Shown: one piece after another, positions 1 through 64,000 of the stretch
Layout of the letters: the number at the start of each line of letters is the position of its first letter
Position numbering within the stretch: position 1 is the stretch's first letter
Assembly (NCBI RefSeq): GCF_030684315.1
Contig: NC_081390.1
Coordinates: 5,456,001 to 5,520,000, forward strand
Origin: Stegostoma tigrinum
Lineage: Eukaryota
DNA length: 64,000 nt
Direction of reading: 5' to 3'
The notes under the pieces: generated by a model
What the model was told of the DNA's origin: nothing
The model's input: only the letters and a program-made list of their open reading frames with translations
Database searches by the model: none
Translations under genes and position numbers: made by a program

Positions 1-1969
1 ATAAGGATCTTTGGCCACTCTAGCATGAGCTGAAATTTTTCAGGGTTGCTCTAAGTCGGGCTATGAGTCTGCAGAAGGGGAGGGATCCAGCAGCTGAGTC
101 TGTTGCATGATAGATGTACACCAGGTGCAAAGAGCTGTAGATTCTCAGTGCCTCATATTGCTTGTGGCACACATTAGCTGAGTCAGCAACAAAGATATAT
201 TTATCACTTAATAAGACTCTAGGGTCAGTTTTCTTAATAAAACGTTCAGTGGCAATGATGGATGTGAATGTTAGAAATGGTCTGGATCTTCATGGCTGTC
301 ATTAGATACGTGGTCACCCTGGCTTTTTTGGCCAATGTAGACACAACCCTCATTCAGAGAAAGAGAGTATGCCATCTTTGGTATTTTCATAAGGCTTCCC
401 TAGATTTCTTTGCTTATGTTCCTCCACTCCACTGCAGAGAGGTTCAGAAACTACTGCAGGAGTGTAGTACAAGAGCTGCCGGAGGAGCCTCTTGACAAGT
501 GATTGAACTGCTGGCTTGCTTTTCAGTTGTGATAATATCACAGCCAAGCCTAATTTATTTTGTTCTCCCCTGGCATGCACTGCCCAGCAAGAAGTGCTTA
601 ACTACGTTCAAAAATGGAACTCCTTCCTGATTACTGCCTGTAGCTTAATGATTTGTAGAGACCTTAATCAGTTTATGACTGCCATCCTAAAGACTTGTTT
701 ATGCTGATAAGGTTCTTAATAGGTTAATTGCAAGGATGTATCAATACATTAAAGGGGAAGGTAGATAAATGTAGAAGGTGAAAGAGAATAAAGGGTTACA
801 ATGATAAATTTAGATCTTTTCGTGGAATGTGAATGCCACTGTCAAGATGTTTCATGTCCCTAATTGCCCCTGAACTGAATGACTTTCCAGATTATTTCAG
901 AGGGCAGTTAAGAGTCAACTACATTGTTGCACTCTGGAGACCCATGGAGGCCAGACCAAGCAAGGATGACAGATTTCCTTCCATATGGGTCATCGGTCAA
1001 TCAGATGAGCTCTTTAAAAACAGCAGTCAACGTTAGCCAATATGTTCACCATCACTGACACTAGATTAACATTCCAGATTTAATTGAATCCAAATTGCAA
1101 TGGGTGCCATCGTGGGATTGTGCATCTATGTCCCTAGAGTAGTAGCCAGTGCAGTGACATTGCCATTAAACCAACATTTCCCCACCAGGAATAGTGATTG
1201 GTCGAGCAGGTTGACCTGTCACTTTGAGGTAGGATAGGATGACAAATAGCTCCCATGCCACAAAGCAAGAAACCTATTCCTTCTGGAGAGGGACAGAGGA
1301 GAGAAATTTTTCTTAAAAAGAGGGGGATAAAAAAAAGCTGTAGCTTAACCTTTTTTAATAAAGGTGTGAATTTACTATTATGAGCAGCTCCCATATTGAA
1401 AGAGCAATCTGTTTGCAAACAGCAGATTAACTAGGTAAGGGCTCTGTGACAGAATGGCAATAATGTACTTCTTGGCCACCTGCTCTGGTGCTGCATCAGA
1501 ACAAGTTGATCCTAAAATATTTTTATTCTATCGTTGTGTGCTGATGTTACCCTTTTTCCCATCTTTGACCCCTTCACTACCAGAATCAAATTCAGACAAT
1601 TCAGAAATCAGGATCTGGAAGATAAAGCTAGTTTCTGTGATGATGACCGTATCATTATCATTACCAACTATCAGCTTATCATTTAGTTCACAAATCTGCC
1701 ACCCTTACCTGGTCTGACCTACATATTAGTTCAGATCCATAGCAATGTGGTTGACTCATGAAGGAATAAAGTACATATGTCAGAAGTTAAGTCTACTATT
1801 CCTGGGTTCTGTTTGGAAGAATGACTAATACTTCAAACCTTTGCTCATTGTCATTTTTTTTTGTTTATCCTAGCAAATTTCTTCCAAATTGGTCTGCTGT
1901 GTTTTTAATCTATTGTCATTTTGATTTTTTTTAGGTTTTGATATTCACAACCGCTTCTTGTCATTTCAG

Positions 1970-2121
1970 ATAAGCCCAGGTAGTAAGGCAGCCCAAGCCA
2001 ACATCAGCCAGGGAGATACTATCGTGGCCATAGACGGGGTCAGCACAGAGGGCATGACTCACCTGGACTGCCAGAATAAGATCAAGGCTGCCACCTACTC
2101 CCTGAACCTGACCCTCCAGAA
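1970..2121 (+). CDS. LDB3: LDB3/ZASP exon, C-terminal part of the PDZ domain
   Basis: ttcag| acceptor and |gtgagt donor, 152 bp. Reads [50 protein letters not shown](K), which matches the ALP/Enigma-family PDZ of LDB3. Confidence 0.96.
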
Positions 2122-3006
2122 GTGAGTGCAGATTTGTTCGTGTGACATGAATTGATGAGAGGGGTAGAGAATGAGATTACAATGCATGTTAGTAATCTTA
2201 TTCACATGAGGTGTCACTTTGTGAAGCTGAAGCCTCCTGTCTGGATATAAGACTCCATCTACCTTGTTTTGGTTTGAATGAATTGGGGAAGGGAGTGGGG
2301 GAGTGAGTGGACAGGGGGGTACAGGGCAGGCAGAGATTGTCTGTGCTGCCTGTAGTGACAGAATTAGTACTGTTTATTGGTTATGTCTTTCATTGCAAAG
2401 TATCCTAATGGGCTGTTGGGTTAACCTACCGTAAAAAATATGATTTTTTAAAAAATTACCTTGCATGGAATTAGTTTTTCTTAAGTTTATGAATCAAATA
2501 ATAAGCCAGCGTAGCCTTGAATCCTTACAACCTGTTTAAAATGTGTATATTACTCTAGTTGCAAATGAACCTTGATAAAAAGAGAGACATGTTACTGAAG
2601 GTTTTATCTTACATGCATCAGGACAAACACAAGAACACCAGATTTTAAATGACCATGACAATTTATGCGGTAAAGGACGCTGAGTAGTTGTCAAATCAGC
2701 TCTGACTGAGGAACTATACATTCCCTAAGCTCCCGGCTAATTCAAAAGGATTCATGGATTGAACATATTCCTTTTTCCACATAAAGGATTCCTGTGTGTG
2801 ATCGTGTGCCAGTATTAGCAAGAGTGAACGAATCATTTTGTAAGATTGATAATCTTAAATTGGGATTCTGGATTGTTCAGCAACTATCGTCCAATTAGGG
2901 AATTACACTTGGCAGTAGACTTTCAGTTTTGGGTCTTGCAAGCCTGGATTGGTTGTGCAAGTGCTTCCAGCGAGTATGTAAAGGTGTAGTTTCTTTTTGC
3001 AAAAAG

Positions 3007-3385
3007 GCAGTGTTTATTTTATATATAGTCTTTCACAACCTCAAATGCCCCAAATCACTTTAGAATCAGTCAAGTCCTTTACAAGTGTAGTCACAGTTGT
3101 AATGTAAGAACAACGGCAGCCAAATTGTGCACAATAATTTCCCTCAAACAGAACACAATAATGATCAGATAATCTGTTTCAGTGACTTGGTTGAAACATG
3201 AAATTGGCCAAGGCATTACTTCTCTTCTAAAATACTTTGAAAATGTTCACATCTGTCTGAGTTTAATTTATAATTGAGTGCACCTCTAGCAGCCTGGATT
3301 AGGTAAATCAGGTCTATAGAGTGAGACTTCAACCCTTACAGTGTTTGGGCTCCAAAGCAAGTTCAGTGCCCAGTGACCCACAGAT
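3007..3385 (-). mobile_element. DeuSINE (AmnSINE1/SacSINE1-like) relic
   Basis: Reverse complement contains gtgcacaatttggctgccgt...ttacattacaactgtgactacact..., resembling the Deu domain and tail. Confidence 0.65.
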
Positions 3386-4384
3386 AGAACTGTTTGTCCA
3401 CCACCTGAATAGTGCATAGGAGTTGTTAAGTAGTTATGTCCAACTGAAATGGCTTGGCTTGCCAGTGTTGCCTGCCACCTTAACCAAGTGTCTGTTTAGC
3501 AATCAGGTATTTATGGCGCAGTGGTATTGTCTCTACGTCAGGTTCAGATCCCATGCCAGAGCTGTGTGGGAACCAGTTGATTTTTTTTTTATTTAAAGAA
3601 CAATATTTGAAAGTCTTTACCATTAAAAAATAGAAAGCATCCAAAAGGGTTAAATAGCCTTTTCAGAAAATGGGGTCTTTAGCAGTTCCCTTGTGACAAT
3701 CCCATGGAACTAAGTGGTACAACCGTAATTTTTGGAGATGAGATGTTGAAGTAAATGAATCAGGAGTTTCCTCACACTGACTGAGCTCCTTCACTGGAAA
3801 TAAAAGCTATCATCCAGAACTGAGATTCATCCCATGCCATTCGTTTATGTGAAGTCAATTTATCTTCACATTCTGGAAGATGCTATGTTAATAGCTATTA
3901 ACAGTGAGTTCCCTGAGATATGAGGTCTCCTTGTTTTGACATTCACTGCTGTCTGGAAAATTACTTCATGTTTTTGCCTGCGTTCAATGACTATGAAAAT
4001 GTCTTAATTGATCCTGTAGAGCACCTTATCACAAACTATTTCCTATCTTGAGACAGAGGGCTGAATCTTGCTATTTTGGCAATGATTAGGTTGTGTCAAG
4101 TTGTTTTGATAGTTTTTTGCCGTCAGGCCTAATGGGCTCTCGCTATATCTTACCAAACTCTACAACTCTACTGCATAAGTTACCTACTGCGTCACTATGC
4201 TGTGACTCACATCCAATTCCACCTTACCTTATCACATGCTGCTCCCGAATAACTTGCAACTCGACACATATCCGCTCAAAGACCAGCATCCCTTGTGTCC
4301 TTGCCACCTTTAACTACCTCTGTACACCCAGTTGTGCATGGATATTCCAAAGCCGCTCTGCTCATTGATGGACAGAGTCAGAAC

Positions 4385-4610
4385 ATGGTGGAGAAGGGGA
4401 AGATGGTACTGTGTTTCTCTAGAGGGACCTGGACATCCTAGTGGATGAGGTGGTCCAGAGCAGAGGTATCCTGTTCTCTGAGGACAAGGAGTGAAGGCTG
4501 TGCCACCAGACCTGGAAATCTTGGTCTGAGGCCACCAACCGAGTCAGTACTAACTCAAGGATATTGGGGTGAAGCCAGCAGTGCAGTGAGAAGGTCAATG
4601 CCTGGAATAA
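4385..4610 (+). mobile_element. Myb/SANT-like pseudo-coding remnant, probably from a PIF/Harbinger DNA transposon
   Basis: One frame reads DLDILVDEVVQSRGILFSEDKE*...WSEATNRVS...*SQQCSEKVN, a Myb/SANT-like pattern with stops. Confidence 0.45.
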
Positions 4611-4720
4611 GTCCCACAACCTTCTCCCTGCTACCTTACACAGACTATCTCTGCTATTGCATCCACCTCCCAGCAAAGCTCATGCTCCACCACTCTTAAT
4701 ATTGCATGCACCACTACTTG

Positions 4721-5038
4721 TCACAGAATCATAGAATCCCTACAGTGTGGAAACAGGCCATTTGGCCCAGCTAGTCCACACTGGTCCTCTGAAGAGCGCT
4801 CCACCTAGACCCATTCCCTCTCCTGCATTTCCCATGTCTAACCCAAACATCCCTGGGCACTATGGGCAATTTAGCAATGCCAATCCACACAGCCTGCGCA
4901 TCTTTGGACTATGTGAGGAAACCCACACAGACACGGGGAGAATGTGCAAACTCCACACAGTCACCCCAGGTTTTAATTGAAGCTGGGTCCCTAGTGCTGT
5001 GAGGCAGCAGTGCTAACCACTGAGCCACCGTGCCACCC
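4721..5038 (-). mobile_element. tRNA-derived V-SINE (HE1-like)
   Basis: Reverse complement begins ggcacggtggctcagtggttagcactgctgcctcacagc; V-domain core gtggagtttgcacattctccccgtgtct; (ATAGAATC)n tail. Confidence 0.88.
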
Positions 5039-6359
5039 CTAAAATCTCATGTACTCAGACCCCTTTAAGATTCCACCCATAGTGAAGAATAGCAATTTCT
5101 TTATTATTTCAAAAATGCCAACAGATATTTCCTATTTCGTACCTGTTACATCATATACCAGATTCTCATCACACAGATCTAATTTATTAATATTTTTTCT
5201 GAATGAAAGGAAAATGAATCTTTTACTTTTTCTCATGCTCTCCATTAATTTCTGTAAACAATTTGAAACATTGCTTTAACCATTTCCAATCTACTGAAAG
5301 ATTTCCTGTTCCTTTGTGTCAGTATTATTGGATTTGTTAAATCCACTTAAAGTTTCTTTTTAAATTCTCACACTTTGACCTTCACTTTGCACTTTACACT
5401 TTTTTCTCTGTCACTGTTTATATGGATTGTTCGTGAAAAAAATGCCAAGGTCAATATAAGTCACCTTCTACCATCCTGACAGATGTGCTTTGCAACAGCA
5501 TGGAGCTGTGATTTACTAAGACGGCAGAATTCATTTGAATTTACTGTATCTTCAAGAACAGGACATGTTATTTTCAGTTCAGTTCATTCTTGGGATGTGA
5601 ATGTCATCGGCAAGGCCAACATTTGTTGACCCTTGGAGCTGCCTTCTTGAGCATCTGGTGTAAATACTCCCAAAGTGCTTTTATCTGACCCAGTGACAGT
5701 GAAGTAATGGTGATATATTTCCAGGTAAGGATGGTCAGCAGCTTACAGGAGATCTTGCAGATGATGGCGTTCCCATACATCTGCTGTCCTTGTCCTTCGA
5801 GGTAGTGAGGTTTGAGGGTTTGATAGATGGTGTTGAAGGAACCTTGGCAGGTTCTGGCCAAGATAATACAGCTTATCATATGTTACATCAATTAGCCCCT
5901 TAAAAACAAGCATATCACTCCCTTAAAGGAGGTTTGTATTGCAGTGGTGCTGTTCTGACCTCTGGCCCAGAAGGTCTGGTTTCAAGTCTACATGCCACAG
6001 AGGCATGCTCTAATATGAATGAAGAAATAATTTGTAAATAATTTCCCAACCTTCACCTTTTCCAGTAAAAATATGCCAATTTATAATATCACTTTTCATT
6101 ATCTAGCCCTTTCATTTCCTTATTGTGATTACTGTCTTCACTGTCCTTTCAGAAACTGCAATATCCTTCAGTGATGACTAGAACTAGATGTGATACAATC
6201 ACACTTAGAAAACTGTATAAAATGCCACCACGTAGTTTAACTGGTCAGGATGTTCAGAGTCATCATTTTCTCTACACTTTTTTTATTTAAGTAATAGACC
6301 CTTTCTGAATTTTGATCAATTTTGTGAAGCATTAGCAGCAGTAAGCACATTTACTACAA

Positions 6360-6935
6360 GTGTAGGAATAGAGGGACAAGAGGAGGCTATTGCATCTATT
6401 CTACTATTCAATGATCTGTGATCTAACTCCATTCTCCCACTTTTGCCTTTTTTTAGATTTTATTAGACTCCCTACAGTGTGGAAACAGGCCCTTTGGCCC
6501 AGCGAGTCCACACCGCCCCTTATATCCTTTAATATGTTTGGTGAACGAAAATCTATCAGTACTGGGTTTAAACTGCATAGCTGATCTAGCATCAGTTGCT
6601 GTTTGCAGAAAAGAGTTCCAAACCTCCCTGTTTTCTGTGTGAAATGGTTTCCTAATTTCATTCCTGTAAGGTCTGGTTCTCGCTTTTAAACCTAGTTATG
6701 TAATTCCCAACTAACAGAAATAATGTCTCTTTAATTCCCTATCTGTTGCCCTGCGTATTTTGGAGGCTTTAAATCAAATTACCTTTTACGCTTCTCAATT
6801 CCGGGGAGTAAACCCAACTCACTTTAATTTCTTCTTGCAATTACACCTTTGGGGTGCAGATATCATTCACATAAATCTGCATGACAATCCCTACAAGGCC
6901 AGTATATCCTTCCAACTGTACATTACCCAGAACTA
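6360..6935 (-). mobile_element. Old CR1 3' fragment containing a short SINE-tail piece (6457-6517)
   Basis: NHFTQKTGRFGTLFC-like CR1 end; the insert matches the HE1-like SINE tail. Confidence 0.55.
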
Positions 6936-6979
6936 CAGAAGTTATGTTCTGACATCGGATGAAGTTTGAAGGAAAGGAC

Positions 6980-7385
6980 TTATATTTGCATCTTTATAGC
7001 TCCAATCACATCACCAGGATATCCTAAAATGTTTTGCAGTCGGTGAAGAACATTTGAGTGTAGCTGATATTATGATATAGGGAAACATGGCAGCCAATTT
7101 GTGCAGAGCCATCTCCCACAAAACAATATTAGGATAATGACCAAAACACCTACTTTATGATATTGTTTGGCCAGAATACCAAGAGAACTTTCCCTACCTT
7201 TAACATCCATTTGGAAGGGTAGACAGGGGCTCTGGATAGCTTCCCACCTGAAAGACAAAAACTCCGGTAGCATGGAATTCCCTCAGACTGCGCTGTATTG
7301 TCTGCCTAGATTTTGTTTTTAAGTTTCTTGAGAGGAACTTTAAAGCGCAACCTCCTGACTTCAAGTTGAAAGTGCTTCCCATAGA
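6980..7385 (-). mobile_element. DeuSINE-like relic
   Basis: Parallel to 3007-3385 (ggaaacatggcagccaatttgtgca..., ctgaaagac...). Confidence 0.6.
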
Positions 7386-7789
7386 TTGAAATGGTTGTTT
7401 CTATTTAAATTGACTGGTTTCTTAATAAGCCAAAATCTGACTGAGGAAGAGCTTTATTCGGGCTTAAGACTAACATTTTTATACTGTTCCTCAGATTCTA
7501 CTTACTGTAATTCACCCTGTCATCTCCATGACCTGAACAGTCTGGCTTAAATTGGTAATTATAATCCAGTCAGAAACTGATTTGGTAAAGGATTATTTCT
7601 AAGTTGCATACTCAAAACTGATATGTGTAATTAATGAAGTGAAGGAAACACTTATAATTGCTTACACAGTATGAAGGAGTCAGGGAGGCAGAGGCGAGCT
7701 CCAAAGAAAGCATAAAAATTAAGGCATTGCATTCGTCATGAGTTCCACTTGTACCCCTTGTCATATGTTGCAGAACCAATCATTGTCAT

Positions 7790-8375
7790 TGGAAATTGAA
7801 CAGCACTAGCCATATAAATACAGTGGCTACAATAGCAAATCAGAGGCGAGGAATCCTTCAATGAGTAACTCATCTCCTGAATCTCCAAAACATGTCCACA
7901 CTGCTCATGGCAGGAGTCTGATGGAATACTCCCCACTTGCCTGGATGAGTGCAGCTCCAACAACATTCAAGAACCTCAGCACCATCCAGGACACAACAGC
8001 CCATTTGATTGGCACAACATCTGTAAACACATACCTCAACTCAATGGCAACAGTGTATACCATGTACAAGATGCACTGCGGAAATTCACCAAAGATCCTT
8101 AGACCTTCTAGACCCACAACCATTTCCATGTAGAAGGACAAGGACAGCAGATACATGAGAACACTACCACCATCTGAGTTCGCCTCCAAGTGACTCACCA
8201 TTTTGATTTGGAAATATATCACTGTTCCTTCAGTGTCATTGAGTCAGACTGGAATTCTCTCCTGAAAAGCATTGTGAGTCTACTTACACACAGAGTCTAC
8301 AATGGTCCCACAGCAAGTAGGGATGAAATGCAGATCCAGTCAGCAGTGTCCATATCCCACAAATGAATAAAAAAA
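7790..8375 (+). mobile_element. 3' fragment of a dispersed non-LTR family. Other copies at about 5590-5830(-), 8660-9010(+), 12130-12240(+), 14370-14620(+), 27190-27680(-) and 51620-51880(+).
   Basis: Recurrent motifs ggatgagtgcagctccaacaaca, accatcctgacttggaaata and ggaactccct seen in several copies; clade not determined. Confidence 0.7.
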
Positions 8376-9014
8376 ATTCCTGTGCTGAGCCTTGGCACCT
8401 TTTCAATTAGCAGTGGTAGACAATAAACTACTACTAATTTTTAACAGGATGAGGCACTTGTCTTAACAGCAAAATGTAGTTTATTGTTTGAAGCAATAGG
8501 TACAGGTAAGAAAAATATTCTTTTTACCTTAAATTCTCCTGACAGAGCTTAGAAATGGAACATTTAGAAATCTTCTTTGAACAGGTTAAGAAGAGGCTGT
8601 TCAGCCAAATTTAAGGAATTCACAGGATTGAGATGCCATTTGGCTCATGTTGTTCCCCACTTTCTTGGATGTGTGCAGCTCCAGCAACACTCAAGCAGCT
8701 TGACACCATCCACTACAAAGCAACCTGCATGTTTGGCGCCAAAACCAGAAACATTCAAGAGCAGCAGTGTATACCATCTATAAGATGTGCTGCAGAAATT
8801 CACCAACCTCCTGAAAAAGCACTTTCCAAACCCATAACTACTTCCATTCAGAAGGACAAAGGCAGCAGAAACATAGGAACACCATCACCTCCAAGTTCCC
8901 CTCCAAACCATGCACCATCCTGACTTGGAAATGTATCATAGTACTGTCAGTGTCACTGGATCAAAATCATCAAACTCACTCCCTAATGGCATTGTGCATG
9001 CACCTACACCATAA

Positions 9015-11670
9015 TACCAGAAGATATAGGAGCATAATTAGGCTATTCAGCCCATTGAGTTTGCTCCTTCATAGCTGACTCAGCCCGGCTTTACCTTTGA
9101 ATTTCAAATAACTGCAATCTCATTCTTAATAGTGGACTCTAAAATGTTTCCAATGACCAAGCTCAGGCTATAACTGGCTAAGAGTTTCCTGCCTTCAGCC
9201 TCCCCCACTTCGTAAACAGGGGTGTTACAATCGCAATTTTCCAGCCCTCAGGGACCCTCCCTGGCTCCAGTCATTCCTGAAAGATCACTGGCAATGCATG
9301 TCCCCACAACTCTGGAAAGTAGTCCATCTGGTCTGGGTGATTTATCCACGTTCAGAACTTTCAGTTTCCCCAGCATATTCCCCTTACTGGTGACCTATGC
9401 GCACCTGAATCTCTTAAAAGTTCTGGTTTTCTGCACCATGAAGAATGTTACAAAGTATCTATTCAGTTCTTCCACCATTTCTTTGTTCTTCATTTCCACT
9501 TCTCCAGCTGCATTTCCCAGCGGTCCATTATCCACTCTTGCCTCTCTCTAACCGTTTATGGTTTCTAAAAATGTCTTGCTATTTTCTTTCATATCACTAA
9601 CCAACTTACACTTATAGTTCACCTTCTCTCTCGTTATCGCCTCGTTTTAGTTTTCTTTTGCTGATTTTTAAAGGCTTGCAACCCTCTGGCTTTCCACTTG
9701 TCTGCACTACATTGTATGCTTTTTCTTTTACTTTTATGCTGTCCCTGACTTCCCTTGTCTGCCATGGTTGCTTCATCCTCCCTTTAGTATGTTTCTTCTT
9801 ACTTGGGATGAATTTCCGCTGTATCTCTCAACTTACCCCCAGAAACTCCTGCTATTGCTGCCCCACTATCTTCCCTAATAGGCTCCCCTTCCGTCCAACT
9901 CTGGCTGGCTCCTCCCTCATGTCTTTGTTGTTATCTTTACTCAACTGGAATATGATTCCATCTGATTCCAGCTTCTCCGTCTCAAGCTGCAGGGTGAATT
10001 CTGTCGTATGATGGTTGCCAAACCCTAAGGGTTCCTTCACCTTAAGCTCCCCAATGAAGCCTGCCTCAAATCACATCATCAAATCCAGAATTATTCATTC
10101 CCTAGTGGGGTCTAACACAAGATGCTCTAGAAACAACATCTTGTAGATATTTCATGAATTCCTTTCACTGAGATCTCCTAAAACCCTGATTTTTCCCAGT
10201 CCACCTCCGTATAGAAATCCCCCAAGTTTATTATATCTTTCTTACATGCGCTTTCCATTTCCTGATTTATTTTCTTCCCCTTATCCTGACTACTGATAGG
10301 AGTCCAATGCAAACTCCTATCAGGGTCTTTTTTTCCTGTTGCGGTTCCTCAACTCTACCCACACAGATTCTATGCTTTCCGACTGTATATCACTTCCTAC
10401 TATTAATTTCATTTCATTTCTTACTAAGAAGGCGACCCCTGGCCCTCAGCCTATCTGCCTGTCCTTTCAATAGGACATATACCCTTGGATATTTAGTTCC
10501 CAGCCCGAAACCTCCTGCAGCCACATCTGTATGATATCCACAATGTTGTACCTGCCAATTTCAAACTGCTGTAAGTTCATTTACCTTGCTTCGTATACTG
10601 TGTGTGTTTAGGTACAACACCCTCAGTCCTGTGTTGACTGCCACCCGCTTCCTCCTTACCCCTTCTCGTAGTTGTCCCTTCATCTGCTGAAGTTAGATTC
10701 CTGATCCTTTCCATTCACTCTGTCCTATTACTTGTTCTGGAAACTTTGATACCCTCTGCTGAGCCCTCACCACTTTAATATTTTCCATGCAACTGAACCT
10801 CTCGCAGCTTGATTCAGGTGGAGGCCATCCCGTTGGAACAGCTCTGTCCTTCTCCATTACTGGTGCCATTATCCCATGAATTGAAACCTGCTTCTCCCAC
10901 ACCAATCTTTGAGCCACATGTTTTCCTCTTTAATCTTGTTGACCTTGTGCCAATTAGCTTGTGGCTCACGTAGTAATACAGAGATTATTACTGTTTTGGT
11001 TCTGCTTTTCAATTTAGCCCCTGGCTGCTCACATCCCCTCCAGTGAACTACTTTCCCCTTTCTGCCTATATTATTGATACCTACATGGAGTACAACAACT
11101 GGATCTTTCCCCTTCCACTCCAAGTTCCTCTGCAGCTCAGATGAGAGACCCTGAACCTGGGCACCAGGCTGGCAACAAAGCCTTTGGAACTGTTGATCCT
11201 GGCCACAGAGAACATTGTTTATTCCCCGATCATACTAGCCCCAGTTCCAGCTACATTTCTATTCTCTTCCCCACTTTTGAATAGGTCTCTGTACCATGGT
11301 ACTACAGTCAGTTTGCTCATCCTCCCTGCAGACCCCACTCCCACCTCCACAGGGAGCAAGAATCTCAAACCAATTAGACAAGCTCAAGAACTGAGGCTCC
11401 TTCAGCACTACCTCCTGGATCCATTGCCTGTAGTCACATCCTCCTGTCCCTGACCACTGACCGAATTTGAAACATCTCAAAAGTAATTTCAGGGGTATGA
11501 CTACCTCCAGTAACAAAGCATCAAGGTAACACTCTCCTCCCTAATGTTTCTCAGTGTTTGAAGCTCAACTTTGAGCCAGGGTTCTTCAAGCAACCAATGC
11601 TTGAAGCAGATGGTCACAAGAAGAAGGATGGGGTCTCCCAGGTTCCATGTCATGCAGTTTCAACACATCG
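9015..11670 (-). mobile_element. Old, internally deleted CR1 LINE including an esterase/SGNH-type ORF1 remnant
   Basis: DPVVVLHVGINNIGRK...KTVIISVLL...WLKDWCGRSRFQFMG and LSLSNWFEIL motifs (CR1 ORF1), endonuclease-like LGFGNHHTTEF, and a CR1-like 3' tail at about 9015-9070. Confidence 0.75.
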
Positions 11671-12700
11671 CCTTAGTTTTCATTTGATTTTTCAATATTT
11701 CGTACTGGTCTTTTAGTTTGTAGCCTCTAAATATTTCCCCTATTTACCTTCAACCTGAAACTAACCTATAGTCAACTAAGAGGCCATCATGAACCAATGA
11801 ACTTATGGATTTCTATGGCATTACTTTTTTATACTGGGCCCCTGATCCTGGGCTTTAATTTGTCCTGTTAAAAAAATTACAAACTATGGGCCAAAAAAAA
11901 CAAGCAAAAAGTACTTCTTCCCCTTCTGCACAAAATTCACATGCTGCCCTCCATGTTCCCCAATCTGTATACTCATTTGGGCTGGTTTCTGGATGTGCTC
12001 TCTCTCCTTCCTGATCATGTAAAGTTTACTAATCCAAATATGGAGTGAGTAAGGGCTCATCTAGCAGTGGAACCACACACAGTGTGAGCCCTGAAGCAAG
12101 AATTATACCTCTAGACCAACAAGCCAAGCATACCAAATGGGCTGCAATGATTCAGAAAGGCAGCTCACAACCCCCTTCTCAAGGGCAATTAGGGATGGCC
12201 AATAAATGCTGGCCTAGTGAGTGACTCACATCATACAAATGATTTGGTTTACGGTGAAATGAACCCTGTGATGTCAACATTTGCTTTTTTTTTACTTTTG
12301 CTTCCCCTTATCTTTCTTTCTCATTCTTCCTTCCCTTATAAAGACATGTTTGCAATTAAACTGTAATTCCCTCTGGAATTTGAGTAGGTTGTACCAAGCC
12401 ATTGGCTGCCAAATTAATTGGAAGTAATTGATCCTATTTACTCACAGTGCACTGCAGATGTGGTTGCTTTTAATCTCGTATGTTGTCAGTTGTAATAAAT
12501 TGAGATCAGAAACATTGATTTTATCTGAGATATTCTGAAATGTTTTCAGAGATCAATGTTTGATTTGAGTTTGGGTCGCTGGGGGGGAGGAATTTGGCTG
12601 TGACCAAAGAGAAAGCTAAACCAAACTTGCCCAGCTTCAGCAGCAGGAATAGTTCATTGTTTTAAAAACATTCTAAGAAAAAATGCTTTTGTTCTTTCAG

Positions 12701-12776
12701 ATCAAGACGCCCAGGCCCAGTTCCCACTGCAACTCTTCGGATGGACTCTCCCATGCCAGTTATCCCTCATCAAAAG
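12701..12776 (+). CDS. LDB3: LDB3 post-PDZ linker exon
   Basis: tttcag| acceptor and |gtaagg donor, 76 bp, phase-compatible with the previous exon. Reads SRRPGPVPTATLRMDSPMPVIPHQK; the PVIPHQK ending is typical of LDB3. Confidence 0.95.
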
Positions 12777-13759
12777 GTAAGGATAGTGCCACCTTTAATG
12801 TTGGCTCTGTAGTTCATTTGCAACCACCGTCTAATTTCCTGATGTGTGTGTCTGGACAACTTTTGGTATCTTTTGAGGATGTAAGCTCCTGTGCCAGTCA
12901 TTTATCTGTTTCGAAGGTGCCGTTATAAAAACAAATGTCCAGATATATCACAGTGTCACGTGGAGATAAGCTCCTGCACAAAATGTGACAGTCACTGGTT
13001 ACATCATTTCACCCAGAATTCACACCTGAAAGATGATGGCCACATTGGTCCTGCCAATTTCAGGGGAGAAAGGTATTAGATAAGATAATATGTCTGAAAG
13101 GATTGATGTTGGAGACTGCATCAAGCAGCATCCTACCAATGACTTCTGTGGGGATGAGGCAGAACAGCTGAGAATCTTAGGAGTAAAGACATTATCCTGG
13201 TCTCTTGATAATCTCAACAACAAAGCCTATCTTGCTAATTTCATTTGTGACCAATTGCTATCATACAGTAAACTACATTCTATTTTTGACAAGAACCTCT
13301 ACTCATTAAGATATACCTGGAGGCAGCAGAAGATGAAGTGATTGCCAACCCAAACAAGCACATAGATGGAAAAGAGAACAAGTTCTAGGATTAAAAGAAA
13401 ATCTGCTCTCTCCACTTAAACCTTGCTTTACACAGACTATTAATGATATACATTTCAAGGGGACACTGCTGCTGGCTGCCTTATTATTTGTAAAGAACAA
13501 GATATGTGTTGATGTGCTTTATGTTGGTCACGACTGCTCACAAGCAAAGGCCTGATTGCCACCCACTGTCAGGAATGTGGTATCCTTAAATGAGGTTCTG
13601 AATCAATATTACTAAAGAAATTAATCAATTTAAGTAACAGTCATTAAGACATTTCCACTTTCAATCATCACAGTAAATGACTCAGAACAAACATCCTGAA
13701 ATCTATCACCTAAGTATTTAACATTCAGCATAAATAATCAATGCTACAAGGAAGCAGAC

Positions 13760-14280
13760 CATTGCCTCTATTTCCTCAGGAGGCTAAGGAAATTCATCAT
13801 GACTACAACGACTCTTACAAATTTTTCTAGGTGCACCACAGAAAGCGTCGTTCAGATGCATCACGGCTTGGTATGGCAACTGCTGTGCCCAAGACCTAAA
13901 CAAATTACAGAGAGTTGTGAATGCAGCTCAGTCCATCACGAAAACCAGCCTTCCTTCCATTGACTCAGTCTACATTTCCCACTGCCTTGGGAAAGCAGCC
14001 AACAACATCAAAGATCCTCCTCCCACCCCAGGCAGAAGTTACTAAAGTTTGAAAACACATTCCAACAGATTTAAGAACAGCTTCTTCCCCTCTGTTATCA
14101 GGCTTATGAAAAGGCCTCTCCTATATTAGAGCTGATCTTTCTCTGCATCTTCCCTATATTCTGCTTTCTGTTCTAATACCCTGATGTACTTATGTAAGGT
14201 ATGATTTGTCTGGTTAGCACGCAAAACAGTACATTTCACTGTATCTCAGTACATGTGGCTATAATAAATCAAAGCAAATA
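13760..14280 (+). mobile_element. Non-LTR (L2/Rex-like) 3' fragment
   Basis: Degenerate C-terminal coding sequence (tcacggcttggtatggcaac; aagaacagcttcttcccc) followed by ataataaatcaaa. Confidence 0.55.
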
Positions 14281-15549
14281 ATGCCAGGATCACTACCTCT
14301 GAGCCACAGATCTCAAGTATTATCTGTTCTGAGTAAATTGACCGTACGCCTCTAACAGCAACTTCCAAGCCCACGACCTAGGACACGGACAGCAGATACA
14401 TTGATATACCTTCACCTGAAGCTCCCCTCAAAGTCAAATCCATTCCAGAACTGTATCACCATTTCTTCACCGTCGTTGGATCAAAATTCTGGAACTCCCT
14501 TCCTAATGCACCTTTGAGTATCCCTATGGAGTGCAGTGATTCAAGAAGGTGGCTCACCACCAGTTCTAATAAGGACATCTAGAGCAATGAATGCTACCCT
14601 TGCTAGCAACCCTCGTGCCCCAACAGTAAATTACAAGAAAGAAAACTTTGGGGCCAGTAATCAGCAAGTTATTTGAAACTACCCACAATGAGGGCAGGAG
14701 ATAATGGCCAGGCTCCTTGGCCCTGATGGCTACCAAGACTCCCGAGTGCCTACTTTTGGACAGCAGTTGACTGCAGCATGCAACTGCAAAGACTTTCATA
14801 GATGTACACCTTTCTAGCTTGTACCATCAAGTTTTATGGGAATAATGAGCATTTGGGTGACAGAAACTGGCACCTGTGGAACTATATGTGGTAAGGGAGT
14901 TAATGGCTCCAGTACGGCAGAGAGCAATTGGAGTGACTGAAGGAAAAAAAGATACTCAATTGTTCCAAATAATGGGAAGCACTGAAGGATCAGCACCTTC
15001 AACATCGTCCTCCCACCAAAGTGATGGATTGTGCAGATTTTTATCCTAGTGGCCCTCCTCCAGCACCATTTCTGCACCAGGAACTGTGTTATTCTTCTCA
15101 TAATTAACCACATTTGTTGGATTGAACCCTTTGGAATATTAAACATTATATTAAGTGTTGAAAATTATGCACAGTAGAGGAAGTTCCTTTCAAAAGGTGG
15201 GACCGTTGAAGGATGGAGGACAGGGATATCTAAACTGATTTTGAGAACGGCAGCAAATGTCCTGACATTCTGTGGTTTCACCTTCCCCGTGCCTATGAAG
15301 ATTGACCTGTCTTGCTAATCTTGGCAATTTAGATGAACACTGTGATATTATCAAAGCTGGCAGGAAAGCCTGCTTCCTTAAATACTTACTTTCTATTGAA
15401 CGTCTAAAAAGCAGGCTGGTTGCCCAGTGGGTTAAACCCTGAATCAACAGTTAGATTTAGTATTATATGGAAATGAACATAGAGACAACAGAAGTAAATG
15501 TCCTAAACCTGGGGTTCAGCAAACTTTACAGGGCTGAGGGCCTGATCTG

Positions 15550-16100
15550 GCAAAAGTGGAAGGAAGCTTAGAGGAGTACAGAAAATACAGGATTGAATTG
15601 AAAAGGGAAATTAGGAAAGCAAAGCAAGAACACAAACAAATGGCAGTAAAATTAAGGAAATACCAGAGATTTTCAGTACATTAAGAGCAAGAAGCTGACT
15701 AGTGAAAGGGTTGGGCCTATTAGAGATGTAGATATGTGACTTCTGTGTGAGTCCAGAAGATATGGCAGAGTTGCAAATGAGTATTTTGTCACAGAGGAGA
15801 GGGATGATACAGACATTCCTGTTATAAAAGGAGGAACATGAACTATTAGATGAAGAAGCATAATTGGAGAAGTAATGAAGGGACTGACCTCCATGAATTT
15901 GGAATAGTCATCGGAGCCGGATGTCTTGCACGCTAGATTGTTAAGGGAAGTCAGGGAGGAAATAGTGGATCACTTTCCAATTCTCAATAGATATAGGCGA
16001 GGTATCAGAGGATAGTGGGGTGTGGGTGGGGTGGTTCTACAAACATTATTCCATGATTCAAACAGGGTAGGAGGGATTGGCCAAATAATTATGGCAAAAT
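15550..16100 (+). mobile_element. CR1 ORF2 fragment
   Basis: Similar to the reverse complement of the 60.8-61.3 kb CR1 region (aatgagtatttt..., SPGPD-like segment). Confidence 0.65.
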
Positions 16101-16896
16101 AATCAAGCAACCTACCATTTGGGGAAACATAATAATTGGTAAGTGATGACCTCTACAGCTTGGGGCAGTTGGATACAGTTTGGACAGGGTGATTAGGGAT
16201 GAGGTAGGGATGATGAGACAGTGATCGATGCTCTGCATTTCACAAACTTGCTCTGATTTGGGTTTTCTTAATTGTGAAACTCAAATGCCTAAATTGAAAT
16301 AATTCACCAGGACCGATAGTCCTGCTTTTGAGAATTACTTACGATTCGCTTTGCCATCCTGCTTAACCTTGAAATGTTTCCAGACACAAGATACTTTGTA
16401 GAAAGCTTCTTTGTTGTGGCATTCTTGTTTCCTGCCCAGTGAGGGTGTTACCTTCACTGCCTCTTCAGTCAGCAGCTGAATCGCAATTGGCAGAGTGACC
16501 TAAAGCTATTGATCAACTCCCTCATAGCTTCTCTCCCTGGAGAGGGATTCTTCTGATTTTATAGCACTCATGTTTGCCCAGTCCTCCTCTTTGACATCTG
16601 TGCTGATCCTTACTGCTGAGGAGAATTGCTGTGCCACAGTATGTTCAAGGCTCTGTACCTGTCCTTGTAGGCACTGTCTCCTTGCCAGTCAGAAACATCA
16701 CTTCTTCGAGAAACTAACAGACGTGGCCCACCATGTTTTGCTTGACTAGAGAGGGTGAAAGAAGAGAAATGTAAATTCTTGCATCTTTTGTGCTTTTGAC
16801 TTTGGAAGCTACATTGTTGATGCCTGTATCCAGATTTGAAGGAATACTTGGAGTTGCATATCTAAACCAAAATCATTTTCTGCATTCATCCTAATC

Positions 16897-17193
16897 AGTA
16901 CAGTGGCTAGGTGGTTAGCCCTGCTGCCTCACTGCGCCAGGGACCTGGGTTTGATTCAAGCCTCGGGCAACTGTCTGTGTGGAGTTTGCACATTCTCCCT
17001 GTGTCTCTGGGGGCTTCCTCCCACAGTCCAAAGATGTGCAGGTTAGGTAGATTGGCCATGTTAAATTGCCCCTAGCATCTAGGGTGGGAAATGCAGGGGT
17101 AGGGTAGTGGGTGGATCTGTGTGGGATGCTCTTCAGTGGGCTGGCCTGGACTCAATGGGCTGAATGGCCTGCTGTCAAATTGTAGGGATTCTA
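16897..17193 (+). mobile_element. tRNA-derived V-SINE (HE1-like)
   Basis: Same family as 4721-5038, forward orientation. Confidence 0.85.
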
Positions 17194-17634
17194 AATGATC
17201 TTGCTGTTAATGAGCTTTGATGTGTGAACAAGTTTTTATGTCTGAATATATCAAACTCTAAAATTGAAATACGTTGGTTGCTTAATCTTATTTCAAAATT
17301 ACTTTCACCCACATTTTTAGGGTTTCCTTCTCTCTTCTACTAACCAGTCCCCGAAACGTCTGTGCTGCTCACAAACCCTCAGCTTGAAGATATTGCTATC
17401 AGCAACATCTCCTTTTTTGGGTGCAAGGATAGTGGACTGCAGTCCTGAGCTAATTAATTCTGGGCTTTAATCCCTTTCCTTCTTCAATTCAGTGTGTATT
17501 CAAATGCCAGGTTTTCCCTTTCACTGTCATGCTGATGTGCTCACGCTTGCTTTCTCTTGCCTGTGCTTTTATTCTCTCTCCTGCTCATGGACTTTTGCCC
17601 ACGCGTTCTGTCAAACCTGCTGTTTCTCACTGGT

Positions 17635-17942
17635 CAGAGATAATGGGAACTGCAGATGCTGGAGAATCCAAGATAACAAAGTGTGGAGCTGGATGAACAC
17701 AGTAGGCCAAGCAGCATGTCAGGAGCACAAAAGCTAACATTTTGGGCCTAGACCCTTCATCAGAGAGGGGGATGGGGAAAGGGTTCTGGAATAAATAGGT
17801 CCGCCTCCCCCTCTCTCCCTATTTATTCCAGAACCCTCTCCCCATCCCCCTCTCTGAAGGGTCTAGGCCCGAAACGTCAGCTTTTGTGCTCCTGAGATGC
17901 TGCTAGGCCTGCTGTGTTCATCCAGCTCCACACTTTGTTACC
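17635..17942. mobile_element. Short inverted-repeat Penelope-derived element with 15-bp TSD
   Basis: CTGTTTCTCACTGGT at 17620-17634 and 17943-17957. Arms about 17673-17799 and 17818-17940. Decayed hammerhead cores in both arms. Confidence 0.8.
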
Positions 17943-19939
17943 CTGTTTCTCACTGGTACTGTCTTTTGTGTGTACTCTCTCTCACTGGCGTTTTCACTCC
18001 CTTGTGTTCTCTCACTCTTTTGTGCCTTCTCTTTTTATTCACTTAAATTTCACGTTTCAAAATAAAAAGGCAAAAACAGCAAACTGGGATCAGAGTCGCA
18101 CTTCAGAAAGTTCATTGCAATCCTGTATCTATGCCACAAGCATTGAGTGAGGCCACAGCACCACCTTGGGGCAACTGGTAGAAACCTTGTGCAAATTGGA
18201 TTTAAGATTACCACAAGCGTATTGAGAGTGCAATAGATAGTTTGCTTTGTACTGCTGTCCCACCTTACTCTGACTCACTCACAGATGCAGAATGTAGGGA
18301 ATCAAGTATATTCATCAAAAGCATTTCTCTTGGTTTCTGACCAGGTCTTTTTTAAGCTGTACTTTAGAGAAAGTCTTTTTCTGGAATTTTGGGAACATTT
18401 TGGACCATTTATGCTACGTTTTAACCAATCGGTGCAACTATAGTTCACTATTTGCATGTTATGGGTAGACGATGATTTACGTTTTACACTTAGAGTTACC
18501 ATTTCTTATTCATTAAAGCCTGGGGCGTTTTTGACGAGAACATCTGTCAACTTTCCTTTACCAAGAGAAAGGAGTCACAATAAATAGACCTCAGACAGAT
18601 GACTGTCCTTTCTACTGAGTCTTGACCTTTACAAAATCATGCAGCCCACCCTACCACCTCGCAAACAGTTTTTATGCCCTAACACTGTACTAGTGCAAAA
18701 AGTCTCAACACCATCTGCTAACATTTGCACAAGGATGAGAAGAGAAGCATTCTCACTGACTAAGAGAACTGGTTTTACCCTTCACCTCTTCAGCATGAGG
18801 GAGGTTGTGAGAAATATTTAATAAAACGTATCAATAGATCTCCCTTGTAAAAAAGTTTAACTCTACATTTTAATGTTATTTTTGCCTGAGCAGTTTTGAT
18901 TAGGGGTTACAAACAATCCAATTGGAAATCCAATTTGCCTCTTGCACCAGTGCCAAACTATTGCAATAATCCTTTAATCCTTTTCATATCTAACAAGACC
19001 TCTGCCATGTCTTATTAATCCACATGCACAAACACAGGTTCACAGAGGCACACATGCAAAATTGAAGGCTCTTAGTATAATGCTGCATCTCTCCTGCTGT
19101 AGCATCAGTAGAGGTGAAATAACAGGGACTAATTTGGAGAAAATAGAAAGTGTGACGGAGGTGGAGTAACATCAGTGACTGGGCGAGTGATAAATCTGTG
19201 GGTGATTCAAGTGCATTCTAATTTAGCTCCCCTACACAGGTAGGTTGCAGCTCCTTCCATCTGTGGTGCTGACAATACGAGCAACATAATCCATCTCACT
19301 CATTTTTCATCAGGATTTGGGACAGCAGCTCCTCCTGATGTCCCCAGCCAAAGTGTATATCTGTAATGATTCAGCTTTTCCAATACAAACCTCAAAATAT
19401 CATGAGCATTATCATGTATCATTGAACGTATCATGTCCTTAAAATAATCAGTCATTCTGTAAGCCAAGGCAAGGTGATGGGGAATGGCTGAGTACAGCTT
19501 TGACCCAGCATCATTCTGCATCAGATACTTCCACAAAGCCCAAATAGCCATCCATTTCTTACAAGTGTCCTGTTGACACTGTGACTGCGTCTGAGCTAAC
19601 ATTTAATCCCCGAGAGCCTTGCTTTACGGCTACCCACTAGCAAGGCAGACAAGCCTCACTGCACTTTGAAAATGTAAACAAACTCCTTCCTTTGTTTTTG
19701 AATGCTCATGAGCTGACAACTTGGACACTCCACCTGCAACCCAACTAGATGGGCCTGAAACCAGCCAAGGCTCTTGAGTGTCATCCGGTGACCCCGTAGT
19801 ATATGTAGGTTATTAGATCAGGATGAGCCAACATGTTCTTTACAGTTGAATCACTAACCAAACGTGGCCTGTCAGTTGATGAAAGTGGTCTCTTGAATAA
19901 ACAAGCAGCTCATGAGCCCTGTCTGTGGAAATTGTTTCA

Positions 19940-20315
19940 GCCATAGGGTTATACAGCACAGAAGCAGACCATTTGGTCTAACTCGTCTGTGCCGACCTGG
20001 TATCCTAAACTCAATTAGTCCCATTTGCCTGTATTTGGCCCATATCCCTCTAAATCATTCCTATTCATGTACTCATCCAGATGCTTTTTAAATGTTGAAA
20101 TTGCACCCACCTCTACCACTTCCTCATTCCACACATGCATCGCCCTCTGTGTCAAAAAGTTGCAGCTAACATCGCTTTTAAATATTTCACCACTCACTTT
20201 AAACCTATACCCTCTGACTTTGGACTTCCCTACCTTTGAAAAAAGACCTTGGCTTTCACCTTATCTACAGTCCTCATTATTTTATGCATCTCTATAAGGT
20301 AACCTCTCAGCCCCC
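19940..20315 (-). mobile_element. CR1 3' fragment
   Basis: FLTQRAMHVWN...TFKKHLDEYMNR...GYGPNTGKWD, a typical CR1 C-terminus. Confidence 0.8.
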
Positions 20316-22176
20316 GAAGGTCAGTATCTTTTGGAGGGGAAGAAATAAACTGGGAACTTGGGAGAAATTGTGGTCCAAGTGAATTTCTGCAAAGTCTGCT
20401 TGCTTAACCTTTTCCATGTAAACATTGAGCTGACTGCACAGACATTAAGAAGATGGAAGAAGCTGCAACCTACCTGTGTAGGGAAGCTAGATTAGAATGC
20501 ACTTGAATCACCCACGGATTTATCACACGCCAGTCACTGACGTTACTCATGTATCTTTGTGTTTTCCTGCAATTCCAGAAATTACAGAACATAATGAAAG
20601 AGTTAAGGAATGGATGGACAGATGGGAGTGGGACTTCACACACAGTGACAGGAAAACCTATATGGTAGAAGCAAGAATGCAGCATGTATGTTGTATAGGA
20701 GAACGCTTGAGGAAGCTGGAAAGAGATCTAGAATCTCTGATGGAGAAGTTTTGAGACTGTTCTGTTTACTATTAAGAAATAGTAAATTAACTAAATAAGA
20801 TATGGGGATGCACAGGAGACGGTGCGACTGTTGAGCCTAAGAAGCTGATCTTGAAGCTGTATCTGGTCTTGGAGGAACTTAGGGAATACAGCAAACAAAT
20901 TTGCCTCCATATTATAAGAAAGCTGCATATTTACTTGAAGGGGGTTCAAAGAAAGGCTGCAAAGTGTGATTTTGAACTCAGCCATCTGAGTTCTGTGGAA
21001 AGGCATTTCATTCAGAGATTTGACTCTGAAGTGAGGTAGGGTTTGATGAGTGTCTTGGATGTGGAAAAGTTTCAAAAGCAATGTTGTGTAGGTTACAGTC
21101 TGAGCTGGACAGTTTAAACCATGATGGTGTAAAAGGAAAATTGAGGAATTTAGCATTGGTTTTCACAAAGAGTGAGATAGAATTTTAAAAACAAACAGAA
21201 TAGTGGAACAGTTTTGTTTTTAAAGGACCAGTTTGATTTTTGTTAGGCAAGGAAATGCATCTTTGTTATTTTCATAAATTTCAGTCAGGAAACTGGTTGT
21301 TTGAAAGAGCCGGTGAGATGGATATATGATCCCATCTCTAAACCTTCACCAGTTCTGTATTATATAAAAGGGCCTTCTCTGCCTTTGATGGATGACCTTT
21401 ACCAAATCCAAAATCAGACTACTGACATAACAGATAAAAAAAGAAATAATGGAAATACTCTAGCTCGGGTTGCATCTGTGGAGCAAGAAATGGAATTTCA
21501 GGACAGTGAACCTTTGTCAGGACTTCCGGCAGATGCTGACAATCTGAAATGATTTTGCTTTTGTGTTTGTGCTCTTGGAGTCAGGAAGTGTAGAGTTCAA
21601 AGCAGGGCTATGCTGGGCTCACCCTAGGGATTTAAATACTAACTTATAAATGAGTAAGTTCATGTCAGGGGCGGGGAGAGGTGAGGAGACAATTAGCTCA
21701 GTTTGCGACAGTCAGTGTCTGCTGCAGATTAAGGCCAAAAGTGTGGGGTTTGATCCCCATTTCAGTTGAGGTAGACTTAGAGATTGCCTTATCTCATAAT
21801 TGACAGTATAATCCATGATCAAGTAATCTAGAATACTATCTGGAGAAGAAGTGGTTTGATGCAAACATTATTAACCAATAAGCTCTATGTTACAAAGTGC
21901 ATCTGCTAGCTTCAACATTAGAACTTTGAAGCTCAGTTACTGTTTTGGGGCAATTGCCACAAACGTTTCTTGGACTGAACTGCTTGCTGTGGCTGAAGTA
22001 TTCGTCACTTGGAGCCAAAGATGTTCGTTAGTCAAGTGATTGGTTTCATCGTTAAAGCTGGAAACCTGGGCCCACAAATACATTTTTGTGCTTTGATCAT
22101 TGGCTTGTTGTGTCTTTGCATGTCATCCATGATTTTCTTTTGCCTTTGTTCTGTGCTCGGCTGTATGTTGCTACAG

Positions 22177-22625
22177 GAACCAGCTTCAGGAATCGACACC
22201 AGTGGAAAACTGACGTCAAGCCCTGAGTACCAGCTCAGTAGGACTGCATGGGCCTCTGCTAGCATGCGCTCTGCTAATGGGATGTCCTCTGATCACCTCA
22301 GCACGAGGGACAGCAGCTTGACACGTAGCTCAGAGATGACAGCATCTTTCAGGCAAACGTCTTCCATGACAACATCAATGTTCTCTCCAGCTACTTCTCT
22401 GACCTCAAGCCTTTCACCTCAAAGAGGGGTCAGCACTTCTCGGGCATCAGGAAGGGTTTATGATGTAACTGGTATTAAAGGTACAACGTCTAGCTCTGGC
22501 CATCGGAGGCAGTACAACAGCCCTCTGGGCCTGTATTCTAGAGAGACAATTGATGAAATGGTCAGGGCAACAGCCCAGAAGGATGACAGGCGAGACAGAG
22601 TCTCTGCAGGTGGATTCCTCCAAGG
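22177..22625 (+). CDS. LDB3: LDB3 alternative exon, cardiac-type ('exon 4'), with ZASP motif
   Basis: ctacag| acceptor and GG|gtaagc donor, 449 bp, phase 0 to 2. Ser/Thr-rich, ending RRQYNSPLGLYSRETIDEM...GGFLQG (ZM motif QYNxPxGLYS). Lies inside ORF 22009..22629. Confidence 0.92.
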
Positions 22626-24479
22626 GTAAGCATCAAAACTGCAATTGAGCACTCGGTGGATAGTTTGCCACATGCCTGCTATGTTTATGGCTTTAAGCGG
22701 ACTTAATTTTTAAAGCACTCCATATATAGTCCTTCATTAAGCAACCTGGTGAGCAGTTTCTAACTCTCAGCTCCTTGTCCAGTAGTTTGCCTCCAGTTAT
22801 ATTTGTTTGAATGGCTTTTAAGTGATTGCCCAACAACAGCAAAATCTCGTAGAATCTGGTACAATTGCCTTTGCTACCCATAGCACACAGTTCCGATGTA
22901 TAGGAACTTCTGCCCAACATTTCAAAGAACACTGGAGAGTGCTAAAGCAGCCAGCCACAGTCATAAAATGACAAAAGCTCAGGAAGAAGCAGCCATTCAA
23001 TGCCTCAAGCCTGTTCTGCCATTCAATTACATCATTGCTGATCTGTACCTTAACTGTATCAAACCTTGGTTAATACCAGTGAGAAAGACTGGTGACAGGG
23101 GTTGAGTGTAGGTTTCCAAGTGGGTGATGGGCCATTGGATTCTGGAGTTTATTGTACTTGGTTAACAGACTGGGTTACAGAACCAGTGTCACCTCCTCAG
23201 GAAGGGCTTATCCAAGAGGAGGGAGCACACAGTAGTTTGAGGCTCTGACCACCGACCCTCATATGTTTATACAGGTAATAATAAAAGTGCAAATGGACAG
23301 CAGGTTCCAGTTCGTAACTGTTTGGAATTATCTTGATGTTGCAATGTGTTTGCATCACATGCAGTTAAGTTGAATTTCCCCTTGGTCCCTGAGGCAGTTT
23401 TAAGACTTGTTTCCATCATTTTGTAAATGGATGCCCACCCCAACTTCTTGTGAAACCTGGAGGTAATAAGATGACAGTGCTGACAGTCAGACTATTCACT
23501 GGAGTTGTGCTGTGAACCTTAGGCTCCTTCACTTAATGCAAATGAAATCTGAATGTTACATTGATGCAAAGTCAGAGAGGCTGGTACAGATACGACAACA
23601 CCTCTGTGAATGTATCTTAATCTAGAATTAGTGGTGTTATGATTACACTATCAGACCAGTAATCAGCAGCCTGGACTGTAATACAGAAATTGGGAGCCCA
23701 AATCCCACCATGACAATTCGAGAATTTGTATACAGTCGTGGAAAAACTCTGCATGTAATAAGCTAGCATGAGTGAAAGTGATGATGAAGCTATTAGATTG
23801 TCACTAAGACCCAAATGAAAGCCTGTGTCCTTCCCCAGTGTGGTCTGTTTTTGATTCCAGGCTACCACCCGTATGGCTGACTCTTAATTGCTCTCTTTGC
23901 CAAGTGAGCCACCCTCTACAGAAGTTCAAGAAGGCCGATTGTACTGTTTTGAGAGGAGCTTCATTAAGGTCAATTTAATGCCAGTAATTACTCATTCCTG
24001 ATTTCCCAGAAGCCAGTTAAGACCACATTGCTATGTGTCTGGAGTCACATATGGGCCAGATTAGGCAAGGACGACAGATTTCCTTCTCTAACAGACATTA
24101 GTGAATTGGATGGGTTTTTATGACATTTGACAGTGATTAAATTTGAGATGGTTGTCCATTGGCTGATGTTTTATTCCAGGTTTTTATTGAATTTAAAGTT
24201 CACCACCTGCTGTGGTGGGATTTCAAGCAATGTCCTCCGATCATTAGCTTGAGGCTGTGGATTACTAGTCCTGTGGCATTATCACTACAAGATGGTGACT
24301 GGGTCAGACAGGCTCAGGTGGTGTGGAAGCAGCCTTAGAGAGACTTGGGGAAGACAGAAGGAAAGATGGGGATCCTGGTTGTGCCCAGAAGGAGAGAGAT
24401 CATGACAGTGTTGAGAGACTTCAGGTAGCAACAGATGATCTTGATAATGGAAGAGGAATTGGATGATTTGTAGAGCTTT

Positions 24480-27132
24480 TTTTTAATTCATTGATGGGAT
24501 GTCAGCATCACTGGCTAGGACAGTATTTGTTGTCCATCCCTAATTGCCCAGGGCCAGTTAAGACTCAACCACGGTAGATAAACAGGAGATTGGAAGAACA
24601 CAACAAGCCTAGCAGCCTCTGGAGGAAAGGAGCAGTCAACATATTGGGTATTACCCTTCTTCAGGACTGGATGCGGGGCTAGGGGGAGCTGCAGATAAGG
24701 AGGAGGGAGCAGCGGCGGCTAAATGGTGGTGACAGGTGGACACTGGTGGTAGGTGCGACCTGGTTGGTTGATGGGAAGGCTGAATCCGGTTGGTGGCTGG
24801 AAGGGAAGGTCAGAAGGTGGAATGAAAGGGAAGAGGTGGGACTGCATGGGGTGCTGGAGGATGGGTGGAAGGTTATTTGAAATTGGAGAACTCAGTGTTG
24901 AGTCTTCCAAACTGTAAGGTGCCCAAGTGGAAGATAAGTCGTTTCTCTTCAAATTTGCGTTCCAAGTCACTGCGACACTGGAGGAGGCTGAGGACAGACA
25001 TGTCGGAGGGGGAGAGGGGCGGGGAGTTGAAATGGGCGGTGACCAGGAGGTTAGGTTGGCCATTATGTGCCAAGCAGAGATGCTTAGTGAAACGGTCACC
25101 AAGTCTACATTTCGTCCCACTGACGTTGAGAAGACCGCATTGGGAGCACTGGATACAATAGACGAGGGCTGTTTAAGGCCCTGGATGGAGGTGAGGGAGG
25201 TGGTATGTGGGTAGGTGTTGCATCTTTTACAGTTTCAGGAGAAGGTACTGGGTGGGTCAGTGTGGTTGGTGGGGAGTGTGGTGCGAACTAAGGAGTGGTG
25301 AAGGGAATGGTCCTAGCAGAAGCCAGAGAGGTTTGGTGAGTGAAGATGTTCTTGGTGGTGGGGTCTAATTGGATTGGTGGAAATGTTTGAAGATGATATG
25401 TTGGATGCAGAGGCTGGTGGAGTGGAAAATGAGGACAAGGGGGACCCTTCATTTGTTATGTTTGGGTAAGTGGTTAACAGCTGTGGGGCAGGGAATGGAG
25501 GAGGCATGGTGGAGGGCTGTCTGGATGACAGAGTGGGGAAAAAGGCGGACATCTGGGATGCTTGGGAGTGGAACATCGAGTCAGAGCAGAGGCAATGGAG
25601 ATGGAGGAATTGGGAAAACGGGATAGAGTTTTTTTACAGGATACAGGGTGGGAGGAGGGGTAATCTAGGTACCATGTGAGTCATGGGTTTATTGTAAATG
25701 TCAGTCCATAAACTGTCACCAGAAATGGAGAGGTCAAGAAAGAGGAGGGAGGTGTCTGAGATAGACCAAGTGAATCAGACAGCAGGGTGGAAGTTGTCAG
25801 TGAAGTCGATAAACTGCTCCAGTTCAGCCTGATACAGAATACAGCACTGATGCAGTCATCGATGTAATGGCGGAAGAGTTGGGGAACAGTTCTGGTGTAC
25901 GCACTGAAGAGGGACTGTTCAACATAACCTACAAACAGGCAGGCGTGGCTGGGGCCCATGCAAGTGCCCATGGCAACCCCATGGATTTGGAGAAAGTGGA
26001 AAGAATTGAAGGAAAAGTTATTGAGGATGAGGGTTTTGTTTGGCGAGGTGGAGAACGGTATTGGTGGGGGGGAGGGGGGGGTGGTGTGGGTGGTACTAGA
26101 AGGGTCTGTTGGAGAAGAAAAGACTGAGGTCCTGCAGGCCGTCCTTGGGGTATGGACGTGTATAGGGATTGAACATCCATAGTAAAGATGAATTGCTGGG
26201 AGCCAGGGAACTGGAAGTTACCAAAGAGGTGGAGGGTGTGGTTTGTGACCTGGATATAAGTGGGGAGTGTCTGGACAAAGGGGGAGAGAATAGAGTCGAG
26301 GTAGGAAGAGATGAGTTCAGTGGAGCAAGAATATGTGGAGGCGATGGGTCGGCTGGGCAGTTGGGCTTGTGGATCTTGGGGAACAGGTAGAACCAGATAG
26401 TGTGGGGCTGGGGGTGTCTATAAGGCTGGAGGTGGTGGAGGGGAGGTCACCGGAAGCAATGAGATCATGAACAGTGAGGGAGACAGTAGCTTGATGGGCT
26501 ATGGTGGGGTAGTAGTCAAGGGGGAGGTAGGACGTGGTGGCGGAGAGTTGGCATTTGGCCTCTGCAACACAGGGGTCCGTCCTCCAGATTACCACTGCCC
26601 TGCCTTTGTTGGAGGGTTTGATAGTGAAACAGGGATTGGGGTGGAGCGCTGCTCATTCAGTGGGGGAGAGGTTGGACTGGGTGAGGGAGGTTGGAGAAAT
26701 TGAGGCAGTCGATGTCGCGTTGGCAGTTAGCAATAAAGAGGTCTGGGGTTGGTGAGAAGCTGGCAGGGGGTGTCGGAGAGGAGGAAGAAATTTGGAGGTG
26801 GGAGAAGGGATCCCCAGAGGGTGGTTATGAGTCTTTATCAAAGAAGAAGTCAACCACATTGCTGCAGACCTGGAGTCACATGTAGGCCAGACCAGATGAA
26901 AATGGCAGTTTCATTTCCTGAAGGATATTAATGGACCAGATGAGTTTTCCCAATAATTAACAAAGGATTTGTGGTCATCATGAGTTTCTTATTTCTGAAT
27001 TTTTGGTGAATTCAAGTTCCACCATCTTTCATAGCAAGATTTGAACTTGGTTCTGAATTCGGGCTCCCAGAAGACTAACTGGGTCTGTGCATTAACGGTC
27101 AAGCAATAATACCACCAGGCCATCACCTCCCT
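24480..27132 (-). mobile_element. tRNA-headed SINE split by the Penelope element. Related copies at about 830-1180(-), 24010-24290(-) and 23630-23900(+).
   Basis: cagttaagactcaaccac (to 24572) resumes as caaccacattgctg...ggagtcaca (from 26851); this sequence is contiguous in the other copies. Confidence 0.7.
24573..26840 (-). mobile_element. Degenerate Penelope-like retroelement (RT plus GIY-YIG C-terminal region)
   Basis: Fragments MDVQSLYTSIP, MGTCMGPSHACLFVGYVEQSLF...YIDDCI and AHFNSP...RKFEEKRLIFHLGTLQ...LNTEF. Hammerhead relic at 24633-24669. TCAACCAC duplicated at 24565-24572 and 26850-26857. Confidence 0.85.
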
Positions 27133-30100
27133 TTAAAGTGCACAATACAGTGAGAGCCCAGGTCTGGCTGGATTCCAATTCCAGCCTTTTTTATATGCAC
27201 TCACAAGATGTGGGCATCACCGGCTGGTCAGCATATATTGCTCATGTCTAGTTACCCTTGGGATGGTGGTCATGAGCTACCAACATTCACCACTGCAGCC
27301 CATGCGCAGTGCATCTACACACGATGCCATTGGGGAGAGAGTTCCAGTGTTTGCATGACCGACAGTGAAGGAACTGCGATATACTTCTGAGTTAGGATGG
27401 TGAGTACCTTGGAGAGGAACTCGCACTGGTGTTCTCATGTATCTGCTGCCCTTGGTCAATTTCTGCAGTGCATCTTGAGTTTCGATGTTGGAGGGTGTGG
27501 ATGTTTTAGGACATGGTGTCAGTCAGTCGGCTGCTTTTTCCTAAATGATGTCAAGCTTCTTGAGTGTTAGGAGAGCTGCACTCATCGAAGTAAATGGGGG
27601 TAACTTGGGTGAGTATTCTATCACACTGGTGCCTTGTTGGTGGGGAGGCTTTGGGGAATCAGGAGGTGAGTTACTAGCTGAAGTATTCAATGTAATTGAC
27701 TGCCTAGATGATTGTACATTAGTGTTTTGTTATGTTTGTAATCCTGTACTCAGCAGACTGCACTTGAGGTCATACAATTTCTTTTATAGTTGTATCACAA
27801 TTTACTGGTGAACTTATTTGTGTGAATGTTTTAAGGGTTTATTACGTCAGTGTGAATTATGTTATATGAGCAAATTCAGAGCTTCACAGAAATAGAGTAC
27901 GTCTAATTAAGGAATACAGCAAACAGTCTGCAAATAGCAAATTCCAACTTAACAGCACTACCCTCTTGTTATGATCAAAAAGATTTTTGGTCTTGCCACA
28001 ACCACAGGCCAGTTGCAGCCTCTCCTGCACGCTGTGTTGTTTCTTGCACACTGTTGGGAAGAATTTCAACATCCACAATGGATGGGGTAGGGAGTAAAGT
28101 TTTGAAGATCGCAAGCCTGCATCCAATGCAACCACTTGCAGTTATTAGGTCTTGATGCAACTGCAAACTGTTCCAAACCTACATTGTGTAAACAAGGCCA
28201 ATGAGGCTGCATGTCTAAAATTATCATGGACTTTTACATTTAATGGCCGTACATAGGCTTTCCAGGGCTTGGGAAAACAAACAGCTAAAGAGAAGCCAGA
28301 AATGCTCAGACATCAGCTGAGTGCCTTTTCAGCAGCCCTTGAGGAGTAGGAGCGTTTGGTCTGACACTCAAACTAATCTGAACTTGTAACTCCCCAGCAC
28401 CCCTGGCTGATCTGCCCACTCACGAGCTCTCCATCATCACTCCTCTCCGTTTCAACCAGCTCAGTCCTCCTGCTCAGCCTATCAGTTTGGCTGGGTCAGA
28501 GCAGAGGCAAGACAATGCATTTGAGATTCTGCCGTCAAGTGCAGAGCACCTGCATTTCTGTATTACCCAAACACTACCATCCTCCCGATTACCTCTCCTT
28601 AGTGATCATATGTGGGCATCTCAGGAGGAGATCTAGAGAGATATTGTCCTCCATTTGGAGAAACATAATTTTGAAAATGATCACTTGAGAATTGAGGAAT
28701 CTTACAGTGCTGCAATGTGATAGTGGCTCATGAAGATGGAAGTCTTACTTTTCGTTCTAGGATCTGTTGCCACTTTCTTAAGTATGGTCACCCTATCTCT
28801 CTGCAAAGGTTGTGCCTACTAAGCATCTCCACATTTTATTTCCAATTAGGGCAGTGCTCCAAATAGCTGCGAGTGTAACCAGAACTGAGGCTGGGAAACA
28901 GTTTCGTTCAGAGTGACATCAATACATATAAAACATTTCAGTTTTCCCAGTCCAGCAGAGAAACATTCAAAGATGTTAAGGGTGCGGTGAAAAGGACAAA
29001 TTAAGTTAGGATTCTGAGACATAAATAAAGCAAGAGCACAGGTAGCTGTGGAAGAAGCAACTGAATCCAGATCGCACACAATTTTGTGAATAATTGTTAG
29101 CAATTCCTCTAGAGTAACTAGTGTTTTTCTTTAAAATATTGTTCTGGAAAGTGCCACATATAGTGATGAAAATCAAATATCTATGATTTCTGACTATTTC
29201 CCTGCTGCTAACTATTTGAGTATGTATGACATATCAAGAGATGGAGAGAGATAACAGAAGGAAGTCCATTCTTTCAGAGTTAATGGTCTATTTTTAGCAA
29301 GTTTTCATTGTAATTGCTGTTTTTGAGATGTCAAACAAGAAAAAGCCTGAAAATCTCAGTGAGCCTGGAGAAGATGGTGAGCTGCCATGAGGCGGTAGAG
29401 AACCTGGAGCTTCTGGGATGGCCAGGTTGAAGTACTCCAGCAATGTAATTTTCAGCTGAGCAGACTCCGTTGTCATAACAAACATAGAAAGTGCTGAAGA
29501 AATTCAGCAGGTCCAGCAGCACCTGTGGAGACAGAGAAATAGGGTTAACTATTCAAGACTTTCAGTTGTTATACCCTGGCACAGACTGATTGTATTGCTA
29601 ATCATTCTCCCTCAGTTGTTGAATGGTGTTGTTGTTGTACCATGAGAGTGCTTGATCTGGGGGTGTATAATTGCTGCTGAATCTTATCTACTGTTTACTC
29701 ATTGGATGCTAAAAGTGATGGGAGTTGGGGCTTTTATCATTCAACCTGGTAATTTTGGCGTTGGTAACACTATGCATGTGGACCCCACTACCAGTGGGCT
29801 TCTCTTGGGGATGAAATCAAGCATTTGTTAAATGCAGCATTGAATTTGTGACACAGACTGAGACTCCCCTCCCGATGATCTGAACTTCACTGGATTTGAT
29901 GGGTCCATTAGCTCTTTCATGAGTGGATGTAGAGCTTTTTCCCCAAGTGGGTGCTAATACAGTCAAAATATCATATCCGAGTGGCCTCCAGAACTAAGGG
30001 TTGTTTAAGTGCTAATAAAGGAACTAAATTTGGTCTGAACCATGACTGTTACATTGTCACTGAAACAATGCCATTTTCATCCTTGGTTCTCAAAAGGCAA

Positions 30101-30542
30101 GTCCTGAATGTTTCATTAGAAACAAGGCTATCAGTTTGCAACTAAGGGTCAGAACAGGTACCTGGTGTGTTGGGTATGGTACGTACCTCAGTCCTCCCTG
30201 GTTCTCTGGAGAGATTCAGTGCTCTTTGGTGTATGTATTGTTAGTCTGCCCATTGGCATTTGATAACTGGCAATTTTGCAGAGTCTAGAGAGACTTTGAG
30301 CTTTCCCAGGGCTGAACGCAGACCTATTAGAGCAGCCTTACACAAAAAGGCACACCATTTAATCCTGCAGAATATATTATTCACTGAATTCTGGATGTTT
30401 GCCTGGAGGTGGATATGCTTCCCTCTGTAGTGATGGAGATGGGGAAACCCATTCCTCAGCAACAACTGGATTGTTCTGGAGTGTGACGTGATGCAGTTTG
30501 ATTTGAAAACTAAACTATCTTTTTAATTCTTTCCTCCCACAG

Positions 30543-30562
30543 ATCGTCAACACTACATCCAA
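30543..30562 (+). CDS. LDB3: LDB3 20-nt microexon, skeletal-type ('exon 5')
   Basis: Polypyrimidine tract plus cccacag|ATCGTCAACACTACATCCAA|gttagt. Encodes IVNTTS(N), similar to mammalian VVVNSPAN. Phase 0 to 2 joins the linker exon to the skeletal ZM exon in frame. Confidence 0.85.
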
Positions 30563-30700
30563 GTTAGTGGACTGCCATGTGGTGGTAGCGTGCGTGGCAT
30601 GATGTGATCTGTTAAAGGGCAGCATGAAGGGCACGGTGTTGCTCTGCCCTGCTGTGTTTGCTCTTTTGCGGGCATTGCTGTGCAGCATGTATGCAATTTC
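30563..30700 (+). promoter_or_regulatory. Putative intronic splicing enhancer downstream of the 20-nt microexon
   Basis: GCATG at 30597, 30622 and 30685, GCACG at 30631, several TGCT (YGCY) motifs and UG-rich sequence. Confidence 0.5.
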
Positions 30701-32279
30701 AAGCTATTTTCTCAGAGACTGAAGCTCAAACTGCTTTGCACAGTTGTTGCAGTGATGTAGCATTTCCTTTCCTCCCACTGCATAGAATCAATCAAACTTG
30801 TCCCACCCCTACCTGCCCCATCTGAAAAATGAAAATTTGAATCTGTTTTCTCGTCGGATTTCCTGAGCTCTAAGCATCAGAATTAATATTTCCAAAATCT
30901 ACTGTTCCAACTTTCAGAATCATTCCATTGGGATTGCTTTTAACATCACAAGGTGCAAGATCATCGTCAAATAGAACTTGACACATAACCAAAACAGGAG
31001 ATTTCAGTCTGGGTGCCATAAAGCTTGCTTGAATGGAATTGGGTTTTAAGGAGGTTCCACAAGAATCATCAAGGTAGACTGATTTAGGGTTGGATTTCCA
31101 GGGCCATAGTTGGAGACAGAGGACACAAGTTAGTGAAATGCACAGTTCCCAGAGGGCTGTAAGGCTGGAGAAAGCAACAAATACTGGAAGGATTCTAAAT
31201 AATTGTGCAGGGGAAATATTAAAATGCAGACATTAGTGGACTGGGAGCCACTGTAGGCTCAGGAATAATGGATGTGTGGTATGTGGAGAGCTGAATTTTG
31301 GAATTTGTAAGGTTTTGTTGCAAGAGCAGAAAGAATAGAGTGGCAGGAAAGAAAGAAAAATATTAGTGAGCAGGAAGGAACAAGCTTGAGAAAAATGAAG
31401 GGAAGATGTGATCCAAGAGACAGTGGGTTCATAGACCCATGGCTCACACATGTAACGATATACACGCATGTGTACATCTCTGTCAGTACGGGGACTGACA
31501 GAGATGTAGGCACATAAATAAGCAGAGAGAGAAAAAATGAGAAACATCAAAATACACAACAGAAGAATCAGAATTTGAAATAAAAATTTGTTGATGCTGT
31601 CAAAGTGAATCACCCTTTTGTGTATTTCCAATGTTTTTCCAAATAAATGTTTTAGATCTGAAAGAGTTTGGTCATTCGTTCCACCCTCTTCCTGGCATGT
31701 TCCCATCTCTTTACACTGGCAAGTTGAAACTAAAATCAGGGAAAATGATCAGTAAAGACAAAGGTAAAACTGATGGAAACAAACTCCTGGCTTTTTCATG
31801 TGAGATTCTAATTCCCATTTGGATACTGTGATTGATTGATTCTAAATTGTGTGAGACTGGAGATTGAACCTTTTAATTCTGTTGGCAGGACCATGGCAGA
31901 TCATGAACTATTGCCCTTTCCTCAATGTTTAAGAGATGTGTTGGAGTGAGCTCCCAGATTTCTTGGAGACAATGGTTTCCTTTATGCTCTGAAATGTCTC
32001 AGTAGAATCTGGGTCAGTTGATTCATAGTGCAAAGTTCCACTAGGCACCAAACCCTCCCTAGGAGAAGGTGATCAACAGAGGGACTTGTTACCATTGATT
32101 CAAGGTGATCTTTAGCAACAGCTGAAGAGCATTCATATGTACATGAATACATTTTCTTTAGACTTGGGATCCACTCAGCCTTGTAAGAGCTGAGCCTGTC
32201 AAGCTGGAAGTAACCTGCTCTGGATAGGCATTTGTTCCCTCCACCCTGCCCTTTCACCAAAGCCCTGGTAGTGTCTAAA

Positions 32280-32465
32280 AACCCAAAACAACTGTGGATG
32301 CTGGAAATCAAATTAAAAACAGGAATTGCTGGAAGAATTCAGCAAGTCTGGCAGCTTCTGTGGAAAGAAATCAGAATTAATGTTTCACGTCCTTCTTGTT
32401 GTCTCTGTTTTGCCTCCTCAAATGCTGTCAGACTTGGTGACTTTTTTCAGTGAATTTTTTTTTGT
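32280..32465. repeat. Old imperfect inverted-repeat element (probably Penelope-derived). Similar relics at about 21435-21560, 29480-29560 and 63255-63378.
   Basis: ggatgctggaaatc...cagcaagtctggcagcttctgtgga versus aatgctgtcagacttggtgactttttt; architecture resembles the younger 17635 and 56019 elements. Confidence 0.5.
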
Positions 32466-33539
32466 TCCTGGCTCTGTGTGTATGCTTTCAAACAGCCCTT
32501 GCTGCCTTGCTGAATAAGGATTGATCACAACTGCTTGTCAGTGCCATACTGACGTTCTGTTAGACCACTGAGGCTTATTTGCTGCTCACAGTGGAACTAT
32601 GTGTGAAATGGATGAGAATCTGATTGTCATTACAGTACCTTCCCTTGGTGGAATAGCTTGCTGACTGAGTCTGTTTCACAATTGAAAATGGCCTCAAGTA
32701 AGCGGCATTAGGAGAGAAACCTAGACCCTGAATGAGCTCATAGACTTCACTGAGTAACAACAATGTTGCCTACTGATGGGCCATTATTTGGGTTTTATAA
32801 TTAGGTGCTTACAGGGCTTTTCGAGTTAGGATAAAGGTTGAGAGAATAAACCTCGAGCTGCACTCTTTGACCCATGCTCATATTTCTCAAGACAGCTTCT
32901 GAGACGGAATCTAAAGTAATGACTCCTTTTGTATCTTCACTTCGATTAATCCATTCTAATCTGCAGGGAATCCCAGAGGCATAGGAAAATGTTCTGTTAC
33001 ATTCAGAATTAAAACCTTACGAGGAATCTAAGCTTAGGTTGAGCTGAAATAAAGCCACTTCACCTTGCACAGCTGGTTGGGAAAGAGAATATTGCATTTG
33101 TTGAAAAGCAGCTGTTTGCAGGTCAGAGCTACAGCGGTGTGGGGGGACTGCAATCCATGCTGTTTCTGATCGAGGAGTAAATGAGGCCATCATAAAGAAA
33201 GGAGTTCTTAACATTAAACAAAATAATTCACGGAGACTGTATGGTCCAATTTTATTTCACATTTAACACGTGATCTCTTCCTAGCTCATATAGTTTTATG
33301 TTGCATCAATGATTAATCTTAGGACACTGCTAAAAGAAACCCTGAACAGTCCAGCAGGAAATTCATAGGACAGTTGGAAATGGAAGTTGTAAGGTGAAAT
33401 CTTTAGGAATGCATCCACTCGGAGCTGGCAACTTTAATGTGGCCTTTACTTTTTAAAAGTTTCTAATTCCTGGATAGAGAGCATGGTCATCACTTGCCCA
33501 ATCCTCCAATAGACATAGCAGTAGAAAGAACAGACACAA

Positions 33540-34120
33540 AAGATCATAAGACCTACACATATTGCTATTTCTTTTGATCCCCTTAAGGCTGGTGTGCCCT
33601 TCAAAAGGATCATGGTTGATCTGATCTTGGCCTCAAATTCACTTCCCTAAATGTTCCCCATAACTCCTGACAGCTCTGTAACTGAAGAACTTTTCGATTG
33701 CATTCTCGACTATTTTTAATAACCCAGCCTTTTACGTAACTCTCAGTGGAAAGAAATTCCTCCTGATCTGCATCTTTAATTGGAACTTGTTTATTCTGAA
33801 ACAGTGTCCCCAGTTCTAAACTTCTTCATGATGGGTAAACTTCAAAATCTAATCTGTCAAGCCTCTTCAGAAATTTATAGCTTTCAAAACATCAGCTGTC
33901 ATTCTTCTAAATTCAAACTAGAGTCAACCCTACTTGTTAAACTTTTCCTTATAAAACCCCTCCATTCCAGGGATCAAGCTTGTGAACCTCCTTTGATCTG
34001 CTTCCAATACATGTATATCCTGCATAAATAAGGAGACCAAAACCGCACACAATGTTCTACATTGGGTGTTACCAATGCCCTCTACAAGTGTAGCAAGATA
34101 TCCCCTTCACTTTTATACTC
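33540..34120 (-). mobile_element. Old CR1 3' fragment
   Basis: Similar to other CR1 tails in the window (gatcatggttgatct..., ggagaccaaaacc..., accaatgccctctacaag). Confidence 0.6.
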
Positions 34121-34560
34121 CAAGACCAGCAGCATGGTGACAACTTCCTCACTACTATTGATCTTCCTCTTACTAAGACTCCACAAAATGAAGGCCTGTT
34201 TTACTGATGTTGTTTTGAATTGGGGTTGAATAGACAAGACCTGAGTAGATCCAGTCTATCCCTGCATACTGCATTTTAACCCCAAACAATTGCCAAGATA
34301 GTGAGAGGGAAAATAAGAATTAGTGGTTGTGTCTAATGTATACATGTATTTTTATGAAATTGGAACTGTCCACTCAGGAACTGCTGGTTTTCAATGCAGC
34401 CAAGTGTAGTCATGGCAATTCTGCACTTTGATGCTTGAAAAAATGTTGAGTGTGGGGGAAGCTCAAACATAAATATTGAAGTGGAAAAACTTCCTTAAAG
34501 CCACCCTATGACCATTGGCGGCCTTAAGCTAGATTTTTCAGTGCATACTGGTTTGTGTAG

Positions 34561-34662
34561 TGCATGCTGGGTAGAAGGATGGGTTGAGCAATGCATGTTG
34601 GGCAGAAGGATGGAGCTGTGTGCTGCATGCCGGATATTTGGAGCAGTTTTGTAGGATGCATG
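34561..34662 (+). promoter_or_regulatory. Cluster of four TGCATG (RBFOX-type) motifs
   Basis: TGCATG at 34561, 34592, 34624 and 34657, spaced 31-33 nt apart, in the intron between the skeletal-type exons. Confidence 0.55.
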
Positions 34663-35050
34663 CGGAGTCTGGTCTGATTATTGAGGGGGTTCTGTGCTAG
34701 TTCGAGATCTTCAAGCCTGGATGTGAGTTTGCTCGCTGAGCTGGAAGGTTCATTTTCAGACGTTTTGTCACCTTTTTTTGTTTGAAAAAATATACTTTAT
34801 TCATGGAATGTACAAAAAATAAAATGTTTATACACCTACCCAGTCATTCAAGCCACTCCAGGTTACCCAGGGGGTACGTACACCAACTAAAGGAGAAAAC
34901 GAAACAAAGAAGAAAAAAAACAAAGCAAAGAAAATACCCCAACAGTCGTCTCCCTGCACAGTCCCAGTTGGCCCCCTGACCAGTTGGGGAAGGTGCCAGC
35001 TGGGCCCAGTTACCAGATAGGGCTCTTGTTTCTATTCTGGACGAGGGGTT

Positions 35051-38000
35051 TCATATGGTGGTCTTTCCCCACCGCGCCTTGGCAGCGGCTGCCCCAAGCT
35101 TTAGCGCATCCCTCAGCACGTAGTCCTGGACCTTGGAGTGCGCCAGTCTGCAACACTCGGTCGGGGTCAGTTCTTTCAGCTGGCAGACCAGCAAGTTGTG
35201 GGCAGACCAAAGAGCGTCTTTCACCGCATTGATGGTCCTCCAGGCGCAGTTGATGTTGGTCTTGGCGTGCGTCCCCGGAAACAGCCCGTAGAGCATAGAG
35301 TCCCGTGTCACGGAGCTGCTCGGGACGAACCTCGACAAATACCACTGCATCCCCCTCCAGATCTCCTGCGCATAGGCACACTCCAGAAGGAGGTGATAGG
35401 CGGTCTCGCTCCCCCCCCCCCCAACCCGCCGCAGCTGCCTCGAGGGCAGCGTGCTGTGGCACTGAGATTCCGGGCATGCATAAAGGATCTCACTGGCAGA
35501 GCCCCTCTCACCGCCAGCCAAGCAATGTCCTCATGCTTGTTTGAAAGTTCTGGCAGTGAGGCATTCTGCCAAACGACTTTGGCAGTCTGCGTGGGGAACC
35601 ACACGACGGGATCCACCCTCTCCTTTTCACGAAGGGTCTCGAGGATACTACGTGCTGACCACTGCCTGATGGCCTTGTGGTCAAAGGTGTTTCCTTTCAA
35701 AAATTTCTCCACGAAGGACAGGTGGTACGGAACGGTCCAACTACTCGGAGCGTTCCGCGGCAACGAGGCCAGGCCCATCCTTCGCAACACCGGGGACAGG
35801 TAGAACCTCAGTAAGTAGTGACACTTGGTGTTTGCGTACTGAGGATCTACGCACAGCTTGATGCAGCCGCATACAAAGGTAGCCGTCAGGGCGAGGGTGG
35901 CGTTCGGTATGCCCTTTCCCAGGTCTTTGTACATGGTGTGCCTGCGGACCCGATCCATCCTCGACCCCCAAATGAAGTGGAAGATGGCCCGGGTGACCGC
36001 AGCGGCGCAGGTCCAGGGAATAGGCCAAGCCTGCACCACATACAACAGTACTGAAAGCCCCTCGCACCTGACAACCAGGTTCTTACCCGCGATGGAGAGG
36101 GATCGGAGCGTCCACCTGCCCAGCTTCTGCTTCAGTTTGGTGATACGCTCCTCCCAAGTCTTAGTGCACACCCCAGCTCCACCAAACCAAACACCCAGCA
36201 CGTGCAGGTAGTCTGTCCTGACAGTGAAGGGGATGAAGGAGCAGTCGTCCCAGTTCCCGAAGAACATGGCCTCGCTCTTAGCCCGAGGCCAGTTCAAACT
36301 GGCCGCAGATGTCCAACAGCCTACTCACCGACCAACGATCGGTGCAAAAGATGGCGACATCATCCATGTACAGGGAGGTCTTGACCTGAAGGCCTCCGCT
36401 GCCTGGGATAGTCACGCCCTTCAGGCTCACGTCTTTCCTGATGGATGCGGCGAAGTGCTCCATATAGCACACAAACAAGGCAGGAGAGAGTGGGCAGTCC
36501 TGCCTGACTCCAGATCTGACCGGAAAACTGTCTGATTCTCACCCGTTGATCGAGACTGCGCTAACGACGTATGTGTAGAGCAGCCGGATCCAATTGCAAT
36601 GCCCTCCCCGAACCCCAATTTGGAGAGGACGTCCCTCATGTAAGCATGAGAGACCCTGTCGAAGGCCTTCTCCTGGTCCAGGCTGACGAGGCAGGTGTCC
36701 ACCCTCCTGTCCTGCACATAGGCGATCGTATCCCTGATGAGCGTGAGGCTCTCAGCGATCTTCCTGCCCGGCACAGCACAGGTTTGGTCAGGGTGAATCA
36801 CCGACTCCAGGACAGGCCTGACCAGGTTGGCGATGACCTTGGCCAGGATTTTGAGGTCCACATTCAATAATGAAATGGGACGCTAATTCTTAATTTCTTC
36901 CCTCCCCCCCTTCCTCTTGTAAATGAGGGTGATGATGCCCTTCCTCATGGACTTGCACATTTCCCCTGCCCGAAGCGCACTATCGTACACCTCCAGCAGG
37001 CCCTGGCCAACCAGGTCCCACAGAACGGAATACAGCTGGTCGCTCCCGGGAGTCTTATTCCTCTCAAAGGACTTGAGGGCTCTGGTCAGCTCATCCAGGG
37101 ATATCGGCTGGTCCAGCCACTCCCTCGTGCCGTCGTCTAAGACCTCCGTGATAGATGACAGGAAGGACTTGGAGGCCGTGCTGTCCGTGGGCTTTGCGTC
37201 ATACAGTCCGGCATAGAAGAATCTGCTGATCCTCAAAATGTCGGGCCGAGACGACATCCCAAGCCATCATCCTTCTTCAGCCGGCTAAGCACAGAGCTCT
37301 CTTTGTGCACCTACTGAAAGAAGAAATGCAAGCGCGTCTTGTCCTGCTCCACGGAGCGGACCCTGGACCGGAAGATTATCCTGGAGGCCTCCGCAGCGAA
37401 GAGTGAGGCTTGCTGGCCCCTCACCTCGCGGAGGTCCTCCGTGACATCAACCCCCATCAACTGCAGAAGGAGCAGGTTCTGCATCCTTTTCTGGAGTCGC
37501 GACAGCTTTCCCCACCTCTCTCTCGCCTTCCGAACACCCTTGAGGACAAAGAACCTCTTGATATTCTCCTTCACCGTCTCCCACCAGTCGCCTGGAGACT
37601 CAGAGAGGGGTTTCACGGTTCTCCAACTGGTGTATTCCCTCTTAAGCTCCTCGACGTTCTCTGGGGTCAACAGAGTCATGTTGAGGTTCCACGTCCCCTT
37701 GCCGGCCGACTGGTCGTCCTGTAAGTGACAGTCGGCCAGCAGGAGGCAGTGGTCAGAGAAGAACACCGGCTCGATGCCGGTGGACCTGACCAAGAACGCC
37801 CATGACACAAACAGGAAGTCTATCCTTGAGCGGATAGACCCGTCTGGCCGTGACCAGGTGTATCTTCGCTGTGCTCTGACTGCAGGGGTGCTGAAGATGT
37901 CGAGCAGCTTGGCGTCCTTCACCGTGCCCATCAGGAATCTGGACATGATGTCCAGGTGACTCCCCCCACCCGCTGTTCCCACACCGGATCTTCCATCTGC

Positions 38001-38445
38001 ATTGATGATGCAGTTGAAGTCTCCGCCTAGAATGACCGGCCTGGACGTGGCCAGCAGGGGTGGAAGCTGCTGCAGGACGGCCAACCGCTCACTCCGTACC
38101 GCTGGGGCGTACACGTTGATCAGCCTCAGGGGAGCATTCCTGTAGGTGATGTCAGCCACTAGGAGGCGCCCCCCCACCACCTCCTGAACTTGAGAGATGG
38201 TGAAGTTGCGCCCCTGCAGCAGAATAGCCAGGCTCGAGGAGCGACAGTCATTACCCCCCCGACCAGATTGAAGGCCCACAGGTCCAGGCGCCGGACCATT
38301 TCCCGTACCTGCTGAGGTGTGGTATCCTGCACTCCTGAAGAAACAGGAGGACTGCCTTGACTGTGGTCAGGTAGGCCAACGTGGACACACATCTTGTGGT
38401 GGACTTGACGCTGCGCACATTAATGCTCACAACTTGTACCTCCAT
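35051..38445 (-). pseudogene. Tx1 ORF2 (APE endonuclease plus reverse transcriptase), disrupted by frameshifts and stops
   Basis: APE motifs: SINVRS, LQE, INVYAP, GGDFNC, SRIDFLF, FSDH. RT motifs: KILAKVIA, SLDQEKAFDRVSH, LYMDDV. C-terminal ETAYHLLLEC; ends RWGKTTI*. Confidence 0.9.
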
Positions 38446-39881
38446 TGTGGGCAGTGACCGCAGTACCCTCCCCAAGTCCAAGGTCTAGCCCCTCCATCTG
38501 TCCCTTCATGCCCATTGCCCGGGCTAACTGCTGGACGCTGTCCGGGCTCAGGGAACCGTCCGTGCTGCCTTCCGAGTGGCATCCCCCCGTTGCGGGTACG
38601 GAGGCAGGAGAGTCCAGCTCTGGGTCAGGCTGGGGACACGCTGTTTCCTGCTTTCCGCTTGAAGGTTCTGGGGGGCCATCCGGGGCCCCAGCGGCATGTG
38701 GCTGGGTGTCGGAGGGAGCCTCAGGACGCCTCCCGTCACCTGGAAGCGGGGTGCTGCTTTCCCTCTCCCTTGAGATCTTTAGCTTCTGCTTTGGGCGGGC
38801 CTCCTCCGAATCCCCCTCGTCAAAAGAGCTCTTATAGCCCCCCTGTAGCTGCCTCTTCCCGCCTGATGGTTGTGGTGCCGGGGCCCGCTGGCGCGCCTTC
38901 CTCCTCGCCCTCCAGACCGTCGTCCACTCCCCTGGGTCACCTGTCGCCTCCTCCATCGACTTTGGTTTGTCGGGGGGGAGCGGAGCCTACAGGGGCGCTT
39001 TGCTGGCCTTGGGTCCGTCCTGTGGGGCTGGGCCCTCCTGCACAACCTAGCCCTCCTGCACACTAGGGGGGTCCTTGCAGGGGCCTGGTGCCTTCCTCTC
39101 CTCCTGGGGTGGGGCGGGGGGGGGGGGGGCTTGCCCCGCATTGCCCCTGCCGGCGACCTGGGCGTAGGTGGTTCCCCGCCACGGGCATGCCCTAGCGAGG
39201 TGTCCCGCTTCCCCGCAAAGGTTGCAGCTCTTTTCTTGTGGGCAATCCTTTGCAAGGTGTCCCTCCTCCCTGCAGTTCCTGCAGATGGTGGCTTTGCAGT
39301 CGGCCGCCACGTGACCTGACCTACCACAGGCTTGGCAGACTTTGGTAGCCCTTGCTCCCGCCGATCACGAAGCTGGACGGTGGGTGTACGATATTCCCGT
39401 CTGCGCCCGTCTTCTGTGTCACCCCGACCTGCCTCTTACTGGTCCAGATCCCGAAGGGGTCCATGATGTTGGTTAGGTCCCCTTCCACCTTCACATACTT
39501 TCCGAGGAAGGTCAGGACATCAGCTGCTGGCACATGCGGGTTGTACATGTGTATAGTCACCATACGGCTCCTCTGCGCTGGCATCACGAACAGCGGGACG
39601 GCTGTCAGTACAGAGAGGGGGCCCTCACCTCCTTTCTCCTTGAAAACCTCCAGGAAGTGCTCACAAAGCTTGGCACTCCTGAAGGTTACATCGTAGAAAC
39701 CTCCTCCAGAGAAATCCTGCAGGCAGTAAATGTCCACAGCAGCAAACTCAGAACAGTCCAACAGGACCGTCTTCACGAAGAAGGTGCAGTCCACAGGTGC
39801 AACTTCATCCACCTTCTTCACGGAAACGCGGATGGTGTTCCGGACTCCCTGACCTGCGGCACAAGCACTTGCCGCAGTCAT
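38420..39881 (-). pseudogene. Tx1 ORF1 (gag-like zinc-knuckle protein), disrupted
   Basis: Starts MTAASACAAGQGVRNTIRVSV, then CRNCREEGHLAKDC and CNLCGEAGHLARAC knuckles and a low-complexity tail. Split over several ORF-track frames; overlaps the ORF2 start by 26 nt. Confidence 0.85.
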
Positions 39882-40444
39882 CGTTGCAGGTTGGCTGCTC
39901 CCCTGAACCAGCGTTAGGCCGAAGCCAGCATTAAGATTCACCGGTTGCAAGGGTGCACAGCCAACCCGACGTCTTCCTTCCACCCCCAACACAGTCGCGC
40001 TCTCCTCTTCTCAGTCCACAAAAGAGTGGGTCTTTATTTTGTTCTGGATGTAAGCTGGTTCACTGAGCTGGAAGGTGCGTTCCCAGACAATCCGTCACCA
40101 TTCTAGGTAACATCATCAGTGAGCCTCCGGTGAAGCGCTGGTGTTATGTCCCGCTTTCTATTTACGTGTTTAGGTTTCCTTGGGTTGGTGATGTCATTTC
40201 CTGTGTTGATGTCATTTCCTGTTCTTTTTCTCAGAGGGTGGTAGATGGGCTCCAAATCAATGTGTTTGTTGATGGCATTCCAACCAGAACTCCATCAACA
40301 AACACCTTGATTTGGAGCCCATCTACTACCCTCTGAGAAAAAGAACAGGAAATGACATCAACACAGGAAATGACATCACCAACCCAAGGAAACCTAAACA
40401 CGTAAATAGAAAGCGGGACATAACACCAGCGCTTCACCGGAGGC

Positions 40445-40484
40445 TCACTGATGATGTTACCTAGAATGATGACGAAACGTCTGA
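40445..40484 (+). ncRNA. Minimal type I hammerhead ribozyme motif (Penelope-associated)
   Basis: tca-CTGATGA-t-GTTACC-tagaat-GATGAC-GAAA-C-GTC-tga. Intact CUGANGA and GAAA cores, stem II with one mismatch, palindromic ACGT in place of stem III, GUC cleavage triplet, short stem I. Confidence 0.6.
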
Positions 40485-41407
40485 AAACAAACCTTTTAGC
40501 TCAGCGAGCAAACTTATATCCGAAACCTCAACCTAAGCTACAAATCTTCTCAAAACTCGCCATCTTCAAGCCTCTTTTTCTTATATTCCTTTTATGGAGG
40601 GTAAAATAAAACTGCTTGACTTAACTGACCGCAGAGTGGAGAGGAAATAATCACATTGCTTATTCCTTAAACTTTACATCTGAAGGTGTTCTCCAACATT
40701 CCTGGAATTGAGTTGCTAATGGCTCCTTGTTTGAAAGTACTGCAAAGCTATAATGCAGGAAACATTTCTGTTTAAATGATTCACACATTTGTCTTTACTG
40801 GAACTGGGAAGGTATGGATGGAATGGAGTTCAAAAACTGAGACCTGGTTGAACAACCCCTACTGAGCTAGTGACCTGCATGGCCTGTACTTGCTCTTGGC
40901 AGTATGTAGACATTGGGTATGGATAAGCAGACGTTTCAGAGCTATTTGGTTACCTCCTTCCATATCCATTGCTGAACCTAAGTGAAGCCTCGTTTCCCAT
41001 TGATTGGTCTCTTTGGAATTAATTAACCTTGACTGGAGGATCTCTGCAAACAAAAACATGGTGCCTGTCCTCTGAATTCTCTCTGCTTCCCTCCAGCAGC
41101 CCCTGCTGATTCCACCTAGCTGTCTCCAGCAAGGTGGTAGAAGTCAGGATATACTGTGATTGATTTGCTAACATAACACTATTAAACTACTTAAAATCAC
41201 CGTAAGTCTTTGGTTCTAAGTACAACTTTAATGACATTCAAGACCTTTGACATTTCTTTTAACTGTGTATTTATTTTTGTTCTCTTTTACTGTTTGAACT
41301 GTTTGAGGGCTGAGTGTTGATAGTATCTCCCAAGATCAACAAATCTTTTACTACTGCTTTCTCTTTTCAGTGACTCACAATGACATATGCACCACTTTTA
41401 ACAGGAG

Positions 41408-42440
41408 TCACATAAGAGAATGGAGTAGGAGTATCTGCCCTGCCATTCTATAAGATTATAACTTCAACATCTCTTTTGTACCAGCTCAGCATAGCCTTCC
41501 AGTCCTTGATATTTCAAAAATCGATCTACTCTCAGTGATATAGCCTCCACAACTCTCTGGTGCAGAAAATTCCAGCCCTTTCCTTCATATCGCAGTTTTA
41601 TGGGATTCTCCAACTATGTCCCAAATTTGAGATTTCCCACTAGCAGAAACATCTTCTCAAGATCTACCCTGTGAAACCCACCAGGATCTTGCATGTTTCA
41701 ATAAGATCACCACTCTAAACTCAAATGAATAAAGTCCTAATCTGTTTAACTGTTCTTGATAAGTCACCCCCTTCATCTCAGGAATCAGCCTGATGAGTCT
41801 CGTTTGTCTTCAATGCCAGCCTATCCTTTTTTGAATACATTGACCAAAATTGTGCACAATTCTCCAGCTGCAGCCTCAGCAATACCCTTTACAATTGTAA
41901 CAAGATTTATCTATTTTTAAACTCCACCACACTAGCAATAAAGGTCAAAATTCCATTTGCCTTTTTAATTGTTTGCTGCAGCTTCATGCACAAGAACACT
42001 CAGATCCACGTATTATACTTTTCTGGAGTCTCTATCAATTTGAATAGTATTCTACTTTTGATTCTTCCTACCAAAATGTTCAACCTCATACTTTAAGCTC
42101 TATCCACTAAGTAATTGCCCACTAACTGAACCTATGCAGATTCAATGTGTCTTCATTACAACTTGCCCTCCTGCCTATTCTTGTATCATCAACAAATTCA
42201 TTACATTCTGCCCCCTCTTCCAAGTTATCAATATAGATAATAAACAATTGAGGCCTTATGATTAATCTTTGAGGCACTCTAATTTTTGTCATTCCAACCT
42301 GAAAAAGCCACATTATCCCCGACTGTATTCTTTGCGTTAACCAATCCTGTACCCAAGTTCATACATTACCGCTAATATCAGTGAGCTTGTATCTTGTGCA
42401 ATAACATTTTATATGGCACCTTATCAAATGTCATTCTTAA
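41408..42440 (-). mobile_element. Old CR1 fragment
   Basis: VPQRLIIRPQLFIIYIDNLEEG...FVDDTRIG (degenerate RT) plus a CR1-like tail. Confidence 0.7.
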
Positions 42441-42748
42441 GCCCAATCATCAATAAGGTATTAAAAGTGGGACCCAAAATGATATACAATAGTCAACATA
42501 TTTAAGCCTCAGAATGAGAGAATTGAAATAGAGGGGTTTACATAGAAGATTGGCAAGTTGTCTTTTCATACAAGCGTATGTAATTTCCTCTTAGGTTCTG
42601 AATTTGGAATCAGAAATGGGGAGGTACAAGTAACTTCTGCTTACCCATTGCCACTTCTCTCCCTCACCCCAGAGAAATGTTTCCCTGCATTGCTTTCTTC
42701 CTTTTCACCATTTGCTCTCCTGTCCTTTCTCACTCCCACGACTGATAG

Positions 42749-42949
42749 TGAGTATACGGATCATTTCAACCCCAACATCCTGAAGGATTCTGTGTTGTCC
42801 ACACACAAGCCCATCGAGGTGAGAGGTCCTGGTGGGAAGGCCACCATCATCCATGCCCAGTATAACACCCCCATCAGCATGTACTCCCAAGATGCCATCA
42901 TGGATGCCATTGCTGGCCAGGCTCATGCCAGAGGCAGTGATCTTTCAAG
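42749..42949 (+). CDS. LDB3: LDB3 skeletal-type ZM exon ('exon 6')
   Basis: gatag| acceptor and AG|gtaggc donor, 201 bp, phase 2 to 2. Reads EYTDHFNPNILKDSVLSTHKPIEVRGPGGKATIIHAQYNTPISMYSQDAIMDAIAGQAHARGSDLS, highly similar to the ZASP ZM region. Confidence 0.97.
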
Positions 42950-45122
42950 GTAGGCTAAGAGAATCTAAGATCTGTTGCCTGCATGCAAAGACCCTAAGGA
43001 ACCAAAGTGTATCATTGAAGTTTATAGACAAAAAGGCTATTTGAAATGTGTGAAGTGGTTAACATATAGTAAAAAGATGGTAATTAATTGATGATAGCAA
43101 ATGAAAAATTAACTTCTGTCCTGATAAGTTGAGCGATTCCTTTAGGAACATGTTCTTTCAAACTCTGCAGAGAGTCCATTGCCATGAGGGTTAAAAAACA
43201 AAAGAGACTGGGAACTAGAGTTGAATCTGGACATTTGGAGAGGTGTCTAGCCTCAGAAACACAAACTTCAGCAATGAAGCACTGATTTGCAGCTGCCATC
43301 TTGATGTACGTTTTTTTCCCATCTTCATCTGTGCTTCCTTTCTCCCTTGGTGTTGCTTAATGGCAAAGGATGGTTCGGCTCAATGGCCTGTTTCTATGCC
43401 TGTACTCAACATGGACTGCCCATCTCCGCCCATTGCCCACAGGGCAAAATCAAAGGAATGGTTCCTGTTTGACATATTTGAGTGGCAAGACCCAGGATTT
43501 GACACCAGATCTCTGTCAGGTCCAAGTGAAGCAAAAGGGCCAACTGCCCGTCATGAAATTATTGGCTGGGTTTGTGTAGTTTTATTTTTTAGTGCTGTGG
43601 ATAGAACAGACATTAGTGAGTTTAATTTTCAGAATTTTTAGGAACTTTGCTCTTCAGGGCCTCTCTATGCAACAGCTTTTTCCAACCTATTCAACATATT
43701 CCATGGCACATGAGCTGTCTATAGATGTAGCTGTATGTTTGTGTACGTCTGTCTGACTGTATATGTGCTGCCTACATCTGGCGTTGAACACTTGGATTCC
43801 TTAGGGGTCAGTCAGAGGTTGAAATCAGAATGTGTTTCTTTTCTTTGCAGCCTTAACTTTGGCAGAGGGGCCTTAATTGTCAACACAATTTGATGCATTA
43901 CTTACATTTTATGTTGGGTTTTAAAAATTCATGTCATGGATGAAGTTTTACTGGTAATTGCGTTGCTTACTATTGGATAAAGGCTTCAATTTGTAAGGCT
44001 CCCTTTGGTTGTCATAGAGTCAGTAATAACTGGTATATGTGTTAAATAAATGACTGGTATGTTCTCCAACTGATATAATCTATCTGCCTGTGACTGATGC
44101 TCACCTATCTTGAAAGAACTGCACTGTCTTGCCAGCCTGAAATTCCCATGCCATTTTGAATTTCAGGCTATCACCAATCATTCTTGTACTTCGTCAAACA
44201 AGATGGAGCATTGAATATAATCACTGCTGTTGATTTTAAGTTGATTGAGGGATGTAATTTGCTGCTATAGCATTTGAACATAGAAAATGGAATTAACTTT
44301 TTGTTGGTTGTCGTCAGTGAAATGAGTTTACTCGAGGTTGCCTCAGTTCCTGGGAAACAAGCATTCAGAGCAACCTGTATTTTTATTGGGTATTAAATTG
44401 ATAATGCTACTTACAGTCCACTGAATTGGCCTCTGTTCAAGTTGGAAGAGTGACAATGGTAGTAGAAACTGATTGAAATTGGGACATTGTACCAAAAGAT
44501 CTGTACCATCCATCTAACAATGTATATTGATTTGGAAGTGCTCAATGTTGGGTACAAAACCTGATCTATCATTTAACAAGTAAAAGGGGAAAAAGCATTG
44601 AACTCCGATTCATGATATAAAAGATTTTTTTATATTAAGACTCAAGTTTTGCAAATGATATCATGTTACCTTTATAATGTAACATCTTTTAGAGTTTTCT
44701 ACACTGATGATATCTGAAACTGGCCTTATCTGATTGTACCTTCACTGTGGTAACAGTTTATGTAGTGTAAGTTCTCCTTGTAATTGTGTGCTCTCCCCTT
44801 TGGATAGCTTGCTGAGGTCTTCTGAATTGTCGACAATGTTGAAAATCCTCTGTAGGTCAGGGATTTGTGTTGCGATATTTTCATGTTTTGTTTGGTAAAC
44901 CAATATTTTATTCTAACTGTGTATTGCTTCTCTTTCTCCAACCCCAACCAACGACCTCCAACCCCACCTACCCCACTCTCTCACCCCCTCCACCATTCCC
45001 ATTTCTAACACACAATTGTCATTGTCACTTATTGTTACTTGTCAATCAAATCAACCTACCTCCTAATAATCATGGACACCAATGATCAATGCCCTGGTGG
45101 TGTTTGATCATATGACCCTCAG

Positions 45123-45143
45123 TGGTCCTGAACCTCCATTTGC
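45123..45143 (+). CDS. LDB3: Candidate LDB3 21-nt in-frame microexon
   Basis: ctcag|TGGTCCTGAACCTCCATTTGC|gtaagt with a strong donor, phase 2 to 2. Gives ...SDLS-S-GPEPPF-A-NLHVKD..., positionally like the short ASPLA insertion of mouse skeletal Cypher. Confidence 0.65.
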
Positions 45144-48100
45144 GTAAGTAGGTCCATCTTTCATAACCATACTATTGTTTCTTAACACAATCGTACTAAA
45201 CTCACATGGGCCAGCGACACCATTTCAATCATAGATCGGGGAGGTGGGAATTTCTATTTTTTTGTTTTACATTGAAATTGTGTCATGACATCTTCATTTT
45301 TGGTTTCTATTTTTAGGGAAAAAAATCTGAATATTTTCTAAAAGCATTTTACTGTTCCCACCCCCATCAATAACAAATAATCTGAAATGTGACCATTTGT
45401 CAGCTTTTCAATTATTAGACTCTTGACAGCATTAATATTTTTGGAAGGGGAATTTGTGCTGCCAGTTGTTTGATGCTAGTCACATCAGTTGCAATTGAAT
45501 GGGTACAAAGAAGCCCAGTTTCATGGGATGTGGTGTGGAAGGCCTACTTTTCATGGTCTCGCATTACCCTAGTCCACCTGCTTCTAACTTGGAAGTTTGC
45601 AATGTAGAGAGAGGCTTCACACAGTGTCTAAATAAACCAATAGAATAAGCCATTTAATGTTCTGTAAGGTGAATGTGGACCTAAAGAGAAATACATGATG
45701 TGCTAGTCCAAATTCACAGGATTTGGCTGAAATGGGACAGGACCACAGTGTTTTTCAGATAGCTTTATTAATGTCAGTTTGATGTTTGTGTTAGGACATG
45801 GTGAGGAGAGGTGGAAGTGTTTGCATATAATATATCTGTGCCTATTTGACAATCTGCGATGTAAAGCTGACCGCTGGTTAGTAATCTGATGGTATGAAGG
45901 CAGTGCTTGCATTTGACTTCCATTATGTACTTATGAAAGCCTCCTAAAATGATGGGTATCATCAGTTATTTGTTTCACCTAATGACCCATTGTTCATCTG
46001 GATACTGTTTCAGAATTGACCTTTTTATTTATGGGCAATGTTTATCCTTTGCAATCAAATCTGATTCAAAAATATATATCTTGACCAGCAGAGTTTAAAG
46101 TAGATAAATACAAAGTAATCAGTCCAAACTTAAGACTATGGGCTTAATGAAATGGCAAAGCAGCATATTAATTAGAAAAGTGAACTGTTGCAAACATAAT
46201 CAGCCCAGCTGGCAGCTATCATTAATCTATAGAATTGTAGAATAAAGAAACCAGTAGTCATGGGAAGATGTGTATAGGTCAACCAAACAGGAACAGAATC
46301 ATTGATTGATGTCAGGGTTCTTAATTGTGTAGGGAAGGTATTATGTCCTAAAAGAGAGTGCAGTGCAAGGCAAAAAAAGTTGACTTTTTTTGAGAATTTA
46401 AACTAAAGACAAGGTTAGGGAAACTAGATTGTACTTTAATGGAAGTGAGGTATGGAAGGAAATCACCAAAGTTGATCACAGTCACCGTTGATACCACAGA
46501 TGAGGAAGTCAAACTTTAAATATTAGAATATTAAAAGAAGACAAAGATGTTCGACCAATCTGTTTCATAATAATAGACTAAAGGAGTAAGATACTAGGTA
46601 TAAATGAGCCACAGTGGTGTCAATATTTGGTGTTCTCAACAATTTGGTGGCTTTTTGGGACCAAACGTTGTTTTCATGTTCCTGAGATATCCTGCATTCC
46701 TAATGCATACCTTCAGCACACACAAGTGAGTTCAAATATTATCTAGAAAAATTAAAATGTGTAAGGAATTCTTCCGGCAGTGTTTTTGCACTTATTTTAA
46801 TTTGGTAAAAATCAGTGTAAACCTAAAATGCTGATGTCTGCCCTTACAATTCCCAAAATGTTGCATGGAATGTCAAACTGAGTGTGTAATATGTACTATA
46901 ACTCATATTTTAAAACTACCAAGTCAATCCGTAGGTTGTCCCTGATCTATAGACTCTTTCACTGTATAAGCCAGAAATTCATTTGATTTTGATATTCCTA
47001 ACCTGAGCTAACTACCGCTGTCAGAGTTTGGTGTCATGGTTCAAAACCACCCAGTGACAAAATTAACTTCTGTATACAGTGTAACTGCTCTAACGTTTTG
47101 GAGTGGACTATAATCAGGAATGCACTCAAGAATGTCTTGAGTAGAAGGTTGGAGACTGTTGGAATGTTTTGTGCAGCCATTAATAAAGGTTATTCAATCA
47201 CATGAGTTTGTATCTGAGGAGGTACAAACTTCATAGTATTAATCTTAAAAGAAATGTAAGTTATTGATTGGCAGAGAGCTGTGTTTTAGTCTGATATATG
47301 CATAAAAGGTTGTGTTGTCAAAAAGGCTACAATTGTTTAAAACATAAAATACCAAGGGGAATCTATCATGTCATCCACAGAAATAGTGGAATGATGGGGT
47401 TAGGCTGTTTGGAGATTTGAACGATGGCTGGAGACCAAAAAAATTAGTTTCAGCTGTCCTAGCCAACCATAAATCAAATCTGTCTGTTCCATACTTATTT
47501 TGAAAAGTGTGAGATCTTCTAACATTGTTTAATAATTCTACTGACAATTGCTGAATGAAAGTGTTTCTGTGAAATGTGTACAGTAATTAAAGTAACACCA
47601 ATTGCAAAATTGTCTATATGATCCATTTCTATATATTGACAGTACTGACTCTTATGATGATGCCCCCAGTGACAGGAATAGCAACAGGGCTTCACTGTGA
47701 CATGTCAAGTGATGGGCTAAATGATGTTATGATGAAATCTTCGTACTTAGCATTGTTTTGCTTTGGGGCCATTGAACTTCAGAGAAAATAACATACAATG
47801 TTTATACCAATGAATTGATGATGGAACTTCTGTTGATATTAAGAGGTGACAGCTGGGCATTGCTGTTAGCATTCTTTACTATGACTGTAGCAGGGAAATG
47901 AGACTTCAGGCAAAAAATGGTTAAAGAAAGCAGGTGATAATGAAGAATAACTTCAGAGTACAAAACCTGCTGGTTAAGTAGTCGGATGGTACATTTTTAA
48001 GGTACTGGTCAGTTAAGCACAGTGCTGTTTATCTGTGGTTTACCTTCTGAATGAGGACTGCGTGCAAGTAATAAGGCAAATCCAAGATGTTTGAGAGATG

Positions 48101-50698
48101 CCTATGAAGATTTAAAATTTTTAGCCTGTTTTTGTTTGGGTCACACATTCTACATGCTGTCTATAAAACTCTACAGAGAATTTATCTGAGGTACAGACAT
48201 TCCTTTCCTGCCAACGTCAGCAGTAATTTTGTTTCTGTCCATTTGTTGACTGTTGGCTGGTAGGGAATGTTCAGTTCGATCTAGAAATTAAGGTTGTCCC
48301 AACACCCGATGGATGTTGATGGAATGCAATTTTGTTTGCTATTATACATATAACATAGAATGGAAGTATGTCTGATATTTTTGTCCTGATTCTCAATTCT
48401 TTAACTGATATATACAAACTGGATTTAATTTTCAGTATTCCATACTTAACTTCAACATCCCAGCTTTTGGGGAAATTATTAATGTCCCTTGAACTAATGA
48501 TCCAAGGTTGGCAACTACTTGTAATATTTCATAGTGATGTTTACTGCCTGTCAGTTCAATAATCTTTGCAGCTCATTTTTTAATTACAACCTATAGTACA
48601 TTTTTTAAGAGTTGCTCCTTTACTATAAACTTTATATGTGATTTAGATAGGTCAAATGTGCCTGGATGTCCATCGAACAAAATAATTGCCTTTCTTGTTT
48701 TAGGATATCTGGACTTAATTCAGTTTAGTTGCTTTATTCTCATCCATATGATCAAGGTCTAAATTACGGTTGAAATAACTCCATTATTGGGATGGAGCAA
48801 CTCTAAAAGGAGGTGGGGATCATGATACACTCATTCCATTTCTAATGTCTTTGCACACTGAGGAAATGAAGGATAGTGCGGGGAAGTAGGTGGAAACTAA
48901 GTCATGATTTTATTGAATGGTGGAGCAGGCTCAAGACCTTAAATGGCCTATTCTTACCTGACATCTTATGGAAACACCATCCCATTTTAGAAAATGAAAA
49001 GCATTACAAATCTGCTTGCAATGGTTGATCTAAATGTACAGTTTCTGGACTCTGGACATGATTGGTTAATCGCATGCCATGCTCTTATCCCTACTCATTG
49101 GCTTCTGCAGGAAGAGGTAGGGTGAGAATATGTTATCTGTGAGTAGCCAAAGGCAACCTAGATGAATGTGAACATTTAGCTAGGACTTGTCTTTCAAGCC
49201 AACTATAATCAGCTGATGAGTCCCAGTCTGGAACAGAAGAAAGATGACCTGCATTGATGTAGAGGTGAGTACTTAACTAACTGACTTCAAGATTGTTTTC
49301 ATGAAAAGTTGGCTCACACTTCAGAACCTTGCTTCATCCACCATTCCTACATTGTTTTTTTCTTCCGTCTTGCTTTCCAATCCTCTCTTACGTTGGACAG
49401 CTGGGTAAGAAAGCCAATTCACTGCTCCACAACTACCCACTCTGGATTATACCCACCTGAAAACACTGTTTAGAGACAAATTATTTTGTTTTCCCTTCCA
49501 TCCTGCTTAATTCCTGTGGTTCCACTCACCCTGCCACCTGACCGCCAGGCTTATATGGATTTAACATTTGCCTCTCACTGGGACTTGACTGTGCACCAGC
49601 CTTGTGAAGTCAGGGTGTTCACCATAGTCATTTTTTGCAATTGAACAAATCCAGCACTGATATAAAAGTTTAAGCTTGTGGAAACACAAACTATAGACAA
49701 TAACAAAAAAAATTGAATGTCTCCTTTTTTGCGGAGGGTGAGGGAAATGTTTTTGACTGATGAATTTGAATTTCTCTCACGGAATCAGATCATATTTAAG
49801 ACTAATTAGCATTAAACATTTTGGGGGAAGGAACGGTGGCCTACATTTTGGCCTGAAGACTTATTTCCTTATTTAAGGTCACCCTTACTGCCACCTGGAA
49901 AAAATGGCAGCTTCCTCGTAATTGACCAGTGGCTTCTGGCCTGCATTAATGTTATTTTGTCTTGGGCAAGGGGAGGCAGTATAAATGAGGTCTGTCTTAA
50001 ATCAGGGCTGAGTTTTACTTTCGGTCCTATCTGATTTGTTTAATACCATTGTTAACCCAATTCGGTAATTCCACCATTCCAGATCTAATATAACTGGACA
50101 CAACTGAAACTTAGGCATTAATTCATGTTTGCAGATAGGAAGGGTTGGTGAATTTCAATAATTCAGAATTATATTATTTTACTTAAATTTTGTACGCTGG
50201 TTCTTTTCAAACATTACTTTTTTTTTGCAAAGCTTATCAATGATAGCATATGTTTCAGAATTGTAACATATGCTGTCACCGAAGGGGTGGATGCAACTTC
50301 ACTTTTCCCCGGGGCATCCCAGCGGCCATGACAAAGGTTCCCTATTTAATATAGAGGGTACTAACTACAGCATGACATTGTGTTCTTTCCAGGGGCCTGC
50401 TTTGAAATTTCACCTGCACAGGCTTTCGAGAGGGCTTACCCAAACTTTTTGTAAGCTGCATTTAGAAAACAGACAATGAGGAAACATTTTGTGGCTCTGA
50501 AAATGTTTTTTTTTCAAAAACTTTTGTTATTGACCAAAGGGTATTTACGGACCTAAAGAAGAGCTAGCAAATGTCTTTCTCCAACTGAATGAACACCAAC
50601 ACAGATGAATACTGGGGTTGCCAGTGCTGGAGAATCACAGTGATATGTTAGGGGTTAGGATGTGTCATTGTAAAATGAAACTCTCTCTGTTATTGCAG

Positions 50699-50880
50699 TA
50701 ACCTACATGTTAAAGATGCTCTAGTCGACAGTACCTCTCCAGTCTACCAGGCTGTTGTTCGTAACTCTAACAAGCCCCAACAGACTCACCAGCAGGAGCT
50801 GGATGAATGGACTCGCCGGGCTGCCAATTTGCAGTCCAAATCTTTCCGTATGCTTGCTCAGATGACTGGAACACAATACT
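50699..50880 (+). CDS. LDB3: LDB3 shared exon (post-ZM conserved region)
   Basis: ttgcag| acceptor and |gtaagt donor, 182 bp. Reads [60 protein letters not shown], matching the LDB3 SPVYQAV...LQSRSFRILAQMTGTE motif. Confidence 0.96.
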
Positions 50881-51164
50881 GTAAGTATAGAGAAGCTTTC
50901 ATTCTGTTAATTGAAGTGAGGAGAAGTGAGTGGTGCACACAGAGACCACATTACTAATGAAACTTGAGGTTATATCCTGTACAAACTGGTGAGATAAAAG
51001 CCTTATTTCTTTCTGCTGGCCCTAAATGAAGTGAGCTGACCTAGAATTATCCTGGTTCTCACCAGGTACAGGTCCACAAAATGAAGTGGCTTGCGATTCG
51101 CACCAAATGAGCAGTCTCACTATAGGGAATAATGCAGTAAAAGGTGCTTCTATAAGGTTACTTA

Positions 51165-51372
51165 GGCAGAGTGGAGGGAGCTTTACTCTGTAACTGACTT
51201 TTACTGCATCTGACCCTGACATGCTTGACAGGACAGAGGAGAGGAAACTTTACTCTGTGCCAGATCCACAAATGCTTGACTGACAAGTGCTGAGAGGGCC
51301 TTCATTTTAATCAAACTCATGCTGTACCAACACAGGACGCTTGATGGGGCAGTGTGGAGGAAGCTTTACTGT
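51165..51372 (+). repeat. Degenerate tandem repeat, about 60-nt period
   Basis: gagggagctttactctgt / gaggaaactttactctgt / gagggccttcatttt / gaggaagctttactgt recur, each preceded by a gcttga-like motif. Confidence 0.5.
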
Positions 51373-53446
51373 GCACTTTGCTTGCGATTTCTCTTTGGAA
51401 GCAATTACTTTACCATGTCTATAGAATAAGATGTCATCTTCTTCTCCTAAGATCTATGAAAATGTTAACTTCTTGGATAAATAAAATTATTATTTTAGAC
51501 TAGTAAAATTTTCTGTAACACTTTCTAGGGCGCATACCAATTGTCTCATGGAAGGTGAAATGGGACCACATTGGAAGGCATCAAACAGAATATAGCTTTC
51601 CTTTAACAACACCTTCTAAACTTGTGACCTCTGCCAGATATAAGGTCAAGGGCAATAGATGCCTGGGAATACCACCACTGTCAAGTTCCCTCCAAGCCAC
51701 ACACCATCCTGACTTGAAATAATATCATATTTTTTCAGTGTCACTGGGTCAGGATTCTGGAACTCCCTCCCTTATGGCACTATGGATGTAACTACACCAC
51801 ACAGATTTAGTGATTCAAGAGGTGACTTACAGCACCTTGCAATTTGAGATGGGCAGAAAATGCTAGCAATACCCAAGCCATGTGATAGAATAGAAGAAAT
51901 TAAGCACTATAATTAGGACAGTTTTGGCCACTGTAATGATGTCATTGTGTTGTTTTTATATAATCTGCTATCACCAGAGCAAAATGGATTTGCAAATGTA
52001 TGGGCATGCATGCTCACTGTATTTAGGCAGGAATCTGGTGCTCCTCTATGCTACTTGTACAATTATACTATAGCACTGCTGAAAACGTAGGAGCAAATAT
52101 TTAACCCTGGCCTACTGGCAGTCTGAGCCTACTCATTGTCATGCGCTCCCCAACACCTCAAGAATGAACAAAACTGACCCACTGGCTGGTACAAAATAAT
52201 TTCTGCCTTTTCCATCCTCCCGAGAGCATTTAAGCAACATGTGCATGATGTCATTACCAGTTAGAGACCCAGCATAGCTCCAACAGGCACCCCAATTAAC
52301 AGCTACATTCCAGCAGATGTACCAACCTTGCTGGAATGCACTGTGATGCAGATTATCATTGAGCAGAGTGCCCAGGTGTGTGGGAATTATGAGGGGTTTT
52401 AACAAATTAACAGTCAAGGAATGATACCAGTAAAAGAAAATAACAGGTCTGCTCTTACTACACATTTAATGCCAAAACTCTGGAATTTTAATTCTTCTTC
52501 ATCCAAAAATAACATGTTTAAAAAATTCCTGAAATAGGTCAGAATTTAAAAATAAAGTGTTAGTTAATTTATAGAGTGACTATTTAATAAATATTCTTCC
52601 CTTTCTCAATGTATCTCTCTCCCCTCGTCACACCCAGGTCTCCAACTCAGAAGAGTCACCGTCTAATATCTAGTATACACTTCTATTTAAATGATCTGTC
52701 TCCCATTTTGAAGGATAAAAAGTTTGATGCATGTGGTGTAAACCACTCAAAATAAATTTATTTTACTAAAAATAGGCATGGAGAACTTCTGTAGAGGTGC
52801 AAGAGTAAATCCACCCTGTGCACGTCTGATCTAAGGGGCGGTAGGATATGAACTTTTCAGTATGAAGTTCTCCTTTTTGTTGGTCACCTTTTTTTTAAAG
52901 CAGGGCAGCGATATCCTTGTAGCAATCTTGTTTTTAATGGAGCTGGATGGTGCAATGTGGTAAACTGTCAGATCCTGTCTTCAACATAACCCAGGAAGAG
53001 AGTAGAATACTCATTCCTCTCTGATGAAACTGGGTGGGGCCATTTCCCTTTATTTTCTTACATTCAATCTAGCTCACAGAGATGTAGAATTTATTTTAGT
53101 TTTTCATCCTTTAATTATTGAATGGTGTTGCTGTCAAGCTATAATAACATTGATCAAACTGAACATTAGCTGGTCTTTGGGCAGATTTTCTAGTCGCTTC
53201 TACTTACTGCCAAAACTTGGCATGTGTCAAGATTCAACATCGGATTAGACCCATTTCTGAGGCTAAGTTTCGTAAGGATTGAACCCATATATATTTAGAT
53301 TAGGGAAACTTTCATCTTCTCATGAAACATCCTCTGCAAACAGATTATTAGGATTAGCATTTAACCTTCAGCCCTACAAATATGTAAAAAGGTATGTGAG
53401 CATGTTCACGAGGAATGGTAATTCATTTAGATCTTTTGTTTTCTAG

Positions 53447-53483
53447 TGCAAGATCCAGATGAGGATGCGATGAAAAGATCAAG
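53447..53483 (+). CDS. LDB3: LDB3 37-bp exon
   Basis: ttctag| acceptor and AG|gtaggc donor. Reads (L)QDPDEDAMKRS(R); compare mammalian MQDPDEEALRRS. Confidence 0.93.
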
Positions 53484-54227
53484 GTAGGCTTCTGGCAACA
53501 GCAGCAGTCATTGGCCCACTTAGCACATATTTCAGGCATATTACTTTTAAAATGCATTTATATACTTAGCAATAAATTCAACATTAGTCAATTATAGAAA
53601 GTTGGGGTTATTGAGATAACAAACAATTAACTTAAAACTTTAAATGAAAATATTGAAATTGGACGAAGAATCCCACATCAGGTTCCACTTATGACAAACA
53701 TTTAGAGTTCTATAGGTATGTGTTTGTGCCAACAATGAAAGGATATCATTCTCTAAGTACACACTGTTTAATGAGGTAGTTATGGTTTGGTGACTGCAGT
53801 GAGGCATTACCATTGTATCACAGTGCTCTCCGAAAGATCTGTGTTTCCAACGAAAACCCCCAAACTGGTGCTGCCACCATTACCACCCTGTCCCCCATTT
53901 CCCCAAATCCATAAATGTATCCTGCCAAATCTACACTAATTCATGGGGGTTGCTTACATAGTTTCTGATTCTACACAAAAATGATCAACTTCTTTCCATG
54001 TAAAGGGTACCATTTAAATGATCTTAATGGTTCAAAAACCAATGTGCAAAATATCTTTGTCTTTATTGCAACATTGGATCAGTTGGGGACATTTTTTAAA
54101 TCTTGTCATTTGTGTAATGCATTAGTTTTGCTTGCTATACAGTTGTAAGGTCAGAAGAGTGGAGGCCGTTTTCCCTAATGCCTTACTCTTCTCCTCCTCT
54201 CTTTTTCTCTCTTTCTCTATGCCACAG

Positions 54228-54324
54228 GGAAAAGTTTGAACATGAAGTAAAAGGTCCACGCTTTGCCAAATTGCGCAAATGGCATCATGGTCTGTCTGCA
54301 CAGATCCTTAATATTAAAGGTTAA
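54228..54324 (+). CDS. LDB3: LDB3 short-isoform terminal coding exon (Cypher2/ZASP-S type)
   Basis: Long pyrimidine tract plus ccacag|. Reads (R)EKFEHEVKGPRFAKLRKWHHGLSAQILNIKG*, with TAA at 54322-54324. Matches the short-isoform C-terminus PRFAKLRNWHHGLSAQILNVKS. Confidence 0.96.
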
Positions 54325-54365
54325 ACTGCCCACGTGTAATAAGACACTTGAAGATAGAATTACTA

Positions 54366-54371
54366 AATAAA
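54366..54371 (+). promoter_or_regulatory. Proximal AATAAA poly(A) signal candidate for the short isoform (another at 54548-54553)
   Basis: Hexamers about 40 and 225 nt after the stop codon; usage not provable from sequence. Confidence 0.4.
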
Positions 54372-56018
54372 GCAAAAGAGCATATTACTGTAATAGTGGC
54401 TGTAAAAAAGTAGTATGAGAACATCAAATCTTCAAAACAAGTTAAACAAAGTGCTTGTTGAGTGTCCTTAGCCTTACATCCCTCCTCTGTTGTATTGTAG
54501 TGCTCTAAGCAGCACAGTACTACTCCATGTATGAAGGTATCTCTGCCAATAAAATGCTAAAAGTCCTATTTCTGTACAAAGAGTCAAATTTTGTACCTCT
54601 GACTTCCTCTCAAAGAGATTTTAGGGAATGAATACACTGTGAGCTTCCTTGTGTTTTAGAAAGATTGCAGTTTTAGAGGACTTGTTAGGGTTTTAATTAT
54701 AAAAGTTAAAATGGTAGGTACTGTCTAGCTTTAGGGAATGCTTGCTCAACACTGTTGAGGCTAACAGTAGGTCAAACTGTGAGTCTTCTGGGAAGTAAAG
54801 GATTTAAAGAAAATGGGAATGATTTTTGGGACTAAACAACACATTTCCTGGCAAAGACAATTTGTTCATTTTGCCAGCCACAGGTAACTGCCTTGTTTAT
54901 TGAAATGGGCAGTGCAACATCTTTGACCATGTGACTTATATACTGTTGGTGACCATCCACCATTACTTGCCCACAATTACTTGTCCCATCCAAGTGTGAT
55001 AGATATAAGCAGAAAGCTGATGCCTGCTCATTTGATGAGCTACTTAACTAATAAGTTCAAATACAACTAGTAGTCTCTCATTGATGTGTGATCCTCACCC
55101 AACTTCATTCTCATTACATAGTCCATATCCTTGTGGAAGGTGAACAGGTTTCCTGTAACACTGTTTAAATAGTTGACCTGTTATTGCTTAGCTTCTCTCA
55201 CAAAGCAGCCCAGCATGGTAGGAATATTAGCTTTTCATCTGGGTTTTTGTTTGGATTCATATTAGACATTTTAAGATTGGGGCATGATACTGAAAATAAC
55301 GAAAGGAAATGATGCTAAATAATTCAGACTGAATCCCATTAAAGTCTAGGCACTGTACACCGTGCTGTGTCCCCAGACTGAGCTCAGCTAAGGCAACCAT
55401 CAATTGAATCCAAATAACCACTACAGGAAAGGTTTTTCTTAGGGACAGTGAAGATGAGGGGCTATGAGCAGAGAGTTGAGACAAATGTATGTTAGGAATG
55501 ATTACCCAAACAATTCTATAAAAAAACAGTTAGACAGATTATTCTTTAGTAATTGTATTGTGTGAGCATTCCTTCAAAAATGAGATTACCAAGAATCTTC
55601 TCACATGTTTAAACGTCTGGAGGTAAAATGTAACACATAGCTAGATTGAGCTGAAGGTAAATTAAAATAATAACTGGGATAGAAGGATTTGAGTAAAGAT
55701 TGTGATTGAACTGTATAACATATATCACTGTGATTTTGCAAAAAAAGTATTCGGGATTGAGCTTACACAATATATTTCTCATCTTCCCTTCTCTACTGAA
55801 GGTGCTGATTCATGCCGTGGTTCATTTGTCTTGGTCTTTTTGGTAGTCATTCAAATGCCAACTGATGGGGGCTGAATGTCAACAGTCTTTACTAGCAAGA
55901 TCTACAGTTCCATCCCAACACCTTTCAACCTTGATCATTAGGTAGTAATCAGGAGAGAGAAATCTAATTGCAGATTTTTGCTTCTCATAATTCTCTTCCA
56001 ACACTCTTAATTGACTCA

Positions 56019-56251
56019 GAGATAGTAGGAACTGCAGATGCTGGAGAATCTGAGATAACAAGGTACAGAGCTGGATGAACACAGCAGGCCAAGCAGCATC
56101 AGAGGAGCAGGAAAGCTGATGTTTTGGGCCTAGACCCTTCTTCAGAAAAACAATTTTTTTTCTGAAGAAGGGCCTAGGCCCGAAACTCAGCCTTTCTGCT
56201 CCTCTGATGCTGCTTAGCCTGCTGTGTTCATTCATCTCTACACCTTGTTAG
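56019..56251. mobile_element. Short inverted-repeat Penelope-derived element (same family as 17635) with about 15-bp TSD
   Basis: CTCTTAATTGA(C/T)TCA at 56004-56018 and 56252-56266. About 95-bp arms around 56152. CTGAAGA-AGGGCCTAGGCCC-GAAAC-TC motif. Confidence 0.8.
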
Positions 56252-56725
56252 CTCTTAATTGATTCATCAGTACAGGAAAATTGCAGTCCATTTGGTGAAA
56301 TTAGCTAAATCAGCAACAAAGAGAAAACTTAAAAGAATTCCACAGAACGCCATGTTCCATGAGAAAAATACTTGATCTGTTCAGCTGCAAAATATGTGAT
56401 ATATGTTATACCTTCCTTATTTTAAACAAAAGGGGCACTACATTGTTGTGGTGATTTAGGACCTGGTGCATGGCATTGGGGTCTGAGCTGCATCTGCAGT
56501 TTCCCATTGACCCTGATGGTTATGTACAACCATGACTTGTCGATATCATATTTTGAGAATGATTTGAGCTGAGTAGATGAGTAGGTTGGAGAGGGGTCAT
56601 TGTAATCTCTTGGATTCGGTACAGTGAAATTAGTGAAAGGCAGAATGTGATCATTTGGTTCCTGTATTGTGTGCTTGGCTGCTTTGGCTTGCTATTTCTC
56701 TGTATATACCAGCACTTTTCTCTGA

Positions 56726-56731
56726 AATAAA
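56726..56731 (+). promoter_or_regulatory. Distal AATAAA poly(A) signal candidate for the short isoform
   Basis: AATAAA preceded by TGTA elements (about 56663 and 56701) and followed by T-rich sequence. Confidence 0.45.
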
Positions 56732-57193
56732 AATATTAAGTTTAAAAAAAAGACCATTAGATCCTTTTCCAATTTCTTTTTATCCTGATTAGATGGAGCA
56801 CTTAATGCTCACTAAAAATCATAATCCAATATTTGGAGCCAGACTATTCATCAGTTTAACTTCTGTAGCAGTTGTATTAAAGAGGTAGCACTTGAGCTGG
56901 GAACTACGAAAGGGGTTGTATCTCAAGTGTTAAGAGGATGAAGCCAGCACACATTATTAATAAATGACAAGAGGGTAGAAATTCCAATTGGCAATTTTCC
57001 TGTGCATATGCTGTACAGATTTACACTGCTTTATGCTGCTTTACTTTTAAATGTGGCTTAAACCAAATTATTTCCCTAGGTCAATGTTGTACAAGAAACA
57101 AACATCATACCATATGAATGCATTAATTATTCAAACATAAATGTTATTAATCAAAATTTCTACCTTTTCGGTCATTACTGGAAGTTAAGATGG

Positions 57194-57505
57194 ATTAGAT
57201 TCCCTACGGTGTGGAAACAGGCCCTTCGGCCCAACAAGTCCACACTGCCCCTTGAAGCATACCACCCAGACCCATCCCCCATAACCCACACACCCCTGAA
57301 CACTACGGGCAATTTAGTATGGCCGATCCACCTAGTCTGCACATTTTTGGACTATGGGAGGAAACTGGAGCACCCGGAGAAAACCCACGCAGACACGGGG
57401 AGAATGTGCAAGCTCCACACAGACAGTTGTCTGAGGCTGGAATTGAACCTGGGTCCCTGGTGCTGTGAGGCTGCAGTGCTAACCACTGAGCCACCGTGCT
57501 GCCCC
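57194..57505 (-). mobile_element. tRNA-derived V-SINE (HE1-like)
   Basis: Same family; box A/B-like head and V-domain core. Confidence 0.88.
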
Positions 57506-58104
57506 TAATGCCTTAATTTCCGAAAATGAAAAATGTTCTCAGAATTTTTTCCTTGCTCTGCCTGAGACTGTCAAACTCCTTTCAATCTTTCATCAACGCT
57601 GCAATTCTCAAAGCAAATCAGCTCCAGCCCCTGACACAGGTTTGAAGAAAGTTAACAAATTGTCATGTTCCAGCAAGATGTTAATTTGGTTGATTGTTCA
57701 CTTATAGTTTCCTGGTATTAATCCATGAGGTCTGCTAGGAGATTAGTATGGCTGATCAGACCTGGGTGTCTGAACTCTGAAGAATATCCTAGTATGTTCT
57801 GCTAAATTTCAATTTGTTGGACTTTTTTATAGTACTCATTGTGGCCAGTAAAACTTGGGTTAACTTTGTTTTTTTATCCAGTTGATGAATCAAATCCATG
57901 TGGTGGCTTAAAATCTAGAATCCAGGAATATTGAAAGATAAACTGATTGAAAGAAGCTCTGGTATAAACAGGCTTACTAAGAGGCAATATCACTTTAAAA
58001 TGCATTAGAAGTATATTATTGAGCAGTGTTGTGCACAAGCATTATGGTAATTGCCCTCTTTTGCATAATGGTGGACGGCCAAACATTTGTTTGAATGTGT
58101 TGTA

Positions 58105-58700
58105 GAGTCATAGAGTGATACAGCTCAGAAACAGACCCTTAGGTCCAACCAGTTCATGCCAGCCATAATCCCAAACTAAACTACTGCCACCTGCCTGCTC
58201 CTGGCCCATTTCCCTCCAACCTTTCCTATTCATGTATTTATCCAAATGTCTTTTAAATGTTGTAATTGTGCCTACATCCACCACTTCCTCAGGATGTTCA
58301 TTCCACATGTGAACCATGTGTAAAAAGATCTGCCCCTCATGTCTTTTTAAAAATCTCTCTCCTCTCACTTTAAAAATGTGCCTCCTAGTCTTGAAATCCC
58401 CCATCCTAGGGAATTGACAATTACCAGTAACCCTATCTAGAGCCCTCTATTTTATAAACCAATATAAAGTCATCTCTCAAACTCCTACATTCCAGTTAAA
58501 GAAGTCCCAACCTATCCAGGCTCTCCTTGTAGCTCAAACCCTCTGTTCCCGGCAACATCCTGGTAAACTACTTCTGAATCCTCTCCAGCTTGATAATATA
58601 ATTCCTACAGCAGAGAAACCAGAACTGGACACAGACGCTGGAAGAAGCTTCACCAACATCCTGTAGATCCTTAAAATAACATCCAACTCCTATACCCAGA
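58105..58700 (-). mobile_element. CR1 3' fragment
   Basis: TRRHIFKVRGERF...TFKRHLDKYMNRKG plus CR1 tail. Confidence 0.8.
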
Positions 58701-59445
58701 GTTACTTCAGTAAAATCTGCAATATATTCAAAGTCTTGCATTTCAACTTAACACACTATAAATTCTGATCTAGAGATTTAATGGAAAATGCCTATGCAAA
58801 CCTCTATAGCCTTAATTACATCATTCTACACTAATGCATTAGAGCTCAGTTTTGGCTCCTGCCAGCTCTTCAACTATAGAGAAATCTCTACACTGGAGCC
58901 AATTCTACTTACCTGCAATGCCTTCTAAGATTTTGCAGATTAACTATGAACAATGATAGGAAATCGAATTAGTAGATAATAAAAGGTAGATGTCAAAAAA
59001 ATGGAACTAATTAGATCCGTGGACTTGGTACAGTTATCCCCATTTCTAATAATACTACAACTGAAGGTTATTTGTGGTTTCAACTCTCCATGTGCAATAC
59101 AATCAGCAAATGGTTAGTATTAGATGATTGTTGTATAAATATTTATTTGTAATATAATTCCAAAGTATTAATGAAAGTAAACAGATAGAGAAATAATGAA
59201 CTGACTACAGACCACATCATCCTTCATATTATCTTATTGCACAACTACAAAGTCTTTCTCATAATGCTTCAGAAAAATTCTGCAGTCACCCCAAGTCATA
59301 TAATTCACAACTGTTCAAACACTGGAAAGATAAAAAGAATCATAGCAGCAAAAATTAACCCAGCACGAATGCAATTCATGTGCATAATATTTCAACTGAA
59401 TTCAGTGCATGACAAAGTTTATATACATCACAGATGATCCCCCTG

Positions 59446-61830
59446 ATAGAACATAGAACAGTGCAAGAACAGTACAGGCCCTTCAGCCCAAGATGTTGTG
59501 CCAACCTATTATCCTACTAAGAACAATCTATCCTGGATACCCTACATTTTACTATCCTCCATGAGCCTATCCAAGAGTTGCTTAAAAGTCTATGAAGTAT
59601 CTGATTCCACTATCACTGCCGGCAGCGCATTCCACACACCCACCACTCTCTGTGTAAAGAGCTTACCTTTGACATCTCCCCAAACCTTCCCCCAGTTATT
59701 TTAAAATTATGTCCCCTCACAATAGTCATTTCTGCCCTGGGAAAATGTTTCTGACTATCCACTCTATCTATGCCTCTCATCATCTTGTACACCTCTATCA
59801 AGTCACTTCTCATCCTTCTTCGCTCCAATGAAAAAAGCCCTAGCTTCTTCAGCCTTTCCTCATAAGACCTGCCCTCCAGTCCAGGCAGCATCCTGGTAAA
59901 TCTCCAATACAACCTCTCTAAAGGTTCCACACCTTTCTTATAATGAGGTGACCAGAACTGGAAACAATATTCCAAGTGTGGTCTAACCAGAGTTTTATAG
60001 AGCTGCAGCATAACCTTGCAGCTCTTAAACTGAATTCCCCTGCCAATGAAAGCCAACACATTATTCGCTTTCTTTACAGCCCTATCAACTTGGGTAGCAA
60101 CTTTGAGGGATCTATGGCTGTGGACCCCAAGATCCCCCTTTTCCTGTACACTGTCAGAATCCTACCATTAACCCTGTATTCTGCATTCAAATTCGACCTT
60201 CCAAAATGAACCACTTCACACTTTTCCGGGTTGAATTCTATCTGTCACTTCTTCGCACAGCTCTGCATCCTGTCAATGTCTCAGTGCAACCTACAACAGC
60301 CCTCCACGCTGTCCAAACTCCCCCAACCTTTGTGTCATCGGCAAACTTACTAACCCACCCTTCCACTTCCTCATCCAAGTCAGTTATAAAGATCGCAAAG
60401 AGCAGAGGTCCCAGAGTAGACCCCTGCAGAACACCACTGGTCACCTAGCTCCAGCTGAATACTTTCCATCTACTACCACCCTCTGTCTTCTATTGGACAG
60501 CCAGTTTTATATCCAGACAGATAAATTGCCCTGGATCCCATGCCTCCTTACTTTCTGAATGAGGCCACCATGAGGAACCTCATCAAATGCCTTGCTAAAA
60601 TCTAGATGCACCACATCCATTGCTCTACCTTCATCAATGTGTTTTGTCACATCCTCAAAGAATTCAATAAGGCTTGTGAGGCATGACCTGCCCCTTACAA
60701 AACCATGCTGACTATTTCTAATCAAACTGTGCTTTTCCAAATAATCATAAATACTATCTCTCAGAATCCTCTCCAATAATTTGCCCACCACAGAAGTAAG
60801 ACTGATTGGTCTGTAATTCCCAGGATTATCCCTATTCCCTTTCCTGAACAAGGGAATGACATTTGTCACTCTCCAATCATCTGGTACTACTCCAGTGGAC
60901 AGTGAGGATGCAAAGATCATTGCCAAAGGGGCAGCAATCTCTTCCCTCACTTCCTGTAGTAACCTTGGGTATATTCCATCTGGCCCAGGTGACTCATCTA
61001 TCCTCATGTTTTTCAAAATTTCTAGCACATCTTCCTTCCTAATATCAACCTGTTCAAGCATATCTGCCTGTTTCATGCTGTCCTTACAAACCACAAGGTC
61101 CCTCTCACTGGTGAATACTGAAGCAAAGTATTCAGTAAGGACCTCTCCTACCTCCTCTGGCTCCATGAACAAGTTCCCTCCACTATCCCTGACTGGCCCT
61201 ACCCTCACTCTGGCCATCCTCTAGTTCCTCACATAAGTATAGAATGCCTTGGGGTTTTCCTTAATCCTACCCACCAAGGCTTTTTCATAACCCCTTCTAC
61301 GTCTCCTAAGTCCATTCTTCAGTTCCTTCCTGGATACCTTGTAGACCTCTAGAGACCTGTCCAATCCTCGCTTCTTCAAACTTAGGTAAGCTTCCTTCTT
61401 CCTTTTGACTAGGTGTTCCTCATGCCTTGTCATCCAGGTTTCCTCCACCTTACCATCCCTTCCTTGCCTCAGTGGCACAAACCTATCCAGTACTCGTAGC
61501 AACTACTCCCTCAACAACCTCCACATTTCTGCCATGCATTTCCCTGAGAACATCTGCTCCCAATTTATGCTCCGCACTTCCTGCCTAATAGCATTGTAAT
61601 TTCCTCTCCCCTAATTAAATACTTTCCTATACCATCTGCTTCTGTCCCTCTCCATGACTATGGTAAAGGTCAGGGAGCTGTGATCACTGTCAACCGAAAT
61701 GTTCTCCCACCAAGAGATCTGACACCCAGCCTGGTTCATTGCCAGGCACCAAATCCAATATGGCGTCCCCTCCAGTCGGCCTATCTACATATTGAGTCAG
61801 GAATCCTTCCTGGGCACACCTGACAAAATC
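59446..61830 (-). mobile_element. CR1-clade LINE, 5'-truncated ORF2 with stops and frameshifts
   Basis: [70 protein letters not shown]. Tandem 3' tail repeat (ATAGAAC on the + strand). Confidence 0.93.
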
Positions 61831-62291
61831 TGCAGTAAACTGCATTACTGCATGTAGGGTGTCAACTTTTCTAGGTAACAGGTGGAGAAATTGAAACTGT
61901 CAAAACCATGAACCAAAAATTCACACAAGACATCAGAAAAAAAAGTTTCAAAAAGGAATTATCAGTGACATGTTCTGAGTTAGTTTCAAAAAATTATATT
62001 TTCCAATTGAAATTACACATTTTCATATTTTTTTAAAAATGAGACATGGAAGTTCAGACAACCAAAAACTCCAAACTCTATCTACTGCTTACCAGAATCA
62101 GAAATTGGAGTAAGCGTTGGGTGCAAATCCTTGTTACAGAAGTCAGTGTTACAGCACTCGATAGTTCTCCGTTTTCTTACTTTTGTTGAATCCTTGCATT
62201 GGAAATCGTTTTGTTTTATTTGGGAGTCTTAGAGCCATACAGCAAAGAAACAGACCCTTTGGTCCAATGCTTTTTTGTGAAAAGCTACTGC

Positions 62292-62607
62292 ATAGAATCA
62301 TAGAATCCCCATTGCATGGAAACAGGCCCGTAGGTCCAACAAGTCCACACTGACCCTCACATCCCACCCAGACCTATTCCCCTACAACCCACCCAGTCTA
62401 CACATTCCCACGGGCAATTTAGCACAGCCAGTCCACCTAGCCCGCACATCTTTGGACTGTGGGAGGAAACCGGAGCACCTGGAAGAAACTCACACAGACA
62501 CGGGAAGAATGTGCAAACTCCACACAGACAGTCACCCGAGGGTGGAATCAATCCTGGGTCCCTGTTGCTGTGAGGCTGCAGTGCTAACCACTGAGCCACT
62601 GTGCCAC
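62292..62607 (-). mobile_element. tRNA-derived V-SINE (HE1-like)
   Basis: Same family; (ATAGAATC)2 tail. Confidence 0.88.
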
Positions 62608-64000
62608 TCCCTATATACAAACTTTCTTTATAAAAGGAGGAGTAGATTCTGAGAAGGCATTAATGACAGTGATCAAAAATCTAATCATTGTGACATTAAA
62701 GCAAAGGGGGAGTTAGGGAGAAAATAGCAAGTGACGGGTACTGGATTGATGAAGACTTCACCAACAGCAATCTAAAGAGAGGGACTTGTGTAGATCAAAG
62801 CTGGAAAAGTCAGATGTCTGTGATGGAGAGCCACAGAGGTTTGCAGAGGCATGACAGAACCTAAAGATGAGAATTTGAAATCATGATGCAGTTGGTGAGG
62901 GAATGAGTGGGGTTGGATGAACACAGGTATCTTCACATTTTCACAACCCACTTGGAAATATATGCATTGATAGTCAAGCCCCATTACTCACAGTGTCATC
63001 ATAAAAGTTAAAGGTTGAATCAAAGTACTCTAAGTCCCTAATTTCCCTGTTTGATAGATTCAGATGATCAGAAAACACTGTACAGGTTTCTGAATTTAAC
63101 AAGAACTACTGATTGTTACAAATAATTCAAATCTGATTGAAGGCAAGCAAAAATATGAATTATCAACAGACGAGTTGAAATTTTAATCCCCTTCTTAAAC
63201 CACTACAAAAACACACAGAATCAGACAAATTGAACATACAGAGTTTTGAATAATCAAAGCAGAGTTGAAACTTTAACTTCTGTTTCTCTCTCTACAGATG
63301 CAGCAACCCTGCTGAGTCTCTTCAGCATTCTCTATGTTTGTTTCAGATCTCTTGCATCCAGAGAATTTTGCTTTTCAACAAACATGGATATAATGGGCGG
63401 AGAGAAAATTACTGGGGGAGCACAGTACAATATCAACAGTGCACAGGATTTGATGAGGTGTCCTTTTTGTATCTCAAGTCTTTTTATTCTCCATTTTCCT
63501 TATTTCTAGATTTTTTTCAATTATTTCAGTCACTGATTAGAGGCGATAGCTTAAAGGCCAACTGATGAGACGGTGTAACTATCTTCCGGGCTTTGGTTAC
63601 TTCACTGCAGAGGTACAAAGAGAGAGAGAGTGACACCTCCTCCTTCTGCAATCTGGAGGCAATCTGCAATTTCTCTCTGTACCATTAACACTGACACTGT
63701 TCACCTACCCAGGAGCCAGAGAGTTGTTGTCATGCTGATGACCTCTGGCATCTACCACTAGTCCCAATTGTATAAGCCAATAAACAATCTGTAGCTGGGC
63801 ATAGCTCACTTTGAACATCCACTCACAGTGGATTCTTAGATCACTCCCCAATTACTTGAATATAACACTGTAAACGTAACTCACAACGAATTCCAACAGT
63901 AACTGTTAGCAAAACGTAGCAACTCTTTCAGCAGACTTTGGCTTAAAGCAGACCTTCTCTCATTTTCATCCAGAATCTAAACTAAAGAAGCAAAAGAGCA

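Follow-up and report, generated by a model that had tools for sequence, protein, structure and literature searches.

In the genome of Stegostoma tigrinum, a Tx1-type LINE sits almost exclusively at one site of a Penelope-like element (PLE), within a motif that matches a minimal hammerhead ribozyme, and the sequences of its junctions make it likely that the element arrives there by endonuclease nicking at the site and strand exchange between its leader and the target. Roughly 4,300–4,600 Tx1 copies are present in the genome versus 18,000–33,000 empty PLE sites. The copy described in most detail lies in a 64,000-nt stretch of contig NC_081390.1 (positions 5,456,001–5,520,000, forward strand; hereafter the window), in an intron of LDB3 whose flanking exons occupy 22180–22626 and 42738–42947 of the + strand. 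The first-pass annotation of the window had described three nested layers, the LDB3 intron, an inverted PLE insertion and a Tx1 LINE, and all three are present (Table 1). The proposed 12-bp duplication (ATCTTCAAGCCT) has only two occurrences in the window, which flank a fold-back PLE insertion whose two arms are identical at 177 of 181 bases upstream of the target. The LINE, described as 5.3 kb long, covers 34773–40099 on the minus strand (5,327 nt), and its A7 tail abuts GGTGAC at 34772, exactly where the annotation had placed the joint.

Table 1. Features of the nested insertion in the LDB3 intron (window positions).
Feature	Position	Strand	Remarks
PLE target-site duplication, left copy (ATCTTCAAGCCT)	34707..34718		
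3' half of PLE target (GGTGAC...CACATCC), up to short PLE 3' end	34719..34772	-	
Tx1 A7 tail	34773..34779	-	Abuts GGTGAC
Tx1 3' UTR	34780..35050	-	
Tx1 ORF2 (APE endonuclease, RT, zf-RVT-like end)	35051..38445	-	Stops and frameshifts in window copy
Tx1 ORF1 (two ZCCHC3-type RNA-binding domains, three CCHC knuckles)	38420..39881	-	Broken in window copy
Tx1-specific 5' UTR	39882..40040	-	
59-nt Tx1 leader, diverged copy of target 3' half	40041..40099	-	GGATTGTC instead of GAAACGTC core
Minimal hammerhead motif, 5' half (CTGATGA-T-GTTACC-TAGAAT)	40100..40119	-	Features compared with PMC4209133
Tx1-bearing PLE arm (5'-truncated PLE 3' end)	40100..40280	-	
Inverted empty PLE arm, long tail	40287..40561	+	Uninterrupted motif at 40448-40481
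PLE target-site duplication, right copy	40562..40573		

The ORF2 of the window copy matches PF03372 (the N-terminal APE endonuclease) and PF00078 (RT), and its ORF1 matches PF00098 (three stretches), PF23057 and PF23058. An APE endonuclease and an RT in ORF2, CCHC knuckles in ORF1 and a poly(A) tail (A-rich tails of 4–12 nt across 99 copies) agree with the organization of Tx1-clade LINEs. Intact ORF2 frames of 1,139 amino acids are found at two other loci (L258 and L310). In an RT tree that contained neither labelled Tx1L or Keno sequences nor an outgroup, the closest relatives were amphibian proteins with 54–56% RT identity (SH-aLRT 97); identity to a zebrafish entry annotated as 'transposon TX1 149 kDa' was 45%. 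The endonuclease domain gave no sequence match in the PDB, and no link to a named family was found for the fugu protein BAD04856. Among sequencing runs listed as containing the element, none was of RNA, a result that carries no information about its expression.

The PLE arm in the window codes for the C-terminal end of the PLE protein, and a longer copy (L131), read by eye, carries motifs that we take to be of the GIY-YIG and RT types. The host combines an RT with a C-terminal GIY-YIG domain, inverted truncated arms and an optional tail; its outer duplications measure ∼8–14 bp and its arms are short (median 270–400 nt, maximum 1.8 kb). With Penelope/Poseidon elements (PMC4209133, PMC11167929, PMC8557442) it shares an RT joined to GIY-YIG, inverted 5'-truncated arms, two 3' ends ∼35–40 nt apart, corresponding to the tail, and a minimal hammerhead inside which the reading frame apparently begins. 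Empty PLE sites read CTGATGA-T-GTTACC-TAGAAT-GGTGAC-GAAACGTC. Checked against PMC4209133, they show the features of a minimal hammerhead: CUGAUGA, an extra base before helix II, G10.1–C11.1, GAAA, a palindromic 15.2–16.2 and UH. The site is a putative hammerhead recognized by its motif alone. Rfam returned nothing in the window at the gathering score, a search of an empty site up to E = 10 gave no hammerhead either, and folding of the motif yielded non-significant z-scores.

Among the first 100 exact matches to the Tx1 tail on one contig (C1), taken without selection, 99 lie on target at (G)GTGAC (84 by a downstream GCTCAG, nine read individually and six of seven further tails that were checked); an off-target tail is found at L341. 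This agrees with the earlier prediction that most copies would show the same nucleotide after the poly(A). GCTCAG occurs 30–50 nt downstream of 1,968 of 2,419 tails genome-wide, close to the 84/100 of the C1 sample, in which 99 are on target. The best Tx1 3'-end matches were on target in 30/30 cases, the window copy included, and all 30 A-tail/target junctions inspected derive from the same Tx1 family. The probability of landing on the target by chance is ∼1.5 × 10−5 per insertion. The 3' junction is always in the PLE orientation and falls within stem II of the motif, directly before GGTGAC or, one base further in, before GTGAC (47 of 99 copies). A 3' junction fixed to two adjacent registers, with a flank that is largely independent of subfamily, is the pattern of a sequence-specific non-LTR element.

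The 5' junction carries a feature that the first-pass annotation had not noted. The first 59 nt of the window copy are a diverged copy of the target 3' half (41/54 identical), so that its 5' junction reads TAGAAT/GGTGAC-GGATTGTC and the hammerhead core is broken. Loci with this leader pattern continue into the Tx1 body in 30/30 cases, and full-length copies start with a 59-nt altered target 3' half that co-evolves with the Tx1 subfamily. A plain long target-site duplication was rejected as the origin of the 59-nt repeat, since its differences from the target are common to copies and follow the Tx1 subfamily. The point at which target gives way to Tx1 sequence was mapped in 126 junctions, with 130 empty sites for comparison, loci picked for a T variant at −17 having been left out. 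This T is present in 45/126 junctions and 0/130 empty sites, and 29/30 T-bearing sites are Tx1 junctions. Tx1-type letters amount to 37% at −17, 88% at +16 and 95–99% at +37 to +47, and target-type letters at +16/17 are retained in 0/44 T-junctions versus 13/72 A-junctions (p = 0.0017). The switch point varies from upstream of −17 to beyond +17 and the letters nest as in a single crossover, with one exception (L337); the leader often overwrites target bases upstream. The hammerhead core is intact in 12/126 junctions versus 62/130 empty sites. Core changes beyond CpG decay, A6-to-U or GATT, occur only beside Tx1 (62/126 versus 0/130). The commonest change is ACGTC to ACATC, for which CpG decay fixed in masters could be an alternative to selection against cleavage.

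A shared flank would also be expected if a few old Tx1-in-PLE insertions had been amplified as cargo by the PLE RT and endonuclease, with the flank inherited. In tests of Tx1 relatedness on 99 copies (L159 was dropped as a duplicate of L125), neither junction type (p = 0.15) nor a long or short PLE tail (p = 0.81) was associated with relatedness, so that both registers and both tail lengths are scattered over the Tx1 subfamilies; leader subtype does track relatedness (delta 0.093, p = 0.0002). A weak association with relatedness is seen for the 3' PLE haplotype (p = 0.019 and 0.013) and a stronger one for upstream PLE haplotypes (p = 0.0006 or less); either could result from common age, from upstream sequence carried along or from copying as cargo. 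PLE arms reach at most 1.8 kb, yet the Tx1 5' end, 5.3 kb away, is retained in 49/60 copies, and the PLE upstream of Tx1 is as short as in empty partner arms (median 399 versus 354 nt, p = 0.42). Tandem insertions into leaders (4/30) require targeting by Tx1 itself. As junction type and tail do not follow subfamily, complete 5.3-kb copies sit in ∼400-nt arms and copies are stacked in tandem, the Tx1 copies are mostly independent events into pre-existing PLE arms, and the family is sequence-specific for the PLE hammerhead region, as had been suspected from the single locus. Cargo copying is accordingly unlikely as the main route.

As a minor route, cargo copying is somewhat favored. At L132, the copies of a 13-bp duplication immediately enclose a Tx1 segment in inverted orientation, followed by the 3' end of Tx1, its A-tail and the complete tail of the PLE, whereas the PLE 5' half is absent. 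At L134, L269, L280, L281 and L309, both arms of the fold-back are 5'-truncated Tx1 copies and the flanking duplications are of the PLE type. The partner arm is also filled in 14/31 fold-backs, against an occupancy of at most ∼20% (p = 0.0013), and 6/23 partner arms are mutual closest or second-closest copies; many double-filled pairs, however, are not closest relatives, and the truncated pairs can also be explained by palindrome-centre deletion or gene conversion. The 5' end is missing from 11/60 copies, one of which (L254) runs off the sequence examined. A point against the explanation preferred below is that none of the 11 joins the upstream target half, as a plain truncated TPRT product would; the sequence next to them is an inverted arm, an internal part of the PLE or unique DNA.

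The position of the insertions bears out the earlier description of the family as ribozyme-targeting, but use of the ribozyme does not follow from it. At L096, L077 and L288, Tx1 has also entered its own leader, in which the core is broken, and the leader disables the core rather than restoring it. It has a precedent in R2, whose 5' ribozyme is partly made of target sequence (PMC3774820), that Tx1 might borrow the hammerhead, the leader rebuilding the ribozyme and a cut at +14 in read-through RNA freeing the Tx1 5' end. The leader does rebuild stem II and the exact core is present in 12/126 junctions; the core is broken in the other 114, so that a conserved intact ribozyme of the R2 kind is not seen at the 5' junction. 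Furthermore, the cut is predicted downstream of the letters at −17 and +7 to +11 that are specific to Tx1, which implies that the copied RNA was not cut there, and predicted folds of two leader junctions and the window pair the CUGA core with downstream sequence, albeit with weak z-scores. We therefore regard such borrowing as very improbable. Since the leader crosses over variably, overwrites upstream bases and usually breaks the core, the target appears to be the DNA site, and ribozyme use is unsupported.

Targeting could instead come from RNA–DNA homology (through the leader or 3' read-through) or from tethering to the PLE machinery, the endonuclease itself having loose specificity. The homology to the target that every full-length copy examined has at its 5' end and the excess co-filling of partner arms are in keeping with this, as is the rarity of upstream PLE shorter than 90 nt at filled sites (1/46 versus 9/30 empty sites, p = 0.0007), a comparison in which short-arm detection differed between the sets. 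The 3' junction, however, is fixed to one or two bases, which fits protein-defined nicking, and the variable A-tails do not follow subfamily; the endonuclease is stated to be the main determinant of target choice (PMC4494074). Homology or tethering as the determinant consequently seems a poor candidate.

The near-exclusive occupancy of the PLE site is best attributed to nicking of that DNA sequence by the Tx1 endonuclease. ORF2p would nick either of two neighboring bonds in the bottom strand and prime on the poly(A). The Tx1 RNA would start upstream in PLE sequence, probably at the PLE promoter, so that the cDNA would end in PLE-like sequence; by annealing, this end could take the place of part of the target, a step that has been proposed for R2. 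With the ribozyme core lost, the annealing homology would stay on the Tx1 RNA, and the leader would restore a usable target, giving rise to tandem arrays. In the minor route, PLE RNA that carries Tx1 probably serves the PLE enzyme as a template for insertion at new sites. More tentatively, the two elements may form a two-way parasite pair, in which Tx1 draws its site, promoter and 5' joining homology from the PLE, has come under selection to inactivate the ribozyme of its RNA, knocks out every PLE start that it enters and is copied to new places by the PLE enzyme; if so, Tx1 moves by two different retrotransposition machines.

Precise targeting is already known in the Tx1 group, and it is the target that is new. 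Tx1L/Tx1 of Xenopus laevis inserts into the piggyBac-type transposon Tx1D, the crocodilian Tx1-Mar and Tx1-9_AMi target Mariner-N4_AMi and Harbinger, respectively, Tx1-8_Crp and Tx1-4_AMi favor LTR retrotransposons and Keno targets U2 snRNA (PMC4494074). The shark element resembles these named families as an APE-RT LINE with a CCHC ORF1 and a constant insertion position in a multicopy element, other transposons and retrotransposons being among the targets, and differs from them in its target, the PLE hammerhead region. Tandem insertion is given in PMC4494074 for SINEU-3, and the accessible portion of that paper holds no description of a target-derived leader with crossover, such as the 59-nt one found here, for Tx1 families. 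Other retroelements have been recorded as Tx1 targets (PMC4494074). No paper on a Tx1 family targeting a PLE was found in the literature, although one may be recorded in Repbase or the supplements of PMC4494074. The words 'Penelope' and 'shark' are missing from the main text of PMC4494074, as is 'Tx1' from PMC8557442, and the accessible parts of the Penelope/Poseidon accounts (PMC4209133, PMC11167929, PMC8557442) mention no element that parasitizes the hammerhead region of PLEs in a site-specific manner.

The ribozyme region of another non-LTR-type retroelement represents a new target class for site-specific LINEs. An APE-RT confined to one site is attractive for targeted gene insertion, and the intact ORF2 frames make its specificity testable. 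Cargo cases such as L132 may inform the poorly understood PLE mechanism. Thousands of natural junctions record homology-based 5' joining by an APE-type element, a step studied mostly in R2, the endonuclease of which is restriction-like. For R2, it has been proposed that upstream target sequence on the cDNA anneals, yielding uniform 5' junctions and propagating junction variants, and 22 bp of downstream target, altered by three substitutions, are repeated at the 5' ends of earwig R2 (PMC3774820). The target of R2 is 28S rDNA, and R2 depends on an HDV-like ribozyme of its own (PMC3774820). The shark Tx1 differs in being an APE element, and its longer leader writes over bases of the target and disrupts the ribozyme motif of the host.

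Related sites occur in other genomes. In organisms C–F, no contig among those listed bridges a Tx1/PLE junction; these organisms contain the PLE site with a TAGTAT loop as well as Tx1-like tails. In organism B, one contig spans the 3' junction with 31 + 28 letters, which is below the detection threshold. A leader-type loose end is also present in organism B.

Both the nested layers and the exact joint between A-tail and GGTGAC described in the first-pass annotation are seen on the minus strand of the window. Two copies of the duplication ATCTTCAAGCCT, the only ones within the window, enclose a fold-back made of two 3' ends of a Penelope-like element (PLE), one arm of which is interrupted by a Tx1-type LINE. 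Exons of LDB3 lie on both sides, so that the unit is intronic and the LINE antisense to LDB3. Three degenerate 31-nt direct repeats are found in the intron beside the insertion.

Features of the PLE and LINE unit and its surroundings (window positions)
Feature	Position or length	Strand	Remark
LDB3 exon	22180-22626		
31-nt direct repeats	34549-34642		
Duplication, first copy	34707-34718		
LINE in filled arm	5,327 nt	-	A7 tail meets GGTGAC at 34772
Filled PLE arm	40100-40280	-	Broken after TAGAAT by LINE; terminates at short PLE end
Empty PLE arm	40287-40561	+	Terminates in long tail
Duplication, second copy	40562-40573		
LDB3 exon	42738-42947		

The Tx1 family is real and strongly site-specific, with a new target. 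A genome search with its 3' end gave 30 loci (including the window and one duplicated pair), and all 30 continue into the target or its leader form, bearing out the specificity that the first-pass annotation had proposed from one locus. The genome contains 2,419 exact matches to a 24-mer of the tail; among the first 100 exact tails on contig C1, 99 lie on the target (84 by pattern, 9 and a further 6 of 7 by reading), with L341 the sole off-target tail, and a downstream marker accompanies 1,968/2,419 tails genome-wide, near the 84% of the C1 sample. Conversely, 30/30 A-tail/target junctions hold a LINE of this family. A random insertion would match the site with a probability of about 1.5e-5. 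The 3' junction register in 99 copies is GG in 49, G in 47 and otherwise in 3. Capture-recapture gives 4,300-4,600 Tx1 copies, and the 12,506 strict empty sites counted correspond, at a detection rate of 0.38-0.69, to 18,000-33,000, so that 12-20% of PLE sites are filled.

Tx1 families with a preference for DNA transposons, LTR retrotransposons, U2 genes or microsatellites have been described (PMC4494074); the present family has a new target and a target-derived leader carrying a broken ribozyme. No PLE-targeting Tx1 was found in the literature searched, a scope outside which Repbase and several key papers fall. We assign the host by its coding sequence to the Penelope/Poseidon type, because the window arm encodes the C-terminal end of a PLE protein and a 2-kb copy contains RT and GIY-YIG-type motifs. 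The LINE encodes a CCHC ORF1 and an APE-RT ORF2, both broken in the window copy; intact ORF2 frames occur in L258 and L310. Divergence from the column majority at non-CpG sites has a median of 2.4% across copies and is 3.3% in the window copy. Copies with both ends are often internally deleted (L255, L257, L270, L274, L278, L279, L286, L290, L291, L295, L302 and L303). A second PLE family, about 67% identical, adjoins a Tx1-filled locus (L150:617-2528). In other organisms (runs X7, X15, X18 and X19 against window 34500-35200) the loop of the PLE site reads TAGTAT, and Tx1-like elements are present that share the terminal motif but differ in the 3' UTR.

The Tx1 begins with a 59-nt leader that resembles the 3' half of the target and reaches as far as the short PLE end, comparable to the substituted copy of its own downstream target described for an earwig R2 (PMC3774820). 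The leader pattern occurs 966 times genome-wide, and 30/30 loci read run into the Tx1 body. Among 30 loci found by a 5'-UTR search, PLE lies upstream in 29 and a Tx1 tail in one. The Tx1-type letter is present at -17 in 45/122 scored junctions and at +16 in 111/126, in both cases against 0/130 empty sites, and at +37 to +47 in 95-99% of junctions. The -17 variant, CTGATGA to CTGTTGA, occurs 915 times, with Tx1 junctions in 29/30 read. Target-type letters at +16/17 are retained in 0/44 junctions with T at -17, compared with 13/72 (p=0.0017); L337, from a separate set, is the single exception. Such nesting is expected if cDNA carrying upstream PLE sequence were to undergo a single crossover with the target, as has been proposed for R2 (PMC3774820). 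Leader-type/target-type hybrids with no Tx1 body afterwards occur at L348 (G000:C1:11822612) and in the 3' flank of L288; they are possibly remnants of leader-target recombination that removed a Tx1. Most leaders, that of the window among them, also have a fixed C-to-T change at +37 (T in 120/125; window 40061-40063, minus strand), giving a TGA stop in the PLE frame as read by eye, which would make the PLE start a short upstream frame preceding ORF1.

Empty sites fit the minimal hammerhead as described in PMC4209133, and Rfam gives neither them nor the window a hammerhead score. The exact core is intact at 12/126 Tx1 5' junctions versus 62/130 empty sites. Changes of the A6-to-U or GATT kind are found at 62/126 junctions and at 0/130 empty sites. 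Since the core is mostly lost at junctions and Tx1 also enters core-broken leaders, the hammerhead is unnecessary for targeting and unlikely to be used for processing; the earlier term 'ribozyme-targeting' thus holds for position within the motif and not for dependence on the ribozyme. The commonest core change is a CpG transition, so that selection for loss is one possibility only. In the lizard PLE PAc the hammerhead holds the reading-frame start and two RT start sites set the tail (PMC11167929). The shark PLE frame, by eye, is open from the ATG of CTGATGA through the tail, and Tx1 insertion therefore probably splits the PLE coding start. In a single case, L300 (G000:C1, about 55.45 Mb), the PLE after the Tx1 tail ends at +14/+15, the predicted hammerhead cut, with no duplication at its ends. 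The L253 unit stops at target +23, a shorter PLE 3' end than the two usual ones, and a 14-bp duplication adjoins it directly.

Whether the common flank could stem from one composite copied many times was tested in 99 copies and 60 loci. In the 99 copies, Tx1 relatedness is tracked strongly by leader subtype (delta 0.093, p=0.0002), weakly by 3' PLE haplotype (p=0.019, 0.013) and not by junction register (p=0.15) or PLE tail length (p=0.81). The 5' end is retained in 49 of the 60 loci, taken in genome order, and PLE lies directly upstream in 45, with a median length of 399 nt, similar to empty partner arms of the fold-back (354 nt, p=0.42). Tx1 is inserted ahead of its own leader in 4/30 loci and in L077. 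On these upstream, register, tail and leader data, the majority of copies are insertions by Tx1 itself; routine copying of 5.3 kb by an enzyme that typically leaves a few hundred bases is improbable. Several observations do not fit a picture of Tx1 insertion alone, and we read them as a probable minor route, the copying of Tx1-loaded RNA by the PLE machinery. None of the copies lacking a 5' end in the 60 loci is joined to the upstream target half; the partner arm is filled in 14/31 cases (p=0.0013 against 20%), an excess that age structure and sampling may inflate; and 6/23 partner arms are each other's closest or second-closest relatives. Gene conversion or palindrome deletions could instead account for each of these signs except L132 (G000:C9, about 75.80 Mb; 2300-8552), where a 13-bp duplication directly encloses an inverted Tx1, a Tx1 3' end and a full PLE tail, without the PLE 5' half, and which is likely to be Tx1-loaded RNA copied in this way.
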